From: Escherichia coli | GTDB taxonomy: Bacteria > Pseudomonadota > Gammaproteobacteria > Enterobacterales > Enterobacteriaceae | Length of the DNA stretch: 64,000 nt | Reading direction: 5' to 3' (one strand) | NCBI RefSeq assembly: GCF_965641715.1 | Contig: NZ_OZ282453.1 | Part shown: positions 1 to 64,000 of the stretch, piece after piece | Numbering within the stretch: position 1 is the first letter of the stretch | Layout of the letters: each line of letters begins with the position of its first letter | Translations under genes and position numbers: made by a program | Notes under the pieces: generated by a model | The model's database searches: none | Seen by the model: only the letters and a program-made list of their open reading frames with translations | Told to the model about the DNA's origin: nothing

Positions 1-164
1 CGTATAACACAGCAGCAGGCGGACGCTGCAGATGATTATTCTGCGGTGACATATATTCATCCCTGAAATGTATTAATGAAATAAACGATATTTTACGCGC
101 AATAAATGTTTGGCGCATTAGTTGTTTGAGCGAAAAATATCTGGAAAGCAGATCACAGTAAATA

Positions 165-200
165 AAAAAACCTGCTGGTGAGGCAGGTTCTTTTATTTAC
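165..200. terminator. Hairpin (7-bp stem AACCTGC/GCAGGTT) flanked by an A-run on one side and a T-rich tract on the other; possible bidirectional intrinsic terminator
   Basis: Seen in sequence: aaaaaaaCCTGCtggtgagGCAGGttcttttattt. Confidence 0.4.
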
Positions 201-482
201 TACTTTGATGTTAAGTTACTGATACTGCAACATGGCATCTCAACGAGCGAATTATAACCACCTCGCGACCGTGTTGCAATTAAGATAATGAGATTTATAA
301 TCCTGACTGTTGGGAAGTTGCGCCGGATCGAACCCATTTCAAGTCCTGGCTACCGGACGGGTGGTGCCGCAGGTAGTGCTCTGATCCGGAGTGCAACATG
401 GCGACTCAACATACGTAAACCAGTATCGACAGGCAGCGTAAGGGTAAGGTGCTGGTGTTGCGCTCCTTAATAAGGAGAGCGG

Positions 483-572
483 ATGGACACGCTGACACAA
501 AAGTTAACCGTGCTCATTGCTGTACTGGAGCTATTAGTAGCTCTGTTACGGTTGATTGATTTGTTGAAGTAA
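483..572 (+). CDS. Small ORF encoding a 29-aa hydrophobic/amphipathic peptide MDTLTQKLTVLIAVLELLVALLRLIDLLK
   Basis: ATG preceded by AAGGAG at about 6 nt spacing; followed by a GGGGG/CCCCC hairpin at about 592-620; not in the ORF track (below its length cutoff). Confidence 0.4.
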   Translation: MDTLTQKLTVLIAVLELLVALLRLIDLLK

Positions 573-680
573 CGGGCAAATTGAAACGCATCTAAGGGGG
601 AAACCGCTTCCCCCTTTAATAAAGCTATACTCGTCATACTTCAAGTTGCATGTGCTGCGACTTGAATTATCTAGAGTATA

Positions 681-998
681 TTATTCTATTTCTTGGTTGA
701 ATATATTCTGTAGTTCACGATTAAAAATTGCTATTACAGTTTCAGGTGATTCACCTCGTAATTTCCGCTCATCAATACACTCATCTCTTATATAAATCAA
801 CGCATCATTTATTAGCGGGTCAGCATCTTCTCGATCACGTTGATGAAATGTTGGATGTAGCCGGAATCGCTCCAGTCGATAGACGGAACCTGTAAATAAT
901 TCAGAGCATTTATGGACCTCAAGTCTGAAGGAAAACGGATCTTCAGGTACAGGGACCTCATAATCGTAAATAGCAACCAGCTCTTTTTGCACGATCAT
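681..998 (-). CDS. yehK: Uncharacterized 105-aa protein, YehK-like
   Basis: Track ORF of 105 aa; position next to yehI and length match my recollection of K-12 YehK. Confidence 0.55.
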   Translation of the reverse strand: MIVQKELVAIYDYEVPVPEDPFSFRLEVHKCSELFTGSVYRLERFRLHPTFHQRDREDADPLINDALIYIRDECIDERKLRGESPETVIAIFNRELQNIFNQEIE

Positions 999-1058
999 CG
1001 CTTTCCCCGCTGGTAAGTCGTGTTGATAACGGGCAGTTGCATCACTGCCCGCTGTGTT

Positions 1059-4000
1059 TTAATGGAAAATGACGTCAGGTGCGCTTAACGCCTCACTCAA
1101 ATCAAACACATCAAGTTCGGCAAAAGTGACGGATTTATTGTCACGGTACACTCGAAGAGAACGGAAGCTCATTAGCGCTTTGCTATCAACATTGTAGTGG
1201 TTAAAACCGGGTGAAAACTTAAGGACCAGCCGGTACTCACCCAGGTCATAGACAAATGCGTCCTCATAGCCTGACTCCCAGCCTTTGTATCGCATTCCCA
1301 TAAGTTGCCCAACGGTAGCGGATTTACCTTCCCAGCGAGTCAGGCTGTTACTGGTTGACTCGTCAGGTGTGAGCAGCACCGTGCGGCGCGACAACTGGCG
1401 AAAAGGCGGCATAATTTCGTAATCGGCAAAAAGCTGTGCAAATTCACTGCGCATTTCTGCTGTCATTTCTAACGGGTGGGCAATGCCAATCAGAGCATCC
1501 GCAGGAAGGTCAATGGGCTCATCCTGCGCATTGCAGAACTCCCCCTCTGCGGCCACACGAAAGGCGTTGAGTAAACGACGCGGTTCATTTGCCGGATAAA
1601 CCCCCCATATTAATCGCTGGGTAACCAGGCGGGTAAAGGGATGATTAACAAACAGAGAATGAAAATCTGCCAGCGACCAGCGTCGGGTGGTACGTAGGGC
1701 AGCTTCAAGACGCGGGAGCAGGTTTTTGCTCACCTGAGTAGCATCTTTTTTTAGCCCTTTTAGTCGGGCCAGTGCCTCGGGCGCTTTCAGTTGATCGTCA
1801 TCGGCACGCAACCGGGGAACACTTTTCTGGCGAACGTTTTGTTGATCAAAGATAACCGGGTTGAGGTTTTCATCGAAGCGAACGGTAAACTGCCGGGGAC
1901 CAAAATCAAAAATCAACGCCTGCGGATCATCAAGACCCAGTGTTGGGACTAATCTGTCCGCTAACTCTTCCTGGCTTAGCCCGCGATTTTCTGCGACCAC
2001 CTGAAGAAATTCCGCTGCGTTTTCACGTAATGAAGAGGATTTCGCCCGTTGTGATACATGATGCAGCTGTATCAGCGCCATATCATTATTCATCAAGGTA
2101 AGTATATTCAGACCAATGACAGCACGGGCAGATTTGCCTTCTTGTGGCCAGGCGAGGATCTGTGTCGTCAGATCCCGAGCCGTGCTTTCGTCACCAAAGA
2201 GACTTAACGCCAGAAATGCCCAGTTGTCTTTTGCGGGGGCACCAGCTTGTTGCCACGCAGTGAAGAGATCCCAGGCAAAAGCGGCCAGCGTTTGTGGCTG
2301 GCAAAACGTTTTCAGTTGTTCCAGACCGCTATAAAAACGTCCGCCCTGGGTAAAGCGCAGCATTTCGCCGATAATTTCCAGAGCGTCATCGGTAACAGGC
2401 TGATTATTAGTGATAAGTCGCGGCCTGGACCACATTGCCGGATGCCAGAAATCAGGGGCTTTTGGAATGCGTGCCGGGTAAATGTCCATTGGACCCTGTT
2501 TCAGTAAATGCTCCAGGGCAGGCCATACATCTGTACGCTGCCAGCGGTTTGCCACGGTTTGCAGCAATTCACCATGTCCCTGTTCGTAAAGTAAACGCAG
2601 GGCAAGTAATGCAGCTTCGCTATTATCGCTGGATTTGGTGAAGACAAGAGGGATAAGTGCAGTAGCCGTATGTTCCGGCCAATGTAAAATCCACTGGCGA
2701 GCCAGATCACGCTGCACCGCGAAACGTCGCCAGACGCGGGCAACGGGCAGGGCCAGTTCTGTTGCGCCAAAATTTAAAATTAACGGAAATGTTTCTTTTG
2801 GACGATGTAAAAAAGCCAACATCAGACCTGGTAGCGCATCCAACCCGAGGATACTGAGAAAATAGTCCTCACCCGCGAACAGATGTTTTTTCTCATTGAT
2901 ACGCAGCCAGAAGGTCAAAGCCATCTCACGCGGCAACTGTGCCAATAAATACAGGTTCCAGACACTCTTTTCCGGACGATAACGTGAGTAGTTGTCATTT
3001 TCCCATATGTTAATTAACGCTTCTATGTGACCGCTGCGGAGCGCCTGTTCTGCTAATTGTGCTTCCGGGGAGTTCCAGCCATTCAGGATCTCTTCAACCC
3101 GCCCCTGGTAGTAATGCCACTGAACAATGAGTGAATTGCGTGCAGCATCCAGTTTTCCGGGGAGTATATAATTCAGAAACAGCCATACATCATCCCCAAA
3201 ACCCAGTTCCTGTAATACAACTCGCCCACTTTTTTGTTCCATGCGTTCCGCAAGAGATTCCGTGCTGAAATAACGGGCAGACTCAGTGGAGGCAAGCCAC
3301 TCTTGTTCGCCTGGTTGCCAGTAAACTTGCGGGGTTAATTCGAGCGGTGCCAAATCAAGACGTGGAGCTGTCATTTTTTTCTTACTACGCCACGGTGGTG
3401 AAACGAGGATTTCAGGCAGATTGCTGTTATCGGTGCCATCAATAACCGGTTTGGGCGGTGCCAATAAATAACTATTCAGTACTGCCCGGGCTTGAGTACT
3501 TAACCACTGCATCACCTCTTCTGCCAGTTGTGGCTGCGATGCCATCAGCGTTTGTAACAGCGTACGCCAGTATTCATCGCGTGCTTTTTGCTGGGCAGGC
3601 AGCTTTTTGTCTTCGATGATTGGATAACCAGGGCGGGCTGGTGGTTCTTTTAACGCCAGCAGTTCTGCCAGTGCCGCGAGCGTCGCGTGGGGGAAGTTTT
3701 TACTGTATTTAGCCACACGTTGCAGGCTGGGTTTGTTTTTATCAGCCACCAGTAGCAAGGTGTGGATGACCTGCGGATGGTTAATTTGTACCAACAGACT
3801 GCCGCAATCTTCTTTATGGGCATACATCGCGAGGCGCGGAATGGCTGCCAGTCCTTGTTCGCGCAAAAGGGCGGCGCAGGCCGCGTAGCCGAAGTGGTTT
3901 TTTTGTGACATGTAGCTGGCTTCGCGATCGCTAAATACGTCCAGGCCCCAGTATCGTTCGAGTTTTTTTACCGCCGTATTATCAGTAGCAACGACCTTTA

Positions 4001-4691
4001 ACCACTCCTTTGAATGGAGACTTGACCGGGAGCTTTCAAGACTGGCGAGTTCATTGGCTATTTCAGGCTTTTCCGGGAGGATCAGCGCAATAAAAGGACG
4101 GCGAATTTTGGGTATTCCTGGCAGTGCGGCAATGAGTTTATCGGCACAACGCTGCCAGCAACTTTCCTCTGCCAGCGACAGATGCTTACGCAAACGGAGA
4201 TCGAAATCGTTATAGGTCGCGGAGCCATAACCGTAGCCATAGTCCTCGTCCTGATACTGCAATGTCACTACCAGAGGATCACTCTCATAACACCGCGCAA
4301 TAAACTGGCGTGCAATCACCACCTCAGTCGCATATTCCAGCCCCTCTTGTTGGACGATTTCGTCGAGCAACTGTTGGCTGTCATTTTGCGCGATACAGGC
4401 TAGCGCCGCCATTGTCCGGGCCGGGATTGAGGGTTTGTGTTCGCCGATCAAGTTGATGGCCTGCGTGATGGCGGACTGCCACTCCAGTGAAAAATTTTCA
4501 TAACGCCAGACAATGTTTTTTTTCTTCTCAGCTTTTTTTAGCAATTCATCACCCAGTGTCTGGATGAGGCTTTCAGTGATAACAGGCGCTGGTTCGCCCG
4601 GCCAATTGCGATGGCTGAGTGGTGTTTTACCCTTTTTATATTTCAGTTCCAGTTGGGCGTTATCAGCCAGCCACGGTAATTCCTTGTCCAT
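1059..4691 (-). CDS. yehI: Large uncharacterized protein (1210 aa), YehI-like, DUF4132-type C-terminal region
   Basis: Track ORF 1210 aa; paralogous to the two downstream giant ORFs (shared motifs WPGEP, RKHLSLAEE, LDFGPRQFTV, YEIMPPFRQL); lacks the N-terminal WGR-like domain. Confidence 0.7.
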   Translation of the reverse strand: MDKELPWLADNAQLELKYKKGKTPLSHRNWPGEPAPVITESLIQTLGDELLKKAEKKKNIVWRYENFSLEWQSAITQAINLIGEHKPSIPARTMAALACIAQNDSQQLLDEIVQQEGLEYATEVVIARQFIARCYESDPLVVTLQYQDEDYGYGYGSATYNDFDLRLRKHLSLAEESCWQRCADKLIAALPGIPKIRRPFIALILPEKPEIANELASLESSRSSLHSKEWLKVVATDNTAVKKLERYWGLDVFSDREASYMSQKNHFGYAACAALLREQGLAAIPRLAMYAHKEDCGSLLVQINHPQVIHTLLLVADKNKPSLQRVAKYSKNFPHATLAALAELLALKEPPARPGYPIIEDKKLPAQQKARDEYWRTLLQTLMASQPQLAEEVMQWLSTQARAVLNSYLLAPPKPVIDGTDNSNLPEILVSPPWRSKKKMTAPRLDLAPLELTPQVYWQPGEQEWLASTESARYFSTESLAERMEQKSGRVVLQELGFGDDVWLFLNYILPGKLDAARNSLIVQWHYYQGRVEEILNGWNSPEAQLAEQALRSGHIEALINIWENDNYSRYRPEKSVWNLYLLAQLPREMALTFWLRINEKKHLFAGEDYFLSILGLDALPGLMLAFLHRPKETFPLILNFGATELALPVARVWRRFAVQRDLARQWILHWPEHTATALIPLVFTKSSDNSEAALLALRLLYEQGHGELLQTVANRWQRTDVWPALEHLLKQGPMDIYPARIPKAPDFWHPAMWSRPRLITNNQPVTDDALEIIGEMLRFTQGGRFYSGLEQLKTFCQPQTLAAFAWDLFTAWQQAGAPAKDNWAFLALSLFGDESTARDLTTQILAWPQEGKSARAVIGLNILTLMNNDMALIQLHHVSQRAKSSSLRENAAEFLQVVAENRGLSQEELADRLVPTLGLDDPQALIFDFGPRQFTVRFDENLNPVIFDQQNVRQKSVPRLRADDDQLKAPEALARLKGLKKDATQVSKNLLPRLEAALRTTRRWSLADFHSLFVNHPFTRLVTQRLIWGVYPANEPRRLLNAFRVAAEGEFCNAQDEPIDLPADALIGIAHPLEMTAEMRSEFAQLFADYEIMPPFRQLSRRTVLLTPDESTSNSLTRWEGKSATVGQLMGMRYKGWESGYEDAFVYDLGEYRLVLKFSPGFNHYNVDSKALMSFRSLRVYRDNKSVTFAELDVFDLSEALSAPDVIFH

Positions 4692-4700
4692 GCTCTTTCC

Positions 4701-7700
4701 TTATTCAAACAGGGCTTCAATATCGTTAATTAGCTCGCTGGCGGTGATGGCATCGAGTACGGAGAGCTGCGCTTCCTGTATTGAATTACTCCCCCAGCCA
4801 TAGCTTTCCGCTTTGCCTTCCCATAGCCACAGCTTGCTTAAGAGTTGCTCGGCACTCAGTTCGGCTGGCGACATGCCTACCGCAAAGCCTTCATCGATTT
4901 CCATGATTAACGACCAGCGGCCCAGAGGTTTGATCATCCAGCCGATCCAGCCTCCATCCTGTGGTTCGCCCTTTATCCAGCCTTTATTCGCCAGCCCCAT
5001 TACCCGACCGCTCGGGCATTTTCTGCCTGCCCAGCGGGTCAGTTCGCTGGCATTGCGCTCGGTTTCTGTCAGGGCGTAACTGTTACGGTCGAGCTGGCGG
5101 AACGGCGGTAGCAGTTCGTAGTCGGCAAAAAGCTGCCCAAATGCGGCGGCATCCGTCGGTGATATTTCCAGAACGTGAGGAATACCAACAGAGATATCGC
5201 CTTCCGGCAGGGTGAAAAGATCATCGTCAGCGGTGCTGTAGCTGTTATCTTCCGCTACGCGGAAGCACGTCAGTAGCTGGTTTTCGGTGCTATAAACGCC
5301 CCAAATCAGACGGCGGGTTAAGTGGTGTACCAGTGGATGTTCAACCAGGAAGAGCTGAAAGTTTTCTGGCGACCAGCGGCGACGCAGGCACATGGCGGAT
5401 TCCAACCTTGCTACCTGCTGGGCGGCGACGGTACGCGCATCTTTTTTCAGCAGTTTGTAGCGGTTAACAGCATCGTTCGCCTGTGATTCATCATCGCTTT
5501 TGTTTGGTTTGGGCAGGTCTTTCAGACGGCTGCCGGAAGCGTCACGCACAAACGGTTTTAAGGTTTCATCAAAGCTGACGGTGAACTGGCGTGGGCCGAA
5601 ATCCAGCAGCAACGAACCGTTATCATCCAGACTGAGATCCGGTGCTAACCGATCTTCAAGCTCCGCCACTGTCAGTTCGCGACTTTCAGCAATGTCGGCA
5701 ATTTTCTCTTTCGCCCGCTCCTGTAAAGCTTTGAATTTCAGTTTCTGAGCAATGCCGTTAAGCTGCATCAGAGCGATATCACTACCGATAGCGGCGAGAA
5801 TATCCAACCCAACGGTGGCGCGTTTATGCTGAGATTCGCCAGGCCAGGCGCGTATTAATGGCGTCAGTTTGCGAGCGGTGTCGTCGTTACCGAGAACACA
5901 TAACGCAGTGAACGCCCAGCTTTCTTTCGATGGTGCACCCGTAGTCAGCCAGGCGGTAAACAGATCCCAGGCAAATTCAGCCAGTGAGTCGGCGGTACAG
6001 GCATCTTTCACCTGCAATAATCCCGGATACAGCGCCTCTTCCTGAGGGAAGCGGAGCATTTCACCGAGGTGGAGGAGGGCGTTATCTGGCAGTACCTTGC
6101 TGCTATTTTTGAGTTTTGGGCGAGTCCATAATGGAGGTTGATAAAACAACGGTAAAGGGGGGATTTTCGCCGGGTATTTACCCACAGGACTGTTGTCGTT
6201 ATTTTTATTTTGAGTTTCCCAGGGCGGCGAGACTAGTACCATTGGTAGAATTTCTGAGTTTGCAAAATCTTCATTGCGACTATTCAGCAATTGCTGACAT
6301 TGTTGCAATAAATTTGCCGCTTGCGACGATAATCCGATGACTAATTTTTCGACCAATAAAGGATTTGCATTAAGTAATGAAACCAGCAACGTATGTTTGC
6401 GTTTATCATCTTTTTTTACCAATTCTTCGGCTAATGCCGCTATCGTGGCAGAAGGAAAATTTTCGGCACTTTTTATTAGTCGTTCATAACAGCGTTTATT
6501 AGTATCGGCGGCTTCGATGAGTGCCGTAATGGCCAACGGATGATTAATACATTTCAGTACGTCACCGCAATTATCTTCTTCAGCATAGGAAGCCAGGCGA
6601 GCCAGTGCCGCTATACCTTGTTCCCGTAATACCGTAGCTGACCAACTGGCACCATAGGTGTTAAATACATCAATGTATTGATAGTTCTCCAGTATTTCGA
6701 GCGTGAATGGATCTGTCGCTACCAGTTTCAACATTTCAAGTTGTGGAACATCTGCGACCTGGTGTAAACGATGTACGATCTCATGGGCCACTTCGGGTAT
6801 TTCTGGCATTAAAATGGCAATTAACGGTTGGCGATAGAGTGATATATCTGGTAACGCAACGAGTAATTTTGCAATGCAATTTTGCCATACTTCTTCTTCT
6901 GCTAGTGATAAATGTTTACGCAGACGTAAACTAAATTTGTCGTTATTCCTTCTATAACTGTCCTTGCTGCTATCTGCATAATTAATAAAGAAAGTCAAAT
7001 GTTCATCTTTATAGTCAAAATCGAAATCAATTTGCCACCAGAAGATGACAGTTTCAGTTGCGTATTCGATACCGAAGGTGCTTACAATTTCATCCAGCAA
7101 CTCGGATGAGGTTTCATCATTCCAGCCCTGACAAAAACATATTTCCAGAAAAGTAAGTACCGCCATAGTACGCGCGGGTATCTCAGTCTTTTGGGCCTTA
7201 ATTAAGCTGATTGCCTGGCTAATCGCATCAGCCCATTCATCAGAGCATGAGCTGTAATCGAAAGTCAGATTTTTATAATAATGATAAGTACGATTTGCCA
7301 ATCGGGAAATTAAATTTTGTTTTTCGGGTTTGGTTGGTTTTTTAACTGGCTCTCCCGGCCAAAGGCGGTGGCTGAGGGCATGGCGGGCAATATTCGGGGG
7401 AAGAATAATGGGATCGTTGTCTGCCAGCCAGGGTAAACCATTAGTTGCTGCCTGGCGATTTATTGAGGCTTTTTCCTCTGTGACCAGGACTTTCTTTGCT
7501 GAGGCATCATGTGAGTGAGCGTTAGCGTCTACTTGCTCCACATACCCCTTCTTCACCTTCTCCGCAATCAGCTTCAGTTCCACTTTTTCCGCCGCCGCAG
7601 CATCTGCAAAGCTTTTTACCTGACTTTGCCCGTTAGTGCCGACTTTACCCCAGGTTATATGCAGCTCGTTTCCCTGCTGCTCCACCGCCCAGAATTTATG

Positions 7701-7733
7701 TGATTTTTCGTCCTGATAAATATAGGTTTTCAT
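4701..7733 (-). CDS. Large paralog (1010 aa) with N-terminal WGR-like domain and DUF4132-like C-terminal region
   Basis: Track ORF; N-terminus MKTYIYQDEKSHKFWAVEQQGNELHITWGKVGTNGQ is WGR-like; C-terminal half aligns by eye with its neighbours. Confidence 0.65.
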   Translation of the reverse strand: MKTYIYQDEKSHKFWAVEQQGNELHITWGKVGTNGQSQVKSFADAAAAEKVELKLIAEKVKKGYVEQVDANAHSHDASAKKVLVTEEKASINRQAATNGLPWLADNDPIILPPNIARHALSHRLWPGEPVKKPTKPEKQNLISRLANRTYHYYKNLTFDYSSCSDEWADAISQAISLIKAQKTEIPARTMAVLTFLEICFCQGWNDETSSELLDEIVSTFGIEYATETVIFWWQIDFDFDYKDEHLTFFINYADSSKDSYRRNNDKFSLRLRKHLSLAEEEVWQNCIAKLLVALPDISLYRQPLIAILMPEIPEVAHEIVHRLHQVADVPQLEMLKLVATDPFTLEILENYQYIDVFNTYGASWSATVLREQGIAALARLASYAEEDNCGDVLKCINHPLAITALIEAADTNKRCYERLIKSAENFPSATIAALAEELVKKDDKRKHTLLVSLLNANPLLVEKLVIGLSSQAANLLQQCQQLLNSRNEDFANSEILPMVLVSPPWETQNKNNDNSPVGKYPAKIPPLPLFYQPPLWTRPKLKNSSKVLPDNALLHLGEMLRFPQEEALYPGLLQVKDACTADSLAEFAWDLFTAWLTTGAPSKESWAFTALCVLGNDDTARKLTPLIRAWPGESQHKRATVGLDILAAIGSDIALMQLNGIAQKLKFKALQERAKEKIADIAESRELTVAELEDRLAPDLSLDDNGSLLLDFGPRQFTVSFDETLKPFVRDASGSRLKDLPKPNKSDDESQANDAVNRYKLLKKDARTVAAQQVARLESAMCLRRRWSPENFQLFLVEHPLVHHLTRRLIWGVYSTENQLLTCFRVAEDNSYSTADDDLFTLPEGDISVGIPHVLEISPTDAAAFGQLFADYELLPPFRQLDRNSYALTETERNASELTRWAGRKCPSGRVMGLANKGWIKGEPQDGGWIGWMIKPLGRWSLIMEIDEGFAVGMSPAELSAEQLLSKLWLWEGKAESYGWGSNSIQEAQLSVLDAITASELINDIEALFE

Positions 7734-7745
7734 TGTTAAATCCTT

Positions 7746-10700
7746 TTAATCAAACAGTGATTCAATGTCGTTAATCAGCTCGCTGGCGGTGATGTCGTCG
7801 AGCATGGAGAAAGTGGGTGAGGATTGTTTACCATAGCGATCATAAGGGGCGGTGATTTTTACGCTTTCGACAGGCAGCAGGTCGCTATACCCCGTTTCGC
7901 CATAAATTAATGAAAAAGGTTCCGTTTCAAGTTCGAGAGCACCATAAGGGGTAGATTTGCGCATCGCATAAACGCTGCCGCTTTCTTCCAGACGTTGCCA
8001 GCCTCGGCGTTCCAGCCCGACAATGCGTCCGGCCTGGCAGAGACGTCCGTTCCAGCGTGACAATTCATGGACATTACGTTCGTTATCAGCAAGGTGGTAA
8101 CTACCACGTTCGAGCTGTTGGAAAGGGGGAAGCAGTTCGTAATCAACGTAAATTTGCCTGAATGCAGCGGCGGATTCAGGGGGGATTTCCAGCACATGCG
8201 GTATACCGATGTTTCCTGCTGGCAGCGTGAATAACTCATCCTGCGCATCGCTGTAAGTGCTGTCTTCTGCCACGCGAAAACAGGTGATAAGAGCGTTTTC
8301 ATCGTTATAAACCCCCCATAACAGCCGTCGGGTTAAGTGACGTACCAGCGGATGCTCCACCAGAAACAGGCGGAACTGCTCTGCCGTCCAGCGTCTGCGC
8401 TGGCACATAGCCTGTTCCAGACGGGTAATATGCTGGCTGGCGATAGCACGAACATCTTTTTTCAACTGTTTGAAGAGATTAACTGCGTCAGTTGCCAGTG
8501 TTTTATCATCGCTCTGGTTTGGCTTAGGTAAATCTTTCAGGACTTTGCCGTTTGCATCGCACACTACAGGTTTTAAGGTTTCGTCAAAACCAACGGTGAA
8601 TTTGCGGGGGCCGAAATCCAGTATCAGCGAGCCACTGCTATCAAGCCCTAAATCTGGAGCCAGGCGGTCTTCCATTTCAGCCATAGTCAGCCCACGGTTT
8701 TCAGCAACTATGTTGATTTTCTCGCGGGCATGTTCCTGTAATGCTTTGAATTTAATTTTTCGCGCGATGCCATTAAGCAGCATTAGCGCAACATCGCTGC
8801 CAATATCAGCTAATACATCCAGCCCGGACACCGCCCGTTTATGCTGGGATTCCCCAGGCCAGGCGCGGATAAGCGGGGTTAATTTACGCGCGGTGTCGTC
8901 ATTGCCTAAAATCCCAAGCGAAGTAAATGCCCAGTTTTCTTTTGCGGGTGCGCCAGCTTCTGTCCAGGCGGTATACAGATCCCAGCCAAATTCAGCCAGT
9001 GATTCGCGGGTGAAGATTTCTCTAATGATATCCAGCCCAGCGTAGGCGGTAATGTCGCGAGGAAAGCTCAGCATAGTGCCGAGGTGGCGCATAGCGTCAT
9101 CTGACAGAGGCAGGTTGTTACTTTTAAGCCGTGGTCTGCGCCATAAGGTGAACTGATAAAAGCCGGGCAGTGGGGCGATTTTAGCGGGATATTCTTCCAG
9201 CGGCTCGCTATCAAATAATGTTGCCAGCGCAGCTAAAACATCAGGTTGGTTATACCCCTGGGCGATTTCTTCAATCGTTTCTCGCTGGTTTAAATTCACC
9301 AGCAGACGAAGCGCCTGGCGGGCACAATCACGATCTTTTCCTTTTTTGCCCAAGGCCACAGGAAGTAGCCCGGCGGCAGCATGGCGTGGGAAGTTAGCCA
9401 GCCATTTTCGAGCATCTTCAGCAGACATTTTTTTCTGTAATCGCTGCGCCATCGGTAATGCTAATTCGCTGACGCCCAGGAAGAGGGTGAATATCCATAA
9501 CTGTTGTGGCTTACGTTGCAGACATTTCATAAACGCAGGAATGGCCGCATCACCAAAAATCGCCAGAATTTCTCTCTCGCCGGAGAATTGCTCTTCATTA
9601 ATTATTTGATTGAGAAAAGAAATAGCATGCTGAGTGGGTAGGAAGCAGAGCGCGTACAACTGCCAGTGTCTGCTTCCTTTGTTATGGTATTGCGCAAACT
9701 CGGCTTTCAGCGCGGGGAAATCGAAACGTAACAGGGCATCAACTGCGCTTTGTGGCATTATTTTTTTTTCGTATTGTTCTTCTCCGGTTCTGCGCCATTC
9801 CTTAAACCCCAGTCGCCAAAGGATTTGCTGTTCTGGCGTTAAAGGGATGAAAGACGTTTCCCAGCGTTCTTTTTTTATCGGTGGCAGGTCGGTAAATAAG
9901 GTTTGCTGTGATGCCTGATATTGCGCGATTTCACTGAATCTGGATATGTCAGTATGACTGATTAACTCTGTAATTCCTGGTGTGATATCCGTGACGGCAG
10001 GAATGGGAAGTACCGGTAAATCAAATACGGGTATGACATTCTTTTTCTTATTTATTACCCACGGTGGAGCGACAAGCAGCTCCGGCAACATATCCACAGT
10101 GGCATATTCACATTCTTCAGCTACTGGCAGCGGACGACATTCAGATAAGATGCCTGCCGCCTTAGCATTAACCCAGGGAATGACCTCGCATACTAACTCT
10201 GGCGTGGCGGTAATCAGTTTGACAAGCGCTTTACGCCACTCATTATTTTCATGTATTGCCAGCAAAGTAGCATAAGCGGCAATAGCCGCAGCGGGATGTT
10301 TTTGGCAGGCTTTGCTTAAGTATTCCAGGTGCTTTTTCTTGCCATTTACACCGAGGATCAGAATTTGAATCGCATCCGGGTGATTCGTTTTCCATAGCCA
10401 TTTGACAAGATCTTCAGTCTCGCTGATACGCTCGAAGAGATAAGTGGGATTGTCAGAATGCTCTTCCGTAAACTCAAGAAGTATCCGGCTTACACCGCGC
10501 ACCCCATTATTTGCCAGCAACATTGCCAGATAAGCGCGAAAATCATGATACAACGGTGGGAAGTCGTATTTTTCTGCTGTAGTCAGAGCGGCGTCATCGG
10601 TTACCACCAGTCTTAACCAGGTCATCGCCGGAACGTTTTGATCTGCATAACGTAGCGCCATAGCATTGGCAATATCCGGGCGTTCAGGGAGCAGTAACGC

Positions 10701-11543
10701 CGCAAAAGGTTGTCGTGCTGGGGATAGCGAGGGAATAGCAGCGAGTACTTTATCTACACAGCGTTGCCACTCATCTTCTGAAGCGAGTGAAAGATGATGA
10801 CATAGACGTTGATGCCAACTCGGTAGCGATTCTGCTTCGTGATTAGGTGGAATGATGGTGGTTACTGCGCCTTTTACTGGTTTATATTTGAGTTGAAGAG
10901 CGAGAAGGGCGATTTCAACGGCACTTTCCAGACCACAGCGAATGACTAAGTCATCGACCAGTTCATCTTGAGAGTAAGAGTTCCAAAAGCCCCAGAGCAA
11001 TGCTGCATCAGATTGCGCACTCCCTGTCGGTTGATTACCCTTAACTCGCATTTGTAACTCAGCAAAAGCCTGCTGCCAGTTTTCTGGATAAGAGCGGTAA
11101 TTGTTGTCGGGATCATATGCCCTGGTGTTATTCGCGATGCGCTTCCATATTTGGCCATCTTTGTACAGATAATTGATCTCTCTGGGGCGAGAGCGATGAG
11201 GAAAAGCAAATCGATTAATATCGTCAGTGACCGGAATGACTGCATCATCAGCCAGCCAGGGGCGTTGGTTTTTACTCTCAGGGGAAGTTTCAACTTCAGG
11301 AGTGGCTTTGGTAATGGGGGGGATATGCACGTTTGCTGAAGCATTTTCCACATAGCCTTTTTTCGTTTTCTCCGCGATAAGCTTCAGTTTCGCTTTTTCC
11401 GCTGCTGCAACATCAGCAAAATTTTTTACCTGGCTTTGCCCTTGGGTACCAACTTTTCCCCAGCTGATATGCAACTCGTTTCCCTGCTGCTCCACCGCCC
11501 AGAATTTATGTGATTTTTCGTCCTGATAGATAAAGTGTCTCAT
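7746..11543 (-). CDS. molR: MolR-like large protein (1265 aa), intact; WGR-like N-terminus plus DUF4132-like region
   Basis: Track ORF 1265 aa next to metG; N-terminus MRHFIYQDEKSHKFWAVEQQGNELHISWGKVG; in K-12 this gene is, as I recall, a pseudogene. Confidence 0.6.
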   Translation of the reverse strand: MRHFIYQDEKSHKFWAVEQQGNELHISWGKVGTQGQSQVKNFADVAAAEKAKLKLIAEKTKKGYVENASANVHIPPITKATPEVETSPESKNQRPWLADDAVIPVTDDINRFAFPHRSRPREINYLYKDGQIWKRIANNTRAYDPDNNYRSYPENWQQAFAELQMRVKGNQPTGSAQSDAALLWGFWNSYSQDELVDDLVIRCGLESAVEIALLALQLKYKPVKGAVTTIIPPNHEAESLPSWHQRLCHHLSLASEDEWQRCVDKVLAAIPSLSPARQPFAALLLPERPDIANAMALRYADQNVPAMTWLRLVVTDDAALTTAEKYDFPPLYHDFRAYLAMLLANNGVRGVSRILLEFTEEHSDNPTYLFERISETEDLVKWLWKTNHPDAIQILILGVNGKKKHLEYLSKACQKHPAAAIAAYATLLAIHENNEWRKALVKLITATPELVCEVIPWVNAKAAGILSECRPLPVAEECEYATVDMLPELLVAPPWVINKKKNVIPVFDLPVLPIPAVTDITPGITELISHTDISRFSEIAQYQASQQTLFTDLPPIKKERWETSFIPLTPEQQILWRLGFKEWRRTGEEQYEKKIMPQSAVDALLRFDFPALKAEFAQYHNKGSRHWQLYALCFLPTQHAISFLNQIINEEQFSGEREILAIFGDAAIPAFMKCLQRKPQQLWIFTLFLGVSELALPMAQRLQKKMSAEDARKWLANFPRHAAAGLLPVALGKKGKDRDCARQALRLLVNLNQRETIEEIAQGYNQPDVLAALATLFDSEPLEEYPAKIAPLPGFYQFTLWRRPRLKSNNLPLSDDAMRHLGTMLSFPRDITAYAGLDIIREIFTRESLAEFGWDLYTAWTEAGAPAKENWAFTSLGILGNDDTARKLTPLIRAWPGESQHKRAVSGLDVLADIGSDVALMLLNGIARKIKFKALQEHAREKINIVAENRGLTMAEMEDRLAPDLGLDSSGSLILDFGPRKFTVGFDETLKPVVCDANGKVLKDLPKPNQSDDKTLATDAVNLFKQLKKDVRAIASQHITRLEQAMCQRRRWTAEQFRLFLVEHPLVRHLTRRLLWGVYNDENALITCFRVAEDSTYSDAQDELFTLPAGNIGIPHVLEIPPESAAAFRQIYVDYELLPPFQQLERGSYHLADNERNVHELSRWNGRLCQAGRIVGLERRGWQRLEESGSVYAMRKSTPYGALELETEPFSLIYGETGYSDLLPVESVKITAPYDRYGKQSSPTFSMLDDITASELINDIESLFD

Positions 11544-11683
11544 TCTGCATCCCTGTAATTTTATCCAGTTGAATGCAGATGCTACCAGTATTTATGCGGG
11601 TTAGAGAGAGACAAAATCGTAAGAAAACAACTTTAGGAATTTATAAAGAAAAGGCGCTGTCGATGCAGCGCCTTGAAGGGGGA

Positions 11684-13717
11684 TTATTTCACCTGATGAC
11701 CCGGTTTAGCACCAGCATCCGGGCTTAGCAGGAAAATATCTTTCCCGCCAGGACCGGCAGCCATCACCATGCCTTCGGAGATACCGAAGCGCATTTTACG
11801 TGGTGCCAGGTTAGCCACCATAATGGTGTGACGACCAATCAGTACCTGCGGATCCGGGTAAGCAGAACGAATGCCAGAGAAGACATTGCGTTTTTCACCG
11901 CCGAGATCCAGCGTCAGGCGCAGCAGTTTGTCAGAACCTTCAACAAACTCTGCGTTTTCAATCAGCGCCACGCGCAGGTCAACTTTAGCGAAGTCGTCAA
12001 AGGTGATGGTTTCCTGAATCGGATCATCTGCCAGCGGGCCAGTTACCGGCGCGGCAGCTGCTTTCACTTCTTCTTTAGACGCTTCCACCAGTGCTTCAAC
12101 CTGCTTCATATCTATGCGGTTATACAGCGCCTTGAACGGATTCACTTTATGGCCCAGCAGCGGTTGCTGGATACCATCCCAGGTCAGTTCCGTATTCAGG
12201 AATGCTTCTGCGCGCTCGGTCAGTTTCGGCAGTACCGGCTTCAGGTAAGTCATCAGCACGCGGAACAGGTTTATGCCCATCGAGCAAATTGCCTGCAGGT
12301 CAGCATCGCGGCCTTCCTGTTTCGCCACCACCCACGGAGCCTGTTCATCGACATAGCGGTTAGCCAGATCAGCCAGCGCCATGATTTCGCGCACTGCTTT
12401 ACCAAATTCGCGGCTTTCCCACGCTTCACCAATCACTTCAGCGGCATCAGTGAAGGTTTTGTACAACTGCGGGTCAGCCAGTTCGCTTGCCAGCACGCCG
12501 TCAAAACGCTTGTTGATAAAGCCCGCATTACGAGAGGCCAGGTTAACCACTTTGTTAACGATATCGGCATTCACGCGCTGAACGAAATCTTCCAGGTTGA
12601 GATCGATATCATCAATGCGCGAAGAGAGTTTCGCAGTGTAGTAGTAACGCAGGCTGTCGGCGTCAAAATGATTCAGCCAGGTGCTGGCCTTAATAAAGGT
12701 GCCACGAGACTTAGACATCTTCGCGCCATTCACCGTCACATAGCCGTGAACAAACAGGTTGGTCGGCTTGCGGAAGTTGCTGCCTTCCAACATGGCAGGC
12801 CAGAACAGACTGTGGAAGTAAACGATGTCTTTGCCGATGAAGTGATACAGCTCAGCGGTGGAATCTTTCTTCCAGTATTCATCGAAGTTTACAGTGTCGC
12901 CGCGCTTGTCGCACAGATTCTTGAAAGAACCCATGTAGCCAATCGGTGCGTCCAGCCAGACGTAGAAGTATTTGCCCGGCGCGTTCGGAATTTCGAAACC
13001 GAAGTACGGTGCATCTCGGGAGATATCCCACTGTTGCAGGCCGGATTCAAACCATTCCTGCATTTTGTTGGCCACCTGCTCCTGCAACGCGCCGCTGCGA
13101 GTCCATGCCTGCAACATTTCGCTGAAAGAGGGCAGATCAAAGAAGAAGTGTTCGGAATCACGCATTACCGGCGTAGCGCCAGAAACCACCGATTTTGGTT
13201 CGATCAATTCAGTCGGGCTATATGTTGCGCCGCAGACTTCACAGTTATCGCCGTATTGATCCGGCGATTTACATTTCGGGCAGGTACCTTTCACAAAACG
13301 GTCCGGCAGGAACATGCCTTTTTCCGGATCGTACAGTTGAGAGATGGTGCGGTTTTTAATAAAACCGTTCTCTTTCAGGCGGCTGTATATAAGCTCCGAC
13401 AGCTGACGGTTCTCTTCGCTGTGCGTAGAGTGGTAATTGTCGTAGCTGATGTTAAAGCCTGCGAAATCAGTCTGATGTTCCTGACTCATTTCGCCAATCA
13501 TCTGCTCCGGGGTGATACCAAGCTGCTGAGCTTTCAGCATGATTGGCGTACCGTGGGCATCGTCGGCGCAGATGAAGTTGACTTCGTGGCCGCGCATTCG
13601 CTGGTAACGGACCCAGACATCAGCCTGGATGTGCTCCAGCATATGGCCGAGGTGGATTGAGCCGTTGGCGTACGGCAGTGCGCACGTTACCAGAATTTTC
13701 TTCGCGACTTGAGTCAT
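11684..13717 (-). CDS. metG: Methionine--tRNA ligase
   Basis: Translation [29 protein letters not shown] (HIGH motif), KMSKS present, C-terminal tRNA-binding domain; start set at MTQ rather than the track's upstream MPT. Confidence 0.95.
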
Positions 13718-13884
13718 AGTAGGCATTACTTCTTTGTAGTGAAAAGGGCTTAGATAGTACCAAATGGGGCATGGTTACGTAAGTCCTGTGCAAGCATCTT
13801 ATGATGCATTATTAGGTAAGTACTTAGCTGTTAACTTCAGGTAAACTAATAGCGATAAGTTATCTTTATAAATAAGGAGTCGGG

Positions 13885-14994
13885 ATGAACGAACAATCCC
13901 AGGCCAAATCACCAGAAGCCTTGCGCGCAATGGTCGCCGGGACACTGGCCAATTTTCAGCACCCAACCCTGAAGCATAACCTCACCACGCTGAAAGCGTT
14001 GCACCATGTCGCCTGGATGGACGACACGTTGCATGTGGAACTGGTTATGCCATTCGTCTGGCATAGCGCGTTTGAAGAGTTAAAAGAGCAATGTAGCGCC
14101 GAACTGCTGCGTATCACCGGGGCGAAAGCTATCGACTGGAAACTGTCGCACAATATCGCCACCTTAAAACGCGTGAAGAATCAGCCGGGTATTAATGGCG
14201 TGAAGAACATCATTGCGGTCAGTTCCGGTAAAGGCGGCGTGGGTAAATCCTCCACGGCGGTAAACCTGGCGCTGGCACTGGCGGCGGAAGGGGCGAAAGT
14301 CGGTATTCTGGACGCCGATATCTACGGCCCATCAATTCCCACCATGCTGGGCGCAGAAAATCAGCGTCCAACTTCGCCGGACGGTACCCATATGGCACCG
14401 ATTATGTCTCATGGCCTGGCAACCAATTCAATTGGTTATCTGGTCACTGACGACAATGCGATGGTGTGGCGTGGACCGATGGCGAGCAAGGCGTTAATGC
14501 AGATGTTGCAGGAAACCTTGTGGCCGGATCTCGACTATCTGGTGCTTGATATGCCGCCAGGCACCGGTGACATTCAATTGACGCTGGCGCAGAACATTCC
14601 GGTAACTGGTGCAGTCGTGGTCACCACCCCGCAGGACATCGCGTTGATCGATGCGAAAAAAGGCATTGTGATGTTCGAGAAAGTCGAGGTTCCGGTGCTC
14701 GGTATTGTCGAGAACATGAGTGTGCATATTTGTAGTAACTGTGGTCACCATGAACCGATTTTCGGTACCGGTGGTGCAGAGAAACTGGCTGAAAAATACC
14801 ATACACAGCTGCTGGGGCAGATGCCGTTACACATCTCCTTACGTGAGGATCTCGATAAAGGCACGCCAACGGTTATCAGCCGTCCGGAGAGCGAATTTAC
14901 CGCTATCTACCGCCAGCTGGCTGACCGCGTTGCAGCTCAGCTCTACTGGCAGGGTGAAGTTATTCCAGGCGAGATTTCCTTCCGCGCGGTCTAA
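13885..14994 (+). CDS. apbC: Fe-S cluster carrier ATPase ApbC/Mrp
   Basis: 369 aa; P-loop SGKGGVGKS; divergent from metG. Confidence 0.9.
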   Translation: MNEQSQAKSPEALRAMVAGTLANFQHPTLKHNLTTLKALHHVAWMDDTLHVELVMPFVWHSAFEELKEQCSAELLRITGAKAIDWKLSHNIATLKRVKNQPGINGVKNIIAVSSGKGGVGKSSTAVNLALALAAEGAKVGILDADIYGPSIPTMLGAENQRPTSPDGTHMAPIMSHGLATNSIGYLVTDDNAMVWRGPMASKALMQMLQETLWPDLDYLVLDMPPGTGDIQLTLAQNIPVTGAVVVTTPQDIALIDAKKGIVMFEKVEVPVLGIVENMSVHICSNCGHHEPIFGTGGAEKLAEKYHTQLLGQMPLHISLREDLDKGTPTVISRPESEFTAIYRQLADRVAAQLYWQGEVIPGEISFRAV

Positions 14995-15255
14995 CGCCTA
15001 TTAACCATTCTGGTTATTCTTCATACACCGCAGAGATGTTACATTGATGCGGTGTATTTGTTTTTGCCGCATTAATGAACACTTATTTAATACTGCGAAT
15101 ATTCAGTGGATCTTAGTCCGAAACTGTACAAAGGCGATTGATTGTGCAACCACTGTCTCTTTATCATCCCTCGTGGCTGTGTAGCGGATGTACAGCTATA
15201 GTGTGTTATGCACTCAATCTACCCGGCATAACCTTTACTACAGGGATAACGTTCA

Positions 15256-15537
15256 ATGAATAAGTATTGGTTGTCAGGAGCTGTTTTTCTTGCTTATGGA
15301 CTAGCATCACCCGCGTTCTCTTCTGATACTGCAACATTAACCATCAATGGCAGAATTAGTTCCCCTACATGCAGTATGGATGTTGTTAATAATCATCTTC
15401 AGCAACGTTGTGGGCAGTTGTTACAACGAGTTGAAACCAACTATCGTGCTTCTTCTACTGCAAAAGGCGTTACGACAGAAGTGGTAGCTGTGGGTAATAA
15501 CGACAAACGCAAAATCGTGTTAAATCGCTACGATTAA
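15256..15537 (+). CDS. yehE: Small secreted protein YehE-like (93 aa)
   Basis: Signal-peptide-like N-terminus; position upstream of the fimbrial operon. Confidence 0.55.
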   Translation: MNKYWLSGAVFLAYGLASPAFSSDTATLTINGRISSPTCSMDVVNNHLQQRCGQLLQRVETNYRASSTAKGVTTEVVAVGNNDKRKIVLNRYD

Positions 15538-15828
15538 TTTGCCAACACCGTTTTAAGCATATTTAAAAAGCCAAAATCATTCCTATGAATGATTTTGGCT
15601 TTTTTATTCATCCCATAAATGTTATTTACGGTAATTTACGGTAATTAATCAGTTTCAAAAATGTTTGTTATAGCGAATTATTTGTTGTATTTATATCGCA
15701 TTAGTTAATTTGTTTTAAATCAACAAAACAATATGTTTACATTGCGGCAACCTTTTTGATGTGAGAAATTTGTTTCCAAGAGATACAGACTCTTAACAAA
15801 ACAAAATAAACTTATTAAGGAATGCATC

Positions 15829-16371
15829 ATGAAACATTCAATTATTGCTGTCGCTGTCTTATCTTCTGTATTTATGAGTGCTGGTATTTTCGCTGCTGAA
15901 GTAGATACCGGAACTTTAACCATTAAAGGTAATATTGCTGAATCACCATGTACATTTGTCGCTGGCGGTGATTCAGTCAGTATTAATATGCCGACTGTAC
16001 CCACCACTGTATTTGATGGAAAAGCGAAATATTCAACTTATGATGGCGCGGTTGGTGTAACCAGCAGTATGCTGAAAATTACTTGTCCGAAGACTATTGA
16101 TGGCGTAAAACTTTCGTTGATCACCAACGAGAAAATTCTTGGTAATGATAAGGCAATATCCAGTAGTAATGACACAGTTGGATACTATCTCTATTTGGGA
16201 GATAGCAGTGACGTACTGGATATTTCCGCACCATTTAATATTGAAAGTTATAAAACTGCTGATGGACAATATGCAATACCGTTTAAGGCAAAATATCTGA
16301 AGTTGACTGACAGTGGTGTTGCATCTGGTACTGTTAACTCTTCATTGGTTATGCGTGTTGCCCAGGATTAA
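15829..16371 (+). CDS. yehD: Fimbrial major subunit (chaperone-usher pathway)
   Basis: 180 aa, signal peptide MKHSIIAVAVLSSVFMSAGIFA, fimbrillin-like; first gene of the yeh operon. Confidence 0.75.
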   Translation: MKHSIIAVAVLSSVFMSAGIFAAEVDTGTLTIKGNIAESPCTFVAGGDSVSINMPTVPTTVFDGKAKYSTYDGAVGVTSSMLKITCPKTIDGVKLSLITNEKILGNDKAISSSNDTVGYYLYLGDSSDVLDISAPFNIESYKTADGQYAIPFKAKYLKLTDSGVASGTVNSSLVMRVAQD

Positions 16372-16410
16372 ATATTTAAAATAATCATCTTGTTTTTTCA
16401 GTAAGTTAAA

Positions 16411-17133
16411 ATGGCCGCCATATTCATGGCGGCCAGCATAAATATAAGAGGCATTAAGATGAAAGGGTTATTATCTTTACTCATCTCTTCTATGATATTC
16501 CCCGTGCATGCCGGAATGGTTATTTTCGGGACCCGTATCATTTACCCGGCAGAGCAGAAAGAGGTCATGGTACAACTGATGAATCAGGGAAACCGCTCTT
16601 CGCTGATGCAGGCGTGGATTGATGATGGCGACACGTCTCTGCCGCCAGAAAAGATTCAGGTTCCTTTCATGTTAACGCCACCAGTAGTGAAAGTAGCGGC
16701 CAATTCTGGGCAACAAATAAAAATTAAAATCATGCCTAATAAATTACCCAGTAATAAGGAAAGTATTTTTTATCTTAATGTTCTGGATATTCCACCGAAT
16801 AGCCCAGAAGATGAAGGAAAGAATGCGTTAAAATTTGCCATGCAAAACAGAATCAAGTTGTTTTACCGACCTGCTGGTATTGCTCCGGTAAATAAAACGA
16901 CTTTTAAAAAATTACGAGTGAGTCGTAGCGGTAATAACGTAGTCATAAAAAATGACTCGCCAAATTGGGTAACGATTTCTGATGTTAAGGCTAATAACGT
17001 CAAAGTGAATTATGAAACAATCATGATTGCACCACATGAAAGTCAGAATGTTAGTGTAAAAAATAATAATGCGAATAGCTGGCAACTGACCATTATCGAT
17101 GACCACGGCAACTATATTAGTGACAAAATTTAA
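16411..17133 (+). CDS. yehC: Periplasmic fimbrial chaperone (PapD-like)
   Basis: Track ORF; signal peptide MKGLLSLLISSMIFPVHAG; PapD-like motifs (IYPAEQKE, NRIKLFYRP); true start may be the internal Met at 16459. Confidence 0.8.
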   Translation: MAAIFMAASINIRGIKMKGLLSLLISSMIFPVHAGMVIFGTRIIYPAEQKEVMVQLMNQGNRSSLMQAWIDDGDTSLPPEKIQVPFMLTPPVVKVAANSGQQIKIKIMPNKLPSNKESIFYLNVLDIPPNSPEDEGKNALKFAMQNRIKLFYRPAGIAPVNKTTFKKLRVSRSGNNVVIKNDSPNWVTISDVKANNVKVNYETIMIAPHESQNVSVKNNNANSWQLTIIDDHGNYISDKI

Positions 17134-17148
17134 TTGCAGGAGCTGCCT

Positions 17149-19629
17149 ATGTTGAGAATGACCCCACTTGCATCAGCAATAGTCGCGTTATTGCTCGGCA
17201 TTGAAGCACATGCAGCAGAAGAAACCTTTGACACCCATTTTATGATGGGAGGAATGAAAGGTGAGCAAGTAACAAATTTGCGTCTTGATGATAATCAGCC
17301 TTTACCTGGGCAGTACGACATTGATATTTATGTCAATAAACAATGGCGTGGAAAATATGAGATTATCGTCAAAGATAACCCACATGAAACTTGCCTGACG
17401 CGTGAAATTGTAAAGCGGTTAGGTATAAATAGCGATAATTTTGCACGCGAAAATCAGTGTTTAACATTTGAGCAACTTGTTCAGGGCGGAAGCTACTCCT
17501 GGGATATTGGGATTTTTCGTTTGGATCTCGCTGTTCCGCAAGCCTGGGTCGAAGAGCTGGAAAATGGTTACGTTCCGCCAGTAAACTGGGAGCGGGGAAT
17601 CAATGCGTTTTATACGTCTTATTACGTAAGTCAGTATTACAGTGACTATAAAGCCTCGGGCAATAGTAAGAGCACTTATGTGCGTTTTAACAGTGGGCTA
17701 AATTTGCTGGGATGGCAGCTGCATTCAGATGCCAGTTTTAGCAAAACGGATAATAATCCTGGTGAGTGGAAAAGCAACACACTGTTTCTGGAGCATGGAT
17801 TTTCTCAAATTCTCGGTGCGCTGCGTATTGGTGATATGTACACCTCATCCGATATATTTGATTCCGTTCGCTTCACCGGGGTTCGGTTATTTCGTGATAT
17901 GCAGATGTTGCCAAACTCGAAGCAAAATTTTACCCCACGGGTACAGGGGATTGCCCAGAGTAACGCGTTGGTAACTATTGAACAGAACGGTTTTGTCGTT
18001 TATCAGAAAGAGGTTCCACCAGGTCCGTTTTCGATTAGTGATTTGCAGTTAGCGGGCGGAGGGGCGGATCTTGATGTTAGTGTTAAGGAAGCCGATGGTT
18101 CTGTGACTACGTATCTGGTGCCTTATGCGGCAGTACCTAATATGCTGCAACCAGGTGTATCAAAATATGATTTTGCGGCAGGCCGTAGTCATATTGAAGG
18201 TGCGAGCAAGCAAAGTGATTTTGTCCAGGTCGGTTATCAGTATGGTTTTAATAATTTATTGACGCTGTATGGCGGCACGATGGTTGCTAATAATTACTAT
18301 GCCTTTACCCTCGGAACAGGTTGGAACACGCGTATTGGCGCAATTTCAGTCGATGCAACTAAATCGCACAGTAAGCAAGACAATGGTGATGTGTTTGACG
18401 GACAAAGTTATCAAATTGCCTATAACAAATTTTTGAGCCAAACATCAACACGTTTTGGTCTGGCGGCCTGGCGTTATTCGTCGCGTGATTACCGCACATT
18501 TAACGATTATGTGTGGGCAAATAATAAAGATAATTATCGTCGTGATAAAAACGATGTCTATGATATTGCCGATTATTACCAGAATGATTTTGGTCGCAAA
18601 AATAGCTTTTCCGCCAATATGAGTCAGTCATTGCCAGAAGGCTGGGGATCTGTGTCATTAAGTACTTTATGGCGTGATTACTGGGGGCGAAGCGGCAGTA
18701 GTAAAGATTATCAACTGAGTTATTCCAATAACTGGCGGCGGATAAGCTATACCCTCGCGGCAAGCCAGGCGTATGACGAGAACCACGCCGAAGAGAAACG
18801 CTTTAATATTTTTATATCGATTCCCTTTGACTGGGGCGATGACGTTACGACGCCGCGGCGGCAAATATATATGTCTAACTCAACGACCTTTGATGATCAG
18901 GGTTTTGCTTCAAACAATACCGGATTATCGGGAACCGTTGGGAACCGCGATCAGTTTAACTATGGTATCAACTTGAGCCATCAACATCAGGGAAATGAAA
19001 CGACAGCTGGGGCCAATTTGACCTGGACCGCACCGGCCGCAACAGTGAATGGCAGCTATAGTCAGTCGAGTACTTATCGACAGGTCGGAGCCAGTGTTTC
19101 AGGGGGACTGGTTGCCTGGTCTGGTGGCGTTAATCTGGCGAACCGTCTTTCCGAAACGTTTGCAGTGATGCATGCGCCGGGAATCAAAGATGCTTATGTC
19201 AATGGGCAAAAATATCGCACAACAAACCGTAATGGTGTGGTGGTGTACGACGGACTGACACCTTATCGGGAAAATCACCTGATGATGGATGTGTCGCAAA
19301 GCGATAGCGAAACAGAATTACGCGGGAATCGTAAAATGACCGCCCCTTATCGCGGCGCGGTCGTTCTGGTTGATTTTGATACCGATCAGCGTAAGCCCTG
19401 GTTTATAAAAGCATTAAGATCCGATGGACAGCCATTAACGTTTGGTTATGAAGTCAATGATATGCATGGTCATAACATTGGTGTTGTCGGCCAGGGCAGT
19501 CAGATATTTATTCGCACCAATGAAATACCGCCAGCGGTTAATGTGGCAATTGATAAGCAACAAGGGCTTTCATGCACAATCACCTTCGGTAAAGAGATTG
19601 ATGAAAGTAAAAATTATATCTGTCGGTGA
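17149..19629 (+). CDS. yehB: Fimbrial outer-membrane usher
   Basis: About 826 aa from MLRMTPLASAIVALLLG; usher-type; start set at an internal ATG of the track ORF. Confidence 0.85.
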   Translation: MLRMTPLASAIVALLLGIEAHAAEETFDTHFMMGGMKGEQVTNLRLDDNQPLPGQYDIDIYVNKQWRGKYEIIVKDNPHETCLTREIVKRLGINSDNFARENQCLTFEQLVQGGSYSWDIGIFRLDLAVPQAWVEELENGYVPPVNWERGINAFYTSYYVSQYYSDYKASGNSKSTYVRFNSGLNLLGWQLHSDASFSKTDNNPGEWKSNTLFLEHGFSQILGALRIGDMYTSSDIFDSVRFTGVRLFRDMQMLPNSKQNFTPRVQGIAQSNALVTIEQNGFVVYQKEVPPGPFSISDLQLAGGGADLDVSVKEADGSVTTYLVPYAAVPNMLQPGVSKYDFAAGRSHIEGASKQSDFVQVGYQYGFNNLLTLYGGTMVANNYYAFTLGTGWNTRIGAISVDATKSHSKQDNGDVFDGQSYQIAYNKFLSQTSTRFGLAAWRYSSRDYRTFNDYVWANNKDNYRRDKNDVYDIADYYQNDFGRKNSFSANMSQSLPEGWGSVSLSTLWRDYWGRSGSSKDYQLSYSNNWRRISYTLAASQAYDENHAEEKRFNIFISIPFDWGDDVTTPRRQIYMSNSTTFDDQGFASNNTGLSGTVGNRDQFNYGINLSHQHQGNETTAGANLTWTAPAATVNGSYSQSSTYRQVGASVSGGLVAWSGGVNLANRLSETFAVMHAPGIKDAYVNGQKYRTTNRNGVVVYDGLTPYRENHLMMDVSQSDSETELRGNRKMTAPYRGAVVLVDFDTDQRKPWFIKALRSDGQPLTFGYEVNDMHGHNIGVVGQGSQIFIRTNEIPPAVNVAIDKQQGLSCTITFGKEIDESKNYICR

Positions 19630-19639
19630 GAGGTGAAAT

Positions 19640-20674
19640 ATGATGTTCAGAAATGCAATATTACTAATATTTATATTGTGGGCTAATTTTACCTGGGCTG
19701 GATGTCGTACTACTGCATCATTAAATATTACTGATAGTATTAATGTTGGGGGGATTTTAGCGAATGAAACTTCCTTTAGTAAAAGTGTCGTGTTTACTGG
19801 GATATCTTGTGATACGAGCACGGATAAAATAGTTTATAAAAATATCCAAAGTGATTGGGTTGAAGTTGGGCCTTTTGGTAATGGCGAAAAATTAAAGGTT
19901 AAAATAGAGTCTTTAGGTAAAACCAGCGACACGATTGGGAAATCCAGCAATGCGCAGGCAGTATTACCCTATGTGGTTAAAATAGCCAGAGGTACACCTG
20001 ATTTTACTGGAGAAAGAAAATCTACCTGGTTTATTTCAGATACCGTGATTGCAAATATTGGCGGTGAGTCATCGTCATCCATCGACTTTTGGTTGGGTAT
20101 TTGTAAGGCATTGAAGTTTAACTGGTGTGTGAATTATCTCACCAGCAAACTGGCGGGGGATACTTTTACGCTTGGGTTAAGTATTTCCTATTATCCTAAA
20201 AATACGACCTGTAAGCCTGAAAACACAGTTATAAAAGTAGATGATATCGCCTTGTCCCAGCTCAGAAATCAGGGAAAGATTGCGGCGAACAGTAAGGAAG
20301 GAACAATTACGTTGAAATGTGATAATCTTTTCGGCGACAAAAAACAAGCATCGCGGAATATGGTTGTATATCTTTCTAGCAGTGACTTAGTTAAAGGAAG
20401 TAATACTATTTTGCGTGGTAAAACAGATAATGGTGTAGGGTTTGTGTTGGATCTAACAGAACCACCAAAAGGGACTGAGGCTGCCATTAAAATTTCGGCC
20501 AACGGCGATCAGGGCGCGGCGACATCATTATGGAAAACAGATAAACCAGGAGTTTCATTAAATAGCAACATTATTAATATACCTGTCATGGCCAGTTACT
20601 ATGTATATGATGAAAAAAAAGTTAAATCTGGCGTACTGGAGGCAACCGCATTAATCAACGTGAAATACGACTAA
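19640..20674 (+). CDS. yehA: Fimbrial adhesin-like tip protein
   Basis: 344 aa with signal peptide; last gene of the operon; AT-rich. Confidence 0.7.
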   Translation: MMFRNAILLIFILWANFTWAGCRTTASLNITDSINVGGILANETSFSKSVVFTGISCDTSTDKIVYKNIQSDWVEVGPFGNGEKLKVKIESLGKTSDTIGKSSNAQAVLPYVVKIARGTPDFTGERKSTWFISDTVIANIGGESSSSIDFWLGICKALKFNWCVNYLTSKLAGDTFTLGLSISYYPKNTTCKPENTVIKVDDIALSQLRNQGKIAANSKEGTITLKCDNLFGDKKQASRNMVVYLSSSDLVKGSNTILRGKTDNGVGFVLDLTEPPKGTEAAIKISANGDQGAATSLWKTDKPGVSLNSNIINIPVMASYYVYDEKKVKSGVLEATALINVKYD

Positions 20675-20755
20675 TAACAAGCAAGACGAGCAAGTGGCTA
20701 ATAATAAGAAATAATAAGGTGTCTGCATTTCCCCCTCTCTCCGAGGGGGCTTTTT

Positions 20756-21094
20756 TTAGCGATGATAAAAAATCTCACCGTCGTAGGCTTTAATGATTTT
20801 TCCGTCGGTATTATTGATCAGCACATATGCACCGCCCATATAGGTCCAGTGGGTTCCGGCGTCAGGTGCGGGCAGGTTACGCAACTGCCACTGCTTAATG
20901 TTGTACTCATCGGTACGGTACATCTCTGGTACGGTGTCACCTGGTTTGAAATGCTTGAAGTCAGCAATGAAGCTGCTTAACTCATACTTTGAAATTCCCG
21001 AGGCATTGGTCGAACCCGCGGTGGCTGGTGCGGCCCATGCTGCGCTGGTTACCAGCAAAAGCGCACCCAGCAACATCTTATTTTTTATGGTCAT
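20756..21094 (-). CDS. rcnB: Periplasmic nickel/cobalt homeostasis protein RcnB (YohN)
   Basis: 112 aa from MTIKNKMLLGALLLVTSAAWA (signal peptide); downstream of rcnA; track ORF is longer but the start was chosen at the signal peptide. Confidence 0.7.
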   Translation of the reverse strand: MTIKNKMLLGALLLVTSAAWAAPATAGSTNASGISKYELSSFIADFKHFKPGDTVPEMYRTDEYNIKQWQLRNLPAPDAGTHWTYMGGAYVLINNTDGKIIKAYDGEIFYHR

Positions 21095-21311
21095 ATACTC
21101 TCCACTTTGGGGATCAGTAAAATCAGTCGCATATCTTTCCCGCCATACAATATAACCGACAAGAGATATTTTGTTAGTGATCCCATGATTTCGTAAAAAG
21201 TGTAAATGAAAGGATGCAGCAAAAGCATCCTCATTGAACGAGAAGTGAACGGAATAAGCTGATTTAAGAATCATCCTGGGCTAAAGGGATAACGAAGCCC
21301 AGGTGATTGTT

Positions 21312-22163
21312 TTATCTCATAATACCCATAAAGCCATGCACTCCCATATACAACCCGACTAAACCAATCAACAGACTGGAAAAATAGGGGGCGCGTTTAG
21401 CGAGAGTGTTAAATCCGCTCCAGCGTTTTGCAACTTGTTGAACACTGATTGCCGCTCCAACGCCTACTGTAACCAGCGTTAATGCCAGGCCGATGCTGAA
21501 ACTGACGACCAGTGTTGCGCCCAGTGTCAGGGCTTTCAACTGAATGCAAATCAACAGCACGGTAATTGCTGCCGGGCAGGGAATAAGGCCACCTGTTAAG
21601 CCAAATAACAAAATTTGCCAGTTGGTGACCTCTCTACCATCAAAGCGTCGTTTAATGTCATTGGCATGGGCTCGTGCATGGGCATCCTGATACTCTTCGT
21701 TGTCGCCATGTTCATGATGGTGATGATGTTCGTGGTCGTGGTCGTGGTCGTGGTCTTGATGATCTTCGTGATCGTGGTGATGATGCTCATGATCATGCTC
21801 GTGCATATTCTCCAGCCAGTTGCGTTCGCCGCGCCAGGTACGCCAGAACATCCAGAACGCGGTGCCAATAATGATCACTGCGGAAATCAACTGGAGCCAC
21901 GGTTCTGCTGATTGAGCAGTAAAGCGCTTGCTGATCACCATCCCGCCAAAGGCAATCAACCAGACCACCGCGGTATGCGAAATGGTTGCTGCCAGTCCGA
22001 GCATCACCGCCTGTTTAGTGGTGCCTTTGATGGCGATGATAAACGCCGCCATCATCGTTTTTGAGTGCCCTGGTTCCAGGCCATGAAGCGCACCAAGTAA
22101 GATGGCGCTGGGGATGAAGAACCAGGCGTTTCCTTGCTGAAGAAGAGTTGTAAATTCGGTCAT
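21312..22163 (-). CDS. rcnA: Nickel/cobalt efflux permease RcnA
   Basis: 283 aa membrane protein with a central His/Asp/Glu-rich loop (HEHDHEHHHHDHEDHQDHDHDHDHEHHHHHEH). Confidence 0.9.
   Translation of the reverse strand: MTEFTTLLQQGNAWFFIPSAILLGALHGLEPGHSKTMMAAFIIAIKGTTKQAVMLGLAATISHTAVVWLIAFGGMVISKRFTAQSAEPWLQLISAVIIIGTAFWMFWRTWRGERNWLENMHEHDHEHHHHDHEDHQDHDHDHDHEHHHHHEHGDNEEYQDAHARAHANDIKRRFDGREVTNWQILLFGLTGGLIPCPAAITVLLICIQLKALTLGATLVVSFSIGLALTLVTVGVGAAISVQQVAKRWSGFNTLAKRAPYFSSLLIGLVGLYMGVHGFMGIMR
21732..21755. repeat. Hexanucleotide tandem repeat (GTGGTC x4 on the + strand) encoding the HD-repeat part of the RcnA His-rich loop
   Basis: Seen in sequence: cgtggtcgtggtcgtggtcgtggtc. Confidence 0.7.
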
Positions 22164-22200
22164 GATAATAATTCTTAGTATTAATTCGGCAATCTTATTC

Positions 22201-22235
22201 TACTCCCCCCCAGTACCTGATACTACCCCCCAGTA
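22201..22235. promoter_or_regulatory. Two inverted-repeat sites of the TACT-G6-N-AGTA type (RcnR operator) in the rcnA-rcnR intergenic region
   Basis: Seen: TACTCCCCCCCAGTA and TACTACCCCCCAGTA 5 bp apart; matches the published RcnR recognition motif as I recall it. Confidence 0.65.
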
Positions 22236-22283
22236 GATTAATAGTGCTATGATTTTTCATGTTCTTGTTAACCAGGTGTTGCC

Positions 22284-22556
22284 ATGTCTCATACAATCCG
22301 TGATAAACAGAAACTGAAAGCGCGTGCCAGTAAGATTCAGGGCCAGGTCGTGGCGCTCAAGAAAATGCTCGACGAGCCGCACGAATGCGCTGCAGTTTTA
22401 CAACAGATTGCTGCTATCCGTGGCGCGGTAAACGGTCTGATGCGGGAAGTGATTAAAGGTCATCTGACGGAACACATCGTTCACCAGGGGGATGAGCTAA
22501 AACGTGAAGAAGATCTGGATGTTGTTCTGAAGGTGCTGGATTCATATATCAAATAA
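22284..22556 (+). CDS. rcnR: Ni/Co-responsive transcriptional repressor RcnR (CsoR/RcnR family)
   Basis: 90 aa; divergent from rcnA; contains the H-x-C-containing helix typical of the family. Confidence 0.85.
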
Positions 22557-22644
22557 TTTATTAACGCGATTGTAAAACTGCCGTTTTTCCTCGTTTACAA
22601 CGGGTGCGCTGGACATTACCATCCTCCTCTGCGATTTATCATCG

Positions 22645-22778
22645 CAACCAAACGACTCGGGGTGCCCTTCTACGTGAAGGCTGAGAAATACCCGTATCAC
22701 CTGATCTGGATAATGCCAGCGTAGGGAAGTCACGGACCACCAGGTCATTGCTTCTTCACGTTATGGCAGGAGCAAACT
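22645..22778 (+). promoter_or_regulatory. TPP (THI-box) riboswitch leader of thiMD
   Basis: Sequence ggggtgcccttctacgtgaaggctgagaaatacccgtatcacctgatctggataatgccagcgtagggaa matches the classic thiM aptamer; lies immediately upstream of the thiM start. Confidence 0.8.
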
Positions 22779-23567
22779 ATGCAAGTCGACCTGCTGAGTT
22801 CCGCGCAATCTGCGCACGCGTTACACCTTTTTCACCAACATTCCCCTCTTGTGCATTGCATGACCAATGATGTGGTGCAAACCTTTACTGCCAATACCTT
22901 GCTGGCGCTCGGTGCATCGCCAGCGATGGTTATCGAAACCGAAGAGGCCAGTCAGTTTGCGGCTATCGCCAGTGCCTTGTTGATTAACGTTGGCACGCTG
23001 ACGCAGCCACGCGCACAGGCGATGCGTGCCGCCGTTGAGCAAGCAAAAAGCTCTCAAACCCCCTGGACGCTTGATCCAGTAGCGGTTGGTGCGCTCGATT
23101 ATCGTCGCCATTTTTGTCATGAACTTTTATCTTTTAAACCGGCAGCGATACGTGGTAATGCTTCGGAAATCATGGCATTAGCTGGCGTTGCTACTGGCGG
23201 ACGGGGAGTGGATACCACTGACGCGGCAGCTAATGCGATACCCGCTGCACAAACACTGGCACGGGAAACTGGCGCAATCTTCGTGGTCACTGGCGAGGTG
23301 GATTATGTTACCGATGGTCGTCGCACCGTTGGCATTCACGGCGGCGATCCGTTAATGGCCAAAGTGGTAGGAACTGGCTGTGCATTATCGGCAGTTGTCG
23401 CTGCCTGCTGTGCGTTACCAGGCGATATGCTGGAAAATGTCGCATCTGCCTGTCACTGGATGAAACAAGCCGGAGAACGCGCAGTCGCCAGAAGCGAGGG
23501 GCCAGGCAGTTTTGTTCCACATTTCCTTGATGCGCTCTGGCAATTGACGCAGGAGGTGCAGGCATGA
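22779..23567 (+). CDS. thiM: Hydroxyethylthiazole kinase
   Basis: 262 aa; ThiM-like sequence; overlaps the thiD start by 4 nt. Confidence 0.9.
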
Positions 23568-24364
23568 AACGAATTAACGCTCTGACGATTGCCGGTACTG
23601 ATCCGAGTGGTGGTGCGGGGATTCAGGCCGATCTTAAAACCTTCTCGGCACTTGGCGCTTATGGTTGCTCAGTTATTACTGCTCTGGTGGCGCAAAACAC
23701 CCGTGGCGTACAGTCGGTGTATCGCATTGAGCCTGATTTTGTCGCTGCCCAGCTCGATTCGGTGTTCAGCGATGTGCGAATCGACACCACTAAAATCGGT
23801 ATGTTGGCGGAAACCGATATTGTTGAAGCGGTGGCAGAACGGTTGCAACGTTATCAGATCCAAAACGTGGTACTCGACACCGTTATGCTGGCAAAAAGCG
23901 GCGACCCACTGCTTTCACCTTCGGCGGTTGCTACGCTGCGCAGTCGATTATTGCCACAGGTTTCATTAATAACGCCAAACTTGCCCGAAGCTGCTGCCTT
24001 GCTCGACGCGCCACACGCGCGCACCGAACAGGAAATGCTGGAACAAGGGCGATCGCTGTTGGCGATGGGCTGTGGCGCAGTGCTAATGAAAGGTGGTCAT
24101 CTGGATGATGAGCAAAGCCCGGACTGGCTGTTTACCCGCGAGGGTGAACAACGGTTTACCGCACCGCGCATTATGACCAAAAACACCCACGGCACTGGTT
24201 GTACACTCTCTGCGGCGTTGGCTGCACTACGCCCGCGCCATACAAACTGGGCTGACACCGTACAGGAGGCAAAAAGCTGGCTTTCATCGGCGTTAGCACA
24301 GGCCGACACGCTGGAAGTTGGTCACGGTATTGGTCCGGTTCACCACTTCCACGCCTGGTGGTGA
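23564..24364 (+). CDS. thiD: Hydroxymethylpyrimidine/phosphomethylpyrimidine kinase
   Basis: 266 aa; N-terminus [31 protein letters not shown] typical of ThiD/PdxK kinases. Confidence 0.9.
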
Positions 24365-24419
24365 GCACCGTACTATAGCTGCTTTGGTTATTGTCAGCCT
24401 TTGGCACTGACATTCAGGG

Positions 24420-25247
24420 ATGAAACCAATGCAGCTAAGCATTACCAGTCGAAAAAAACTCACCGCTCTATTATGCGCTCTTGGGCTAATTTCCATCGTT
24501 GCAATTTATCCGCGTCAGACGGTGAATTTTTTCTATTCGACAGCAGTTCAGATTACAGACTACATCCACTTCTACGGTTATCGCCCGGTTAAATCTTTCG
24601 CTATTCGCATTCCTGCCAGTTACACCATTCACGGAATAGATGTTTCGCGCTGGCAGGAGCGGATCGACTGGCAGCGGGTGGCAAAAATGCGCGACAACGG
24701 TATCCGCTTACAGTTTGCTTTTATTAAGGCGACGGAAGGCGAAAAGCTGGTGGACCCGTATTTTTCGCGTAACTGGCAACTAAGCCGCGAAAATGGCCTG
24801 CTGCGCGGGGCGTATCATTATTTCTCCCCGTCGGTAGCAGCGCCGGTTCAGGCGCGATTATTTCTGCAAACGGTGGATTTCTCACAAGGCGATTTCCCTG
24901 CCGTGCTGGACGTAGAAGAACGGGGAAAATTATCGGCAAAAGAATTACGCAAGCGGGTAAGTCAGTGGCTAAAAATGGTCGAAAAAAGTACGGGAAAAAA
25001 GCCGGTTATTTACTCAGGAGCCGTTTTTTATCACACCAATCTGGCGGGCTATTTCAATGAATATCCGTGGTGGGTGGCTCACTACTATCAACGTCGTCCG
25101 GACAATGACGGCATGGCCTGGCGCTTCTGGCAGCATTCCGACCGTGGACAGGTAGATGGCATCAATGGTCCGGTGGATTTTAATGTATTTAATGGCACGG
25201 TGGAGGAGTTGCAGGCATTCGTTGATGGGATTAAAGAAACGCCTTAA
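24420..25247 (+). CDS. yegX: Glycoside hydrolase family 25 (lysozyme-like) protein YegX
   Basis: 275-aa track ORF; N-terminal membrane anchor; GH25-like; start may be a few codons downstream. Confidence 0.7.
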   Translation: MKPMQLSITSRKKLTALLCALGLISIVAIYPRQTVNFFYSTAVQITDYIHFYGYRPVKSFAIRIPASYTIHGIDVSRWQERIDWQRVAKMRDNGIRLQFAFIKATEGEKLVDPYFSRNWQLSRENGLLRGAYHYFSPSVAAPVQARLFLQTVDFSQGDFPAVLDVEERGKLSAKELRKRVSQWLKMVEKSTGKKPVIYSGAVFYHTNLAGYFNEYPWWVAHYYQRRPDNDGMAWRFWQHSDRGQVDGINGPVDFNVFNGTVEELQAFVDGIKETP

Positions 25248-25298
25248 ATAAGAAGCAGTGATATACTCCCACCAGACTCCCTGGCAGGAAAAAGACAA

Positions 25299-26045
25299 AT
25301 GGAACAAGCGCATACCCAGCTGATTGCCCAACTGAACGAGCGTATTTTAGCGGCGGATAACACGCCGCTTTATATTAAGTTTGCCGAAACGGTAAAAAAT
25401 GCCGTGCGCAGCGGGGTGCTGGAGCATGGCAATATTTTGCCCGGTGAGCGTGATTTAAGTCAGTTAACCGGCGTTTCGCGCATTACGGTGCGCAAGGCGA
25501 TGCAGGCGCTGGAAGAAGAGGGCGTGGTGACGCGTTCGCGTGGTTACGGCACGCAGATCAACAACATCTTCGAATACTCGTTGAAAGAAGCGCGAGGTTT
25601 TTCTCAGCAGGTGGTATTGCGCGGGAAAAAGCCCGATACGCTATGGGTTAACAAGCGTGTCGTGAAATGTCCCGAAGAAGTCGCGCAGCAGCTGGCGGTC
25701 GAAGCGGGAAGTGATGTCTTTTTGCTTAAGCGTATTCGCTATGTCGATGAAGAAGCGGTATCGATTGAGGAATCGTGGGTTCCGGCGCATTTAATTCATG
25801 ATGTTGATGCCATCGGAATTTCTCTTTATGACTATTTCCGCAGCCAGCACATTTACCCACAACGTACACGTTCCCGCGTTAGCGCCCGGATGCCAGATGC
25901 CGAGTTTCAGTCACATATTCAGTTAGATAGCAAAATACCGGTGCTGGTGATCAAGCAAGTGGCGCTTGACCAACAGCAACGGCCTATTGAATACAGCATT
26001 AGCCACTGTCGCAGCGATCTATACGTTTTTGTTTGCGAGGAGTAG
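25299..26045 (+). CDS. yegW: GntR/HutC-family transcriptional regulator YegW
   Basis: 248 aa; N-terminal winged HTH (LPGERDLSQLTGVSRITVRKAMQAL) plus UTRA-like C-terminus. Confidence 0.8.
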   Translation: MEQAHTQLIAQLNERILAADNTPLYIKFAETVKNAVRSGVLEHGNILPGERDLSQLTGVSRITVRKAMQALEEEGVVTRSRGYGTQINNIFEYSLKEARGFSQQVVLRGKKPDTLWVNKRVVKCPEEVAQQLAVEAGSDVFLLKRIRYVDEEAVSIEESWVPAHLIHDVDAIGISLYDYFRSQHIYPQRTRSRVSARMPDAEFQSHIQLDSKIPVLVIKQVALDQQQRPIEYSISHCRSDLYVFVCEE

Positions 26046-26984
26046 TTCCTCGCGCGTTGGCGCACAATCACCGCCCCGATGCCCGACAACCCACGACGCC
26101 ACTGCATTGCCCAGTAATACGGCATCCGCCAGTGGCAGACCAGAGGCCAGCCCGGCAAGTACGCCACCGGCATGACTGTCGCCCGCCCCAATGGTGTCGA
26201 CAACTTGCGTTGGAAATGCCGGAATGCAGCCAGAAGCGTCGTTGCTGAAATACCATGCGCCTTCTTTATCGAGACGAACGATCAACGGCGCGGCAAATTT
26301 CTCCTGCCATTGTTTGCCAAGTGTTGTTATCTCTGCGGATAAAGCAAAACGTTCGGCGGCAATCTCAGCCTCTTGACGATTGAGTGACACTAAAGGTCGA
26401 CAGGCCATGATCCGCGCCAGTAATGCATCCGGGATATCGCCAATACGTGGGCCAAAATCGATAAACGGCGTCACGTCTTGCAGCTTTTCCAGCCATTCCA
26501 CTAATAATTCGCCGCAGGGCGAGGCCATTTGATAACCGGAAAAATAGAGCAGGCTGCCAGGCGCAACGGTTAATCGCGCCAGACACTGGCGATTCCACTG
26601 ATTTTCCACACCGCTGAATGACATAAAAGTGCGTTCGCCATCCGGCTCAACCAGCGCCAGACACCAGCCGTTATCACCTTCGGCGTTATCGATCAGGCTG
26701 ATTAAGCCCTCTTTTGCCATCCGGTTGCGAATAATCTCCGCCCACACGCCCTGACCGAGCGGCAAGGCGTTACCCGCTTCGATGCCGAGGCGTTTTAACG
26801 CCACGGCAATATTCAGGGCGCAGCCGCCAACGTTAACGCTCTGCTGTTTCAGTTCGATATCGCACCCACGCCAGGGGAGGGCATAAGCGTCGGCGATCAC
26901 GTCAATGACCGCCGCGCCGACGACCATCACCGGCTGACGCGTGGTTAATTCAGGCAGCAGCGTGTGTAATCGAGCGCCGCTCAT
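26019..26984 (-). CDS. yegV: PfkB-family sugar/nucleoside kinase YegV
   Basis: 321 aa; ribokinase-like motifs (DTIGAGDSHAGG). Confidence 0.8.
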   Translation of the reverse strand: MSGARLHTLLPELTTRQPVMVVGAAVIDVIADAYALPWRGCDIELKQQSVNVGGCALNIAVALKRLGIEAGNALPLGQGVWAEIIRNRMAKEGLISLIDNAEGDNGWCLALVEPDGERTFMSFSGVENQWNRQCLARLTVAPGSLLYFSGYQMASPCGELLVEWLEKLQDVTPFIDFGPRIGDIPDALLARIMACRPLVSLNRQEAEIAAERFALSAEITTLGKQWQEKFAAPLIVRLDKEGAWYFSNDASGCIPAFPTQVVDTIGAGDSHAGGVLAGLASGLPLADAVLLGNAVASWVVGHRGGDCAPTREELLLANKNV

Positions 26985-27985
26985 ACCACCTCCCGTTGTT
27001 GGCGATACTTCGCCAGCGCTGTGGCATAGCGGTTGAAATCAAGCTGATTTACCGCATCCAGTTCCGCCTTTAACGCAGGATCGATAGCGTTAACGCCATG
27101 CAACGCGCCGCAAATCGCCGTCGCCATAGCGCCGATGGTGTCTGTGTCGCCGCCAAGGTTAGCGCACAGGACGGCGCAACGGTTCGGGTCGGTTTGTGCC
27201 AGTTCAACCAGCGCAATGGCGCACGGAACGGACTCAATAGTGCTGGTACCTGCGCCAACGACCTGGTAAAGCTGTTCGCTGGCGGATTCAGTGCCGTCGG
27301 CATTGCGCACAATTTTCAGCGCAATCTCCAGACGTGCTGCCAGTGAGGCGCTGAAGGTAGTGATGCGTTTTTGCTGTGCATGTCGCGCAATTGAAGGCAG
27401 TGAATCAACAATCGCTGACCAGCTTTCTCCGTCAATGGCACGAGAAATCGCCCATGCGATGACTACCGCGCCTGCAACCGCCAGATCGGATTTATGGGTC
27501 GGGCTGGACGCCAGCGCCACATCATCAATAAAGGAATCAACATCGTGCGCCGGAAGCAAACAACCTAATGGCGAGACGCGCATCGCTGCGCCGTTGGTCA
27601 CGCCGTTGTTTTCCAGTTCAGCAACGGGTTTACCGTCGCGAATGGCGTTGAGAGCAATCTTCGAGGTCGGACCTAGTACGTTTTTGTTAAAGGCGTCGAA
27701 ACGCAGCGCCCAGTCGAGAATATTACGCCCAATCAGATTCGGGTCGATCTTGCCTTCACGTTCCAGTAACGCATCCGCCAGACACAGCGCCATCGAGGTA
27801 TCGTCGGTGAATTCGGCGCGGTTAAAATAACAGGCCGCGTTATTCTCCTTTGGTCCAGGCAGAAAACGGTCAATCCAGCCAAAGTGTGCTTTAACGCGGC
27901 TGCGTGGCCAAAGCTCGGAGGGCATCCCCATCGCATCCCCTAACGCCTGCCCATAAAGAGCACCGAGAATACGTTCTGTTTTCAT
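26981..27985 (-). CDS. yegU: ADP-ribosylglycohydrolase-family protein YegU
   Basis: 334 aa; N-terminus RILGALYGQALGDAMGMP typical of ARH/DraG family; 4-nt overlap with yegV. Confidence 0.8.
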   Translation of the reverse strand: MKTERILGALYGQALGDAMGMPSELWPRSRVKAHFGWIDRFLPGPKENNAACYFNRAEFTDDTSMALCLADALLEREGKIDPNLIGRNILDWALRFDAFNKNVLGPTSKIALNAIRDGKPVAELENNGVTNGAAMRVSPLGCLLPAHDVDSFIDDVALASSPTHKSDLAVAGAVVIAWAISRAIDGESWSAIVDSLPSIARHAQQKRITTFSASLAARLEIALKIVRNADGTESASEQLYQVVGAGTSTIESVPCAIALVELAQTDPNRCAVLCANLGGDTDTIGAMATAICGALHGVNAIDPALKAELDAVNQLDFNRYATALAKYRQQREVV

Positions 27986-29259
27986 TTAACTTCCCCTTGT
28001 GTCAACGCAATATCGCGATCATCGACCTTGATAGCCGTAATTTCGTTGTCGGATTCGCGGAAAAAAATCATGAACAGCACGGCGATAATGGCAATCATCA
28101 CCGCGCCAAAAGTCCACATCCCGGACCAGTTGAAAGTCAGTCCGTTTACCGGTTCCTGATAAGCGAACATCTTTTCCATCATCACACCGCCAAGACGATA
28201 GCCGAGCAAACTGCCGAAGCCCTGGCAGCAGAGCGTGATCAGCCCCTGCGCGGCGGTACGCATATGCACGGGGGCTTTTTTATCGACATAGATGTAAGCG
28301 GTAACGTAGTAAAAATCGTAACTTACGCCGTGAAGCAAAATACCGAGGAACAGTAACGCGTAGGTGAAATATTCATCCGCACTACCGTAAATAAAGAAGC
28401 CATAGCGGATCGCAGCGGTGATTAGACCAAGCAATAATACCTTTTTGATACCAAAGCGTTTAGTGAAAAACGGCAATGCCAGCATAAAGAAGATTTCAGA
28501 GAACTGGCCGAGCGTCATCCAGCCGGTGGCGTTTTTCATGCCAACTTCGGTCAGATAACCGTTGGCAAAGATGTAATAGAACGCCAGTGGCATCGCAAAC
28601 AGGAATGAACAGAAGAAAAAGACGAGGAAGTTTTTATCGCGCAGCAGGATCAGCGCATCCAGGCCGAGCATGACTTTAATGTCCATTTTGCCGGTGCTTT
28701 TTGGTGGCGTGTCGGGCAGGAAAAACGCAAACACACCGAGCAGAGCAGAACTTCCGGCGGTAATCAGCAGCGGGATGTTAGTCGGTGAGATATCGGCATA
28801 CCCCAGCATTTGCGGCAAGAAACCACATGCCAGACCGGAGGCAATCCAGCCGATAGTGCCCATCACACGAATGCGCGGGAAATCACGCTCAACATCCGGC
28901 ACGTTGGCAAAAGCGATGCTGTTAGTCAGCGCAATGGTCGGCATATAGGTTAGCGAGTAGGCCAGCAGTAACGGGAAGAACCCGGCAAAAGTGGTCTGTT
29001 GCGCGGCGAAATACATCAGCACCGCACCAGCGAACATCAATACCGCCAGCACTTTCTGCGCCGAGAAAAAGCGGTCAGTGATGGAGCCAACCAGAATTGG
29101 CGACAGGATCGCCGCAATGGCTGTGCAGGCATACGACCAGCCAATTTCTCCGGCACTAAAACCGCTTTTACTTAACCACAACCACAATGGCACAAACCAC
29201 GCGCCCCAGATAAACCATTCAACAAACATCATGAACGACAGCTTTGCTGTTGTTTTCAT
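27982..29259 (-). CDS. yegT: MFS nucleoside:H+ symporter-family transporter YegT
   Basis: 425 aa, polytopic membrane protein; 4-nt overlap with yegU. Confidence 0.8.
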   Translation of the reverse strand: MKTTAKLSFMMFVEWFIWGAWFVPLWLWLSKSGFSAGEIGWSYACTAIAAILSPILVGSITDRFFSAQKVLAVLMFAGAVLMYFAAQQTTFAGFFPLLLAYSLTYMPTIALTNSIAFANVPDVERDFPRIRVMGTIGWIASGLACGFLPQMLGYADISPTNIPLLITAGSSALLGVFAFFLPDTPPKSTGKMDIKVMLGLDALILLRDKNFLVFFFCSFLFAMPLAFYYIFANGYLTEVGMKNATGWMTLGQFSEIFFMLALPFFTKRFGIKKVLLLGLITAAIRYGFFIYGSADEYFTYALLFLGILLHGVSYDFYYVTAYIYVDKKAPVHMRTAAQGLITLCCQGFGSLLGYRLGGVMMEKMFAYQEPVNGLTFNWSGMWTFGAVMIAIIAVLFMIFFRESDNEITAIKVDDRDIALTQGEVK

Positions 29260-29515
29260 CTTTTAATTCCTTCATGACAGGTAATGTAAGGTACGCGATG
29301 ACAATACCACTTAATAATACCTTTTAAATACCTTTGCGGTGAAAACTTGACCGCGCTAACATTTTTTCTGATGAATCGAGCCAACAGAAAACGCTGAAAA
29401 AACATCCAAAAGATGGAAAAACTCGCCCGTAACGACCAGGATTATGATTGCCCGCAAAAGGCGGGCCAGGACAATCCATAGCCGATATCCAATCGGAATT
29501 TACGGGAGCATAGTA

Positions 29516-30568
29516 ATGACAGATATTGCGCAGTTGCTTGGCAAAGACGCCGACAACCTTTTACAGCACCGTTGTATGACTATTCCTTCTGACCAGCTTT
29601 ATCTCCCCGGACATGACTACGTAGACCGCGTGATGATTGACAATAATCGCCCGCCTGCGGTGTTACGTAATATGCAGACGTTGTACAACACCGGGCGTCT
29701 GGCTGGCACAGGATATCTTTCTATTCTGCCCGTTGACCAGGGCGTTGAGCACTCTGCCGGAGCTTCATTTGCTGCTAACCCGCTCTACTTTGACCCGAAA
29801 AACATTGTTGAACTGGCGATCGAAGCGGGCTGTAACTGTGTGGCATCAACTTACGGCGTGTTGGCGTCGGTATCGCGGCGCTATGCGCATCGCATTCCAT
29901 TTCTCGTAAAACTTAATCACAACGAGACGCTAAGTTACCCGAATACCTACGATCAAACGCTGTATGCCAGCGTGGAGCAGGCCTTCAACATGGGCGCGGT
30001 GGCGGTTGGTGCGACTATCTATTTTGGCTCGGAAGAATCACGTCGCCAGATTGAAGAAATTTCTGCGGCTTTTGAACGTGCGCACGAGCTGGGCATGGTG
30101 ACAGTGCTGTGGGCCTATTTGCGTAACTCCGCCTTTAAGAAAGATGGCGTTGATTACCATGTCTCCGCCGACCTGACTGGTCAGGCGAACCATCTGGCGG
30201 CAACCATAGGTGCAGATATCGTCAAACAAAAAATGGCGGAAAATAACGGCGGCTATAAAGCAATTAATTACGGTTATACCGACGATCGCGTGTACAGCAA
30301 GTTAACCAGCGAAAACCCGATTGATCTGGTGCGTTATCAGTTAGCTAACTGCTATATGGGCCGGGCCGGGTTGATAAACTCCGGCGGTGCTGCAGGCGGT
30401 GAAACTGACCTCAGCGATGCAGTGCGTACTGCAGTTATCAACAAACGCGCTGGCGGAATGGGGCTGATTCTTGGACGTAAGGCGTTCAAGAAATCGATGG
30501 CTGACGGCGTGAAACTGATTAACGCCGTGCAGGACGTTTATCTCGATAGCAAAATTACTATCGCCTGA
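29516..30568 (+). CDS. fbaB: Fructose-bisphosphate aldolase class I
   Basis: 350 aa from [24 protein letters not shown]; the track ORF starts 24 codons upstream. Confidence 0.9.
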
Positions 30569-30574
30569 TACGCC

Positions 30575-30725
30575 TTATACGAACAACACCACCCCGTAGG
30601 ACGGATAAGGCGTTTACGCTGCATCCGGCAACCTATGCCTGATGCGACGCTGAAGCGTCTTATCATGCCTACACAGCGCTGCCACGTATGTTTACACTGC
30701 ATCCGGCATAAAATAACGCGCACTT
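30575..30725. repeat. REP/BIME-type palindromic units (several copies)
   Basis: Seen: gcctgatgcgacgctgaagcgtcttatcatgcctac and repeated gcatccggca motifs. Confidence 0.7.
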
Positions 30726-30822
30726 TGCTACGGCTTCCCTATCGGGAGGCCGTTTTTTTTGCCTTTCACTCCTCTAACAATTTTCATATTGTCGTTTTTG
30801 TGATCGTTATCTCGACATTTAA

Positions 30823-33022
<2,200 letters not shown>

Positions 33023-33031
33023 GGACGGTAT

Positions 33032-33484
33032 ATGACTAACCTGTTTGTTCGTAGCGGAATTTCTTTTGTCGATCGTAGCGAAGTTTTAACCCATATCGGT
33101 AATGAGATGCTCGCCAAAGGTGTGGTTCATGATACCTGGCCACAGGCATTAATTGCCAGAGAAGCAGAATTCCCTACCGGGATAATGCTTGAGCAGCACG
33201 CCATTGCAATACCGCATTGTGAGGCGATTCATGCTAAGTCGTCAGCCATTTATCTGTTAAGGCCAACAAATAAAGTTCATTTTCAGCAAGCGGATGATGA
33301 TAACGACGTGGCGGTATCGTTGGTTATTGCGTTGATTGTGGAAAATCCGCAGCAGCAATTGAAACTTTTACGCTGTTTATTTGGCAAGTTACAACAGCCC
33401 GATATCGTCGAGACACTAATCACTCTTCCTGAAACTCAGTTAAAGGAATACTTCACAAAGTATGTTTTAGATTCAGACGAATAA
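33032..33484 (+). CDS. gatA: PTS galactitol-specific EIIA
   Basis: 150 aa; operon context. Confidence 0.85.
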   Translation: MTNLFVRSGISFVDRSEVLTHIGNEMLAKGVVHDTWPQALIAREAEFPTGIMLEQHAIAIPHCEAIHAKSSAIYLLRPTNKVHFQQADDDNDVAVSLVIALIVENPQQQLKLLRCLFGKLQQPDIVETLITLPETQLKEYFTKYVLDSDE

Positions 33485-33514
33485 ATCCCTCTGTAACAAT
33501 AAAAAGGACTATTT

Positions 33515-33799
33515 ATGAAACGCAAGATTATTGTCGCTTGCGGAGGCGCGGTTGCGACCTCTACGATGGCGGCGGAAGAAATTAAAGAGTTGTGTCAGAG
33601 TCATAATATTCCTGTTGAATTAATCCAGTGTCGGGTTAATGAAATAGAAACCTATATGGATGGCGTGCATTTGATATGCACCACTGCCAGGGTGGATCGT
33701 AGTTTTGGCGATATTCCGTTAGTTCACGGCATGCCTTTTGTTTCTGGTGTCGGTATCGAAGCATTACAAAATAAAATTCTGGCTATCTTACAGGGGTGA
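33515..33799 (+). CDS. gatB: PTS galactitol-specific EIIB
   Basis: 94 aa; N-terminal active-site Cys motif ([16 protein letters not shown]). Confidence 0.85.
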
Positions 33800-33802
33800 C
33801 CT

Positions 33803-35158
33803 ATGTTTTCAGAAGTCATGCGTTATATTCTCGATCTCGGCCCTACGGTGATGTTGCCGATTGTCATCATTATTTTTTCTAAAATTTTAGGCATGAAGGC
33901 AGGCGATTGCTTTAAAGCGGGTCTGCATATCGGGATTGGCTTTGTTGGCATTGGCCTTGTGATTGGCTTAATGCTGGATTCCATTGGTCCGGCGGCGAAA
34001 GCGATGGCGGAAAATTTCGACCTGAATCTGCATGTGGTCGATGTCGGCTGGCCGGGCTCTTCACCAATGACCTGGGCGTCGCAAATTGCGCTGGTGGCGA
34101 TTCCGATTGCGATTCTGGTTAACGTGGCGATGTTACTGACCCGTATGACGCGGGTGGTAAATGTTGATATCTGGAATATCTGGCATATGACCTTCACCGG
34201 CGCGTTGCTGCATCTGGCAACCGGTTCATGGATGATAGGGATGGCAGGTGTGGTAATTCACGCGGCGTTTGTTTATAAGCTCGGCGACTGGTTTGCCCGC
34301 GATACCCGAAATTTCTTTGAGCTGGAAGGCATTGCAATCCCGCACGGTACGTCGGCGTATATGGGGCCAATTGCGGTGCTGGTCGATGCTATCATCGAGA
34401 AAATCCCAGGCGTTAACCGAATTAAATTTAGCGCCGACGATATTCAGCGCAAATTTGGTCCGTTTGGCGAGCCTGTCACCGTGGGTTTTGTGATGGGGCT
34501 GATTATCGGCATCCTCGCGGATTACGATGTCAAAGGTGTATTGCAGCTGGCGGTAAAAACGGCGGCAGTTATGCTGCTGATGCCACGGGTGATTAAACCC
34601 ATCATGGATGGTTTAACGCCCATCGCTAAGCAGGCCCGTAGTCGTTTACAGGCGAAGTTCGGCGGTCAGGAGTTCCTGATTGGCCTGGATCCCGCATTAC
34701 TGCTGGGGCATACGGCGGTGGTATCGGCAAGCCTGATTTTTATTCCACTCACCATTTTAATTGCTGTTTGTGTGCCGGGTAATCAGGTGCTGCCGTTTGG
34801 CGATCTTGCCACTATCGGCTTCTTTGTGGCGATGGCGGTCGCGGTGCATCGTGGAAATCTGTTCCGCACCTTAATCTCGGGTGTCATCATTATGAGCATC
34901 ACCCTGTGGATCGCGACGCAAACTATTGGTTTGCACACCCAACTGGCGGCTAATGCTGGGGCGTTAAAAGCCGGAGGTATGGTGGCTTCAATGGATCAGG
35001 GCGGTTCTCCCATTACCTGGTTACTGATTCAGGTTTTCTCCCCGCAAAATATTCCCGGTTTCATTATTATCGGCGCAATTTATCTTACCGGTATTTTCAT
35101 GACCTGGCGTAGAGCGCGTGGTTTTATTAAACAAGAGAAAGCCGTTCTCGCAGAATAA
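33803..35158 (+). CDS. gatC: PTS galactitol-specific EIIC permease
   Basis: 451 aa polytopic membrane protein. Confidence 0.9.
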   Translation: MFSEVMRYILDLGPTVMLPIVIIIFSKILGMKAGDCFKAGLHIGIGFVGIGLVIGLMLDSIGPAAKAMAENFDLNLHVVDVGWPGSSPMTWASQIALVAIPIAILVNVAMLLTRMTRVVNVDIWNIWHMTFTGALLHLATGSWMIGMAGVVIHAAFVYKLGDWFARDTRNFFELEGIAIPHGTSAYMGPIAVLVDAIIEKIPGVNRIKFSADDIQRKFGPFGEPVTVGFVMGLIIGILADYDVKGVLQLAVKTAAVMLLMPRVIKPIMDGLTPIAKQARSRLQAKFGGQEFLIGLDPALLLGHTAVVSASLIFIPLTILIAVCVPGNQVLPFGDLATIGFFVAMAVAVHRGNLFRTLISGVIIMSITLWIATQTIGLHTQLAANAGALKAGGMVASMDQGGSPITWLLIQVFSPQNIPGFIIIGAIYLTGIFMTWRRARGFIKQEKAVLAE

Positions 35159-35205
35159 TTTTTACCTGAGGGGGAGGTTATCCCCCTTAACAATCAGGAG
35201 TTTTT

Positions 35206-36246
35206 ATGAAATCAGTGGTGAATGATACTGATGGTATCGTGCGCGTTGCAGAAAGCGTCATTCCTGAAATTAAACATCAGGATGAGGTGCGGGTAAAAAT
35301 TGCCAGCTCGGGCTTATGTGGTTCCGATTTACCCAGGATATTTAAAAATGGTGCACATTATTATCCAATAACGTTAGGCCATGAATTTAGCGGCTATATT
35401 GATGCGGTAGGATCCGGTGTTGATGATTTACACCCTGGCGATGCGGTTGCCTGTGTGCCGTTATTACCCTGTTTTACTTGTCCAGAGTGTCTGAAAGGGT
35501 TTTATTCCCAGTGCGCAAAATATGATTTTATTGGCTCACGGCGTGATGGTGGATTTGCCGAATATATTGTCGTTAAGCGAAACAATGTCTTTGCACTACC
35601 TGCGGATATGCCTATTGAGGATGGGGCTTTTATTGAACCGATTACCGTTGGCCTGCATGCTTTTCATTTAGCGCAAGGTTGTGAGAATAAAAACGTTATT
35701 ATTATTGGTGCCGGAACCATTGGCCTGCTGGCCATTCAGTGCGCTGTCGCGCTGGGAGCAAAGAGTGTGACGGCGATCGACATTAGCTCAGAAAAACTGG
35801 CACTGGCAAAATCTTTCGGTGCGATGCAAACATTTAACAGTAGCGAAATGAGCGCGCCGCAAATGCAGGGCGTTTTACGCGAGCTGCGCTTTAATCAGCT
35901 TATCCTCGAGACGGCTGGCGTACCGCAAACTGTGGAACTGGCGGTAGAGATTGCCGGTCCTCATGCCCAACTGGCGCTGGTGGGGACGTTGCATCAGGAT
36001 CTGCATTTAACATCGGCAACGTTTGGCAAAATATTGCGTAAAGAGCTGACGGTTATCGGCAGTTGGATGAACTACTCCAGCCCTTGGCCTGGGCAGGAGT
36101 GGGAAACGGCGAGCCGGTTGCTGACAGAACGTAAGTTAAGCCTGGAGCCATTAATCGCTCACCGTGGAAGCTTTGAATGCTTCGCCCAGGCGGTGCGTGA
36201 CATCGCTCGTAATGCTATGCCGGGCAAAGTGTTGCTCATTCCCTGA
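35206..36246 (+). CDS. gatD: Galactitol-1-phosphate 5-dehydrogenase (Zn-dependent MDR family)
   Basis: 346 aa; zinc-ADH motifs (GHEFSGYI, structural Cys cluster CFTCPECL). Confidence 0.9.
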   Translation: MKSVVNDTDGIVRVAESVIPEIKHQDEVRVKIASSGLCGSDLPRIFKNGAHYYPITLGHEFSGYIDAVGSGVDDLHPGDAVACVPLLPCFTCPECLKGFYSQCAKYDFIGSRRDGGFAEYIVVKRNNVFALPADMPIEDGAFIEPITVGLHAFHLAQGCENKNVIIIGAGTIGLLAIQCAVALGAKSVTAIDISSEKLALAKSFGAMQTFNSSEMSAPQMQGVLRELRFNQLILETAGVPQTVELAVEIAGPHAQLALVGTLHQDLHLTSATFGKILRKELTVIGSWMNYSSPWPGQEWETASRLLTERKLSLEPLIAHRGSFECFAQAVRDIARNAMPGKVLLIP

Positions 36247-36345
36247 AACCGCGGGCCAGCGTGATGCTGGCCCGGTATTGTGCAAAACAGATCATTCACC
36301 AATGGTCCCCCTTCGTTTACACTAGCCACAATTGAATATGGGTAA

Positions 36346-37125
36346 ATGACGATGAATTCATTCGAGCGAAGGAATAAGATCATCCAATTAGTGAATGAAC
36401 AGGGAACCGTGCTTGTTCAGGATCTGGCGGGAGTATTTGCTGCCTCGGAAGCGACAATCCGTGCCGATTTGCGCTTTCTCGAACAAAAAGGCGTGGTTAC
36501 GCGCTTTCATGGCGGTGCGGCGAAAATAATGTCCGGTAATAGTGAAACCGAGACCCAGGAAGTCGGGTTTAAAGAGCGATTTCAGCTCGCCAGCGCGCCA
36601 AAAAACAGAATAGCGCAGGCGGCAGTCAAAATGATCCACGAAGGGATGACCGTTATTCTCGACAGCGGAAGTACGACAATGCTTATCGCCGAAGGATTAA
36701 TGACCGCCAAAAATATCACGGTGATTACCAACAGTCTCCCGGCAGCGTTTGCCCTTTCCGAAAATAAAGACATTACTCTGGTCGTCTGCGGTGGCACGGT
36801 CCGCCATAAAACGCGCTCGATGCATGGTTCCATTGCCGAGCGTTCATTGCAGGATATTAATGCCGATTTAATGTTTGTCGGTGCTGATGGTATTGATGCG
36901 GTTAATGGTATTACGACCTTTAATGAAGGTTATTCGATTAGCGGGGCGATGGTCACCGCCGCTAATAAAGTGATTGCCGTTCTCGATTCATCGAAATTTA
37001 ACCGTCGCGGTTTTAATCAGGTACTGCCAATCGAAAAAATCGACATTATTATTACCGACGATGCTGTGTCAGAGGTGGATAAACTGGCATTGCAGAAGAC
37101 ACGGGTGAAATTAATTACGGTGTAG
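36346..37125 (+). CDS. gatR: DeoR-family repressor of the gat operon, uninterrupted
   Basis: 259-aa ORF with N-terminal HTH and DeoR C-terminal domain; no IS element interrupts it here. Confidence 0.85.
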   Translation: MTMNSFERRNKIIQLVNEQGTVLVQDLAGVFAASEATIRADLRFLEQKGVVTRFHGGAAKIMSGNSETETQEVGFKERFQLASAPKNRIAQAAVKMIHEGMTVILDSGSTTMLIAEGLMTAKNITVITNSLPAAFALSENKDITLVVCGGTVRHKTRSMHGSIAERSLQDINADLMFVGADGIDAVNGITTFNEGYSISGAMVTAANKVIAVLDSSKFNRRGFNQVLPIEKIDIIITDDAVSEVDKLALQKTRVKLITV

Positions 37126-37129
37126 TATT

Positions 37130-37200
37130 GTTCTGTATGCCGGATAAGGTATTTACACCGCATCCGGCATTACGGATTCTCCCTGGTTCAAGAGAGAATA
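37130..37200. repeat. REP-like palindromic element
   Basis: Seen: tgccggataaggtatttacaccgcatccggca. Confidence 0.55.
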
Positions 37201-37206
37201 GTTTGA

Positions 37207-38106
37207 TTAACGCAATAATGGACAATCTGGTGGTAATCGACAACGCAACGCCGCCGGAAGTATTTCAATATGGAAGTTTTGCCCACTCAACGGTTCGCCA
37301 TCAAGATTAAAAGTGATTTCGTGTGGGGCTTGTATATCAAACCACGACGAAGCGCCTTCGATAATATTCGGGTTATCTTCGTCAGATTTTAAGGTTGATA
37401 CGAGAGCCGGAAGAATTTCATCGCCGGTAAAAATGCGCAGTTGCAGCAAGCCATCGTTAATTAACGCGTTCGGACACAATTGCTGACCGCCACCGGCCTG
37501 ACGCCCGTTACCAATACCAATGACCAGGGCGTCACCTTGCCAGTGAAAGTTTTCACCGCGGATTTCACAACGGTCCGGTTGCAGAGTATCCATGCGCATT
37601 AAGCCATGAATGATGTAAGAGACGCCACCCAGCGCGGCTTTTAATTTTTCCGGCGTTTCTGTGGTAATACGTGTCCCAAACCCGCCTGTCGCCATATTAA
37701 TAAAACAGGTTTGTTTGTTGACCTGCGCCATATCTATCGCAATGGCGTTACCGGCAATTGCCAGTTTCAGCGCCTTATCCAGTGCCTCAGGAATCCCTAC
37801 ACTGGTGGCAAAATCATTGGCGGTTCCTAATGGCAAAATTCCCAGCGCGGGTATGTTATCCCCCTCACACTGAATCAACGCCGTAGAAACTTCATTAATG
37901 GTGCCATCGCCACCACCGGCAATCACCGTTGCGACGCCCAACTTCCGGGCCTCCTCTACATATCGTGCGGCATCGCCTTTCTCCCAGGTGACCCGCACAT
38001 GGATCGTCATTCCTTCCTCACGCAACAGCATAATTGCTTCGCGCAATGGTAAATTGTCAGTACTTTTGCCATTAAGAATCAGTAAGCTGGCGGGAAATTC
38101 TGCCAT
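37207..38106 (-). CDS. yegS: Lipid kinase YegS (DAGK catalytic-domain family)
   Basis: 299 aa; N-terminus [15 protein letters not shown]; GGDGT motif. Confidence 0.9.
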
Positions 38107-38519
38107 GATCGTATGTGCCTTTATGATTGGTCTGTAGATAGTGTAGAGCAGAAAAGAAAAGGTGGAGTCAGAACAGGATGAAAGTCGGAGGATAAAAAGT
38201 CAGTTCAAGTATGGGGGATTCAGTGGTTACCACCAGGAGCTTGCAATGGGAACAGCGAATATTAACGGTAGCCACCGATAAATTTCAAAAAAGAGCATAT
38301 GCCTAATATTCAACCAAACAGTGGCATCTTAAATATACTATTCCAAATATATTAAAGCCCCCATGGAGTTACCCGGAAGGGCCTCCATGTCCGTAATTCC
38401 TACTTATGTAGGAAATGTTGTACAGAACATTTATTATAATCCTATTCAAATATAATAATCAGCCATTATTATATTTAAACACTAGAGAGTGTCGTTGGTA
38501 TTTAATGGGGAAAGGTGAG

Positions 38520-38837
38520 ATGAAAAAGATAGCTGCTATATCATTAATTAGTATTTTTATTATGTCTGGTTGTGCTGTGCATAATGATGAGACAAGTATC
38601 GGTAAATTTGGTCTTGCATATAAAAGTAATATTCAGCGTAAACTCGATAACCAATACTACACCGAAGCCGAAGCTTCTTTAGCCAGGGGCAGAATATCTG
38701 GTGCAGAAAATATAGTAAAAAATGATGCAGCCCATTTCTGTGTTACTCAGGGCAAAAAAATGCAGATAGTTGACCTGAAGACAGAAGGTGCAGGATTACA
38801 TGGCGTCGCTCGTCTGACATTCAAATGTGGAGAGTGA
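38520..38837 (+). CDS. yegR: Small lipoprotein YegR-like (105 aa)
   Basis: MKKIAAISLISIFIMSGC lipobox; AT-rich; start chosen at the internal ATG of the track ORF. Confidence 0.6.
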   Translation: MKKIAAISLISIFIMSGCAVHNDETSIGKFGLAYKSNIQRKLDNQYYTEAEASLARGRISGAENIVKNDAAHFCVTQGKKMQIVDLKTEGAGLHGVARLTFKCGE

Positions 38838-38995
38838 GAATATTTTTTGGTAAGCGTCAAACATGCGCGTTCTGGTTGTGCTTAGCCGGAACCTGTGCGA
38901 GCACGATGCCAATAAGTGAAAGGCATCGTGCTATGAAGGGAGATTCTATCGATGTGGTCAATGGAAGACGGTGACCAGGGATAGGGCTTATGCAT

Positions 38996-39022
38996 AAAAA
39001 ATAAGCCCGTGTAAGGGCGTTT
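38996..39022. other. P2-type integrase core/attachment sequence (prophage boundary on the int side)
   Basis: Seen: aaaaaataagcccgtgtaaggg, matching the P2 att core AAAAAATAAGCCCGTGTAAGGG as I recall it; lies about 80 bp from the int stop. Confidence 0.65.
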
Positions 39023-39101
39023 ATATACCCTTACAACAGGGGCTTTCAGCGGTGCAATGCGGGTTTGCGCGGCACGCAAGACCACTGAAAGCCATAATAA
39101 A

Positions 39102-40115
39102 CTACCCTACTGTGGACACTGTGTGGACACTCTGAGAGCCAACACCACCACGTAGAGGATTAAGCGTTATCGCGTCCTGTAGGTACTCAGGGGCGAAGTG
39201 CGCATATGTCATTGTCTGCTCAATTCTTGAATGCCCAAGTATTCTCTGAAGCGTGATAATGTTGCCTCCGTTTATCATAAAGTGCGTGGCGAAGCTGTGC
39301 CGCAATGCGTGCGTAGCCTGACCCGGTGGTAGGTCGGGTTTCAGCTCCTTCATTAGCCGTCTGAACGCGGGATAGTTAGCATCAGTGAACAGATAGCCAC
39401 GCTTACCCGTTGTGATCATTGTTGCCAGTTCCTCGGATATAGGAACGGTTCGCGGCTTGTTGGTTTTTGTCTTAACGAAAGTGACGCGATTTTGAATGAT
39501 ATTTTCCGCTTTCAGTTTTGCTGCCTCACTCCATCTCGCGCCGGTGCTAAGGCAAAGAATCGCAATTTTTTTATTATCACCGTCCACTTTTGACAGCAGA
39601 AGCGCGATCTCCTCTTGCGTCAGGTAGCCGGTTTCTGGCTTATCCTCTTTGAGTCTTTTAAGACCTCGGAAAGGATGCTCCCCGAAAAATAGCTCCGCAT
39701 CTATCAACGCGGTAAACATCCCGCTAAGACACGTTAAATCACGATTTATACTCGATGGCTTGATGCCTTGAGAACGCCGCACAGTGCTGTATTGGCTTAT
39801 CAATGACTTAGTAATCTGAAAGGCACAAGGGTCACTGGTTATCTTTGTGAACAACTCTAACTTGCCCAGGTAATCTCGGCCGTGAGTTTCATACTTGCCT
39901 TTCAGCTCCCACCAGATTTTTGTTAGCTCTGACAGATGCCGCTTATCTGTCGGTTTCGCCAACCATTTTTTGTTGTGATGGTTGTACTGGGTATGCTTCT
40001 CGAAAGCGATAGCTTCGCTTTTCTTGTCAAATTTCCTGCGGATGCGCTTTCCGTTGCGCCCTGCAGGTCTAATGTCCACTTCATAACGACCATCATCGAG
40101 CTTTTTAACAGACAT
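39102..40115 (-). CDS. int: P2-type tyrosine integrase
   Basis: About 337 aa from MSVKKLDDGRYEVDIRPAGRNGKRIRRKF; C-terminal catalytic motifs HALRHSFATHF and LGHSRIEQTMTYAHF. Confidence 0.9.
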   Translation of the reverse strand: MSVKKLDDGRYEVDIRPAGRNGKRIRRKFDKKSEAIAFEKHTQYNHHNKKWLAKPTDKRHLSELTKIWWELKGKYETHGRDYLGKLELFTKITSDPCAFQITKSLISQYSTVRRSQGIKPSSINRDLTCLSGMFTALIDAELFFGEHPFRGLKRLKEDKPETGYLTQEEIALLLSKVDGDNKKIAILCLSTGARWSEAAKLKAENIIQNRVTFVKTKTNKPRTVPISEELATMITTGKRGYLFTDANYPAFRRLMKELKPDLPPGQATHALRHSFATHFMINGGNIITLQRILGHSRIEQTMTYAHFAPEYLQDAITLNPLRGGVGSQSVHTVSTVG

Positions 40116-40211
40116 AAAGCCTCCCGATGATGTTACTGCGTACTTCAATTTCCTGATTTAAATAACAAAAACTCACCGTGCATTTACTGCACAGATAAGC
40201 ACCGTAAATGG

Positions 40212-40508
40212 TTAGCCAGTTTTCTGGTCTGAGTGGGGTGACGTTGTTGTCTGCTGCCCAAAGTGCGCGAGAGCCGGTGCAATCTGCCCAGCTTCTGGTG
40301 ATATCGTCTCAGTCATGAACCACATGGTATATTTTTTGAACTGTGGATGATTCAAAATCTTCATCACTGCTTGTATGCCCATATCTTTTACTCCCTTCTC
40401 ATAACTAGAAAGAGAGCTATACGGAACTCCAGTTAAGTCACTGAATTCTTTTCTATTCATACGTTCCGACTCACGCATGATGGCCAGCTTCTCGTTGACG
40501 GGTATCAT
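40212..40508 (-). CDS. C: Immunity repressor C (HTH)
   Basis: About 98 aa from MIPVNEKLAIMRESERMNRKEFSDLTGVPYSSLSSYEKG; divergent from cox. Confidence 0.75.
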   Translation of the reverse strand: MIPVNEKLAIMRESERMNRKEFSDLTGVPYSSLSSYEKGVKDMGIQAVMKILNHPQFKKYTMWFMTETISPEAGQIAPALAHFGQQTTTSPHSDQKTG

Positions 40509-40591
40509 CGTAATTAACACTCCACTATTGATAGAAAAACGATAACGGAGTAATCTTCGCTTCGTTACCGCAGATTTATGGCTCCAATATG

Positions 40592-40621
40592 GCAATTAAA
40601 AGCCATTAGGAGCAATTAAAA
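40592..40621. promoter_or_regulatory. Direct repeats GCAATTAAAA x2 spaced 20 bp in the C-cox switch region; candidate C operator half-sites around the early promoter
   Basis: Seen in sequence; P2 C repressor is known to bind direct repeats flanking the early promoter -35 (recalled). Confidence 0.4.
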
Positions 40622-40643
40622 CACTAACGAGGAATAGTCACAA

Positions 40644-40919
40644 ATGAATAGGGTCATTGAGAGCGCGAGCGACGCGGTTCCGTATCAGGAGTTTGCGCGT
40701 CTTATTGGTAAAACCCCTGCTGCTGTCAAAGGGATGATTGAGAAAGGCAAACTACCGATAGTTGAGATGACTGATCCGCAGTCTACAAGTGGGAGAGCAG
40801 GGGAATACCGGGTATATCTGCCAGCATGGAACAAAGGCATGAAGATGGCCTATGACAGTCGCCCTAAAGAAATTCGTGATGGTTGGTTGATGTGGTTGGG
40901 ATTAGGTGAACCAGCATAA
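40644..40919 (+). CDS. cox: Cox excisionase/early-promoter repressor
   Basis: 91 aa; strongly P2 Cox-like by recollection (AVPYQEFARLIGKT...GRAGEYRVYLPAWN...IRDGWLMWLGLGEP). Confidence 0.85.
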   Translation: MNRVIESASDAVPYQEFARLIGKTPAAVKGMIEKGKLPIVEMTDPQSTSGRAGEYRVYLPAWNKGMKMAYDSRPKEIRDGWLMWLGLGEPA

Positions 40920-41100
40920 GGAGCCAGAAATGAAAGAGCCACGTTGTATAGCTCAGTTACTGCGTAACGAAAGTCCACGCCCGATGAAGTTCAACATCAC
41001 TCATGGTAAAGGGCGTAAAGGCATCATCATCCGCACTCGCAAGCCTGGATTTATTGCTATGGCTAAACGCTTTATGAAATCCCGAGGGATATCGTTATGA
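40906..41100 (+). CDS. Small early-operon ORF (64 aa), hypothetical
   Basis: Track ORF; position between cox and B as in P2. Confidence 0.4.
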   Translation: MNQHKEPEMKEPRCIAQLLRNESPRPMKFNITHGKGRKGIIIRTRKPGFIAMAKRFMKSRGISL

Positions 41101-41597
41101 CGGTTATGACTCTTGCATTAGTTCAAAAACAACCTGCAGCTCTACGCGTCGTTATAGGAAAGCATCTTGCGGAACCTCGCTGGCACGATACCTGTGATTT
41201 TTATAATCAGATGATGGAGCGTGACCGCTTGACTGTCTGTTTTCATGCTCGGTTAAAACAGCGTCACGCAGTAATGCGCTTTGAAGAAATGAATGATGTC
41301 GACCGCGAACGTCTGGCTTGTGCTATCGATGAGCTGCGCGCTGCTTTTTCAAAACGTCGTCAGGTTGGCGCAAGTGAATCTGCATATATTAGTTTTCTAA
41401 CGGTGGGTCAGCGCCGCTCTTTATTTCTACACGCGGGATTGAGTGAGGTCGAGTTCAATCAGCCTTACTGGCGCATTGACGAAGATGCTTGTTATTGGCG
41501 AGAGAAACTATTCCGCGCTTTGCGTGAGCTTTTTGGGTTATTTGAACACGCGCCAACGATATTAACCTCGGTAAAGCCTGAGCAGTATTTACATTAA
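41097..41597 (+). CDS. B: Replication protein B (helicase loader-like)
   Basis: 166 aa; same length and position as P2 gpB. Confidence 0.7.
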   Translation: MTVMTLALVQKQPAALRVVIGKHLAEPRWHDTCDFYNQMMERDRLTVCFHARLKQRHAVMRFEEMNDVDRERLACAIDELRAAFSKRRQVGASESAYISFLTVGQRRSLFLHAGLSEVEFNQPYWRIDEDACYWREKLFRALRELFGLFEHAPTILTSVKPEQYLH

Positions 41598-41645
41598 TTA
41601 ATCTGGATTCGTTTTATTACACGCCTTACTGCGTGGGGATTCCTT

Positions 41646-41882
41646 TTGTCTGGAGATAGGCAAATGCATAAACAAAATAAAGTGCCGACGTGTGTGCTCT
41701 CGGTACATCTGGCGCAAGCGTTGCGCGATGCGCAGCTCGATACCGCGACCCGTTTATCCTCTCATTTTGATCGCCTAATTGCGCACATCAGTAAGTTAGA
41801 ACTCAACCGCACCGAGATCATCGAGCTATTGGGGCAAGAGTCCGAAAAATTGCACAACTCAATTTTTCATTGTGCTTGCTAA
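41646..41882 (+). CDS. Small early ORF (78 aa), hypothetical
   Basis: Track ORF; P2 has small ORFs here. Confidence 0.4.
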   Translation: MSGDRQMHKQNKVPTCVLSVHLAQALRDAQLDTATRLSSHFDRLIAHISKLELNRTEIIELLGQESEKLHNSIFHCAC

Positions 41883-41904
41883 TCAATTTTAGAAGGAGAC
41901 AAAA

Positions 41905-42180
41905 ATGAGTATCCGTATCGAGATAAATCATCAGTATGTAGTTACAAGCGATCGCTACCAGTTCATTTTGCAGGAAAAGAAAGTGGCGACTGCTGGAAAA
42001 AATAAAGGTAGCGAATGGCTTGATACTGTCGGGTATTACCCGACGATTCAAAAACTGATTTCTGGTCTGGTACTACATGACCTTTTAAATGGCGGTGCTG
42101 ATAGTTTTGCGGCGTTGGGTGAGCAGGTCGAGCAGTTGGGACTGCAATGTCAGACCGCGTTTTGTGCTGATGGCCGTTGA
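41905..42180 (+). CDS. Small early ORF (91 aa), hypothetical
   Basis: Track ORF. Confidence 0.4.
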   Translation: MSIRIEINHQYVVTSDRYQFILQEKKVATAGKNKGSEWLDTVGYYPTIQKLISGLVLHDLLNGGADSFAALGEQVEQLGLQCQTAFCADGR

Positions 42181-44461
42181 GACTCGGGGGCGTATTGCCC
42201 CCTCGCTAGCCCTGCCAATATCTAAGCGCACCGGCGATACTTTCGTTGGTGCTTATCCCTGGAATGCTCCCCGCGCTGCCATTGGCCGTGACAGACCCCT
42301 TACACGTGCCGAATTCCGTCAGGTGCAAGGTGTTTTATACCGGATTGACCGCCTGCCTTTCTTTCTTAAGACGTTGTTTACTTCCCGTTATAACTTCATT
42401 CGTCGCACAAAGAGCCCGCCCGGGGCGCTCTATTTCCTGAAAAACACCTTTGAGCGGAAGCTGTTGCCGCGTCTTGAGCGCGTTAACGAGCTGTGCGGGA
42501 TGAATGAATCTGCGTCGATTGGTTTCTTGTCTGAGCGTGACGAATATGCGCGCTTGCCTGATATGAATGACAAAGAGCTGAAAAAATTTGCGGCCAGAAT
42601 TGCCGCGCAGCTCTGGCGTAAATACGAGGAACTCAGCGACGAATGGGCTGAGGCATTCGGCGGTAAAGAGACCCTTTTCACCGATGAGGCGCAGGTGCAC
42701 ATATATGGTCAGGTGGCTGGTGTTGCACGCGCGTTCAACTTAACCCCGCTCTACTGGAAAAAATACCGTAAGGGTCAGATGACGATCCGCATGGCGTTTT
42801 CCGCTATTTCCCGTCTGATAAAAGATGATTGGTGGGTTAACCAGCTCAAGGCGCAGCGTATGCGCTGGCGCGAGGCGCTGCTTATCGCTGCCGGTGAAGT
42901 CAACAAAGACCGTTCACCTTACGCCAGCAAAATGGCGATCCGCGAGGTTCACTCGCGCCGGCTGGCTAATCTCGAATACCTGAAATCCTGTGAGCTGGAA
43001 AACAAAGTTACCGGCGAACGTATCGACCTCATCAGTAAAGTCATGGGGAGTATTTCAAACCCTGAAATACGCCGTATGGAGCTGATGAACACCATTGCCG
43101 GAATTGAACGCTATGCGGCCAGCGTTGGTGATGTGGGAATGTTTATCACGCTGACCACGCCGTCGAAGTATCACCCGACCCGACAGGTCGGCAAAGGTGA
43201 CAGCAAAACGGTGCAGCTCAATCACGGCTGGAACGAAACCGCATTCACCCCTAAAAACGGCCAGCGCTATCTGTGCCGAATCTGGAGCCTGATGCGTACC
43301 GCTTTCAAAGATAACGATTTGGAAGTGTATGGGATGCGCGTTGTCGAGCCGCACCACGACGGCACGCCACACTGGCATATGATGCTTTTTTGCAAACTCA
43401 GTCAGCGTAAAGCTATCAACGAAATTATGCGTCGTTATGCCCTCAAAGAGGACGGACACGAAAAGGGCGCGGCAAAACAGCGCTTTGAGTCGCGTCACCT
43501 TAATCAGGGGGGCGCGGCGGGTTATATCGCCAAATACATTGCCAAAAATATCGACGGCTACGCGCTTGACGGTCAGCTCGATCACGATACCGGCAAATCT
43601 CTGAAAGATACGGCCGCAGCCGTAACCGCATGGGCGTCTACATGGCGTATCCCTCAGTTTAAACCGATTGGCCTCCCGACAATGGGCGCTTACCGCGAAC
43701 TGCGTAAGCTGCCGCGCGGGGTGAGTATCGCCAGCGAGTTTGACGACCGTGTCGAGGCCGTCCGGGCTGCTGCAGATGAGGGGGAATTTGACCTGTACAT
43801 CAGCGCGCAGGGTGGGGCAAACATGCCGCGTGATGCTCAGGCGGTCAGGGTCGCCCGTAAGGTGACGGATGAGGTAAACGAATACGAGGAGGATATCGAG
43901 AAAGTGGTCGGTATTTATGCCCCTCATCTTGGGGTGAGCCGCGTACATGTAACCCGTACAGCGGAATGGCGCATAGTTCCAAAGGTTTTGGCCGTTGAGC
44001 CTTTGACCTTAAAAAGCGGCTCTGCCGCGCCTCGGAGTCCTGTCAATAACTGTGGAAAGCTTGCCGACGGTGGCGATCCAGTTATGACACCTACACCGTC
44101 TGAGCAAGCCGCAGCGGTGTTAAATCTGATTGAGGCCGGGGTTATCGGCTGGAATGAGCCAGACGTCATGAAGGTTCTTAACGGCGCGTTAAAAGCTGGC
44201 GCACCTCGCAATAATCGCCAGCAAAGAAGCAATGCGCCACTCAAAACGAGCGAGCAAGCTCCATCAGCCAGGATGACAACACCAGAAAGGGATCGCGTGG
44301 CGAAAATTCGTTTCGATTTGGCTCAGGAGGGCATTACCCCAGAACGGTGGGCGCTCGAAGCGCTGGCGCGTGGGGCAACGGTGATTTATGGCGATAAAAA
44401 AATCAAATACGCGGCTGCTGATGAGTGGCCGGGATTCTCAATTCAAGAGGAGCAGAATTAA
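42170..44461 (+). CDS. A: Replication initiation endonuclease A (rolling-circle Rep)
   Basis: About 763 aa from MAVETRGRIAPSLALPISKRTGDTFVGAYPW; HUH-like motif (HHDGTPHWHMMLF) and active-site Tyr region (AGYIAKYIAKNIDGY). Confidence 0.9.
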   Translation: MAVETRGRIAPSLALPISKRTGDTFVGAYPWNAPRAAIGRDRPLTRAEFRQVQGVLYRIDRLPFFLKTLFTSRYNFIRRTKSPPGALYFLKNTFERKLLPRLERVNELCGMNESASIGFLSERDEYARLPDMNDKELKKFAARIAAQLWRKYEELSDEWAEAFGGKETLFTDEAQVHIYGQVAGVARAFNLTPLYWKKYRKGQMTIRMAFSAISRLIKDDWWVNQLKAQRMRWREALLIAAGEVNKDRSPYASKMAIREVHSRRLANLEYLKSCELENKVTGERIDLISKVMGSISNPEIRRMELMNTIAGIERYAASVGDVGMFITLTTPSKYHPTRQVGKGDSKTVQLNHGWNETAFTPKNGQRYLCRIWSLMRTAFKDNDLEVYGMRVVEPHHDGTPHWHMMLFCKLSQRKAINEIMRRYALKEDGHEKGAAKQRFESRHLNQGGAAGYIAKYIAKNIDGYALDGQLDHDTGKSLKDTAAAVTAWASTWRIPQFKPIGLPTMGAYRELRKLPRGVSIASEFDDRVEAVRAAADEGEFDLYISAQGGANMPRDAQAVRVARKVTDEVNEYEEDIEKVVGIYAPHLGVSRVHVTRTAEWRIVPKVLAVEPLTLKSGSAAPRSPVNNCGKLADGGDPVMTPTPSEQAAAVLNLIEAGVIGWNEPDVMKVLNGALKAGAPRNNRQQRSNAPLKTSEQAPSARMTTPERDRVAKIRFDLAQEGITPERWALEALARGATVIYGDKKIKYAAADEWPGFSIQEEQN

Positions 44462-44925
44462 TGAGCAAAATCCATGAGTTAAAAATTGCACCTGAGTATT
44501 TTAACTCTGTGATATCTCAGGAAAAACGTGCTGAATTTCGTCTCAATGACCGCGATTATTCTAGCGGTGATATTCTCGGGTTGCATGAATGGGAACCGGT
44601 AAACAGATATACCGGGAAACGTGTATCAGTGAGGGTGACAAACGTTACGGATTTATCTGAATGGGCGGAAAATTATGTGATGCTGAGTTTTCAGTTAATG
44701 ATGCCAGATGTCCAGTGCGGTATGTCCCTAATGAACTGGAAAGAGTTAAGCGAGAAGGGGCTTGTTTTCAGAGTTAATCACGAAATTCTACACCCGTTAG
44801 GGCTGGCTATTAGATATGAAACACTTAACAGCGTTTCTGGTAGGGCTTACATCGCTGATGATGGTGTCTGGCAATATTCCGACAAGTTGGTCGCAGATGC
44901 TAAAAAAAATGGGTGGTTAAAATGA
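44461..44925 (+). CDS. Hypothetical phage protein (154 aa), possible PUA/ASCH-like fold
   Basis: Start ATG overlaps the A stop; N-terminus MSKIHELKIAPEYFNSVISQEKRAEFRLNDRDY. Confidence 0.5.
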   Translation: MSKIHELKIAPEYFNSVISQEKRAEFRLNDRDYSSGDILGLHEWEPVNRYTGKRVSVRVTNVTDLSEWAENYVMLSFQLMMPDVQCGMSLMNWKELSEKGLVFRVNHEILHPLGLAIRYETLNSVSGRAYIADDGVWQYSDKLVADAKKNGWLK

Positions 44926-45161
44926 GTCATATGCGAATGATGCCAGTGCCGCCGATACATTCAACGCAAAACATTAAGCTGATGGCCGTCGTACATCGCC
45001 TGCAACAAATTATGATTAACGAGAATCTGACCCCTGACGAACTGGTCGGGTGTGCCGGTGTCGTCCGGGATAATCACCGCAAATACAGCGATATCAGCAA
45101 TCCGAAAATTGAGGCGTTTCGGCCACCAAATATGGCAAAGCCACCACCGCGTCGACCATAG
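44913..45161 (+). CDS. Hypothetical small ORF (82 aa)
   Basis: Track ORF only. Confidence 0.3.
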   Translation: MVKMSHMRMMPVPPIHSTQNIKLMAVVHRLQQIMINENLTPDELVGCAGVVRDNHRKYSDISNPKIEAFRPPNMAKPPPRRP

Positions 45162-45443
45162 CAAACGCCGCCGGTGCTGAAACTTGTTTTCAGTGCCAGC
45201 GGTGTTGAGCAACGAGCCCCGCGAGACGTTAGCCTGCACCGTAGAGACCACCCCCAACCGGCACGATTAAAGTCGGTTTTATTATGCAATTTTCCCACAA
45301 TTTCCCGGTTTTTTAGCCGTGCATGCAACAGGTGCATTTTTTTGCATACGTTGGGGATGCCTGTTCTGGCCGCGCGCCGCCAGAGCAGGCGCGGATCCAG
45401 AGTGGTCATGCAACTGCATTAAAAACGACCCATAAAGCGGGCA

Positions 45444-45462
45444 GGCGAGGCGGGGTAAGCGT
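45444..45462. other. Candidate cos (cohesive-end) site
   Basis: Seen: GGCGAGGCGGGGTAAGCGT; the first 12 nt match the P2/186 cohesive end GGCGAGGCGGGGAAAGCAC as I recall it; sits in a GC-rich, structured non-coding stretch. Confidence 0.5.
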
Positions 45463-45533
45463 TGCGCGCGCCTGTCAAAGATATTAAGATTGTCTCAAAA
45501 TCGATTGATTTTATTGAACTAATGGAGCTAGGA

Positions 45534-47090
45534 ATGATTAAGGGTATAGGTCTTCAAAACTTCAGGAGCTTTGTCAACAAAACGTTTATTGATTTAAAAC
45601 CAATTACAGTATTTGTTGGTAAGAACAGCAGTGGTAAAAGTTCCCTATTGCGCACATTTCCTTTACTTCGTCAATCTGTAGAAGAAAATACTACTGGCCC
45701 AATACTATGGTATGGGAGATATGTGGATTTTGGCGATTTTACAGATGTACTTTCCCGAAACTCTGAAAAAAAAGAAATTACGTTTAGTTTTTCACTCTCA
45801 ATTCCGCCAGAGGTTTCACAAAGATATACATATTATCGTTCTACTGATTTAGCAAAGCAACCAACAGATATTGAAGCAGAGTTAACTGTTTACTCTAAAG
45901 ATAAAAAAACAAAAACGAAAACGATTAAGCTTATATTGGCTGATTTAACAATATTTATTTCAATGGATGAGAGTAGTAATGTTAAATTACTCATTGAATC
46001 AGATGATAAAACAATAGAGCGTGATGGGATAATAGCTAAAAATCTTGGGCAGTTCATACCAAATCTAATTTTGAAGGGTAAGGAAGACAGTCCTCCTCCA
46101 AGCACATCATTCTATTTGAGACATTCTAGGCATGACAGGGCGTTAGAATTGTCATTTATTGATTCAGCGGCGAAATATATAAAGAAATATTTCCATACTA
46201 AATCTGATATAAATCAAGTGACAGAGGCATTCAAAAGAATTGGCTTTATACCCAAAGCGTACGCTAGTAAATTAGTTGCTTTTCTATTTAAGGAACAAAA
46301 AGTTTTTAGTAGAAACTTTGAATTTCAACATGATGAAATAATGAATGAGTTATATCCATTTATAATTGGATGGAATATTAATAATCTTATAGATATAATA
46401 AATACATCCTTGTCAGATTCATTCAGAAATGTAAAGTACATAGCTCCACTGCGTGCTACATCAGAAAGATTTTATCGTTTTCAAGATTTACAGGTTAATG
46501 AGATAGATCATACTGGTTCCAATCTTGCAATGCTTTTGAATTCATTAAGACCGGCTGATAAATCAAAATTTGAAGATTGGACAAAGTTAAATTTTGATTT
46601 CATTATCAAGGTTGAACAAAGTGGCTCTCACTTTGCAATTTTAATAAACACCGGTGAAAATAGTGAGAACTATAATGTTAGTGATATGGGGTTTGGTTAT
46701 TCTCAGGTTTTGCCGATAGTTACAGCCATTTGGCTTGAGACAGAACGTCGTGCTACCACGGTTAGAAAACCTATAACATTTATCATTGAGCAGCCAGAAT
46801 TGCATTTACATCCGTCATATCAGCATAATTTAGCAAGTATTTTTGCAAAAGTAGTAACTAAAGCAAAAGAAAATAATGTAGATTTGAAGATAATTTTTGA
46901 GACACATAGCCAGACCATGATTGAAGCACTTGGTGAATATATTGAGGAAAATGAAAGTCTTTCACAGGATGATATTTCAATACTGGTATTTGAAAAAGAT
47001 GATAAGCAGCAGACTATAGTTAAGAAATCTTATTTTGACGAGAATGGTTTCCTAAAAAATTGGCCGGTTGGCTTTTTCTCGGGTAAGTAG
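45534..47090 (+). CDS. Cargo gene 1: ABC/OLD-type (AAA_15/AAA_21-like) ATPase, about 518 aa
   Basis: Walker A GKNSSGKSS; Walker B/D-loop FIIEQPELHLHP; H-loop-like IFETHS; AT-rich; SD GGAG upstream of the ATG chosen at MIKGIGLQNFRSF. Confidence 0.75.
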   Translation: MIKGIGLQNFRSFVNKTFIDLKPITVFVGKNSSGKSSLLRTFPLLRQSVEENTTGPILWYGRYVDFGDFTDVLSRNSEKKEITFSFSLSIPPEVSQRYTYYRSTDLAKQPTDIEAELTVYSKDKKTKTKTIKLILADLTIFISMDESSNVKLLIESDDKTIERDGIIAKNLGQFIPNLILKGKEDSPPPSTSFYLRHSRHDRALELSFIDSAAKYIKKYFHTKSDINQVTEAFKRIGFIPKAYASKLVAFLFKEQKVFSRNFEFQHDEIMNELYPFIIGWNINNLIDIINTSLSDSFRNVKYIAPLRATSERFYRFQDLQVNEIDHTGSNLAMLLNSLRPADKSKFEDWTKLNFDFIIKVEQSGSHFAILINTGENSENYNVSDMGFGYSQVLPIVTAIWLETERRATTVRKPITFIIEQPELHLHPSYQHNLASIFAKVVTKAKENNVDLKIIFETHSQTMIEALGEYIEENESLSQDDISILVFEKDDKQQTIVKKSYFDENGFLKNWPVGFFSGK

Positions 47091-47092
47091 TT

Positions 47093-48205
47093 ATGTTGAT
47101 TAATATCGAAAATGCGACACCTGAGAAGGTGCTAAATAACTCATTTGCCATAGCGGTTGAAAATATACTTCGGGCATTCGCTGAACAAAAACACTTGGTT
47201 ATAGGGGCAAGGGTTTTTTTTAAAACTATTATCAATGATCAAAGCGGGCTTTATAGCCTTTCATCAAAAAGTTACGCGCAAGAGGCTTTGTCGGGTCTAA
47301 CAGAGTACTATGCTATCTTGGATCAGGTCTCATTTTATGTATCTGTCGACTTTAATATTAGTGATAAATCATTTAAATGGGTTCAGATCGGTGAATCTTT
47401 TAAATTTGTTTGTGGTCCATTGTATTTTAATGACTCGGCACAATTGCAAAAAACGAAAATAGTATGTGAAAATCCTTTGGATTCTGATTTTTTTAAGGTT
47501 ATAGCGGCTCATTATGCCGAAGGTATTAACTTATCTCGCTGCGAAATGGGTTTTATCGCTCTAAATGGCGGTGGGGGCAGTACTAAGGATATATTCGAGC
47601 GTGCAATTCAAAATAATGAGATAGTTTTTTGTATTGTGGATAATGACAAAAAACATCCTGGAGCCCCATTCGGAGGTACTTGCTCACATTTTTTGGGCTC
47701 ACAAATTACTCGCTCAGGTTTCGTGGAGATTTTAGATGTACATGAAATAGAATCTCTAGTTCCTTTATCGACAATTGAAGATGTATTAAGAAGTCAAAGT
47801 CAATTGCAACAAAAAGAAAAATCTCTCATTTTCTTTAAGCATCTTTGCTCCGTAGATGAATCAGTAAAATTTTATATTGACCATAAAAAAGGTTTTGATT
47901 TTAAAACAGCCCTTGAACTCGATCGAAAACATGGTGCATATTGGCGTCCGATATTAAAGAAGCTTGATATAAAATATGATTGTGAGTATATCGAATCAAA
48001 ACGTTGTAGCTGCAACGCTGCTTGTGTAAGTTATGATGGTTTTGGAGAGAATTTGCTCAGCAATACATTGAAATATATACAAAAGGGAAGTTTAAAAAAA
48101 TATAATCCTCACCTAACACCAGTGCTTTCTGATAAATGGTATAAGTTAGGTAAGAATTTCTTTAGTTGGAGTTGTGGTCCATATAAAAAAGCAAGGGTTG
48201 GTTAA
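47093..48205 (+). CDS. Cargo gene 2: 370-aa partner protein, possible TOPRIM/DUF4435-like effector with C-terminal Cys cluster
   Basis: ATG 2 nt after the cargo-1 stop; hydrophobic strand plus DxD (IVFCIVDNDKKHPG); CEYIESKRCSCNAAC cluster; AT-rich. Confidence 0.65.
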   Translation: MLINIENATPEKVLNNSFAIAVENILRAFAEQKHLVIGARVFFKTIINDQSGLYSLSSKSYAQEALSGLTEYYAILDQVSFYVSVDFNISDKSFKWVQIGESFKFVCGPLYFNDSAQLQKTKIVCENPLDSDFFKVIAAHYAEGINLSRCEMGFIALNGGGGSTKDIFERAIQNNEIVFCIVDNDKKHPGAPFGGTCSHFLGSQITRSGFVEILDVHEIESLVPLSTIEDVLRSQSQLQQKEKSLIFFKHLCSVDESVKFYIDHKKGFDFKTALELDRKHGAYWRPILKKLDIKYDCEYIESKRCSCNAACVSYDGFGENLLSNTLKYIQKGSLKKYNPHLTPVLSDKWYKLGKNFFSWSCGPYKKARVG

Positions 48206-48300
48206 ATTATCACAGCCCCGATAAAGTGGGCTGTGATGTTATTATCTGTGGTTCTTGAGTTACAGGGCTGAATATAATGTTGAGATGTTTATTTTGAAAA

Positions 48301-49308
48301 TCAAAGTGAATATTTTTTAAATCTTATAACTTCCATTTCTAACCAGTTGTTTAGTTCTTTGAACCGTTCCTGTAAAGGAGTTAACTCATTTCGGACAAAC
48401 ACTTGTGCAGCTTTTACAACATCACCAAAACCGCCAACATTGTCAGGCATAATTCCCATCATTTGTGGTGGTACCCTATGAGCACTCAACAAATCTTCTG
48501 CACTAACCTTTTTGATATTGAAAAAATCATCTTTCGTGGCGACTTCACTCAACGGCACAATCTTGATGCCATCCGGTTTCCCGTTGGGCGCGTAGAAAAA
48601 CAGGTTTTTGAAATTCCCGAGTCCTTTTGAGTCGCGCATCGCGTTACGGAGAGATTCAACATCGGTGCTGCTCTGTGCCGCGTCGGTGACATACATGATG
48701 TACCCCGCATGTGCGCCATTCTGATAATACTTGCGGCGAAACAGGGTAGCGGATTCATTCAGCCAGGCGGAATTAAGCGCGCTCAGGTATTCCGGCATCC
48801 CGTACAGCTCCTGATTGATATCGGGCTCAAGCAGGTGACACACAGAACCGGGGGCGAACGGGTGCGGCTGGGTGTAGCTCGACACGTACCAGTAAACGCC
48901 ATCTTCGACACCCCGGCGGGTGTATTTGGCCGGTGAGGTTTCCAGTTTTAAGAGCTGGCCGGTGACGCTCATGCGCTTCTCAAGATAGCCGTTGGCAAAA
49001 ACCAGATAATCAAGCACAAGGCGACTGAAATCCTGACGTGACAGCAACGGGTGCGGGATATAGGTGCTCGTCAGAATGTTACGTTTCACGTAAATCGGCG
49101 AGCTGTGATGGACGGCGGCGCGCAGGCTTTTTGCCAGTCCCGAGAAATTGACCGGCGGCTCGTACCATTTCCCGTTATTGATACACTCTACGTAGTCGAG
49201 GATGTCGCGGCGATCCAGAACGGGAGAAGGCTCACCAAAGGTGAACGCCTCCATTTTTTGCGGTGCGCTGGCGGTCATTGTGGCGGGTTTCTTCTGTCGT
49301 TTTTTCAT
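48301..49308 (-). CDS. Q: Portal protein (gpQ)
   Basis: 335 aa; position and length as P2 Q; divergent from the capsid operon. Confidence 0.85.
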   Translation of the reverse strand: MKKRQKKPATMTASAPQKMEAFTFGEPSPVLDRRDILDYVECINNGKWYEPPVNFSGLAKSLRAAVHHSSPIYVKRNILTSTYIPHPLLSRQDFSRLVLDYLVFANGYLEKRMSVTGQLLKLETSPAKYTRRGVEDGVYWYVSSYTQPHPFAPGSVCHLLEPDINQELYGMPEYLSALNSAWLNESATLFRRKYYQNGAHAGYIMYVTDAAQSSTDVESLRNAMRDSKGLGNFKNLFFYAPNGKPDGIKIVPLSEVATKDDFFNIKKVSAEDLLSAHRVPPQMMGIMPDNVGGFGDVVKAAQVFVRNELTPLQERFKELNNWLEMEVIRFKKYSL

Positions 49309-49309
49309 C

Positions 49310-51079
49310 TTAGTTAATATCCAGAATTGAGGTTGATTGCATGCCGCTACCGGCGGAAAGCGGCTCGTTTAACAGGGCGTGCATGGTCGCCCACGCAATA
49401 TCCGCGTGACTGGCTTCCTCGCTGCGGCTGGCTTCATAGGTGGCACTGCGCCCGCTGCTGGTCATGGTTTTACGGATCGCCATAAATGACTGCGTGATGT
49501 CGGTTGCTCCGGCGTCATATTCCAGACACCCGCGTCGGATGGTGTCTTTCGCTTTCAGCACCATCGCGGTTTTCATTTCCGGCGTGTAGCGAATGGCGCG
49601 CGCTGCCGGGAAGAAGGAGCGCACGAGCTGGTAAACACCCTGGCCGATGCCGGTCGCATCGATGCCGATATACTCGACGCAATATTTCTCTGTCAGCTCG
49701 CGGATGGCCTCGGCCTGCGTCGCAAAACCCATCCCTTTCCACTGGTGACGCTCAAGGATGCGGAACTTGCCACCGGCAACCAGTGGCGGAGCCAGTACCG
49801 CACAGCCTGCGCTGTCGCCGGTGTGCGACGGGTCATAGCCAATCCAGACCGGACGCCAGTTAAACGGACGGTCAGAGAACGGCGCAAAGTCCTCCCATTC
49901 TTCCATCGCATCGACCATGCAGCGCTGCAGCTCCTCGAACGGGAATACCGACGCTTTATCGTCGACGAATTCGCACATGAAGAGGTTGCGGAAATCGTCG
50001 GCGCTGTTTTCCTGTTTCAGTTGATCCAGATTAAACAGGGTGCAGCCACCGGCGAGGGCATCCTCAATGGTGACGATCTGCCGCCACTGCCCGTCCGGGC
50101 ACAGCACGCCACCGGCGAGCGCCTTATGACTGATGTCAATGTCGACACGCTCACTCGCGCTGCTGCGTCCCCTGTTGAACAGCTCACCTGACCAGAACGG
50201 ATACGCGCCGTGCGCCAGCGTCGAAGGGGTTGAAAAATAGGTGGTGCGCAGGTGGGATTGTGACGCCATCCCCGAGGCCACTTTACGCAGCCGCTGAAAG
50301 TTGGGGATCCAGAAGATTTCATCGACATACAGGTCGCCGTTATGGCTCTGCGCGGTGTTGGAGTTTGTCCCGAGGAAAATCAGCTCTGCACCGTTGTTGC
50401 CGATAACAATCGGGTCGCCTGACAGGTCGACGTCGACCATGCGCGCAAAGGCGATGATGTACTTTCGGAACACGTAAGCCAGCGTCTTACTGGCTGACAA
50501 AAATATCTGGTTTTGCCCGGTTTTGAGGGCGCGCAGTAATGACTCACGGGCAAAGTAGAACGTCGCGCCAATCTGGCGTGATTTGAGGATGTGGCGAATA
50601 CGGTGCGCGATACCGGCCTTGTGCCAGTTGAGCTGATACTCAAAGGACTGGTCGAAGAAAATCTCTTCCAGCTTTTCGATGGCCTCATCGCTGAAAAAAT
50701 TGCGTTTCGGCTTGCGGCGATCGCCCTTGTTACGACTGGCAATGTTGGGGTTTAAATCCACTTCATTACCGGTCTGGCCGTAGCGGTTGATGCGTGCGAA
50801 CCGTTCCATCTGGCGTGACAGAAAGTCAGCGACCTTAAAGTCATGCGGCGTCAGGTCAGGCTTTGCATAAAGCTGAATCAGGCGCGCCTCGAGCGTCGTT
50901 TCCACGCGGTTAAGCGGGGCGGTTTCCTCCCACCCGTCACGCTGTTTCCAGCTCTGCACGGTCGGGCGCTTAACCTGCAGTGTGTCGGCGATTTGTGGCA
51001 CGGAAAATCCCTGCCAGAACAACAGCCGCGCCTGTCGTCGCGGGTCATGCAAAAGGGAGAGGTCAGTCGAAATGGTCAT
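49310..51079 (-). CDS. P: Terminase large (ATPase) subunit (gpP)
   Basis: About 589 aa from MTISTDLSLLHD; the track ORF begins at an upstream TTG. Confidence 0.85.
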   Translation of the reverse strand: MTISTDLSLLHDPRRQARLLFWQGFSVPQIADTLQVKRPTVQSWKQRDGWEETAPLNRVETTLEARLIQLYAKPDLTPHDFKVADFLSRQMERFARINRYGQTGNEVDLNPNIASRNKGDRRKPKRNFFSDEAIEKLEEIFFDQSFEYQLNWHKAGIAHRIRHILKSRQIGATFYFARESLLRALKTGQNQIFLSASKTLAYVFRKYIIAFARMVDVDLSGDPIVIGNNGAELIFLGTNSNTAQSHNGDLYVDEIFWIPNFQRLRKVASGMASQSHLRTTYFSTPSTLAHGAYPFWSGELFNRGRSSASERVDIDISHKALAGGVLCPDGQWRQIVTIEDALAGGCTLFNLDQLKQENSADDFRNLFMCEFVDDKASVFPFEELQRCMVDAMEEWEDFAPFSDRPFNWRPVWIGYDPSHTGDSAGCAVLAPPLVAGGKFRILERHQWKGMGFATQAEAIRELTEKYCVEYIGIDATGIGQGVYQLVRSFFPAARAIRYTPEMKTAMVLKAKDTIRRGCLEYDAGATDITQSFMAIRKTMTSSGRSATYEASRSEEASHADIAWATMHALLNEPLSAGSGMQSTSILDIN

Positions 51080-51245
51080 GGTTGCCTCGTACTGGTGAAT
51101 ACGGGGCAAGGCTAAGGAAATAGCCGGGTATTATCGCTAACCCCCTGTTGTGTCAGGGGTTGCACTTCCGCAAGCGGTGGCTGATGTGGGGCGGAGTCGG
51201 GAAACTACCCCCGAACCGAAAACCCAACATCAGGACACCTGAACA

Positions 51246-52100
51246 ATGGCAAAGAAAGTTTCTAAATGGTTTCGCATTGGCGTCGAGGGTGACACCTGCG
51301 ATGGCCGTGTCATCAGCGGTGATGACATTCAGGAAATGGCGGATTCCTTCGACCCGCGTGTCTATGGCTGTCGCATTAACCTCGAACACCTGCGCGGCAT
51401 TCTGCCCGACAGTGTGCTCAAACGTTATGGCGACGTGACCGAAGTAAAAGCGGAAATCATCAGCGATGACTCTGCCCTGAATGGCAAAAAGGCGCTGTTT
51501 GGCAAAATCGCACCGCTGGACGAACTGGTCAGCATGGTGCGCAGCGGTCAGAAAGTTTACACCTCGATGGAGATCCGCCCTAACTTCGCCAACAGCGGCA
51601 AATGTTATCTCGTTGGCCTGGCGGTGACCGATGACCCGGCAAGCCTCGGCACCGAATACCTCGAATTCTGCAGCCGTGCGACCCAGAACCCGTTGGCCGG
51701 TAAAAAAGCTCACCCTGACGACCTGTTTTCCGTTGCCACGCTGGCTGAGCTGGAATTCGAGGACGTCCCCGACACTGTCCTCAACAGCCTGACCGACAAG
51801 GTCAAAGCCATTTTCAGCCGCAAGCAGGCGAGCGATGACGCGCGTCTGGCAGATGTGCATGAGGCGGTCACTACTGTCACTGAGCAGGTGCAGACCAGCC
51901 TGAGCAATAGCGAAAAACGTGTAACCGAACTCGAAACCGCGTTTGCGCAGTTTAAGCAGGATGTGACCCGCCAGACCGAAGAAAACGCGCAGGCGTTTAC
52001 CACGCTGAAAAGTTCCCTCGATAACACCGAGAGCCATCGCCAGCCGCGCCGCGAGAAGTCGAAAGGCGGAACGGGCGACGAGCTGCTGACCAACTGCTGA
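51246..52100 (+). CDS. O: Capsid scaffolding protein (gpO)
   Basis: 284 aa; MAKKVSKWFRIGVEGDTCDGRVISGDDIQEMA. Confidence 0.85.
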   Translation: MAKKVSKWFRIGVEGDTCDGRVISGDDIQEMADSFDPRVYGCRINLEHLRGILPDSVLKRYGDVTEVKAEIISDDSALNGKKALFGKIAPLDELVSMVRSGQKVYTSMEIRPNFANSGKCYLVGLAVTDDPASLGTEYLEFCSRATQNPLAGKKAHPDDLFSVATLAELEFEDVPDTVLNSLTDKVKAIFSRKQASDDARLADVHEAVTTVTEQVQTSLSNSEKRVTELETAFAQFKQDVTRQTEENAQAFTTLKSSLDNTESHRQPRREKSKGGTGDELLTNC

Positions 52101-52160
52101 TAACCCGCCGGGTGCGCGTCACCCGGCCTGATGCCCCTTTTTAGAAAAACAGGAATAACA

Positions 52161-53228
52161 ATGCGTAAAGATACCCGCTTTAAATTTAATGCTTACCTGT
52201 CCCGCGTGGCGGAGCTGAACGGCGTCGACACCGACGATGTGGCAAAGAAATTCACCGTCGAGCCGTCCGTGACGCAAACCCTGATGACCACCCTGCAGGC
52301 GTCATCTGCGTTTCTGACCAAAGTGAATATCGTGCCGGTCGACGAGCTGAAAGGCGAAAAAGTCGGGGTGGGCGTCAACGGTACGATTGCCAGCACCACT
52401 GACACCGCCGCTGATGATGAGCGTAAGACCGCTGATTTTACCGCGCTCGAATCCAACAAATACGAATGTGCGCAAATCAACTTCGATTTCCATATTCGTT
52501 ACAAACAGCTCGATCTGTGGGCGCGATTCCAGGACTTTCAGACCCGTATCCGTGACGCGATTATCAAGCGCCAGTCGCTCGATTTCATCATGGCCGGTTT
52601 CAACGGTATTACCCGTGCGGCGACCTCCAACCGTAAGCAGAACCCGCTGCTGCAGGATGTCGCGGTGGGCTGGCTGCAAAAGTACCGCAATGAAGCTGCG
52701 GCACGCGTGATGTCAAAAATCACCGACGAAGACGGCAAGGTGATTTCCGATGTGATCCGCGTGGGTAAAAACGGTGACTATGAAAACCTCGATGCGCTGG
52801 TCATGGATGCGACCACCAACCTGATTGATGAGATTTATCAGGATGACCCGGAGCTCGTCGTTATCACTGGCCGTAAGCTGATGGCGGATAAATATTTCCC
52901 GCTGGTCAACAAGGCGCAGGAAAACAGCGAAACGCTGGCCGCTGACATCATCATCAGCCAGAAGCGGATCGGCAACCTGCCCGCCGTGCGCGTGCCGTAC
53001 TTCCCGGCGAATGCCCTGATGGTGACGCGCCTCGATAACCTGTCGATTTACTTCATGGATGATGCGCACCGCCGCGCCATCATTGAAGAGCCGAAAAAAG
53101 ACCGTATCGAAAACTACGAGTCAATGAATATTGACTATGTGATCGAGGCTTACGCGGCCGGTTGCCTGATTGAGAACATCAATTTAGGTGACTTCACTGC
53201 ACCTGCCGCACCGGAAAGCGGGGAGTAA
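52161..53228 (+). CDS. N: Major capsid protein (gpN)
   Basis: About 355 aa from MRKDTRFKFNAYLSRVAELNG. Confidence 0.9.
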   Translation: MRKDTRFKFNAYLSRVAELNGVDTDDVAKKFTVEPSVTQTLMTTLQASSAFLTKVNIVPVDELKGEKVGVGVNGTIASTTDTAADDERKTADFTALESNKYECAQINFDFHIRYKQLDLWARFQDFQTRIRDAIIKRQSLDFIMAGFNGITRAATSNRKQNPLLQDVAVGWLQKYRNEAAARVMSKITDEDGKVISDVIRVGKNGDYENLDALVMDATTNLIDEIYQDDPELVVITGRKLMADKYFPLVNKAQENSETLAADIIISQKRIGNLPAVRVPYFPANALMVTRLDNLSIYFMDDAHRRAIIEEPKKDRIENYESMNIDYVIEAYAAGCLIENINLGDFTAPAAPESGE

Positions 53229-53231
53229 GCC

Positions 53232-53987
53232 ATGACGAGTCCCGCAGCGCGTCACATGATGCGGGTCTCGGCCTCTGAAACTGCGCGGCGGGCTGCTGCT
53301 CCGCTGCGCAATGCAACTGCCTATGAGCAGATGCTCGTCAAGCTGGCCGCAGACTGTCGCACGTTAAAACAAATCCGCTCCAACGAGCGCAAGGCAGACA
53401 AAAAACGTGAGCTGTTACCGTTTTATCTGCCGTGGGTGGCTGGAGTCATCGCCAGTGGCAAAGGGGCACAGGATGACATCGTCATGACCGTCATGCTCTG
53501 GCGTCTTGATGCTGATGACATTGCCGGTGCGCTGGAAATCGCCCGCTACGCGATGACGTATGGCCTGACCATGCCGACCGGCGGCCACCGCCGCACAACG
53601 CCGTATTTACTGGCCGAAGAGGTCGCCCTGTCAGCGCAGCGCTTGCTTGATGCAAAACAGCCAGTCGTGCTGTCGCTCCTGCTCGACACCATCGCACTGA
53701 CCGAACGTGCAGACATGCCCGATATCGTGCGCGCGAAGTTGTACAAAATCACCGGCTACGTGCTGCGTGATGCTGGCAACCTGACTGACGCGCTGGCGCA
53801 CCTGCAGCGTGCGATCCAGTTAGAACGGACTATCGGTGTGAAAAAGGATATTGAGCAGCTTGAACGCGCGCTGAGACCCAAACCAGAACCTGCACCCAAA
53901 CAGAATAAACCGCGTACGCGCAAACCTGCCGCTAAACCGGCGGCACAGCGCGGGCGTCCCCCGAAAGCGGCAAAAGCCGCAGGTTAA
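53232..53987 (+). CDS. M: Terminase small/endonuclease subunit (gpM)
   Basis: 251 aa; position after N; basic C-terminus. Confidence 0.8.
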   Translation: MTSPAARHMMRVSASETARRAAAPLRNATAYEQMLVKLAADCRTLKQIRSNERKADKKRELLPFYLPWVAGVIASGKGAQDDIVMTVMLWRLDADDIAGALEIARYAMTYGLTMPTGGHRRTTPYLLAEEVALSAQRLLDAKQPVVLSLLLDTIALTERADMPDIVRAKLYKITGYVLRDAGNLTDALAHLQRAIQLERTIGVKKDIEQLERALRPKPEPAPKQNKPRTRKPAAKPAAQRGRPPKAAKAAG

Positions 53988-54086
53988 CCGAGCGCTCCCC
54001 GAGCCGGGCGGCACGCCGGTCAATGCGGGTATTGATTGCCCTGACTGCGACCGGCGTCCACCGCCCACCCATTACCCGAGGTTGTC

Positions 54087-54593
54087 ATGACGACAGTGAT
54101 TATTGAGCCAAAAAAAGAGCCGCAGGACGTGCCGGGCGTGGTGATACCGCCACCGGGCGTGAGTGAGCCGGCAATAAAAAACACCTTCTTTTTTCCTGAT
54201 GTTGATCCGAAGCGCGTGCGTGAGCTGATGCGTCTGGAGCAGACCGTTTCCCCGCTGCGCCTGAATGATGCGATTAAAGCCGGTATGGCCGAAACCAATG
54301 CGGAGCTTGCCCTGTGGCGGGTTGACCAGATGGCCGCAGGTCATCAGACGCTGGCAGATGTGCCTGCCGATGATATCGACGGTGAAAGCGTGCGCTGTTT
54401 CCACTATTTCCGCGCCGTCTGCGCCATGACCAGCGCCACCCTGTTTGAACGCTATCGCGGCATCGATGCGACGGCGAAAGGTGACCGCAAGGCGGAAAGC
54501 ACCGAGGCGGTTATCGATGAACTGTGGCGGGATATGCGCTGGTCTGTGGCGCGTATTCAGGATAAGCCGCGCTGCATTGTCGGCCAAATCTGA
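54087..54593 (+). CDS. L: Head completion/stabilization protein (gpL)
   Basis: 168 aa; position. Confidence 0.8.
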   Translation: MTTVIIEPKKEPQDVPGVVIPPPGVSEPAIKNTFFFPDVDPKRVRELMRLEQTVSPLRLNDAIKAGMAETNAELALWRVDQMAAGHQTLADVPADDIDGESVRCFHYFRAVCAMTSATLFERYRGIDATAKGDRKAESTEAVIDELWRDMRWSVARIQDKPRCIVGQI

Positions 54594-54796
54594 TGAAGGT
54601 TTACGCGATGCAGGGTGACACCCTTGATGCGATTTGCGCCCGGTATTACGGGCGCACTGAGGGCGTCGTTGAAACGGTGCTGCAGGCGAATCCGGGGCTG
54701 TCAGAGTTGGGCGTTATTCTACCGCACGGCACGGCCATTGAACTGCCCGAAACCGACAGCGCCCCGAAAACCGAAACGGTGATTCTATGGGACTGA
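54593..54796 (+). CDS. X: Tail protein X (LysM-like)
   Basis: 67 aa; position. Confidence 0.75.
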   Translation: MKVYAMQGDTLDAICARYYGRTEGVVETVLQANPGLSELGVILPHGTAIELPETDSAPKTETVILWD

Positions 54797-55008
54797 GTGT
54801 GGAAAAAATCACGACCTTTATCGCTTACTGGCTGGCCGTGGGGCTGGCGTATTTCGGGGCGATGTCGCCCGAAAAGCTGGCGCTGTATGTGGGGAGTGCC
54901 TGCGCCATTTTTACCGCGCTGACGAATTACTGGTTTAAGCGCAAAACCTTTCGCTATCTGAAATCGCTCGGACTCGATAAGGGGGCGATACGTGAGCTCA
55001 ATCATTAA
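54787..55008 (+). CDS. Y: Holin-like membrane protein (gpY)
   Basis: 73 aa with two hydrophobic segments, directly upstream of the endolysin. Confidence 0.65.
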   Translation: MGLSVEKITTFIAYWLAVGLAYFGAMSPEKLALYVGSACAIFTALTNYWFKRKTFRYLKSLGLDKGAIRELNH

Positions 55009-55501
55009 ACGCTGCAGTGTGGCCGCCGTGCTGGCGCTGGCGGCACTGGTGCCTGACTTTCGTCTGCTTAACACCTCGCCCGAGGGGCTGGCGCTGATTG
55101 CTGACCTTGAAGGATGTCGCCTGACGCCTTACCAGTGCAGCGCGGGCGTGTGGACGTCGGGCATTGGCCACACTGCCGGGGTTGTCCCGAAAGGGGATAT
55201 TACCGAACAGCGCGCGGCGGAAAACCTCGTCGCGGATGTGCTCAACACTGAGCAACGGCTCGCGGTCTGTGTGCCGGTGGATATGCCACCGCGCGTCTAT
55301 GACACGCTGGTCAGTTTTGCCTTTAACGTGGGAACGGGGGCCGCCTGCCGGTCGACGCTGGTCTCGTATATCAAACGTCATCAGTGGTGGCAGGCGTGCG
55401 ACCAGCTCACCCGCTGGGTGTATGTGAAGGGTGTCCGAAACCGGGGGCTGGAAAACCGCCGCGATCGGGAGTGGGCTTACTGCGTTAAGGGGATGCAATG
55501 A
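54992..55501 (+). CDS. K: Endolysin (phage lysozyme, gpK)
   Basis: 169 aa; lysozyme motif LEGCRLTPYQCSAGVWTSGIGHT. Confidence 0.85.
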   Translation: MSSIIKRCSVAAVLALAALVPDFRLLNTSPEGLALIADLEGCRLTPYQCSAGVWTSGIGHTAGVVPKGDITEQRAAENLVADVLNTEQRLAVCVPVDMPPRVYDTLVSFAFNVGTGAACRSTLVSYIKRHQWWQACDQLTRWVYVKGVRNRGLENRRDREWAYCVKGMQ

Positions 55502-55923
55502 AAGTGCTGATTATTCTGCTGGCCGGGTTGCTCGCCATGGTGCTGTGGCTGCGCCACGATAACGCGAATTTATCCCGCTCCTTTGAAAAGGCGAACCGGG
55601 TCGCCAATGAGCAAAAGACGACGATTGGCATGCTGAAAAATCAGTTTGCCGTATCGCAGCGCATCGCCAGGACGAATGAAGCCGTGCAGGTCAGGCTCAG
55701 TGACGAGCTGAACGCCGCCGGAGAGCTGGCGGCAAGACGTGAACAAACCATAACGAGGCTGCTGAATGAAAACGAGGATTTGCGCCGCTGGTATAGCGCT
55801 GATTTGCCTGATGCTGTGCGCCGGTTGCACATCCGCACCGGCTGCGCCTCCGCTGCCTATTGTTTACAACGCCTGCCCGAAGGTGAGCTTCTGCCCGATG
55901 CCGGGCAGCGATCCCACGACTAA
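55498..55923 (+). CDS. lysB: i-spanin (LysB/Rz-like)
   Basis: 141 aa; N-terminal TM helix then coiled-coil region. Confidence 0.75.
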   Translation: MKVLIILLAGLLAMVLWLRHDNANLSRSFEKANRVANEQKTTIGMLKNQFAVSQRIARTNEAVQVRLSDELNAAGELAARREQTITRLLNENEDLRRWYSADLPDAVRRLHIRTGCASAAYCLQRLPEGELLPDAGQRSHD

Positions 55924-56056
55924 CGGCGACCTGAGTGCTGATATTCGCAGGCTTGAGCACGCGCTCACCGCCTGCGCGCTAAAGGTCGAAACCATCAAAG
56001 ACTGTCAGGATAAAATCGATGCAGAAAATGAAAAGCCTGCGCCAGGCGCTTACTGA
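55766..56056 (+). CDS. lysC: o-spanin lipoprotein (LysC/Rz1-like), embedded out of frame in lysB
   Basis: 96 aa; lipobox LCAGC; Pro-rich; overlaps lysB 3' end in another frame. Confidence 0.7.
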   Translation: MKTRICAAGIALICLMLCAGCTSAPAAPPLPIVYNACPKVSFCPMPGSDPTTNGDLSADIRRLEHALTACALKVETIKDCQDKIDAENEKPAPGAY

Positions 56057-56486
56057 CGCCGTGCCGCAGTTAAAAAACAATCCCGAAATGATGCGCATCT
56101 TTGCCGATGAGGGAAATATCTATGCGCGTCTCGCGGCCTCGCTGTCTCATGAAAAGAATTACACCCTGAATGTGATCGTCTGCGATTTTGTGGGCGACCC
56201 TGACCTGATTTTCGTGCCGGTGGCGGCATGGCTGCGTGAGAACCAGCCGGATATCTGCACGCTGGATGAGGGGCGCAAAAAGGGCTATCGGTTCCAGATG
56301 GATTTAAACGACGGTGATAATGTGGATATCAGTATCAGCCTGCAGCTCACCGAGCGCACTCTCGTCAGGGATGAAAATGGTGCGCTGCACGTCAGCTATG
56401 CGCCTGAACCACCTTTACCCGAGCCGGTGACGCGGCCAACTGAGCTGTATATCAATGGCGAACTGGTGAGCAAATGGGATGAATGA
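56019..56486 (+). CDS. R: Tail completion protein R
   Basis: 155 aa; position. Confidence 0.75.
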   Translation: MQKMKSLRQALTDAVPQLKNNPEMMRIFADEGNIYARLAASLSHEKNYTLNVIVCDFVGDPDLIFVPVAAWLRENQPDICTLDEGRKKGYRFQMDLNDGDNVDISISLQLTERTLVRDENGALHVSYAPEPPLPEPVTRPTELYINGELVSKWDE

Positions 56487-56946
56487 ATTTAAACCTTTTG
56501 ATGACAAGCTTGCGGGGTTGATTGCGGCAATATCACCGGCGGGTAGGCGTAAGCTGGCCGCTGAAATAGCAAAGCAACTGCGCAGATCGCAACAGCAACG
56601 CATCAAACAGCAAATTGCGCCTGATGGCACGCCGTATCAGGCTCGTAAGCGCCAGCCGCTCAGGGCAAAATCGGGGCGAATCAAAAGGTCGATGTTCCAG
56701 AAATTGCGAACCAGTCGCTACATGAAAGCCAGTGGCCGCAATGATGCCGCCGTGGTGGAGTTTACCGGCAAAGTGCAACGCATCGCCCAGATTCATCAGC
56801 TCGGACTCAAAGACCGGCCAAACCCTCATGCTCAGGACGTGCAATACCCGGAACGCCAGTTACTCGGATTTAGCATGACTGATAAGGAGTTGATTGAACT
56901 GTTAATTAACATGCATTTCAGAAAAAATACTGTGGCTGAATGCTGA
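56479..56946 (+). CDS. S: Tail completion protein S
   Basis: 155 aa; position. Confidence 0.75.
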   Translation: MNEFKPFDDKLAGLIAAISPAGRRKLAAEIAKQLRRSQQQRIKQQIAPDGTPYQARKRQPLRAKSGRIKRSMFQKLRTSRYMKASGRNDAAVVEFTGKVQRIAQIHQLGLKDRPNPHAQDVQYPERQLLGFSMTDKELIELLINMHFRKNTVAEC

Positions 56947-57038
56947 GAGTCCTAAGAAAATAGAGAAAGCAGATATTATACAAAAAAGATAATATCTGCT
57001 GCTGGGTCGATATTTGAATGTATTTATTTAATCTATTG

Positions 57039-57791
57039 CTAACGTTCGAATATTATTATCACCCCAAGAGTGAGATGTATATGATCTTCTATTTGTTCAT
57101 ATTCTTCTTGGGTGTAAGAAAGTTTAGCTAATTCTTCTGTTGCTGAAAAGACATCAATGGATACTTGGACGCCTGATGGGATTTCATTTTTTATTTCATT
57201 AATGTATTTGTTGTATTTTCTTGTGATTAGTATTATTGCGCGATCTCTGTCGACGGTGGTTGAGCAATATCGATTGGATTTGCTGTTGTTATTGTGGAAT
57301 GATTCGAATGCGCAATTGAGGGCAAGTCTTAGATTTGATGATCCTGTATTTCCAGTGTGATTGAAGTATTCTATGTTTCTTCTTAAGTCTTCAAATAGTT
57401 TTGCCTTATTTGGATTGTCCCCTTTAACTTCAATAGCACATTTTGGATAATCAAACCCATTATTATTGCCTAGTATGGCAATGTCTATCCTACCTTTTCT
57501 GGTTGTGTTTGCTTTGATTCTTAGTATTTGCCTTGAAAATATTTTCCCCGGCGTTAGTCTTTTTGAAAATGGCACCGTTGAAGTTATAAAATCCCCTGTA
57601 TCATATTCAAAAATTATTTTCTCATCATCTATGTGAAAATTTTTACTATCAAGTAGGGCTTTGCCTATTGATACAGTAGCGACGTATTCGGTATTGATTT
57701 TACCACCAGAACTGAAATTCATTAAACGTGTGATTTTAGCTGCATTGGACATGCCATCCTTTACTGCTGTGATTATTTCGTAATTGTCCAT
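57039..57791 (-). CDS. Cargo gene (moron), 250 aa, candidate PD-(D/E)xK-fold nuclease
   Basis: Opposite strand to the late genes; AT-rich; motif RIDIAILG...CAIEVKGD (D...E-x-K). Confidence 0.6.
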   Translation of the reverse strand: MDNYEIITAVKDGMSNAAKITRLMNFSSGGKINTEYVATVSIGKALLDSKNFHIDDEKIIFEYDTGDFITSTVPFSKRLTPGKIFSRQILRIKANTTRKGRIDIAILGNNNGFDYPKCAIEVKGDNPNKAKLFEDLRRNIEYFNHTGNTGSSNLRLALNCAFESFHNNNSKSNRYCSTTVDRDRAIILITRKYNKYINEIKNEIPSGVQVSIDVFSATEELAKLSYTQEEYEQIEDHIHLTLGVIIIFER

Positions 57792-58109
57792 ATTATTTAC
57801 TCAGGTAACTGTTTTATTTTGATTGTTCTTACTGGATGTTTTATAAGTATAATAATTTGGATTATGCTAATCAACTAGTCTTCTTTCGGCTTTTACTAAT
57901 GACTCATTTATGAATGATAATGTTATGATTCCAGCAACCGAAGTGGGTATTTTTTTGCACCCAAGTGATCGTTTTGTGGAACTAATATGAGTCTATAAGT
58001 ATCCCTATTTCACTAGTAGGTTGAGACGTCACACTTGCTGGCTGTTGTTTCATGCCCCACAAAACTCAGCTCAATTGTCGCTGGCCTCACTAGGCGGCAT
58101 CCTTTCCCC

Positions 58110-58751
58110 ATGAATACTTTAAATTCCATTCAGGATATCGCCCGAGCGATCCGAAACCTTATCCGCACCGGCATTGTGACTGCAGTCAATCCCGATGAGG
58201 GGCTTTGTCGTGTCCAGACCGGCGGCATGCAAACCACCTGGCTAAACTGGCTGACCTGCCGCGCCGGTCGCTCGCGTGTCTGGTGGGCTCCCTCGGTTGG
58301 CGAGCAGGTGCTTATTCTTGCCATTGGTGGCGAGCTTGACACCGCCTTTGTGCTGCCTGGTATTTTCTCTGATGACCATCCCGCGCCGTCGACCTCGCCC
58401 GATGCGTTTCACGTCACTTTTCCTGACGGGGCGGTTATCGAGTACGAGCCCGAAAACGGGGCGCTCACCGTGTCCGGTATCAAAACTGCCGACGTTACCG
58501 CATCGGAGTCCATCACCGCCACCGTGCCGGTGGTGCTGGTTAAGGCATCGACCTGCATCACCCTCGATACACCCGAGGTGGTGTGTACCAACAAGCTGAC
58601 AACCGGCACGCTCGAAGTGAAAAAAGGCGGGACGATGTCGGGGAACATCGAGCACACCGGCGGGAAATTTACCTCGAACGGCGTGCAGGTCGATGACCAC
58701 GACCACGGCGGCGTGAAGCGGGGCGATGACAGAACGGTGGGGACACAATGA
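58110..58751 (+). CDS. V: Baseplate spike/assembly protein V
   Basis: About 213 aa from MNTLNSIQDIARAIRNL. Confidence 0.85.
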   Translation: MNTLNSIQDIARAIRNLIRTGIVTAVNPDEGLCRVQTGGMQTTWLNWLTCRAGRSRVWWAPSVGEQVLILAIGGELDTAFVLPGIFSDDHPAPSTSPDAFHVTFPDGAVIEYEPENGALTVSGIKTADVTASESITATVPVVLVKASTCITLDTPEVVCTNKLTTGTLEVKKGGTMSGNIEHTGGKFTSNGVQVDDHDHGGVKRGDDRTVGTQ

Positions 58752-59098
58752 TGGTGCGTTATCTGGGAATGAACAGCCACACCGGTCTCAGTATTTCTGA
58801 GGTGGAACACATCAGGCAAAGCGTGCGCGACATTCTGGTCACGCCGGTGGGCTCGCGGGTCATGCGTCGGGAATATGGCTCGCTACTGTCTGCACTGATT
58901 GACCAGCCGCAGACCCCGGCGCTGCGCCTGCAGATTATGGCCGCGTGCTACTCGGCTATCCAGAAGTGGGAACCGCGCGTCAGTTTGTCGACCATCGCCT
59001 TTGAACGCGGAGAGGATGACGGAGCGATGTACGTCGATATGACCGGCACGCGTTCGGCATCAGGCCAGCCTTTTTCTATCACCCTTCCACTGAGTTAA
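58748..59098 (+). CDS. W: Baseplate protein W (GPW/gp25 family)
   Basis: 116 aa; position. Confidence 0.8.
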   Translation: MMVRYLGMNSHTGLSISEVEHIRQSVRDILVTPVGSRVMRREYGSLLSALIDQPQTPALRLQIMAACYSAIQKWEPRVSLSTIAFERGEDDGAMYVDMTGTRSASGQPFSITLPLS

Positions 59099-59103
59099 AC
59101 GTT

Positions 59104-60012
59104 ATGGCTATTGTTGACCTGAGCCAGCTCGCCGCACCTGATGTTGTGGAAGAGCTGGACTATGAAACCATCCTGACAGAGCGAAAGGCGACGCTCGTCT
59201 CGCTGTATCCCGAAGAGCAACAAGACGCGGTCGCGCGCACGCTGACGTTTGAATCAGAGCCGATCGTGAAACTGCTGCAGGAAAATGCTTATCGGGAGGT
59301 TATCTGGCGTCAGCGTGTCAATGAGTCGGCACGGGCGGTGATGCTGGCTTACGCTGCCGGTCATGACCTCGATAACCTTGGCGCAAATTACAACGTTGAA
59401 CGTCTCGTTATTACGCCTGCTGATGAAACCACGCTGCCGCCGACACCTGCTGTGATGGAGTCGGACACCGATTATCGCCTGCGTATTCAACAGGCTTTTG
59501 AGGGAATGAGTGTTGCCGGGTCGACCGGTGCGTATCAGTTTCATGGCCGCAGCGCTGACGGGCGGGTCGCCGATATTTCTGTTATCAGCCCGGAGCCTGC
59601 CTGCGTGACCGTGTCGGTGCTGTCCCGGGAGAATAACGGCGCGGCATCCGGGGAACTGCTCGCCGTGGTGCGTAATGCGCTGAACGATGAGGATGTGAGG
59701 CCGGTTGCTGACCGTGTGACCGTGCAGTCGGCGGTCATTGTCGACTACACCATTGATGCCGCGCTTTATCTTTATCCCGGCCCCGAAAGCGAGCCGGTGC
59801 TCAGTGCGGCAAAAGCGAAGCTGCAGACCTATATCAACGCGCAGCACCGGCTCGGGCGTGACATCCGCAAGTCTGCCATCTATGCAGCACTCCACGTTGA
59901 GGGCGTGCAGCGTGTCGAACTTGTCGCGCCGGTGGCTGACATCGTACTCAATGAGACGCAGGCGTCATATTGCACTGCGTACAGTGTAAATATCGGGGGC
60001 AACGATGAGTGA
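59104..60012 (+). CDS. J: Baseplate protein J
   Basis: 302 aa; position. Confidence 0.85.
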   Translation: MAIVDLSQLAAPDVVEELDYETILTERKATLVSLYPEEQQDAVARTLTFESEPIVKLLQENAYREVIWRQRVNESARAVMLAYAAGHDLDNLGANYNVERLVITPADETTLPPTPAVMESDTDYRLRIQQAFEGMSVAGSTGAYQFHGRSADGRVADISVISPEPACVTVSVLSRENNGAASGELLAVVRNALNDEDVRPVADRVTVQSAVIVDYTIDAALYLYPGPESEPVLSAAKAKLQTYINAQHRLGRDIRKSAIYAALHVEGVQRVELVAPVADIVLNETQASYCTAYSVNIGGNDE

Positions 60013-60535
60013 TACCCGTCTGCTGCCGGTGGGCTCGTCGCCGCTTGAGGTGGCGGCGGCGCGCGCCTGCGCGGATATCGAAAATACCCCTGTCCCGCTG
60101 CGTCGCCTCTGGAACCCTGACAACTGCCCCGCAAACCTGCTGCCGTGGCTGGCCTGGGCGTTTTCGGTTGATCGCTGGGATGAGAGCTGGCCGGAAGAAA
60201 CCAAACGCGAGGTTATCCGCAGCGCGTGGTTTATCCATGCGCACAAAGGGACGATAGGTGCGGTGCGTCGTGTGGTCGAGCCGCTCGGGTATCTGATTAA
60301 CGTGACGGAGTGGTGGGAGACGAACGACCCGCCGGGCACGTTTCGCCTTGATATCGGCGTGCTGGAGACCGGCATCACCGAGGAAATGTATTACGAAATG
60401 GAGAGGCTTATTGCTGATGCAAAGCCAGCCAGCCGCCATCTTATTGGCCTGAATATTATCCAGGACATACCGGGTTATCTCTTCACCGGAGCCCTGACCT
60501 ATGACGGCGACATCATCACGGTTTACCCCGGATAA
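60005..60535 (+). CDS. I: Baseplate/tail protein I
   Basis: 176 aa; position. Confidence 0.8.
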
Positions 60536-60546
60536 GTGAGAACACA

Positions 60547-62229
60547 ATGACAGTGAAATATAAAACCGTTATCACCCGAGCCGGTGCGGAAAAACTGGCG
60601 GCGGCGACGCTCCCGAACGGGAAAAAAGTCAATTTTGCGGTGATGGCCGTCGGGGACGGTGGCGGTAAGCTTCCCGAGCCGGACGCCAGTCAGACAAAAC
60701 TCGTCAATGAGGTCTGGCGTCATGCGCTGAACAAAATCTGCCTGGACAAAAAACATAAAAATTATGTCGTGGCGGAGCTGGTGATCCCCCCGGAGACCGG
60801 CGGTTTCTGGCTGCGTGAAATGGGGCTTTACGATGACACCGGCACGCTGATTGCGGTCGGCAATATGGCCGAAAGTTATAAGCCCGAACTGGCGGAAGGG
60901 TCAGGCCGCGCACAGACGCTGCGCATGGTGATCATGGTGAGCGATATCGACACCGTCGAGCTGTCCATCGATACAACACTGGTGATGGCGACGCAGGATT
61001 ATGTCGACGATAAACTCGCAGAGCATGAGCAGTCCCGTCGCCATCCTGACGCCACGCTGAAAGAAAAAGGGTTCACGCAGTTAAGCAGTGCGACCGACAG
61101 CACGTCTGAGGCGCTCGCCGCGACGCCGAAAGCGGTCAAAGTGGCGTATGACCTTGCGAAAGGTAAATACACGGCTCAGGACGCGACCACGGCGCAGAAA
61201 GGGATTGTCCAGCTCAGTAGCGCCACCGACAGCGTGTCTGAGACCCTCGCCGCGACGCCGAAAGCGGTTAAGGCGGCGAATGATAATGCTAATGGCCGCG
61301 TTCCTTCCTCGCGCAAAATTAACGGACATTCCCTGAATGCTGACATCAGTGTCACCTCGCAGGATATTTTCGACGGTCAGGCTATTGGGCTGGTAATGGA
61401 GGATTTAGATACCCTGAAAACGCCGGGTATTTACTTTCAGCCAGCGAACGCCAATACCTCAGCCGCCAGACATTACCCTGAAAATAACGCCGGGACGCTG
61501 GTCATTTATAAAAATGCCGGAGTGACTCAGGTATACCGGGTTTATAACAGCTCCCGGAGCTACTCGCGCAGCCAGTATTCAACAGGTGCATGGACACCGT
61601 GGACGCCTGATGATGTTTTTCCGGTAGGCGCGCCCGTTGCGTGGCCGTCTGACAGTGTTCCTGCTGGTTATGCCGTCATGCAGGGACAAACTTTTGATAA
61701 AGCCGCTTATCCGCTTCTTGCGGCTGTGTACCCATCGGGTGTTATTCCTGATATGCGGGGCTGGACAATCAAAGGTAAACCGGCCAGCGGTCGTGCAGTG
61801 CTTTCACAGGAACTGGATGGCATCAAGTCACATACTCACAGCGCAAGTGCATCAAATACAGACTTAGGTACTAAATCAAGCAGTGCATTTGATTACGGTA
61901 CTAAAACGGCCAGCACATTTGACTATGGTACTAAAACCACTAACAGCACCGGAGCGCATGCGCACGGTATTTCTGTTGGTAACACAGGCGCAGGTAATGG
62001 TATTTCAGCAGGTTACAACTCAGGGCTGGGCAATGGAACGACGGGGAGTGCAGGTGCGCACGCCCATACGGTCGGTATTGGCGCTCACAACCACACCGTT
62101 GGAATTGGTGCTCACAGTCATACTGTGGCAATAGGGGCTCACGGACATAACATCACTGTTAACGCAGCCGGTAACGCTGAAAACACCGTCAAAAACATCG
62201 CATTCAACTATATCGTGAGGCTTGCCTGA
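60547..62229 (+). CDS. H: Tail fiber protein H
   Basis: 560 aa; conserved N-terminus [20 protein letters not shown]; internal tandem repeat; divergent C-terminus. Confidence 0.85.
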
Positions 62230-62807
62230 TGACTTTCAAAATGACCGGGAAAAGCCGGACAATCACTGTTTATAACTATCGCGCAGATACCTGTGAATTT
62301 ATTGGAAAAGGTGACGCCCTGATCCCACCATTTACCGGACTCCCTGCCTGTTGTACCAGTGAAAAACCGCCAGAAACCAGCGCGGGATGTATTCCCGTTT
62401 ACGACACTGAAAGCGGACGATGGAACATCACTGAAGACCACAGGGGTGAGGTTGTCTATGACACTGAAACAGGTCATCAGATGGAGATAACCGAACCGGG
62501 TAAATATCCGACAGGGACAACAACCGCTGCACCTGAAAACCCGTGGCAAAAATGGAATGGTAAAGCATGGATTGATGATGCTGATGCAGAACGGAATGCA
62601 TTGACTGAGTCTGCGAAAAACAACAAAAGCATGCTTCTTAAGCAGGCCAATACTGCGGTTGCGACATTACAGGACGCTGTTGATCTGGAGATGGCAACCG
62701 AAGATGAAAAAGCACAGCTCGCGGCATGGAGGAAATACCGTGTTTTACTGAGCCGCATCCAGCCAGAGAATGCCCCGGATATTGAATGGCCGCCGCTGCC
62801 AGTCTGA
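62229..62807 (+). CDS. G: Tail fiber assembly chaperone G
   Basis: 192 aa; start overlaps the H stop. Confidence 0.75.
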   Translation: MTFKMTGKSRTITVYNYRADTCEFIGKGDALIPPFTGLPACCTSEKPPETSAGCIPVYDTESGRWNITEDHRGEVVYDTETGHQMEITEPGKYPTGTTTAAPENPWQKWNGKAWIDDADAERNALTESAKNNKSMLLKQANTAVATLQDAVDLEMATEDEKAQLAAWRKYRVLLSRIQPENAPDIEWPPLPV

Positions 62808-62941
62808 TCCGACATCCGGCGGGCAGTTGCCCGCCTTTTCCTTTCCCGTCGTTGTGCCAGACCTTAGCCAACCCTGACAAATAGCCCCTCATCACCACAC
62901 AACAGAAAATACACTCACCCCTTAACCACGGAGTTAAACGG

Positions 62942-64000
62942 ATGAGTGACTATCATCACGGCGTCGAGGTCATCGAGATTAACGATGGCGTGCGCACCAT
63001 TTCCACCGTTTCAACCGCCATTATCGGCATGGTCTGTACGGCCAGCGATGCTGACGAGAAAACATTTCCCCTCAATGAGCCGGTACTCATTACGAACGTG
63101 CAGAGTGCTATCGGTAAGGCTGGCAAAAAGGGCACGCTGTCGACGTCCCTGCAGGCTATCGCTGACCAGTGCAAACCTGTCATCGTGGCCGTGCGTGTGG
63201 CCGAAGGTATTGAAGATCCGGAGAACCCCGAAGCGGCGCACAAACAGACCATTTCCAATATCATCGGCACCACCGATGAAAACGGCAAATATACCGGGCT
63301 GAAAGCCCTGCTGACGGCGAAAACCGTCACCGGCGTTAAGCCACGGATTCTCGGCGTGCCGGGGCTGGATTCGCAGGAAGTGGCGACCGCGCTCGCGTCC
63401 ACCTGTCAGAGCCTGCGCGCCTTTGGCTATATCAGCGCGTGGGGCTGTAAAACCATTTCCGATGCCATCGACTACCGCGAGAATTTCAGCCAGCGTGAGC
63501 TGATGGTCATCTTCCCTGATTTTCTGGCATGGGACACCACGGCGAACGCGACCGCGACAACCTGGGCGACGGCGCGCGCACTCGGCCTGCGTGCCAAAAT
63601 CGACCAGACGGTCGGCTGGCATAAAACCCTGTCTAACGTTGGCGTTAACGGTGTGACCGGCGTCAGTGCCTCAGTATCGTGGGATTTGCAGGAACCGGCG
63701 ACCGACGCCAACCTGCTGAATCAGGCTGGTGTCACTACGCTTATCCGCAATGATGGTTTCAAATTTTGGGGAAACCGTACCTGCTCAGATGATCCGCTTT
63801 TCCTGTTTGAAAACTACACCCGCACCGCGCAGGTGCTGGCCGACACGATGGCGGAGGCGCACGCGTGGGCGATGGATAAACCCATTACCCCGACCCTCAT
63901 TCGCGATATCGTTTCCGGTATCAATGCCAAATTCCGCGAGCTGAAAACCAACGGTTATATCGTTGACGGCTTCTGCTGGTACGACCCGGAGTCGAACGAC
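62942..64000 (+). CDS. FI: Tail sheath protein FI (partial, runs off the window end)
   Basis: Translation MSDYHHGVEVIEINDGVRTISTVSTAIIGMVCTASDADEKTFPLNEPVLITNVQSAIGKAGKKGTL is P2 FI-like; frame open to position 64000. Confidence 0.85.
   Translation, partial: MSDYHHGVEVIEINDGVRTISTVSTAIIGMVCTASDADEKTFPLNEPVLITNVQSAIGKAGKKGTLSTSLQAIADQCKPVIVAVRVAEGIEDPENPEAAHKQTISNIIGTTDENGKYTGLKALLTAKTVTGVKPRILGVPGLDSQEVATALASTCQSLRAFGYISAWGCKTISDAIDYRENFSQRELMVIFPDFLAWDTTANATATTWATARALGLRAKIDQTVGWHKTLSNVGVNGVTGVSASVSWDLQEPATDANLLNQAGVTTLIRNDGFKFWGNRTCSDDPLFLFENYTRTAQVLADTMAEAHAWAMDKPITPTLIRDIVSGINAKFRELKTNGYIVDGFCWYDPESND

Follow-up and report, generated by a model that had tools for sequence, protein, structure and literature searches.

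A zor/orz type I toxin–antitoxin module between yehL and yehK in an Escherichia coli genome

Introduction

The closest described relative of the locus treated here is zorO-orzO of the O157:H7 strain EDL933 (z3289), whose prediction dates from 2010 (Fozo 2010; Wen et al. 2014, 2017), and several papers have since dealt with the toxicity, regulation and conservation of ZorO/OrzO (PMC3919570, PMC5397157, PMC6669753, PMC11264685, PMC9860968). Overproduced ZorO acts at the inner membrane, where it causes depolarisation and loss of integrity, with ATP depletion, hydroxyl radicals and a stop in growth; an ALLRL segment and certain charged residues of the peptide are required (PMC9860968, PMC6669753). 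Rescue by OrzO depends on RNase III but not on Hfq, and also includes a block of translation by pairing with a leader region termed EAP (PMC3919570, PMC5397157). Co-variation between Orz and the zor 5′ UTR has already been described as preventing cross-talk (PMC3919570, PMC11264685).

Other systems share parts of this design. Like zorO, tisB of tisB-istR-1 encodes a 29-aa hydrophobic inner-membrane toxin, is controlled by a divergent sRNA complementary over about 20 nt to a stretch far upstream of a sequestered ribosome binding site (RBS), and fits a standby-site model with a 5′-processed active mRNA (PMC5397157); zorO differs in having no requirement for a tisA-like upstream ORF and, unlike tisAB +1, in that its full-length mRNA is still translatable (PMC5397157). 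The shoB-ohsC and dinQ-agrB pairs likewise have divergent toxin and sRNA genes, the 5′ end of the sRNA pairing with the toxin 5′ UTR (‘unconventional’ type I; PMC3919570, PMC5397157), but they have other toxin sequences and lie at other genomic sites.

Here we follow up an original prediction, made from sequence alone, of a type I toxin-like or small membrane peptide near one end of a 64,000-nucleotide stretch of E. coli DNA (hereafter the window). We conclude, with a probability of roughly 96%, that positions 164–616 hold a complete single zor/orz type I toxin–antitoxin module that would act according to the EDL933 model. The locus is genuine and its conservation is good, but such a module is already known and its presence is no discovery.

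Results and discussion

Identity and setting of the locus

483–572, plus strand: zorO coding sequence, 29 aa and a TAA stop, product identical to ZorO

The predicted 29-aa hydrophobic ORF can be read directly from the sequence and the ORF list: its ATG lies at 483–485 and its TAA at 570–572, and the 29 codons between specify MDTLTQKLTVLIAVLELLVALLRLIDLLK. This peptide is 100% identical to UniProt ZORO_ECO57, ‘Small toxic protein ZorO’ (exact-sequence look-up; at least 1,000 contigs), and exactly matches the ZorO peptide of E. coli O157:H7 synthesised by Otsuka et al. (PMC6669753), whereas an NCBIfam scan of the peptide matched no family model. Judged by its sequence, then, the ORF is zorO, the characterised E. 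coli membrane toxin gene, with the orz antitoxin gene adjoining it. The comparison with TisB-like type I toxins and small membrane proteins in the original prediction was apt, since ZorO has been shown experimentally to be a type I toxin, and the guess made from sequence alone is thus supported as right.

The unit is flanked by yehL (start near 60, minus strand) and yehK (681–998, minus strand), a site that it also occupies in O157:H7, and it is the only zor/orz copy that the window carries. The locus is 99.6–99.8% identical to that of strain PapM-32-1. In the window yehK is an intact 105-aa ORF; the annotations of FDAARGOS_1300, Nissle 1917 and an ST131 strain (our records L005, L006 and L007) give this gene as frameshifted. 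Two terminator-like hairpins on opposite strands occupy 1030–1092, between yehI (which ends at 1059) and yehK. Farther along the window, Rfam matches at gathering level mark a TPP riboswitch at 22648–22744 (plus strand, 71.2 bits) and the nucleoid-associated ncRNA naRNA4 at 30599–30669 (plus strand, 64.5 bits).

These sequence-level hallmarks of the zor/orz family are present: the toxin sequence, a divergent Orz recognised by RF02083, the promoters and RBS, the UTR and its target, the pairing, and a predicted stem over the RBS. With the EDL933 locus the window shares an identical 29-aa toxin, the promoter hexamers, the 174-nt UTR, the Shine-Dalgarno (SD)/anti-SD hairpin, the position of the Orz target, the sRNA layout (5′ seed, small stem-loop, terminator) and the yehL–yehK site next to yehK. 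The identification of the module follows from peptide identity, the match of Orz to a covariance model, the landmark coordinates, cognate-specific pairing and ORF conservation taken together, and no observation speaks against it. Although it works like tisB/istR-1, zor/orz is no member of that family, and the IstR Rfam model had no match in window positions 1–3000 at E ≤ 1; among the features that we looked at, none pointed to SOS control. Nor is the locus a member of the shoB/ohsC family: on orz, the OhsC model (RF02495) scored 33.6 bits against a gathering score of 50, a sub-threshold score that comes mainly from the terminator.

Promoters

274–279, both strands: palindromic −35 hexamer TTGCAA, common to both divergent promoters
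296–301, plus strand: zorO −10 hexamer TATAAT, 16-nt spacer from the −35 (PMC11264685, Table 3)
251–256, minus strand: orz −10 hexamer TATAAT, 17-nt spacer from the −35 (PMC11264685, Table 3)

A promoter scan of positions 1–1100 returned exactly two sigma-70-like promoters, each with 10 of 12 matches. We took +1 to lie seven nt past each −10, which gives G309 for zorO and 244 for orz. The TTGCAA and TATAAT hexamers are conserved in more than 99% of zor/orz loci (PMC11264685), and the window carries TTGCAA, TATAAT twice and, as the RBS, AAGGAG at 472–477. In the text of PMC3919570 and PMC11264685 we found no discussion of a single palindromic −35 serving zor and orz. If one such hexamer admits only one RNA polymerase at a time, initiation at zor and at orz could be mutually exclusive on each chromosome; a transcription-level toggle would then sit atop the control exerted between toxin and antitoxin RNAs. 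Separately, the A·A mismatch of the Q-type pairing described below could give a threshold for repression unlike that of the studied O pair. We offer this pair of ideas as a long shot.

The Orz sRNA

164–244, minus strand: orz antitoxin sRNA, about 81 nt, with OrzQ-like pairing class; 5′ end at 244 placed from the −10 at 256–251
226–244, minus strand: Orz 5′ seed, GUUGAGAUGCCAUGUUGCA, complementary to zorO UTR 392–410
169–189, either strand: intrinsic terminator hairpin of Orz, AACCTGCTGGTGAGGCAGGTT, with an A-run to its left and a T-run to its right, within the Rfam consensus structure

The Rfam model RF02083 (OrzO-P) matches the minus strand at 164–237 over its full length (model positions 1–76) with 88.8 bits, well above the gathering score (60), at E = 2.4e-14. 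The RNA is predicted to fold into a small stem-loop and the terminator (z = −3.1), and its U-run derives on the minus strand from the A-run at 164–170, the last two bases of which lie within the stem. The original prediction placed a bidirectional terminator-like hairpin at 165–200, and it is found at 169–189 with both flanking runs. The further suggestion that it could end a regulatory RNA holds: the hairpin terminates the antitoxin sRNA. As a refinement, Orz is divergently transcribed rather than an overlapping antisense, and no more than about 19 nt at its 5′ end contact the zorO 5′ UTR. Weak Rfam hits at 84–244 to Thr and Trp leaders and, on the plus strand, to OrzO-P were dismissed as products of the terminator palindrome. 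The introduction of PMC6669753 gives orzO as 174 nt, which is the length of the zorO 5′ UTR (PMC5397157); Orz here is about 81 nt.

The zorO leader

309–482, plus strand: zorO 5′ UTR, 174 nt, with +1 placed at G309 from the −10 ending at 301
309–336, plus strand: delta-28 segment, the first 28 nt, absent from the published translatable delta-28 form
381–410, plus strand: EAP (‘exposed after processing’), putative ribosome standby region, +73 to +102 (PMC5397157, PMC3919570)
388–393, plus strand: conserved GGAGTG motif within the EAP (motif from PMC11264685)
392–410, plus strand: Orz pairing site in the zorO UTR, TGCAACATGGCGACTCAAC, 73–91 nt upstream of the ATG
463–477, plus strand: RBS-sequestering hairpin formed by anti-SD CTCCTT (463–468), an AAT loop and SD AAGGAG (472–477)

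With +1 at 309, the window has every landmark of the EDL933 leader (UTR, RBS, EAP and Orz target) at exactly the published position. A UTR of 174 nt and an RBS at +164 to +169, as given for that locus (PMC5397157), place the RBS precisely on the AAGGAG at 472–477, and the Orz target agrees with the ‘~73-91 nt upstream’ of PMC3919570. The ‘strong Shine-Dalgarno’ of the original prediction is only half the picture: AAGGAG does stand 5 nt before the ATG, but it is predicted to be sequestered by the anti-SD. [quoted passage not shown]

Upstream, the full-length MFE fold pairs 309–330 with 382–405, the segment of the EAP and Orz target, as the published processing model needs. The partition-function folds give a mean unpaired probability for the EAP of 0.30 in the full-length RNA versus 0.25 in delta-28, that is, no net opening, so for the step in which processing exposes the EAP we rely on the structure probing reported for the allele of EDL933. 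We treat the lack of opening in the folds as a limit of the prediction and not as evidence against the model, and by analogy the translation of zorO would depend on 5′ processing and the upstream standby (EAP) region. A 60-aa ORF at 288–470 was considered as a mok-like coupling peptide and rejected, its ATG (288) lying upstream of the +1 placed at 309.

Proposed mechanism and physiological role

Because of its homology with the EDL933 locus, the module would be expected to work as follows. Transcription from TTGCAA (274) and TATAAT (296) would yield a zorO mRNA of about 310 nt with its 174-nt leader, in which the SD is locked in the anti-SD hairpin and the 5′-most 28 nt or so are paired with the EAP at 381–410. 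Loss of these 28 nt would expose the EAP, provide a ribosome standby site and so raise translation. Orz, running from 244 to 164 on the minus strand, would pair through its first 19 nt with 392–410, at the 3′ edge of the EAP; such pairing would both block loading at the standby site and trigger RNase III-dependent decay of the mRNA, thereby keeping the toxin off. Toxicity upon overexpression and RNase III-dependent rescue have been shown for the EDL933 allele, to which the protein here is identical, whereas the Orz/target class differs. For the strain and allele in hand we infer expression, 5′ processing, toxicity and repression by analogy.

A single native copy may do something else. Extra copies of zorO improve growth in aminoglycosides independently of toxicity (PMC9860968, PMC11264685), and the peptide, the RNAs or both could act as a benign small membrane protein or regulator, for example in aminoglycoside uptake or tolerance, with toxicity an artefact of overexpression. 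We think this unlikely, but it is the alternative that we take most seriously: the non-toxic R23L variant still aids growth in aminoglycosides (PMC9860968), ZorO made from its native promoter is detectable only at raised copy number (PMC9860968), and about one third of E. coli genomes keep orz without the toxin, so that Orz may have other roles. However, a single chromosomal copy is reported to bring no aminoglycoside benefit (PMC9860968), and a sequestered SD, processing of the leader and an antitoxin whose pairing co-varies by class all fit an expression that is harmful when unrestrained. The idea also concerns the physiological role only; what the element is, a zor/orz toxin–antitoxin module, stays unchanged.

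Orz:zor pairing and a third class

Class P: Orz 5′ end GUUGGAACACGAUGUUGCA; pairing with one internal mismatch
Class O: Orz 5′ end GUUGGUACGAAAUGUUGCA; continuous pairing
Third class (window): Orz 5′ end GUUGAGAUGCCAUGUUGCA; target UGCAACAUGGCGACUCAAC

The window locus differs from EDL933 in its pairing segment. In segment V1, in both sRNA and mRNA, the window has ...AUGGC(A/G)(U/A)CU... where EHEC O has ...(A/G)UUUCGUAC..., and the UTR of EHEC O is unlike that of the window at 17 of 174 positions, clustered at +90 to +98. It is in this same interval that UTR differences among the classes are concentrated, and matching changes are present in the sRNA. The arrangement differs as well: EHEC has zorP/orzP and zorO/orzO in tandem, the window a single copy.

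The predicted duplex of the window consists of 6 bp, an A·A mismatch and 12 bp including one G·U (18 pairs), whereas that of EDL933 is continuous. Pairing of the window Orz is specific to its cognate target, with duplex energies (duplexfold) of −29.8 kcal/mol for that target, −18.0 for the P target and −15.7 for the O target. Like the zorQ/orzQ locus type of Shore et al. (2024, mSystems, PMC11264685), the window locus pairs in a third way that matches neither O nor P. We infer that it belongs to a zorQ/orzQ-like class even though its protein is ZorO in sequence, having A20 where ZorQ is A20S; this assignment, rather than coming from a direct comparison of query sequences, relies on the third class in S56, which encodes the A20S protein called ZorQ (PMC11264685).

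Set against the continuous 18 nt of EDL933, the interrupted duplex might be taken to mark a decaying or poorly repressed allele. If its G·U is left out, the pairing of 6(1)12 becomes 6(2)11, near the 5(2)11 mutant that fails to repress (PMC3919570), and nt 20 of the window Orz is G rather than C, at a cost of about 2 kcal/mol relative to JNE25-005 and S56. Several observations make decay very improbable nonetheless. Interrupted pairing is standard in all Q-type copies sampled (L001, L003 and L004), and class P also has one internal mismatch, yet is widespread and found in other Escherichia species too. The cognate energy of the window is near those of the other classes (−31.3 kcal/mol for O, −32.7 for P), and promoters, RBS and ORF are intact. 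Finally, repression is reported to need 15 or more continuous bp, or 17 or more where a single internal mismatch interrupts them (PMC3919570), a length that the 18 pairs and one mismatch of the window reach provided that the G·U is counted, and 99.8% of loci were scored as competent for repression (PMC11264685).

Conservation of the reading frame

The window and 11 E. coli genomes supplied 17 zor/orz units, besides the orz-only remnant of K-12, to which we added four units from E. whittamii and two further Escherichia species, for a total of 21 units. Stop codons or frameshifts in orthologues would have spoken against the ORF, but all 29 codons are kept in 21 of 21 units (15 genomes, four Escherichia species). 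Seven of the variable sites are synonymous (at A13, L17, V19, L21 twice, L22 and R23) and three are non-synonymous (T3S, Q6R and A20S). The notion that a short intergenic frame is hydrophobic and preceded by an SD merely by chance, prompted by its small size and by the 12 other ORFs of at least 20 aa that overlap the region in other frames, has a vanishingly small probability and is ruled out by the identity of the peptide to the experimentally studied ZorO and by a frame that is invariant across the 21 units of four species, with mostly synonymous change and a cognate sRNA alongside that is verified by covariance model.

In E. whittamii (record L013, at about 12015 and about 12625), as in EHEC, a P-type and an O-type unit stand in tandem; one has the Q6R toxin variant and the other a 175-nt leader. 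The O/P duplication therefore appears, from these sequences, to predate the species splits within Escherichia. Within this small sample of 21 units, the Q class was met only in E. coli.

The downstream hairpin and an ERIC-like repeat

594–616, plus strand: perfect 9-bp hairpin after the zorO stop, probable mRNA 3′ end or terminator with a weak U-tract

The GGGGG...CCCCC hairpin that the original prediction noted at about 592–620 is real: its arms, 594–602 (AAGGGGGAA) and 608–616 (TTCCCCCTT), are 100% complementary around a 5-nt loop. A terminator scan made no call for this hairpin, TTT alone following the stem. We retain it as the probable 3′ end or terminator of the zorO mRNA because the stem is conserved; both EHEC copies (O and P) and other Escherichia species keep it, with changes in the loop.

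Past this hairpin, 626–680 forms a 55-bp palindromic element with 25-nt arms that are 80% complementary. In FDAARGOS_1300 the same two arms flank an insert of about 150 bp that contains GTAAGCTCCTGGGGATTCAC, which we take to be the ERIC1R primer sequence. The window thus appears to carry a short ERIC-type repeat: a search for the ERIC core with the ERIC2 primer sequence matched nothing in the window, and the long form is present in FDAARGOS_1300. Such a repeat explains why one search gave a median of 5 matching places per genome versus 1 in the search with the unit, and also explains a weak isrH Rfam hit.

The same element marks the boundary of the K-12 remnant. MG1655 (L011, 890–1120, compared with window 150–700) retains a P-type orz, both promoters and some 35 nt at the start of the zor leader. 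From there to the right arm of the ERIC-like element it has no homology to the window, so the deletion that removed the toxin ends inside this repeat.

Distribution and significance

Among 5,426 complete E. coli genomes, 3,393 (about 63%) hold at least 80% of the 416-bp zor/orz unit, and about 1,840 more, K-12 included, have only the orz half; this count agrees with the published figure of more than 30% of strains that are orz-only (PMC11264685). About 1,090 of the 5,426 match the window unit at 95% identity or better, a band within which every Q-class copy sampled falls (97.4–98.1%). A scan of species representatives with an exact 20-base pattern, which reports exact matches only, placed the unit in three other Escherichia species.

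Twelve RefSeq E. coli records (PGAP; L001–L012) lack any annotation of zorO or orz, and no feature lies under the locus. To call the ORF unannotated is thus correct for automatic pipelines, given these records and the lack of an NCBIfam model, but published work describes the gene thoroughly. This amounts to a systematic annotation gap for a gene that about 63% of complete E. coli genomes carry. Working from the raw letters alone, a sequence-only reader correctly picked out a genuine type I toxin as well as the terminator that belongs to its antitoxin. The Q pairing class is the least studied of the three, and the window allele could be used to test how the specificity of Orz for zor evolves.

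Follow-up and report, generated by a model that had tools for sequence, protein, structure and literature searches.

Is an AT-rich fimbrial gene cluster in the Escherichia coli chromosome a foreign acquisition kept silent by H-NS, as the original prediction held, or a long-standing resident of its locus, and which pilus does it encode? To address this, we analysed a 64-kb stretch of E. coli DNA (hereafter the window), in which the ORF map of positions 15256-20674 shows five intact genes, yehE, yehD, yehC, yehB, and yehA, all lying in the same direction on the + strand with zero internal stops. The cluster sits between mrp/apbC on one side and rcnB on the other, and is collinear with the annotated loci of O157:H7 and K-12. 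All five ORFs are full length, and their proteins are 98-100% identical to the O157:H7 counterparts. The features considered below are as follows.

15256..15537, + strand: yehE, encoding a secreted DUF2574 protein of 93 aa (Pfam PF10836 at 1.9e-42)
15565..15610, + strand: intrinsic terminator 3' of yehE, an 18-bp perfect hairpin followed by a T-run (dG -22.4 kcal/mol, z = -7.45)
15624..15643, + strand: 10-bp tandem duplication (ATTTACGGTA, two copies) in the AT-rich intergenic region, read from the sequence
15702..15824, + strand: conserved regulatory core of yehD, from conservation with orthologous loci
15710-15731: invariant operator-like palindrome TTGTTTTA-N6-TAAAACAA upstream of yehD
15736-15741: TTTACA, in the yehD core
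15760-15769: TGTGAGAAAT, in the yehD core
15776-15797: inverted repeat CCAAGAG...CTCTTAAC, in the yehD core
15817-15822: AAGGAA, Shine-Dalgarno sequence with the GGA assigned to CsrA in the literature
15829..16371, + strand: yehD (Hultgren name yhlA), major pilin of 180 aa (Pfam Fimbrial)
16412..16435, + strand: GC-rich 10-bp hairpin between yehD and yehC (dG -19.4 kcal/mol, z = -5.06), with no T-run on the + strand
16459..17133, + strand: yehC (yhlB), PapD-like periplasmic chaperone of 224 aa (PapD_N 1.1e-40, PapD_C 1.4e-9)
17149..19629, + strand (ORF from 17134): yehB (yhlC), outer-membrane usher of 826 aa (PapC_N 8.9e-34, Usher 5.1e-192, PapC_C 2.2e-9)
19640..20674, + strand: yehA (yhlD, Z3276), two-domain tip adhesin of 344 aa, with a receptor-binding domain and a pilin domain
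20731..20757, + strand: terminator-like site between yehA and rcnB, a 7-bp stem with six G-C pairs followed by CTTTTTTT, at the operon end; rcnB is convergent

The complete chaperone-usher set that had been claimed for this DNA is indeed present by Pfam, with major subunit, chaperone, usher, and tip adhesin represented by a Fimbrial pilin, a two-domain PapD-like chaperone, a three-domain usher, and a two-domain adhesin. YehD scores 29.9 bits against the Fimbrial model (cutoff 25.6), is identical to its O157:H7 counterpart at 180 of 180 positions and to that of K-12 at 154 of 180, and carries an N-terminal donor-strand motif (TGTLTIKGNIAESPC) that is kept across orthologues. For yehC, we adopted the ATG used by RefSeq for O157:H7, though a longer ORF opens at 16411. 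Here, the mature chaperone starts with GMVIFGTR (Arg8) and contains the lysine of RIKLFYRP, so that subunit-anchoring residues of the Arg8/Lys112 type are present. YehB reaches 1730 bits against NCBIfam NF011763 (cutoff 933), whereas YehD, the chaperone, and the adhesin each stay under the cutoff of their NCBIfam equivalog model, which we attribute to allele divergence. In YehA, the receptor-binding domain spans residues 21-191 (19700-20212) and the pilin domain residues 186-344, with Pfam Fimbrial matching the C-terminal half only. Usher phylogeny has placed this fimbria in the Gamma4 clade (PMC12778044, PMC7098969).

The adhesin settles which allele is carried. In fact, the YehA receptor-binding domain is identical to that of Sakai YhlD (PDB 8V9V) at 168 of 171 residues (E = 8.5e-109), and the PDB search with YehA gave no other match at E <= 0.01. 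Against K-12 YehA, only 122 of 333 residues are identical (37%), and nucleotide similarity to the K-12 gene is confined to the last ~84 nt. The K-12/UTI89-type Yeh allele is thus ruled out, and the allele observed is the O157:H7-type Yhl variant, a minority form first described in O157:H7. A full-length Yhl-type adhesin gene was found in 649 of 5426 complete E. coli genomes, close to the one-eighth share reported earlier (PMC12778044). Taken as a whole, the region is very probably the chaperone-usher fimbrial gene cluster that E. coli carries at the chromosomal yeh locus, here present as the Yhl allele.

Compared with the Yhl pilus of O157:H7 Sakai (yhlABCD, the ECs2914-2917 region; Z3276-Z3279 in EDL933), locus and gene order are the same, and the DNA is 99.2% identical over yehE-yehA. 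The host genome here, however, is not O157:H7: its flanks differ by 4-5%, a 2.27-kb insertion found in O157:H7 between rcnR and thiM is missing, and there are three substitutions in the receptor-binding domain. The Yeh fimbriae of K-12 and UTI89 (yehDCBA) are a positional orthologue with identical architecture, in which identity falls from usher (92%), chaperone (88%), and major pilin (86%) to YehE (71%) and adhesin (37%). Moreover, the reported ligands differ, being pectin or luminal contents for the K-12/UTI89 adhesin (PDB 9N4G) and colonic mucosa, not pectin, for Yhl, whose adhesin N-terminal domain has a β-jelly-roll core with an α-helical flap (PDB 8V9V; PMC12778044).

Less straightforward is where the operon begins. 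The original prediction placed yehE in a five-gene yehEDCBA operon, in which it would be the first cistron and supply a protein for pilus structure or assembly, but this extent is unsupported and we consider it unlikely. In its favour, yehE lies adjacent to and co-directional with the operon in nearly all loci, adjoins it in every sufficiently complete one, and follows it into new genomic contexts, including those of Superficieibacter and UBA5654 with different flanks; the YehE N-terminus is pilin-like; and the one study reporting visualised Yeh fimbriae had cloned yehE together with the four other genes (PMC7098969). Against it, the gaps between yehD, yehC, yehB, and yehA are only 87, 15, and 10 nt, whereas yehE and yehD are split by 291 bp holding the strong intrinsic terminator. 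This hairpin was found in 15 of 15 loci examined from five genera, and its stem shows compensatory changes in 7 of 15 pairs. In addition, yehE is on the opposite strand in UBA5654, the single transcript detected by RT-PCR belongs to a locus delimited as Z3276-Z3279 (PMC11287998), and a four-gene operon is described in both the Hultgren-laboratory and K-12 work (PMC12778044, PMC5797941). We therefore take the operon to be yehDCBA, with yehE as its co-inherited neighbour. At the other end, the 91-nt fold around the yehA-rcnB terminator-like site is no better than shuffles as a whole (z = -0.58).

The yehE-yehD spacer is also the deepest GC dip of the cluster (27-32%), and within it the yehD regulatory core shares 91% identity with K-12, 72-78% with Citrobacter and Salmonella, and 67-73% with Superficieibacter. 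The corresponding K-12 region appears among the H-NS-bound "promoter islands" (PMC3661553), and CsrA binding to the yehD 5'UTR has been reported (PMC11287998). A simple sigma-70 scan of the spacer gave no promoter-like excess and no strong candidate, so we infer the position of the yehD promoter solely from conservation. This regulatory spacer has no GATC sites, and the 10-bp unit duplicated here is present as a single copy in E. whittamii.

As for YehE itself, the protein looks like the start of a pilin from its signal peptide through its N-terminal strand, as far as the first Cys, and hhalign against the YehD family gave a probability of 96.6% over residues 1-44. The YehE family comprises 147 clusters, and those with a named source all come from Escherichia/Shigella, Citrobacter, Salmonella, or Superficieibacter. 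A tentative reading, at rather less than even odds, is that YehE (DUF2574) is a miniature pilin-derived periplasmic protein, functionally part of the Yeh/Yhl/Stc fimbrial system and expressed from its own terminator-bounded unit; it might, for example, cap, anchor, or prime the fibre as a client of the chaperone, or might tune assembly. In this reading, the palindrome just upstream of the yehD promoter would serve as the operator of a conserved regulator. In the literature searched, we know of no description of either such a role for YehE or such an operator.

With regard to composition, the predicted AT-richness is plainly seen in the GC profile: positions 15256-20674 have 40.9% GC against 50.1% for the remaining window (50.1% and 50.7% in the 5-kb flanks), and the cluster is the lowest-GC 5.4-kb stretch sampled along the window (minimum 40.9% at 15301; median 49.0%). 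GC3 is similarly low, at 28-42% for the yeh genes versus 49-62% for metG, mrp, rcnA, thiM, and thiD. Recent arrival of the cluster as a genomic island from some low-GC donor, silenced by H-NS, would account for this 9-point deficit; in addition, the K-12 locus is flagged as foreign by IslandViewer, GIST, and codon-based predictors and is covered by H-NS ChIP (PMC3661553, PMC5797941), and the allele has demonstrably passed from lineage to lineage. Even so, we regard such an origin as improbable and largely refuted by synteny. Of 5426 complete E. coli genomes, 5423 have the locus in this position (at coverage of at least 80% in 5185); it is syntenic in E. albertii and E. whittamii, and keeps the order metG-mrp-yehE-operon-rcnB in Citrobacter and S. 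enterica arizonae; it has been described as ancient and core-associated (PMC3559732). Moreover, no tRNA was found within 8000-28000, no integrase or IS element flanks the cluster in the ORF map and Pfam matches, where its neighbours are housekeeping genes, and the only flanking direct repeats are chance-level 14-nt ones. Low GC is also common to the orthologous loci of other genera (43% vs 53% in C. youngae), and the EHEC allele is reported to be expressed (PMC11287998). We conclude that the locus predates the Escherichia/Citrobacter/Salmonella split and has long had, and kept, its low GC.

What did move is the allele. Over yehE-yehA, this sequence diverges from O157:H7 by 0.76% and from Escherichia sp. 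E1V33 by 0.61%, whereas metG, mrp, and rcnBA diverge from the same two genomes by 3.7-8.9%, except for mrp versus O157 (0.45%). Because the cluster differs by 0.6-0.8% and its flanks mostly by 4-9%, the Yhl allele has spread recently between Escherichia lineages via homologous recombination. Horizontal acquisition, as originally proposed, accordingly holds for this recent allele exchange, but not for the locus, which is near-universal, syntenic in Citrobacter and Salmonella, and free of mobility signatures.

Silencing by H-NS has its basis in the K-12 allele, for which H-NS binding and repression, antagonism by SlyA, and compositional "foreign DNA" predictions are documented (PMC5797941, PMC3661553). 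By likeness to that allele, H-NS may coat the AT-rich spacer of the Yhl allele, though the high-affinity H-NS motif is not enriched in the cluster (10 of 92 window matches within 8.5% of the window). The ~99%-identical EHEC allele is reported to be expressed from its native promoter, with expression promoted by CsrA and raised by ethanolamine (PMC11287998, PMC7098969), these data deriving from EHEC strains and not from the present genome; for native expression of this EHEC allele, PMC7098969 also cites Low et al. 2006. That the cluster is a decaying, non-functional relic, cryptic on its way to a pseudogene, is scarcely credible: under laboratory conditions K-12 shows poor expression of Yeh (PMC5797941) and genes are disrupted in some relatives (C. 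koseri L018 and Citrobacter sp. L009), but the five ORFs here are full length with near-identity to O157:H7, their regulatory region shows strong conservation, fimbriae are assembled by the Sakai cluster, and yeh deletion in EHEC has phenotypes (PMC7098969, PMC11287998).

From established chaperone-usher biology, the YehD pilins and the YehA/YhlD adhesin would be exported by Sec, captured by YehC through donor-strand complementation, and handed over to the usher YehB, which would use donor-strand exchange to polymerise them as a thin, flexible fibre with the adhesin at its tip. Transcription of yehDCBA would start in the very AT-rich spacer (27% GC), downstream of the conserved terminator that closes the yehE unit. 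The hairpin 3' of yehD may act as an mRNA stabiliser or attenuator, and probably raises the amount of major subunit relative to the other products. The spacer is the type of DNA that H-NS coats in the K-12 allele, and, as has been shown in EHEC, CsrA would act on the 5'UTR with its GGA. Gene content, intactness, composition, allele identity, synteny, the terminator, and the recombination pattern are shown by the present analysis; pilus formation, binding specificity, and control by CsrA and H-NS are taken from the literature on near-identical alleles and would carry over by likeness. In that literature, Sakai ECs2914-2918 gave thin flexible fimbriae and HeLa adhesion, and E. coli ORN172 expressing the Sakai cluster, which is 99% identical to the present one, is reported to assemble a surface fibre (PMC7098969).

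Among related systems, Salmonella Stc (stcABCD) and the Citrobacter orthologues occupy the same position between metG-mrp and rcnB, share yehE, its terminator, and the yehD upstream core, and have an usher 82-84% identical. In contrast, identity in the major pilin drops to 33-40% for most of these loci, with Citrobacter sp. Res13 reaching 64%, and the adhesin is undetectable in most (tblastn, 1e-5). The "Yeh-like" cluster of O157:H7 Sakai at nhaR-rpsT (ECs0019-ECs0024) is a gamma4-type four-gene chaperone-usher system with 59% (usher) and 57% (chaperone) identity, but it lies at another locus, lacks a yehE homologue, and has a major pilin 26% identical and an unrelated adhesin that is a pseudogene. 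Type 1 (Fim) fimbriae share the logic of PapD-like chaperone, usher, donor-strand exchange, and two-domain tip adhesin, whereas Yeh/Yhl has no FimF/FimG adaptor genes, invertible promoter switch, or recombinase genes, and its receptor-binding domain bears the α-helical flap (PMC12778044).

Published work already covers the locus and its AT-richness, the binding of H-NS in K-12, the Yhl allele and the structure of its adhesin, and expression in EHEC. The small additions made here are the pilin-like YehE N-terminus, the conserved operator-like palindrome 5' of yehD, and the match of the Z3276 oligonucleotides in non-O157 sequence. The last of these bears on a widely used "O157:H7-specific" qPCR target: the Z3276 primers and probe match perfectly at 20133-20360 in this non-O157 background, and the target is also found in another Escherichia species, which is a caveat to its specificity. 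The "yeh" label, moreover, conceals a Yhl adhesin, reportedly a mucosa binder, instead of the pectin-binding K-12/UTI89 adhesin, and a different tissue tropism is therefore predicted. More broadly, the locus is a clean counter-example to the equation of AT-rich with recently acquired, as its composition is ancient and maintained, and the true horizontal event is allele replacement by homologous recombination.

The original prediction had named a yeh chaperone-usher cluster with a major subunit, chaperone, usher, and adhesin, and this was borne out by the Pfam assignments and the intact reading frames. Here, the gene order at 11.6–24.4 kb runs metG (−), mrp/apbC (+), yehE, yehD, yehC, yehB, and yehA (all +), rcnB (−), rcnA (−), rcnR (+), a TPP riboswitch, thiM, and thiD, and the predicted limits proved exact, with 15256 being the yehE start and 20674 the yehA stop. 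The features are listed below, with the identity of each yeh product to that of K-12.

yehE, 15256–15537, plus strand: 93-residue product, Pfam DUF2574; 71% identical to K-12
yehD, plus strand: 180-residue major pilin, Pfam Fimbrial; 86% identical to K-12
yehC, plus strand: chaperone, Pfam PapD_N and PapD_C; 88% identical to K-12
yehB, plus strand: 826-residue usher, Pfam PapC_N, Usher, and PapC_C; 92% identical to K-12
yehA, plus strand, ending at 20674: 344-residue adhesin, Pfam Fimbrial in the C-terminal half only; 37% identical to K-12
TPP riboswitch 5' of thiMD, 22648–22744: Rfam RF00059, 71.2 bits, above the gathering score

All five yeh reading frames are uninterrupted and equal in length to their O157:H7 counterparts. 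Moreover, mature YehC has both Arg8 and the lysine of its RIKLFYRP motif, the two residues that hold subunit C-termini in PapD-type chaperones. An Rfam scan gave no match inside the yeh locus, the sole real one nearby being the thiM TPP riboswitch. Between rcnR and this riboswitch, the O157:H7 locus (L001) has a 2.27-kb insertion (11562–13833, corresponding to 22555–22644 of the window) that is annotated with an outer membrane protein, a hypothetical protein, and an HTH-like fragment, and that is absent from the window and K-12. The neighboring rcnA (21464–22063) shows in-frame gaps of 12–27 nt relative to O157:H7 and K-12; RcnA has 283 residues in the window, the K-12 gene has 825 nt (274 codons), and this length polymorphism may fall in the histidine-rich loop. 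Farther to the right (20700–45000), a gene annotated as 'replication endonuclease' near the gat and fbaB genes is possibly a prophage remnant.

As regards the allele, of 5426 complete E. coli genomes searched by megablast, 5423 contain the yeh locus, but only 195 match at 99% or more, and 5034 at 80–90%. Alignment of K-12-type genomes to the yehA DNA is limited to its final ~84 nt, while residues 21–191 of the window's YehA match at 168 of 171 positions the structure of the YhlD receptor-binding domain (RBD) from O157:H7 Sakai (PDB ID: 8V9V), YhlD being the counterpart of YehA in the O157:H7-type allele, Yhl. A full-length Yhl-type adhesin gene was found in 649 of the 5426 genomes, which agrees with the published estimate for yhlD of about one-eighth of genomes, mostly of phylogroup E (PMC12778044). 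According to the same study (Tamadonfar et al., 2026), Yeh and Yhl are related gamma4 pili with a minimal set of major subunit, chaperone, usher, and adhesin, the YhlD RBD has an alpha-helical flap, and the ligands are colonic mucosa for YhlD and pectin and luminal contents for YehD of UTI89. We also considered whether Yhl might be the Sakai 'yeh-like' cluster at nhaR-rpsT and rejected this, as the usher there is 59% identical, the adhesin is unrelated and pseudogenized, and yehE is lacking; that cluster is a separate, more distant paralog.

The window's yehA is Z3276, a gene used as a 'unique' O157:H7 target for qPCR and LAMP (PMC4089424, PMC5679507, PMC10492192). In fact, both primers and the MGB probe of the published Z3276 qPCR have perfect matches at 20133–20360, within yehA, and since the window, judged by its flanks, is not O157:H7, the marker is specific for the allele rather than for the serotype.

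The predicted AT-richness held true in the GC profile, with 40.9% GC at 15256–20674, 50.1% over the remainder of the window, and 50–51% in the 5 kb on each side; no 5.4-kb segment elsewhere in the window has a lower value. GC3 ranges over 28–42% in the yeh genes and 49–62% in the neighboring housekeeping genes, and the GC content of the yehE–yehD spacer is 27%. The horizontal acquisition also suggested stands for the allele, though not for the locus. An usher scan of one genome per species recovered 16 loci. E. albertii, Citrobacter, and S. enterica arizonae all share the metG-mrp-yehE-operon-rcnB order, and the shorter contig of E. whittamii retains mrp-yehE-operon, which confirms what had been a 'data not shown' statement by Wurpel et al. 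(2013; PMC3559732). In those other genera, too, the GC content of the operon falls below that of its flanks. Nothing that would mark an island (a tRNA gene, an IS element, an integrase, or a flanking repeat) was found around the yeh locus. As an allele, however, yehE–yehA is just 0.76% divergent relative to O157:H7 and 0.61% relative to Escherichia sp. E1V33, which represents a GTDB species of its own, whereas the flanking metG, mrp, and rcnBA are 3.7–8.9% divergent, except for mrp relative to O157 (0.45%).

Exactly this YehA protein has been recorded from E. coli. Among the 5426 complete E. coli genomes, the closest match reaches only 97.7% identity over window positions 1–15000 and 98.3% over 20700–45000, and the source lineage is therefore poorly represented. 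The divergent metG–mrp intergenic region (13664–13963) contains an indel of 38 nt and is only ~80% identical to either O157:H7 or K-12, but 97–100% identical to Escherichia sp. E1V33; identity along metG is a mosaic of 92–99%. The type of adhesin does not track the type of operon backbone from lineage to lineage: E. whittamii has a Yhl-like backbone and a non-Yhl adhesin and Escherichia sp. MOD1-EC7003 the reverse, which implies two recombination breakpoints, one at the yehB/yehA junction and one close to the yehA 3' end.

To speak of a yehEDCBA operon, as originally predicted, overstates the case. The gaps are 87 nt (yehD/yehC), 15 nt (yehC/yehB), and 10 nt (yehB/yehA), and 291 nt between yehE and yehD. 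Directly 3' of yehE is an 18-bp perfect hairpin followed by TTTTTTATT (dG −22.4, z = −7.45), an element kept in all 15 of the orthologous loci inspected (Escherichia, Citrobacter, Salmonella, and Superficieibacter), for which RNAalifold gave 15 pairs, seven of them preserved through changes on both sides. Downstream of yehD there is a GC-rich hairpin that lacks a T-run (z = −5.06), and downstream of yehA a terminator-like stem with a T-run. Published accounts take yehDCBA as the unit (PMC5797941) or describe a yeh locus delimited as Z3276–Z3279 with one transcript (PMC11287998). Given this literature and the conserved terminator, yehE is best read as its own terminator-bounded unit.

Nevertheless, yehE belongs with the fimbrial cluster, adjoining the operon wherever the recovered locus was complete enough, even in Superficieibacter and a UBA5654 MAG, where metG, mrp, and rcn are not neighbors (in UBA5654, yehE is divergently oriented). 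The YehE family comprises only 147 clusters (90% identity) among 5.8 billion. Those with a source name all belong to Escherichia/Shigella, Citrobacter, Salmonella, or Superficieibacter, genera in which the Yeh/Stc operon occurs. YehE is YehD-like, and thus pilin-like, in its signal peptide and its first mature strand, SDTATLTINGRISSPTC (BLASTP E = 2e-4; hhalign probability 96.6% over 44 columns), and a PDB profile search with the family gave as best match the FimG N-terminus in the same region, at a non-significant E = 0.35. By eye only, the invariant C-terminus IVLNRYD resembles the INVKYD of YehA. AlphaFold2 modeling was of low, uninformative confidence, with pLDDT 55 and pTM 0.25 for YehE alone (16-sequence alignment), and pLDDT 50 for a YehC-linker-YehE fusion (45-row alignment) meant as a test of chaperone-dependent folding, the chaperone part being poor too. 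A word-start literature search for yehE/DUF2574 returned irrelevant papers only. That YehE might be a pilin-derived accessory factor is speculation on our part.

Upstream of yehD, a 123-bp core (15702–15824) is 91% identical to K-12, 72–78% to Citrobacter/Salmonella, and 67–73% to Superficieibacter, although the YehD protein is only 33–40% identical in most of those genera. An 8-bp perfect inverted repeat, TTGTTTTA-N6-TAAAACAA (15710–15731), immediately precedes a TTTACA hexamer here; it hardly varies between Escherichia and Superficieibacter and looks like an operator for some regulator. The core also holds the TTTACA hexamer itself, a TGTGAGAA(A)T box, a second inverted repeat, and an AAGGAA Shine-Dalgarno/GGA in keeping with the reported CsrA site of EHEC (PMC11287998). 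Elsewhere in the spacer, at 15624–15643, is a 10-bp tandem duplication (ATTTACGGTA twice), present as a single copy in E. whittamii and as two degenerate copies in K-12. We rejected both a Dam/Lrp switch of the Pap kind and an invertible switch of the Fim kind, as the spacer has no GATC, the locus has no recombinase gene, and no inverted repeats bracket the promoter. A dedicated regulator gene is also lacking. A sigma-70 consensus scan gave 14 sites where 19 were expected, with none that made a convincing promoter for yehD.

The original prediction took the AT-richness to be consistent with cryptic, H-NS-silenced fimbriae. For K-12 this is documented: the yehE–yehD spacer is listed as one of 78 H-NS-bound 'promoter islands' that several compositional predictors mark as foreign (PMC3661553), and a passage in PMC5797941 (citing Korea et al., 2010) gives yehDCBA as H-NS-repressed and SlyA-activated. 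In the window, the high-affinity H-NS consensus TCGATAAATT (up to two mismatches) has 92 matches against 75 expected, and the yeh locus 10 against ~8 expected by length, thus without local enrichment. For the window's allele, silencing seems doubtful, because the 99%-identical EHEC allele is reported to be expressed from its native promoter, to be stimulated by CsrA and ethanolamine, to have a promoter more active at 28 °C, to form fimbriae seen by EM upon induction, and to increase HeLa adhesion and affect LEE expression (PMC11287998, PMC7098969).

Altogether, the yeh/Yhl feature is real, correctly recognized, ordinary, and already well described, while the evolutionary and regulatory gloss placed on it needs correction. 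Only YehE and the conserved operator-like palindrome are loose ends of some interest. The picture is that of yeh as an ancient AT-rich core locus whose alleles, above all the adhesin gene, are shuffled by homologous recombination.

Follow-up and report, generated by a model that had tools for sequence, protein, structure and literature searches.

The variable in-frame hexanucleotide repeat in the histidine-rich loop of Escherichia coli rcnA is the typing locus VNTR-19/TR7 and a probable counterpart of Salmonella STTR5

Variable tandem repeats with a 6-bp unit have been described in the rcnA gene of Salmonella and Klebsiella. In Salmonella enterica, the repeat STTR5 is located in YohM (= RcnA), where 8-14 copies have been reported (PMC5183578), a CACGAC VNTR has been described in yohM, and a 54-nt deletion of (HD)9 in rcnA arose in animal passage (PMC6760104). 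In Klebsiella pneumoniae, MLVA locus 27 is a 6-bp VNTR within rcnA, with the unit CATGGT and 0-19 copies. For E. coli, 5 alleles in 15 isolates and a diversity of 0.65 were reported at TR7 = O157-19, which has a 6-bp unit (PMC3768571), and serial passage of EDL933 yielded one single-unit insertion at TR7, again with a 6-bp unit, at a rate of 4.4e-5 per generation (PMC3777172). The primer pair printed under the name VNTR-19 gives amplicons of about 283-357 bp (PMC8461963). Cable bacteria, which are nickel-intensive organisms, possess an RcnA with a greatly expanded His loop. Throughout, we take VNTR-19 (PulseNet), O157-19 (Keys et al. 2005) and TR7 (Noller et al. 2003) to be names of one and the same locus. 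Here, we compare these systems with an rcnA allele from a non-O157 strain of E. coli.

The gene lies in the window, that is, the whole stretch of 64,000 nucleotides of E. coli DNA that was analyzed, and its surroundings show the usual gene order, with rcnR divergent from rcnA and rcnB downstream of rcnA:

21312..22163, minus strand: rcnA, nickel/cobalt efflux protein, 283 aa (ORF list and profile matches)
22284..22556, plus strand: rcnR, Ni/Co-responsive repressor (Pfam PF02583, E 3.5e-21; RefSeq annotation of orthologous loci)
20756..21094, minus strand: rcnB, accessory subunit, 112 aa counted from an internal ATG (Pfam RcnB PF11776, E 3.3e-19; RefSeq annotation of orthologous loci)
[quoted passage not shown]

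The 283-aa product matched the Pfam family NicO (PF03824; E 2.3e-70, 237.6 bits versus a cut-off of 27.7) as well as NCBIfam NF007454 (nickel/cobalt efflux transporter; 570 bits versus a cut-off of 195), the latter over positions 1-283 of 283. Judged by this full-length match to a curated profile, the ORF encodes a predicted member of the RcnA/NicO nickel-cobalt efflux family. Consistent naming is found in RefSeq, where a 98.8%-identical gene carries the name rcnA, and the exact 283-aa protein is already recorded as E. coli RcnA. For the RcnA of K-12, Ni/Co resistance by efflux was reportedly demonstrated by Rodrigue et al. in 2005. The rcnR-rcnA-rcnB neighborhood of the window also includes predicted RcnR operators in the divergent promoter, given that TACT-G6-N-AGTA is the RcnR operator consensus (PMC7055735). 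Beyond rcnR, thiM (22779..23567) is preceded by a TPP riboswitch at 22648..22744 on the plus strand (Rfam RF00059, 71.2 bits), and a 68-aa ORF that overlaps this riboswitch on the minus strand (22542..22748) is probably spurious. For the stretch at 19000..25000, which extends from the fimbrial genes yehA/yehB to thiD, a search of 5,426 complete E. coli genomes yielded top matches of just 97.2-98.6% identity. These 6 kb are either an unusually divergent locus or belong to a lineage that is sparsely represented in finished genomes.

The center of the RcnA product is occupied by a loop rich in His, Asp and Glu, in and around which we located the following features:

about 21678..21809, minus strand: His/Asp/Glu-rich central loop (NMH...EYQDAH), codons 119-162 (translation and codon listing)
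21732..21755, minus strand: (GACCAC)x4 = (Asp-His)x4, variable core of VNTR-19/TR7 (TRF and sequence)
21696..21704, minus strand: 9-nt GACAACGAA (Asp-Asn-Glu), outside the hexamer array (pairwise alignment and allele catalogue)
21778..21800, minus strand: period-12 near-duplication CAT GAG CAT GAT / CAT GAG CAT CAT (TRF, 1.9 copies, 90%)
21573..21601, plus strand: VNTR-19 reverse primer site GGGGCAGGGAATAAGGCCACCTGTTAAGC, 1 mismatch (primer match)
21846..21881, minus strand: VNTR-19 forward primer site GCAGTGATCATTATTAGCACCGCTTTCTGGATGTTC, 2 mismatches (primer match)

The original prediction, which had been made from the sequence, held that the His-rich loop is partly coded by (GTGGTC)x4 on the plus strand, giving HD repeats, and the interval that it named (21690..21800) indeed falls within the loop. 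Both the sequence and Tandem Repeats Finder agree with this description and its coordinates: a period-6 array was detected at 21730..21755 (4.3 copies, 100% matches), which reads (GTGGTC)x4 on the plus strand at 21732..21755 and (GAC CAC)x4 on the coding strand, where it encodes DHDHDHDH at codons 137-144. The loop is bordered by the Arg/Lys-rich segments WRTWRGER and KRRFDGR. According to the positive-inside rule, Arg/Lys-rich flanks are placed in the cytoplasm, and the loop would therefore face this compartment; a cytoplasmic location is also what the literature predicts for RcnA loops.

Inside the array, Asp is always encoded by GAC (4/4) and His always by CAC (4/4), whereas the loop outside the array favors GAT (4:1) and CAT (11:5), which argues for the copying of a DNA unit rather than for selection on the peptide. 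An alternative view would be that the repeat is a chance result of encoding a DH-rich peptide and that its polymorphism is an artefact of assembly or sequencing. Based on the codon counts of the loop, we estimate that some perfect codon-pair repeat over four DH units is about 10% likely, but the probability that all four units use the rare-codon pair GAC+CAC is about 1.5e-5. Protein composition alone does not account for the array, and the more decisive argument for this is the copy-number variation between near-identical strains that is described below.

Apart from the hexamer, a degenerate period-18 repeat spans the loop (21708..21782; 4.2 copies, 70% matches) and consists of modules that roughly read H-D-H-E-H-H. 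Allele comparison showed that the window allele type has the extra 12 nt of the period-12 near-duplication and that the O157:H7 type lacks them; K-12-type alleles differ among themselves in their His-codon runs. In E. coli IR53017, the 804-nt rcnA encodes a much shorter loop with a different perfect array, (CACGAG)x4 = (His-Glu)x4, which may represent a second, independent microsatellite within the rcnA loop. The period-18 pattern, the period-12 duplication, the His-run differences and the (HE)4 array of IR53017 together suggest that the loop has grown through repeated duplications at several scales. Three overlapping ORFs of 65-98 aa on both strands (21596..21911), which encode poly-Thr, poly-Val and Gly-Arg repeats, are alternative frames of the His-codon-rich segment, that is, low-complexity by-products and not genes.

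The array is the E. coli O157:H7 MLVA typing marker VNTR-19/O157-19/TR7, which has long been in use and is already known, and this identity follows from the published primer pair, which flanks the loop in the window. Indeed, the VNTR-19 primers gave unique matches that bracket the loop, with a predicted amplicon of 309 bp (21573..21881), when no such match is expected by chance. Like VNTR-19, the array occupies the identical chromosomal locus, has a 6-bp unit and varies in copy number between strains. The window combines the flanking primer sites with a 6-bp tandem unit and with copy-number differences among near-identical strains; the strain itself is not of serotype O157:H7, and the locus is orthologous. 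A full-text search with the bare hexamer in all 12 rotations/strands returned unrelated papers only, and we did not find rcnA named as the host gene of TR7/O157-19 in the open-access papers searched (the combination yohM/O157/MLVA gave Salmonella only). The unnamed host gene of the E. coli locus is a small annotation gap and not a discovery. Outbreaks of E. coli O157:H7 are already typed with this repeat, and those of S. Typhimurium with the Salmonella version; what is added here is only a non-O157 strain with a short four-copy allele.

The window allele is nonetheless distinguishable from those of O157:H7. It carries four units, with 12 additional, duplicated nucleotides upstream of them, and a different left flank. 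Over the 690 bases compared outside the loop it differs by 8 substitutions, and its primer sites show 1-2 mismatches. Moreover, thiM and its riboswitch directly follow rcnR in the window, as they do in K-12, whereas O157:H7 has two extra genes at this position. These two small genes beyond rcnR, one annotated as hypothetical and the other as an 'outer membrane protein', were seen in O157:H7 and also in strain GDSC2227PM when the interval was compared with 22557..22778 of the window.

The original prediction also regarded the hexanucleotide array as prone to slippage and proposed a comparison of loop length across E. coli strains. We used rcnA in a megablast search against 5,426 complete E. coli genomes and found the gene in 5,365 of them, mostly with a length of 825 nt and otherwise of 804, 822, 840, 849, 852 or 864 nt. 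Loop lengths were not identical across strains, which upholds the prediction on this point. A 168-nt query specific for the DH array, which has no 28-mer in common with K-12, detected the DH-array allele in 327 of the 5,426 genomes. Copy numbers were counted in 60 evenly spaced genomes out of these 327, mostly as inferred from match span and identity; in all, 15 alleles were read directly, that of the window included. Fifty-three of the 60 were O157-type alleles, with n=4 in 6 genomes, n=5 in 4, n=6 in 24, n=7 in 12, n=8 in 5, and n=9 and n=10 in 1 genome each. The identities of these O157-type matches were exactly those expected for pure gaps of 6-nt multiples, with zero substitutions in the 168-nt query. 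By direct reading, the O157:H7 strains E32511 and F7508 have 6 and 8 copies, respectively, and over 3,852 aligned bases they differ by 1 substitution and one 12-nt gap, in keeping with the predicted variability of the array. Variation was likewise observed on two other backgrounds. Among alleles with the extra 12-nt duplication, as in the window, we found n=4 in the window, GDSC2227PM and FDN-9, n=5 in Res13-PEA06-10 and n=6 in UTME-3; the third (PapRG-type) background comprised n=3 in XJ34 and n=6 in PapRG-06-5. Overall, arrays outside the window ranged from 3 to 10 copies among E. coli genomes.

As a control, we used a 204-nt K-12-type loop query, which contains no perfect array, on 5,363 genomes. 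It matched at ≥95% identity in 4,690 of them (about 87%), and the loop was exactly 204 nt long in 51 of 51 sampled rows from the two highest identity bands down to 96.6%, with a 52nd sampled row, at 95.7% identity, measuring 210 nt. Since this array-less loop had one length in all 51 of these rows, the instability tracks the perfect DNA repeat and not the loop as a protein. In strain 81EVA (NZ_CP138397.1), the K-12 loop query was matched by its second half only, and an IS3-family transposase is annotated there.

The length of every intact rcnA allele is divisible by 3. The rcnA of FDN-9 is annotated as frameshifted, owing to a 1-nt deletion in a His-codon run upstream of, and outside, the array; this deletion may be genuine or may reflect a sequencing error. 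The latter possibility is the one observation that we can quote in favor of an artefact. However, copy-number variation is present in hundreds of finished genomes, and MLVA studies that sized PCR fragments observed it independently (PMC8461963, PMC3777172, PMC3768571). The PCR-based typing literature thus effectively refutes the idea of a chance repeat with artefactual polymorphism, which we consider scarcely credible.

The length difference from K-12 has a composite origin. The original prediction was right that the ORF has 283 aa here and about 274 aa in K-12 (K-12 rcnA being 825 nt = 274 aa long), and considered this difference consistent with a repeat length polymorphism. In a pairwise alignment, the rcnA of the window and that of K-12 are 95.5% identical, with 37 substitutions and two gaps. 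One gap, of 18 nt, falls in the array region and amounts to three units' worth; the other is a separate 9-nt indel. The 9-nt GACAACGAA is present in the window and in every DH-array allele and is missing from K-12-type alleles, and the K-12 loop contains no array but just one imperfect GAC CAT unit. The array thus accounts for two-thirds of the 9-aa difference, and an unrelated indel between two divergent allele families for the remaining third; the difference is not a step in copy number. The simple explanation that K-12 has fewer copies is ruled out by the alignment.

These features raise the question of whether recombination between divergent rcnA alleles, and not local slippage, gives rise to the length differences. 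In E. coli, the loops fall into several distinct allele families that differ in their flanks, and the allele of the window looks like a mosaic, in that its left side shows the unusual GAA GAT (Glu-Asp) of EC416 and its right, DNE side is of O157 type. The K-12-like rcnR-thiM arrangement despite the DH array hints at a recombinant locus, and the 9-nt indel and 37 substitutions relative to K-12 point in the same direction. Recombination can account for differences between families, including part of 283 versus 274 aa. Yet the n=4-10 series of O157:H7 consists of exact 6-nt multiples without substitutions in the 168-nt query, the n=6 strain is separated from the n=8 strain by just 1 substitution in 3.85 kb, and a unit change arose in pure-culture passage (PMC3777172). 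As a general source of the length differences, recombination is therefore very unlikely in our view.

We conclude with high confidence that rcnA contains an in-frame (GACCAC)n microsatellite in its loop, which is the VNTR-19 locus and a probable homologue of STTR5, and that slippage best explains its changes. The mechanism that we infer is slipped-strand mispairing during replication of the perfect repeat, which would add or remove whole 6-bp units. One unit corresponds to two codons (Asp-His), and the loop would accordingly grow or shrink by DH dipeptides with the frame kept. The allele of the window is a short one, with n=4 plus the 12-nt duplication, in a non-O157 strain. Published VNTR mutation rates rise with copy number, and the window allele may therefore mutate slowly.

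Does the length of the loop matter? Our default reading is that this flexible, metal-binding loop probably tolerates the length changes, which would be near-neutral and not a regulatory device. The distribution of copy numbers in O157:H7 is unimodal around n=6, which fits drift from an ancestral value and also stabilizing selection; the latter has been argued for STTR5 (PMC5183578). The opposing view, which the original prediction had raised as a possibility, is adaptive tuning, whereby the metal capacity or affinity of the loop depends on how many Asp-His units it contains and slippage provides a heritable and reversible Ni/Co dial, which would make the array a graded contingency locus. Several observations can be cited for it. 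The loop is rich in metal-binding residues, and copy number in O157:H7 stays within its bounds of 4-10. It has been speculated that extreme STTR5 lengths weaken Ni/Co resistance (PMC5183578) and that loss of (HD)9 alters metal sensitivity (PMC6760104). The His loop of RcnA is expanded in the nickel-intensive cable bacteria, and the hexamer array recurs in RcnA/NicO homologues of distant bacteria.

With respect to this recurrence, a scan of species' genome contigs for (GACCAC)x4 or longer returned at least 120 genomes, and in 73 of 120 among the matches listed the repeat is read as DH/HD. In at least 5 distant genomes, (GACCAC)n with 4-7 copies lies inside RcnA/NicO homologues, the hosts being Citrobacter sp. 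Cu233, Thiolinea disciformis, a Beijerinckiaceae MAG, Streptomyces pseudovenezuelae and one more. Such recurrence is compatible with both the near-neutral and the tuning view. Against tuning, the identity bands in which all sampled loops shared a single, array-less length contain about 87% of E. coli genomes, so that variability is no general requirement of RcnA. In addition, a bounded unimodal distribution is also expected from stepwise mutation in a young clone, and the loop may act in transport or may only chelate metal. No metal phenotype of any rcnA length variant was found in the literature searched, which offered speculation only. Taken together, we regard adaptive tuning as unlikely. 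Similarly unlikely is the proposal that the DH count quantitatively sets Ni/Co efflux or cytoplasmic buffering and that such a dial has arisen repeatedly in distant RcnA homologues. If tuning were true, a bacterial microsatellite would here adjust a protein in graded steps; and if loop length alters the phenotype, selection would act on two 'neutral' typing markers in wide use, with effects on how MLVA distances are interpreted.

With near-neutral length change as the favored reading, the array can be set beside the systems described at the outset. VNTR-19/TR7 is the probable counterpart of Salmonella STTR5 in the orthologous gene, with the identity of gene and unit taken from the papers. CACGAC is GACCAC rotated by 3 nt, and the two loci share a His-Asp array, changes by whole units and their use in typing. 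They differ in species and in copy number, which is typically higher for STTR5, and, going by the papers alone, in position, with the array at about codon 123 in Salmonella versus codons 133-137 in E. coli. The Klebsiella unit CATGGT encodes His-Gly and not the Asp-His of the window, and since the hexamers differ, the two repeats probably have independent origins. Like simple-sequence contingency loci, the array is an intragenic, perfect short tandem repeat that gains and loses units. ON/OFF phase variation was nevertheless rejected: as the unit comprises two codons (6 nt), the frame is always kept and no such switch results, intact alleles are all in frame, and the only frameshifted allele, that of FDN-9, owes its frameshift to the 1-nt deletion outside the array. 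In contrast to contingency loci, the rcnA array has a unit that is a multiple of three, the length of the protein changes in a graded manner, and expression is never switched off.

Follow-up and report, generated by a model that had tools for sequence, protein, structure and literature searches.

The 35-bp element at positions 22201-22235 of the window, by which we mean the whole 64-kb stretch of E. coli DNA analysed here, is almost certainly the tandem RcnR operator (rcnO) native to an E. coli-type chromosome, through which metal releases repression of rcnAB and rcnR; nothing that we observed speaks directly against this. At the level of sequence it appears to carry every feature by which an RcnR operator is defined. 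It is an operator that is already known, in its known place, and as such it is ordinary.

Two 15-bp dyads lie between rcnA and rcnR

The element consists of two 15-bp dyads, both of which fall inside the 120-bp rcnA-rcnR intergenic region (22164-22283), together with the two divergent promoters. Site 1, proximal to rcnA (22201-22215), reads TACTCCCCCCCAGTA on the plus strand, with TACT at 22201-22204, a C7 tract at 22205-22211 and AGTA at 22212-22215; it is assigned to the minus strand, where it reads TACTGGGGGGGAGTA, that is, TACT-G6-G-AGTA. Site 2, proximal to rcnR (22221-22235), is likewise assigned to the minus strand and reads TACTACCCCCCAGTA on the plus strand, with TACT at 22221-22224, A followed by C6 at 22225-22231 and AGTA at 22232-22235, and TACTGGGGGGTAGTA (TACT-G6-T-AGTA) on the minus strand. 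The 5-bp spacer CCTGA (22216-22220) separates the two, placing their centres 20 bp apart, and the full stretch around both dyads reads ctTACTCCCCCCCAGTAcctgaTACTACCCCCCAGTAgatt. The initial annotation had described two TACT-C6/7-AGTA repeats 5 bp apart; its coordinates, 22201-22235, and its gap are exact, whereas the shorthand is slightly loose for site 2, whose core is A plus C6. A repeat search detected a 15-nt direct repeat here, its two copies being 93% identical and starting 20 bp apart, and a larger imperfect dyad (22189-22204 / 22232-22247) encloses both sites.

The pattern TACT-N7-AGTA has two matches in the 64-kb window, both of them the operator sites, where dinucleotide shuffles lead one to expect 0.39. 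Similarly, when the G-tract form TACTGGGGGGNAGTA was sought in the same window with up to two mismatches, sites 1 and 2 were the only matches (0.16 expected), and each fits TACT-G6-N-AGTA on the minus strand with no mismatch at all. Calculated from base composition, exact G6 sites are expected about 6e-4 times per 64-kb window, and a pair of them within a single 120-bp intergenic region has a joint expectation of about 1e-13 to 6e-13.

These figures bear on the possibility that the dyads arose by chance, as palindromes without regulatory function in AT-rich promoter DNA. Short 4-bp inverted repeats are indeed common, as the expectation of 0.39 for TACT-N7-AGTA illustrates, but here both matches have G6/G7 cores, lie 20 bp apart and fall exactly between rcnA and rcnR, an arrangement to which the joint expectation just given applies. 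Moreover, the sites are invariant across genera where their flanks drift, and the 35-mer also functions as an operator when it is moved to another promoter (PMC7105576). Because the statistics, the conservation and the published operator sequence all speak against it, coincidence is effectively refuted, and we assign it a negligible probability.

The flanking genes are those of the K-12 rcn locus

The genes rcnA and rcnR run divergently, with rcnB downstream of rcnA, in the order yehA-rcnB-rcnA / rcnR-thiM-thiD that is also found in E. coli K-12. In the case of rcnR (22284-22556, plus strand), the 90-aa product is a Ni(II)/Co(II)-responsive repressor of the CsoR/RcnR family (PF02583), which scores 197 bits against the NF011613 equivalog model (cutoff 138) and is 100% identical to K-12 RcnR. 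Read from the sequence, His3, Cys35, His60 and His64 are all kept, and it is this H-C-H-H motif that sets RcnR apart from its paralogues (PMC11672702). The Ni/Co efflux pump encoded by rcnA (21312-22163, minus strand, 283 aa) aligns with NCBIfam NF007454 over residues 1-283 of 283 at 570 bits and matches Pfam PF03824 (NicO), and rcnB (20756-21094, minus strand, 112 aa, PF11776) encodes the periplasmic modulator of Ni/Co efflux, with 109 of its 112 residues as in K-12 RcnB. With RcnR the same as in K-12, its sensing residues kept, and RcnA and RcnB both full length, the initial description of the element as the landmark of an intact Ni/Co-responsive switch holds as far as sequence can say.

RcnA has 283 residues here and 274 in E. 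coli K-12, the His-rich loop being nine residues longer in the window. The two proteins differ by an indel and by substitutions within the His/Asp-rich cytoplasmic loop (HEHDHEHHHHDHEDHQDHDHDHDHEHHHHHEHGDNEE), and by a few point changes besides; the 283-aa form corresponds to the full length of the NF007454 model. For rcnB, the program-made open reading frame at 20756-21274 (minus strand, 172 aa) is over-extended upstream; the conserved RcnB, with its signal peptide, starts at 21094.

The element matches the published K-12 operator

The 35-mer at 22201-22235 is identical to that of E. coli K-12 MG1655. Across the intergenic region only two positions differ from that strain, 22196, where the window has T for the G of K-12, and 22261, where it has G for A, and both are outside the sites: the first directly adjoins the -10-like TAGAAT of rcnA that is described below, and the second lies in the rcnR leader. 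As reported in papers that cite Iwig & Chivers 2009 and Blaha et al. 2011, the published RcnR motif is TACT-G6-N-AGTA, occurring as two sites (PMC3902906; PMC7055735). Furthermore, the rcnO 35-mer, listed as the 'rcnR binding site' in the supplement to PMC7105576 (TACTGGGGGGTAGTATCAGGTACTGGGGGGGAGTA), is the exact reverse complement of window positions 22201-22235, and when placed downstream of a Bacillus promoter it gives RcnR- and cobalt-dependent expression (PMC7105576). Through the motif fit, the identity with K-12 and the match to rcnO, the repeats are confirmed to correspond to the RcnR recognition element, as had first been proposed, and the published footprint, in the form in which citing papers convey it, agrees. 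The Salmonella RcnR papers PMC5709419 and PMC4528141 and the review PMC11672702 gave no sequence-level detail on the rcn operator.

RcnR sites have been classed as tandem 'type 1' sites, each bound 1:1, with RcnR contacting the minor groove at the TACT/AGTA repeats and reading by its shape the unbroken G tract, which has A-form character (PMC3902906). In both E. coli and Salmonella the target site takes two tetramers, and RcnR autoregulates (PMC7689651). For the identical K-12 sequence, the literature, as relayed in these sources, has apo-RcnR tetramers on both sites repressing rcnA(B) and rcnR, and has Ni(II)/Co(II) binding lowering the DNA affinity of RcnR and so derepressing rcnA(B) and rcnR.

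Published binding data of this kind, which assign the element to RcnR (PMC7055735; PMC3902906), also weigh against a role as RNA, in which a leader hairpin, a G-quadruplex or a metal riboswitch would be formed in the rcnA 5' UTR. The G runs do lie on the rcnA-sense strand and would be transcribed if the rcnA start were upstream of the sites. However, they number two where a quadruplex needs four, an Rfam scan of 22000-22450 found no family match even at E<=1, the conserved feature is a DNA-type TACT/AGTA dyad at helical-turn spacing, and the same element also stands upstream of rcnR, on the other strand. An RNA element is thus very improbable, and a DNA operator for RcnR is the reading that we retain.

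Conservation within E. coli

Among 5,426 complete E. coli genomes, 5,363 contain the 251-bp sequence that surrounds the sites. The 43-bp stretch 22197-22239 is carried by 5,352 complete genomes, of which 4,836 match it at 100% identity. The 65-bp stretch 22186-22250, which includes the T that the window carries at 22196, is found exactly in 365 of the 5,352. In a few complete genomes a C tract differs by one base: site 2 has C7 in A16, site 1 has C8 in PCN061, and site 1 has C6 in O145 RM12522-C8 (loci L002, L003 and L004, in that order). These rare variants may reflect true polymorphism, or else mistakes in the assembly of homopolymers.

If they were real, such variants might be taken as a sign that the C7/C6 tracts are slipped-strand phase-variation switches, which alter promoter spacing and toggle rcnA or rcnR. 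Yet the 43-bp element is identical in the great majority of genomes counted above, neither tract varies in length across Enterobacterales and Vibrio, 6-7 nt would be short for a contingency locus, and the few variants of one base may themselves be homopolymer assembly errors. We therefore consider phase variation highly unlikely by comparison with a fixed RcnR operator.

The larger surroundings behave differently. A 16-kb portion of the window (14000-30000, from the yeh fimbrial genes to yegT/yegU) has a best identity of 98.2-98.8% among the 5,426 complete E. coli genomes and is 90-95% identical to most of them, unlike the rcn intergenic region, which is 99.6% identical to many complete E. coli genomes. 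Taken together, these identities suggest that the yeh region, or the lineage, is divergent or mosaic.

Conservation across species

Beyond E. coli, we searched about 100,000 genomes, each representing one species, with the gene-blind pattern TACTNNSSSSNAGTA-N3-8-TACTNNSSSSNAGTA. As the scan is based on a DNA pattern, its sample is made up of tandem-site loci, and rcnR orthologues without tandem sites lie outside it. It returned 116 loci, where about 3 would be expected by chance (calculated for uniform base composition). At 86 of these, divergent rcnR-like and rcnA-like starts face the tandem sites from opposite sides, and the rcnR-type genes at tandem-site loci are 60-100% identical to RcnR. 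A further 18 loci have an rcnR-like gene only (six at the locus edge, the others with a different partner gene), and three have rcnA only, every one of them at the locus edge. In the nine that are left, neither an rcnR-like nor an rcnA-like gene is found within 300 bp of the sites. Three of the nine come from Vibrio, and there rcnR is about 0.7-1 kb off, tail to tail with a neighbouring 145-aa gene; the other six gave no hit to either kind of gene over the whole locus, and several of them resemble unrelated tandem repeats.

The same counts speak to the question of which protein uses the sites. Members of the CsoR family recognise similar G-tract dyads, and plasmid FrmR-like and DmeR-like genes have related single sites upstream, so that a paralogue such as FrmR, or another metalloregulator, might be proposed as the main user, with RcnR secondary. 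Against this, rcnR-type genes and rcnA are the specific companions of the tandem site, in the 86 loci just described, and both RcnR-dependent repression and autoregulation have been reported at the locus (PMC7055735; PMC7689651). We accordingly give a different principal regulator next to no credence, and take RcnR as the protein that the sites serve.

The geometry of the locus is also preserved. The rcnA ATG stands at a modal distance of 37-38 bp and the rcnR ATG at one of 49-51 bp, the corresponding values in the window being 38 and 49, and 80 of the 116 loci share the 5-bp gap. We measured information over 63 distinct intergenic regions with a 5-bp gap, aligned on the operator, and obtained means of 1.95 bits for site 1, 1.90 for site 2, 0.93 for the spacer and 0.44 and 0.32 for the flanks, figures in which the conservation of TACT, AGTA and the central S is partly forced by the search pattern. 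Columns that the pattern leaves free are nevertheless near invariant: C at 22205 (61/63), A at 22225 (63/63), A at 22220 (63/63) and A at 22197 (62/63). Apart from the A at 22220, the spacer sequence is mostly free. The C tract is on the rcnR-sense strand in every one of the 63 regions. The sites are thus more conserved than the intergenic DNA around them, and the survey finds site sequence, orientation and start-codon distances to be rigidly kept across Enterobacterales and Vibrio.

Putative promoters and a model of the switch

Two putative promoter elements can be proposed beside the sites. For rcnA, a -10-like hexamer TAGAAT (22197-22202, minus strand) would overlap the outer half-site of site 1; the A of its column 22197, which is nearly fixed as noted above, is unconstrained by the search pattern. 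For rcnR, an extended -10-like sequence TGCTATGAT (TGnTATGAT; 22245-22253, plus strand) would lie 10 bp downstream of site 2, and its columns, which belong to the unconstrained flank, have T in 53, G in 50, T in 44, A in 46 and T in 45 of the 63 regions. Both are weak matches to the promoter consensus. A sigma-70 consensus scan chose other, non-conserved candidates, namely TTGCCG-16-TATTAT beside the rcnA ATG and TTAACC-18-TACAAT running into rcnR; these we did not adopt, since in each the -10 box reaches or runs into coding sequence, and they lie in mostly unconserved flank or partly inside the rcnR coding sequence. On the proposed assignment, the sites would overlap core elements of both divergent promoters, which agrees with the published placing of the RcnR sites 'between promoter elements' (PMC3902906) and with the report that PrcnA is intrinsically weak (PMC7105576).

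The model that we favour combines these putative elements with the literature on RcnR. When there is no surplus of Ni(II)/Co(II), one apo-RcnR tetramer would occupy each 15-bp type-1 site, contacting the TACT/AGTA half-sites and recognising the uninterrupted G tract by its A-like shape. A pair of tetramers 20 bp apart would then fill the 35-bp element and keep both rcnAB, for metal efflux, and rcnR repressed. Since 20 bp is close to two helical turns, the two would probably sit on roughly the same face of the DNA. With TAGAAT of rcnA fused to site 1 and TGnTATGAT of rcnR just past site 2, bound RcnR would be predicted to exclude RNA polymerase from both promoters, and the position of the extended -10-like sequence just beyond site 2 implies that this site would cover the rcnR -35 region. 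On binding of Ni(II)/Co(II) at His3/Cys35/His60/His64, the affinity of RcnR for DNA would weaken and both promoters would fire.

The two sites may not be wholly equivalent within this scheme. At the 'N' of TACT-G6-N-AGTA, the rcnA-proximal site has G (61/63) and the rcnR-proximal site has T (63/63), and the orientation of the tracts and the outer flanks are fixed in the orthologous regions too. It is conceivable, though we are doubtful, that sites 1 and 2 are not interchangeable and that their asymmetry could encode differing RcnR affinities or promoter overlaps. Were this so, rcnA and rcnR might be derepressed at different metal levels; on the same tentative reading, the T at 22196, beside the putative rcnA -10, could shift basal expression of efflux.

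As a textbook metalloregulatory operator, the element has small value as a discovery. Its practical use would be as an annotation landmark of a chromosome that probably has an intact Ni/Co efflux switch, and the same element is employed in cobalt and nickel biosensors and in inducible expression systems.

Comparison with related operators

The closest known system is the K-12 operator itself (rcnO; Iwig & Chivers 2009, Blaha et al. 2011, as conveyed by the papers that cite them), which is like the one described here in its 35 bp, position, flanking genes and repressor. The K-12 locus differs from the window in the two SNPs elsewhere in the intergenic region (22196, 22261) and in its shorter RcnA loop. 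An rcnR-rcnA paralogue on large Enterobacterales plasmids, found in 411 PLSDB records, has both 15-mers, the 5-bp gap length and the divergent arrangement of the window, but its spacer is AAATA in place of CCTGA, its flanks have diverged and its RcnR is 92% identical. This mobile paralogue adjoins pco copper-resistance genes on E. coli plasmid p21AR0133A (L005, 2852-4362), where rcnA is annotated as partial or split, in two pieces.

Operators of Enterobacter, Klebsiella and Lelliottia are built from the same TACT-N7-AGTA type-1 units, again between divergent rcnA-like and rcnR-like genes, but have three units with 6-bp gaps, and their RcnR is about 62% identical. Such three-site operators were seen in 13 species (L031, 5718-5774; L076, L093, L108, L118, L053, L064 and others), and in them the third, rcnR-proximal unit has its tract inverted (TACTCAGGGGGAGTA).

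In two genera the tandem operator faces a partner other than rcnA. In Vibrio spp. (L040, 8542-9061; also L048, L062, L050, L115 and L061) it lies 36-85 bp upstream of a conserved 145-aa open reading frame (MKDVKGVFRNLEKMLRKANWFEDGW..., containing CMHAEEDCP), with an rcnR that is 73-75% identical next door. The 145-aa product has no match in Pfam, NCBIfam or PDB, and the gene is for this reason a candidate uncharacterised member of the Ni/Co regulon. In Shewanella (L011, 631-1134; L037 and L044) the operator lies between rcnR (67% identical) and a gene whose 116-aa product is a multi-pass membrane protein in NCBIfam PRK09272 ('hypothetical protein'), and rcnA is absent nearby; two further loci, L045 and L080, also have a PRK09272-family gene, at about 1.2 kb from the operator.

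FrmR-like, DmeR-like and Ralstonia RcnR homologues share with the RcnR operator a TACT-(G/C tract)-AGTA core upstream of a regulator or transporter gene. Their sites differ in being single, not tandem, and in having shorter tracts, C4-C6; the Ralstonia megaplasmid rcnA/rcnR pair (62% identical), for example, has one site, TACTCCCCCCTAGTA. The FrmR-like and DmeR-like systems differ as well in their partner genes, which are dmeF or a formaldehyde dehydrogenase operon.

The type-2 CsoR operators of M. tuberculosis, S. lividans and B. subtilis are likewise G/C-tract pseudopalindromes with TAC/GTA dyads, and CsoR is, like RcnR, a tetrameric all-helical repressor of the same fold that is released on effector binding (PMC3902906). 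They differ from the type-1 element of the window in having two short G/C tracts 2-4 bases apart, with about 11 bp between the dyads, in binding two tetramers per site, and in responding to Cu(I) as the effector (PMC3902906).

Follow-up and report, generated by a model that had tools for sequence, protein, structure and literature searches.

The window (the whole 64,000-nt stretch of Escherichia coli DNA analysed here) carries the E. coli gene neighbourhood rcnA / rcnR-thiMD-yegX, and the element considered in this study lies in the intergenic region between rcnR and thiM (Table 1). Two kinase genes follow it on the same strand: thiM, whose start lies 35 nt beyond the covariance-model match described below, and then thiD, which overlaps thiM by 4 nt. 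Of 5426 complete E. coli genomes, 5424 contain a match to a 244-nt query taken from this region (22557-22800). The histidine-rich loop of the neighbouring RcnA varies in length: the protein has 283 aa in the window, 281 aa in strain 300709, 274 aa in K-12 and 265 aa in strain CE-O153H30.

A consensus scan of the intergenic region found a putative sigma-70 promoter for thiMD. For K-12, Bastet et al. count from the transcription start site and place thiM codons 9-40 at nt 174-271 (PMC5499598); codon 9 at nt 174 places the AUG at about nt 150-152, and hence +1 at about window position 22628-22630. From this numbering and the consensus match we infer a thiMD transcription start at that position, which fits the promoter-like site TTTACA-17-TACCAT. 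The regulatory region would then probably begin with the mRNA some 15 nt upstream of 22645.

Table 1. Coordinates of the features discussed in the text (window numbering, except for the last three rows, which refer to other genomes).
Feature	Position	Strand	Basis or remark
rcnA	21312-22163	-	upstream of the riboswitch
rcnR	22284-22556	+	upstream of the riboswitch
Putative sigma-70 promoter of thiMD (-35 TTTACA 22594-22599, 17-nt spacer, -10 TACCAT 22617-22622)	22594-22622	+	consensus scan, 9/12 matches
TPP aptamer, structured core	P1 5' (22653/4) to P1 3' (22731/2)	+	mapped from model alignment
P1	GACU 22654-57 x AGUC 22728-31	+	Rfam model alignment
P2	CGGG 22658-61 x CCCG 22691-94	+	Rfam model alignment
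P3 (apical loop 22671-75)	22664-70 x 22676-81	+	Rfam model alignment
J3/2 with CUGAGA	22681-86	+	Rfam model alignment
P4	CCUG 22700-03 x UAGG 22722-25	+	Rfam model alignment
P5	CUGG 22706-09 x CCAG 22716-19	+	Rfam model alignment
L5	22710-15	+	Rfam model alignment
Single-base difference, A in the window, G in K-12 (G29 of the literature)	22672	+	alignment
Predicted ON-state anti-sequestering stem	22714-22768	+	unconstrained minimum-free-energy fold
Anti-Shine-Dalgarno UUGCUUCU	22748-22755	+	pairs with AGGAGCAA when the aptamer is enforced
Shine-Dalgarno AGGAG	22768-22772	+	read from sequence; 6 nt upstream of ATG
thiM, hydroxyethylthiazole kinase, 262 aa, regulated gene	22779-23567	+	TIGR00694 337 bits (cut-off 256); NF006830 330 bits
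Region matching the published Rho-dependent attenuator in thiM	22815-22891	+	composition, and mapping from PMC5499598
thiD, hydroxymethylpyrimidine/phosphomethylpyrimidine kinase, second operon gene	23564-24364	+	TIGR00097 363 bits (cut-off 205)
82-bp segment (nearly the whole aptamer), island-flanking direct repeat elsewhere, unoccupied here	22645-22726		alignment of both CE-O153H30 repeat copies and the O157:H7 junction; island gene maps
Island or related locus, NZ_CP172336.1 (L126)	39694-47522		
Island or related locus, NZ_CP010315.1 (L127)	11905-19733		
Island or related locus, NZ_CP041416.1 (L128)	1105-2571		

A scan of the whole 64-kb window with the covariance models of Rfam 15, run at gathering thresholds, matched the TPP family RF00059 at 22648-22744 on the plus strand with 71.2 bits and an E-value of 5e-12, against a gathering score of 54.3 bits. 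The alignment is not truncated, covering model positions 1-105 of 105, and deviates from the consensus in two respects only: the optional P3a hairpin, which the thiM aptamer is without, shows as an 11-position deletion, and the P3 loop has a 3-nt insertion. The first-pass annotation had recognised a classic THI-box (TPP) aptamer before thiM from the letters alone and had named a covariance-model scan as its check; the full-length match above the gathering score, with thiM directly downstream on the same strand, bears this out. The element at 22645-22778 is almost certainly the E. coli thiM thiamine-pyrophosphate (TPP) riboswitch, situated in the 5' leader of the thiMD mRNA, and we found no evidence that contradicts this explanation. 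The same 97 nt are labelled "riboswitch / TPP riboswitch" by RefSeq in other E. coli genomes. The thiM riboswitch is already known, reportedly first described by Winkler, Nahvi and Breaker in 2002, with crystal structures of its aptamer said to have followed from Serganov et al. and from Edwards and Ferre-D'Amare in 2006; its presence here is an ordinary finding, and the riboswitch itself adds nothing new.

Since a mechanically produced list of open reading frames shows a 68-aa frame on the minus strand across the region (22542-22748), it could be argued that the match is a matter of chance or a relic, and that the region is plain intergenic spacer or part of that frame. We consider the probability of this to be negligible: the match is structured and full-length at the E-value given above, the element is near-invariant across Enterobacterales with compensatory changes in its stems, and RefSeq annotates a riboswitch and no CDS at this place. 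The frame itself was rejected, being purely mechanical and unannotated in any genome inspected. Two further Rfam families match elsewhere in the window. The type I antitoxin sRNA OrzO-P (RF02083) matches in full length at 164-237 on the minus strand, scoring 88.8 bits (gathering score 60), which points to a toxin-antitoxin locus of the zor/orz type where the window begins, and the nucleoid-associated ncRNA 4 (naRNA4/CssrE, RF02564) matches at 30599-30669 on the plus strand, scoring 64.5 bits (gathering score 59.5).

Mapping of the model alignment onto the thiM riboswitch recovered the three-way junction architecture, with P1 as the closing helix, a P2-P3 arm and a P4-P5 arm. When the mapped pairs were checked, the helices were found to consist of standard pairs save in two places, namely the outermost P1 pair (C22653-A22732) and a bulged C22667 in P3. 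Both ligand-contact cores are present and identical to those of K-12: the CUGAGA of J3/2, and ACCUGAUCUGGAUAAUGCCAGCGUAGGGAA in the P4-P5 arm (22699-22728). In the literature, CUGAGA in J3/2 is assigned the role of pyrimidine sensor and the P4-P5 arm that of pyrophosphate sensor (PMC1920254, and crystal structures cited there), and direct, selective TPP binding has been published for the K-12 RNA, which is one loop base apart from the window (PMC1920254).

K-12 is the strain in which the riboswitch was characterised experimentally, both by probing of the expression domain (PMC1920254) and through the link to Rho (PMC5499598). K-12 MG1655 shares with the window the locus, gene order, linker, anti-Shine-Dalgarno, Shine-Dalgarno and start codon, and differs at three positions over 22557-22800, namely 22603 (G in the window, C in K-12), 22672 (A and G, respectively) and 22797 (A and G); over 22604-22796 the two are identical except at 22672, and thiM carries a few further changes, at least one of them synonymous. 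Position 22603 falls in the promoter spacer and 22797 in thiM codon 7 (Ser in the window, Gly in K-12), and all the differences fall outside the helices and the conserved core positions. The base at 22672 belongs to the apical pentaloop of P3, which reads UACGU in the window and UGCGU in K-12, and occupies an insert state of the Rfam alignment.

Within E. coli, A22672 is a rare variant: among the matches listed, strain H22 alone contains a full-length 100% match to the surrounding 65-mer, for which 11 of 5405 records reach at least 99%, and no complete E. coli genome matches the 244-nt region 22557-22800 at 100%. Such rarity might be read as a private G-to-A change that alters or disables this copy of the riboswitch. 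We regard this as very unlikely, given that the base lies in the loop at an insert state, that the RF00059 score is 71.2 bits with either base (the window, K-12 and H22 all score the same), and that all helices, the CUGAGA and the P4-P5 core are intact. The P3 loop moreover varies widely and differs freely among genera, with UACGU itself present in three thiM leaders of other genera (L018, L023 and L116). We conclude from these comparisons of sequence that the change is probably neutral.

The first-pass annotation had also placed an expression platform between the aptamer and the ATG, and it is there that the anti-Shine-Dalgarno and the Shine-Dalgarno sequences are found. All three truncations (22645-22781, 22645-22790 and 22645-22800) gave a free minimum-free-energy fold in which a long stem joins the 3' half of the aptamer (22714-22732) to 22749-22768 and leaves the Shine-Dalgarno open. 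The stem consists of UGCCA paired with UGGCA, GCGU with ACGU, GGGAAG (22724-22729) with CUUCUU (22751-22756) and CA with UG, is capped by a hairpin of GACC (22735-22738) with GGUC (22743-22746), and leaves the central Shine-Dalgarno bases with an unpaired probability of ~0.7-0.9 in the free ensemble. When the aptamer is enforced, UUGCUUCU is instead engaged with AGGAGCAA (22768-22775), and the Shine-Dalgarno has an unpaired probability of 0.00-0.03; when more coding sequence is added to the enforced fold, CAGGUC (22741-22746) is paired with GACCUG (22788-22793) inside thiM. The anti-Shine-Dalgarno can thus pair either with the Shine-Dalgarno or with part of the aptamer, the two being mutually exclusive, as in a switch that controls translation by sequestering the Shine-Dalgarno.

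The modelled folds reproduce the published thiM switch. In the numbering of the probing literature, where nt 1 corresponds to window position 22644, nt 71-86 pair with nt 108-125 in the TPP-free RNA and the Shine-Dalgarno (G126-G129) is reactive, and TPP lowers the chemical reactivity of G126, G127 and G129 (PMC1920254). Bastet et al. described an ON-state anti-sequestering stem and an OFF state that sequesters both the ribosome binding site and the AUG, and assigned residues 151-172 to the expression platform (PMC5499598); by our mapping, the published OFF-state structure takes in the first ~22 nt of the thiM open reading frame (22780-22801). The interval 22645-22778 proposed in the first-pass annotation therefore stands insofar as it covers the aptamer, linker, anti-Shine-Dalgarno and Shine-Dalgarno up to the base before the ATG (22779), and falls short at both ends, as the leader probably starts further upstream and the platform passes the start codon.

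According to published work on the K-12 RNA, one loop base away from the present sequence, the switch would operate as follows. At low TPP, the anti-Shine-Dalgarno region would be taken up in pairing with the 3' half of the aptamer, leaving the Shine-Dalgarno free so that thiM and thiD can be translated; with TPP bound, the aptamer would close (P1-P5) and release the anti-Shine-Dalgarno, which would then pair with the Shine-Dalgarno and block ribosome binding. The stability of the whole leader gave no signal relative to shuffled sequence (z = -0.73), a value to be expected of a bistable RNA, so that thermodynamics alone would not single out this region; whole-leader stability was dropped as a criterion, since exceptional stability is not required of an RNA that alternates between two folds. 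The unconstrained fold also contains a long-range pairing of the 5' strand of P1/P2 (GACUCGG, 22654-22660) with thiM codons 6-8 (CUGAGUU, 22794-22800), in which A22797 of the window gives a U-A pair where the G of K-12 would give U-G.

The aptamer class is shared with riboswitches of the terminator type, and Bacillus-type TPP riboswitches have the same aptamer fold and ligand, with an intrinsic terminator hairpin as their output. That the thiM riboswitch acts like most of these, through a classical intrinsic terminator of hairpin and U-tract, is nevertheless extremely improbable. Between aptamer and ATG we found no G+C-rich hairpin with U-tract, nor any terminator-like site on either strand over 22200-23000; the sequence after the aptamer instead holds the anti-Shine-Dalgarno complementary to the Shine-Dalgarno, and the published data describe translational control together with Rho-dependent termination (PMC5499598). 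Eukaryotic THIC riboswitches, again with the same aptamer fold and ligand, have splice-site choice as their output. The other TPP riboswitches of E. coli, in the thiC (thiCEFSGH) and thiB/tbpA leaders, share the Rfam family and the ligand with thiM but have other downstream genes and other expression platforms. The thiC riboswitch also controls transcription directly. For the thiC and thiB/tbpA leaders, two publications describe an action on translation initiation as well, with effects at the mRNA level (PMC11487190, PMC5234074).

Sequestration of the Shine-Dalgarno by the thiM riboswitch is known to be coupled to transcription. In K-12, translational repression induced by TPP exposes a rut site near nt 200, followed by Rho-dependent termination at nt 231, 237 and 262, which needs thiM codons 20-34, and thiD mRNA is reported to fall with TPP (PMC5499598). 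On the window, the rut site maps to approximately 22820-22850, the published stops to approximately 22860, 22866 and 22891 and codons 20-34 to 22836-22880, and the attenuator region differs from K-12 at two positions only, 22856 and 22889. In 25-nt windows centred on 22820-22850, C amounts to 32-36% and G to 4-16%, against 26% C and 28% G in the whole gene; thiM thus contains early on a C-rich, G-poor, rut-like stretch, as belongs to Rho attenuation of the indirect type. An untranslated thiM message would expose this C-rich Rho loading site around codons 15-34, leading to early termination and less thiMD mRNA, with Rho dependence of the present copy carried over from the published work on K-12.

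To compare the thiM leaders of other Enterobacterales, a DNA-pattern scan of a species-representative genome collection was used, which yielded 120 loci with a TPP core lacking P3a. In 64 of these thiM lies immediately downstream, and these 64 span Escherichia (including E. albertii), Kluyvera, Citrobacter, Enterobacter, Kosakonia, Pantoea, Erwinia, Serratia, Pectobacterium, Edwardsiella and Hafnia. The aptamer is almost invariant among thiM leaders, an observation that is uninformative within the 64-locus set because the scan pattern fixed the aptamer cores. Features left unconstrained by the scan include the P3 stem, which occurs in compensatory alternatives (CCCUUC/GAAGG and CCCCAUC/GAUGGG), and the expression platform, in which a CUUCU-type anti-Shine-Dalgarno and a G-rich Shine-Dalgarno are conserved: all 63 leaders with a recognisable Shine-Dalgarno contain a CUUCU-like complement to it of at least 5 nt. 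In the Escherichia/Kluyvera/Enterobacter group, the pairs flanking this helix covary (UUG/CAA, n = 5; UCG/CGA, n = 7; AUCG/CGAU, n = 2), although these leaders are related by descent and the counts are not independent events.

The linker length and the register of the sequestering helix vary by clade. In the closer relatives thiM begins 48-57 nt after the aptamer core, whereas in the most distant ones the distance, as measured by tblastn, reaches ~100 nt. The Pantoea/Erwinia group has a 9-bp hairpin of UUCUUGAUC with GGUUGGGAG around a 3-nt loop in a different register, and several leaders of the Citrobacter/Kosakonia type, examined by eye, have a longer helix between the linker and the sequence just upstream of the Shine-Dalgarno, overlapping the latter. 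When the ensemble accessibility of the Shine-Dalgarno was calculated with and without an enforced aptamer, 4 of 65 leaders passed both thresholds, and only Escherichia-like leaders gave a clean contrast. With no clean contrast in most of the distant orthologues, the comparative support comes from the anti-Shine-Dalgarno motif and the covarying pairs and not from energies. A listing of minimum-free-energy partners across the leaders proved too noisy and was replaced by a direct search for anti-Shine-Dalgarno:Shine-Dalgarno complementarity, flanks included; in the MAFFT alignment of the platform, the outer pairs showed one-base offsets in the Enterobacter rows, and pairs were therefore counted per sequence instead.

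A different aspect of the locus is evident in other E. coli genomes, where ~700 of the 5424 matching genomes match the 244-nt query only in part. In strain CE-O153H30, an island of ~7.7 kb lies between two copies of the TPP aptamer; its genes encode a tyrosine integrase (PF00589), an HNH endonuclease, a recombinase-family protein and hypothetical proteins. At either end of the island stands one copy of a perfect direct repeat of 82 nt, identical to the 82-bp segment of Table 1. The aptamer copy on the rcnR side keeps the native promoter and has a damaged P1, scoring 61.3 bits, with the integrase gene 66 nt downstream of it, and the copy on the thiM side is complete. Strains 789 and STEC711 show the same arrangement, the STEC711 integrase being 96% identical with different cargo, and the island integrase is present in 147 of 5426 genomes.

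Related structures are seen in O157:H7 strain TX 265-1 (L004:231-2503, NZ_CP038290.1), where homology to the window starts exactly at 22645 and ~2.2 kb of foreign DNA lies between rcnR and the riboswitch. The same ~2.2 kb, with OMP-like, hypothetical and HTH-like coding sequences, is found in several hundred other genomes, and its position implies that the K-12-type thiM promoter is displaced in those strains. The right junction of this insert, at 22645, matches the right end of the integrase island, and the insert looks like a remnant of the island. In strain GMF054 (L129), a second integrase, of 81% identity, directly follows such a remnant, which suggests tandem accretion. As a separate observation, E. 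coli O157 strain Al Ain (NZ_CP043539.1) matches the query only from 22684 on, with no riboswitch annotated under the match, and seems to have lost the 5' half of the aptamer or to carry other sequence in its place.

From these junctions, we consider there to be an even chance that a family of tyrosine-integrase islands uses the 82 bp as its chromosomal attachment site, with the aptamer as a target in the manner of tRNA or tmRNA genes; in the window, this site is empty. The tRNA and tmRNA genes are the usual targets of such integration. By bringing its own copy of the aptamer, the island would rebuild the thiM-side riboswitch behind island DNA, and expression of the integrase could come under the native thiM promoter and perhaps under the control of TPP. 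In the library searched, we found no literature on riboswitch-targeted integration at thiM, and catalogues of islands and integrases may still record such cases. Aptamer DNA that doubles as an attachment site could be of interest to researchers of integrase target choice, a matter that lies outside the content of the window itself.

The thiM riboswitch is among the best-studied riboswitches and is already annotated by genome pipelines, which leaves little discovery value in finding it again; its confirmation serves chiefly as a calibration, in that the letters alone sufficed for a real regulatory RNA to be recognised, at coordinates that are essentially right. By analogy with K-12, this copy would bind TPP, repress translation and bring about Rho-dependent termination. 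The riboswitch accounts for the 222 nt that separate rcnR from thiM, and predicts that expression of thiMD in this strain would be repressible by thiamine.
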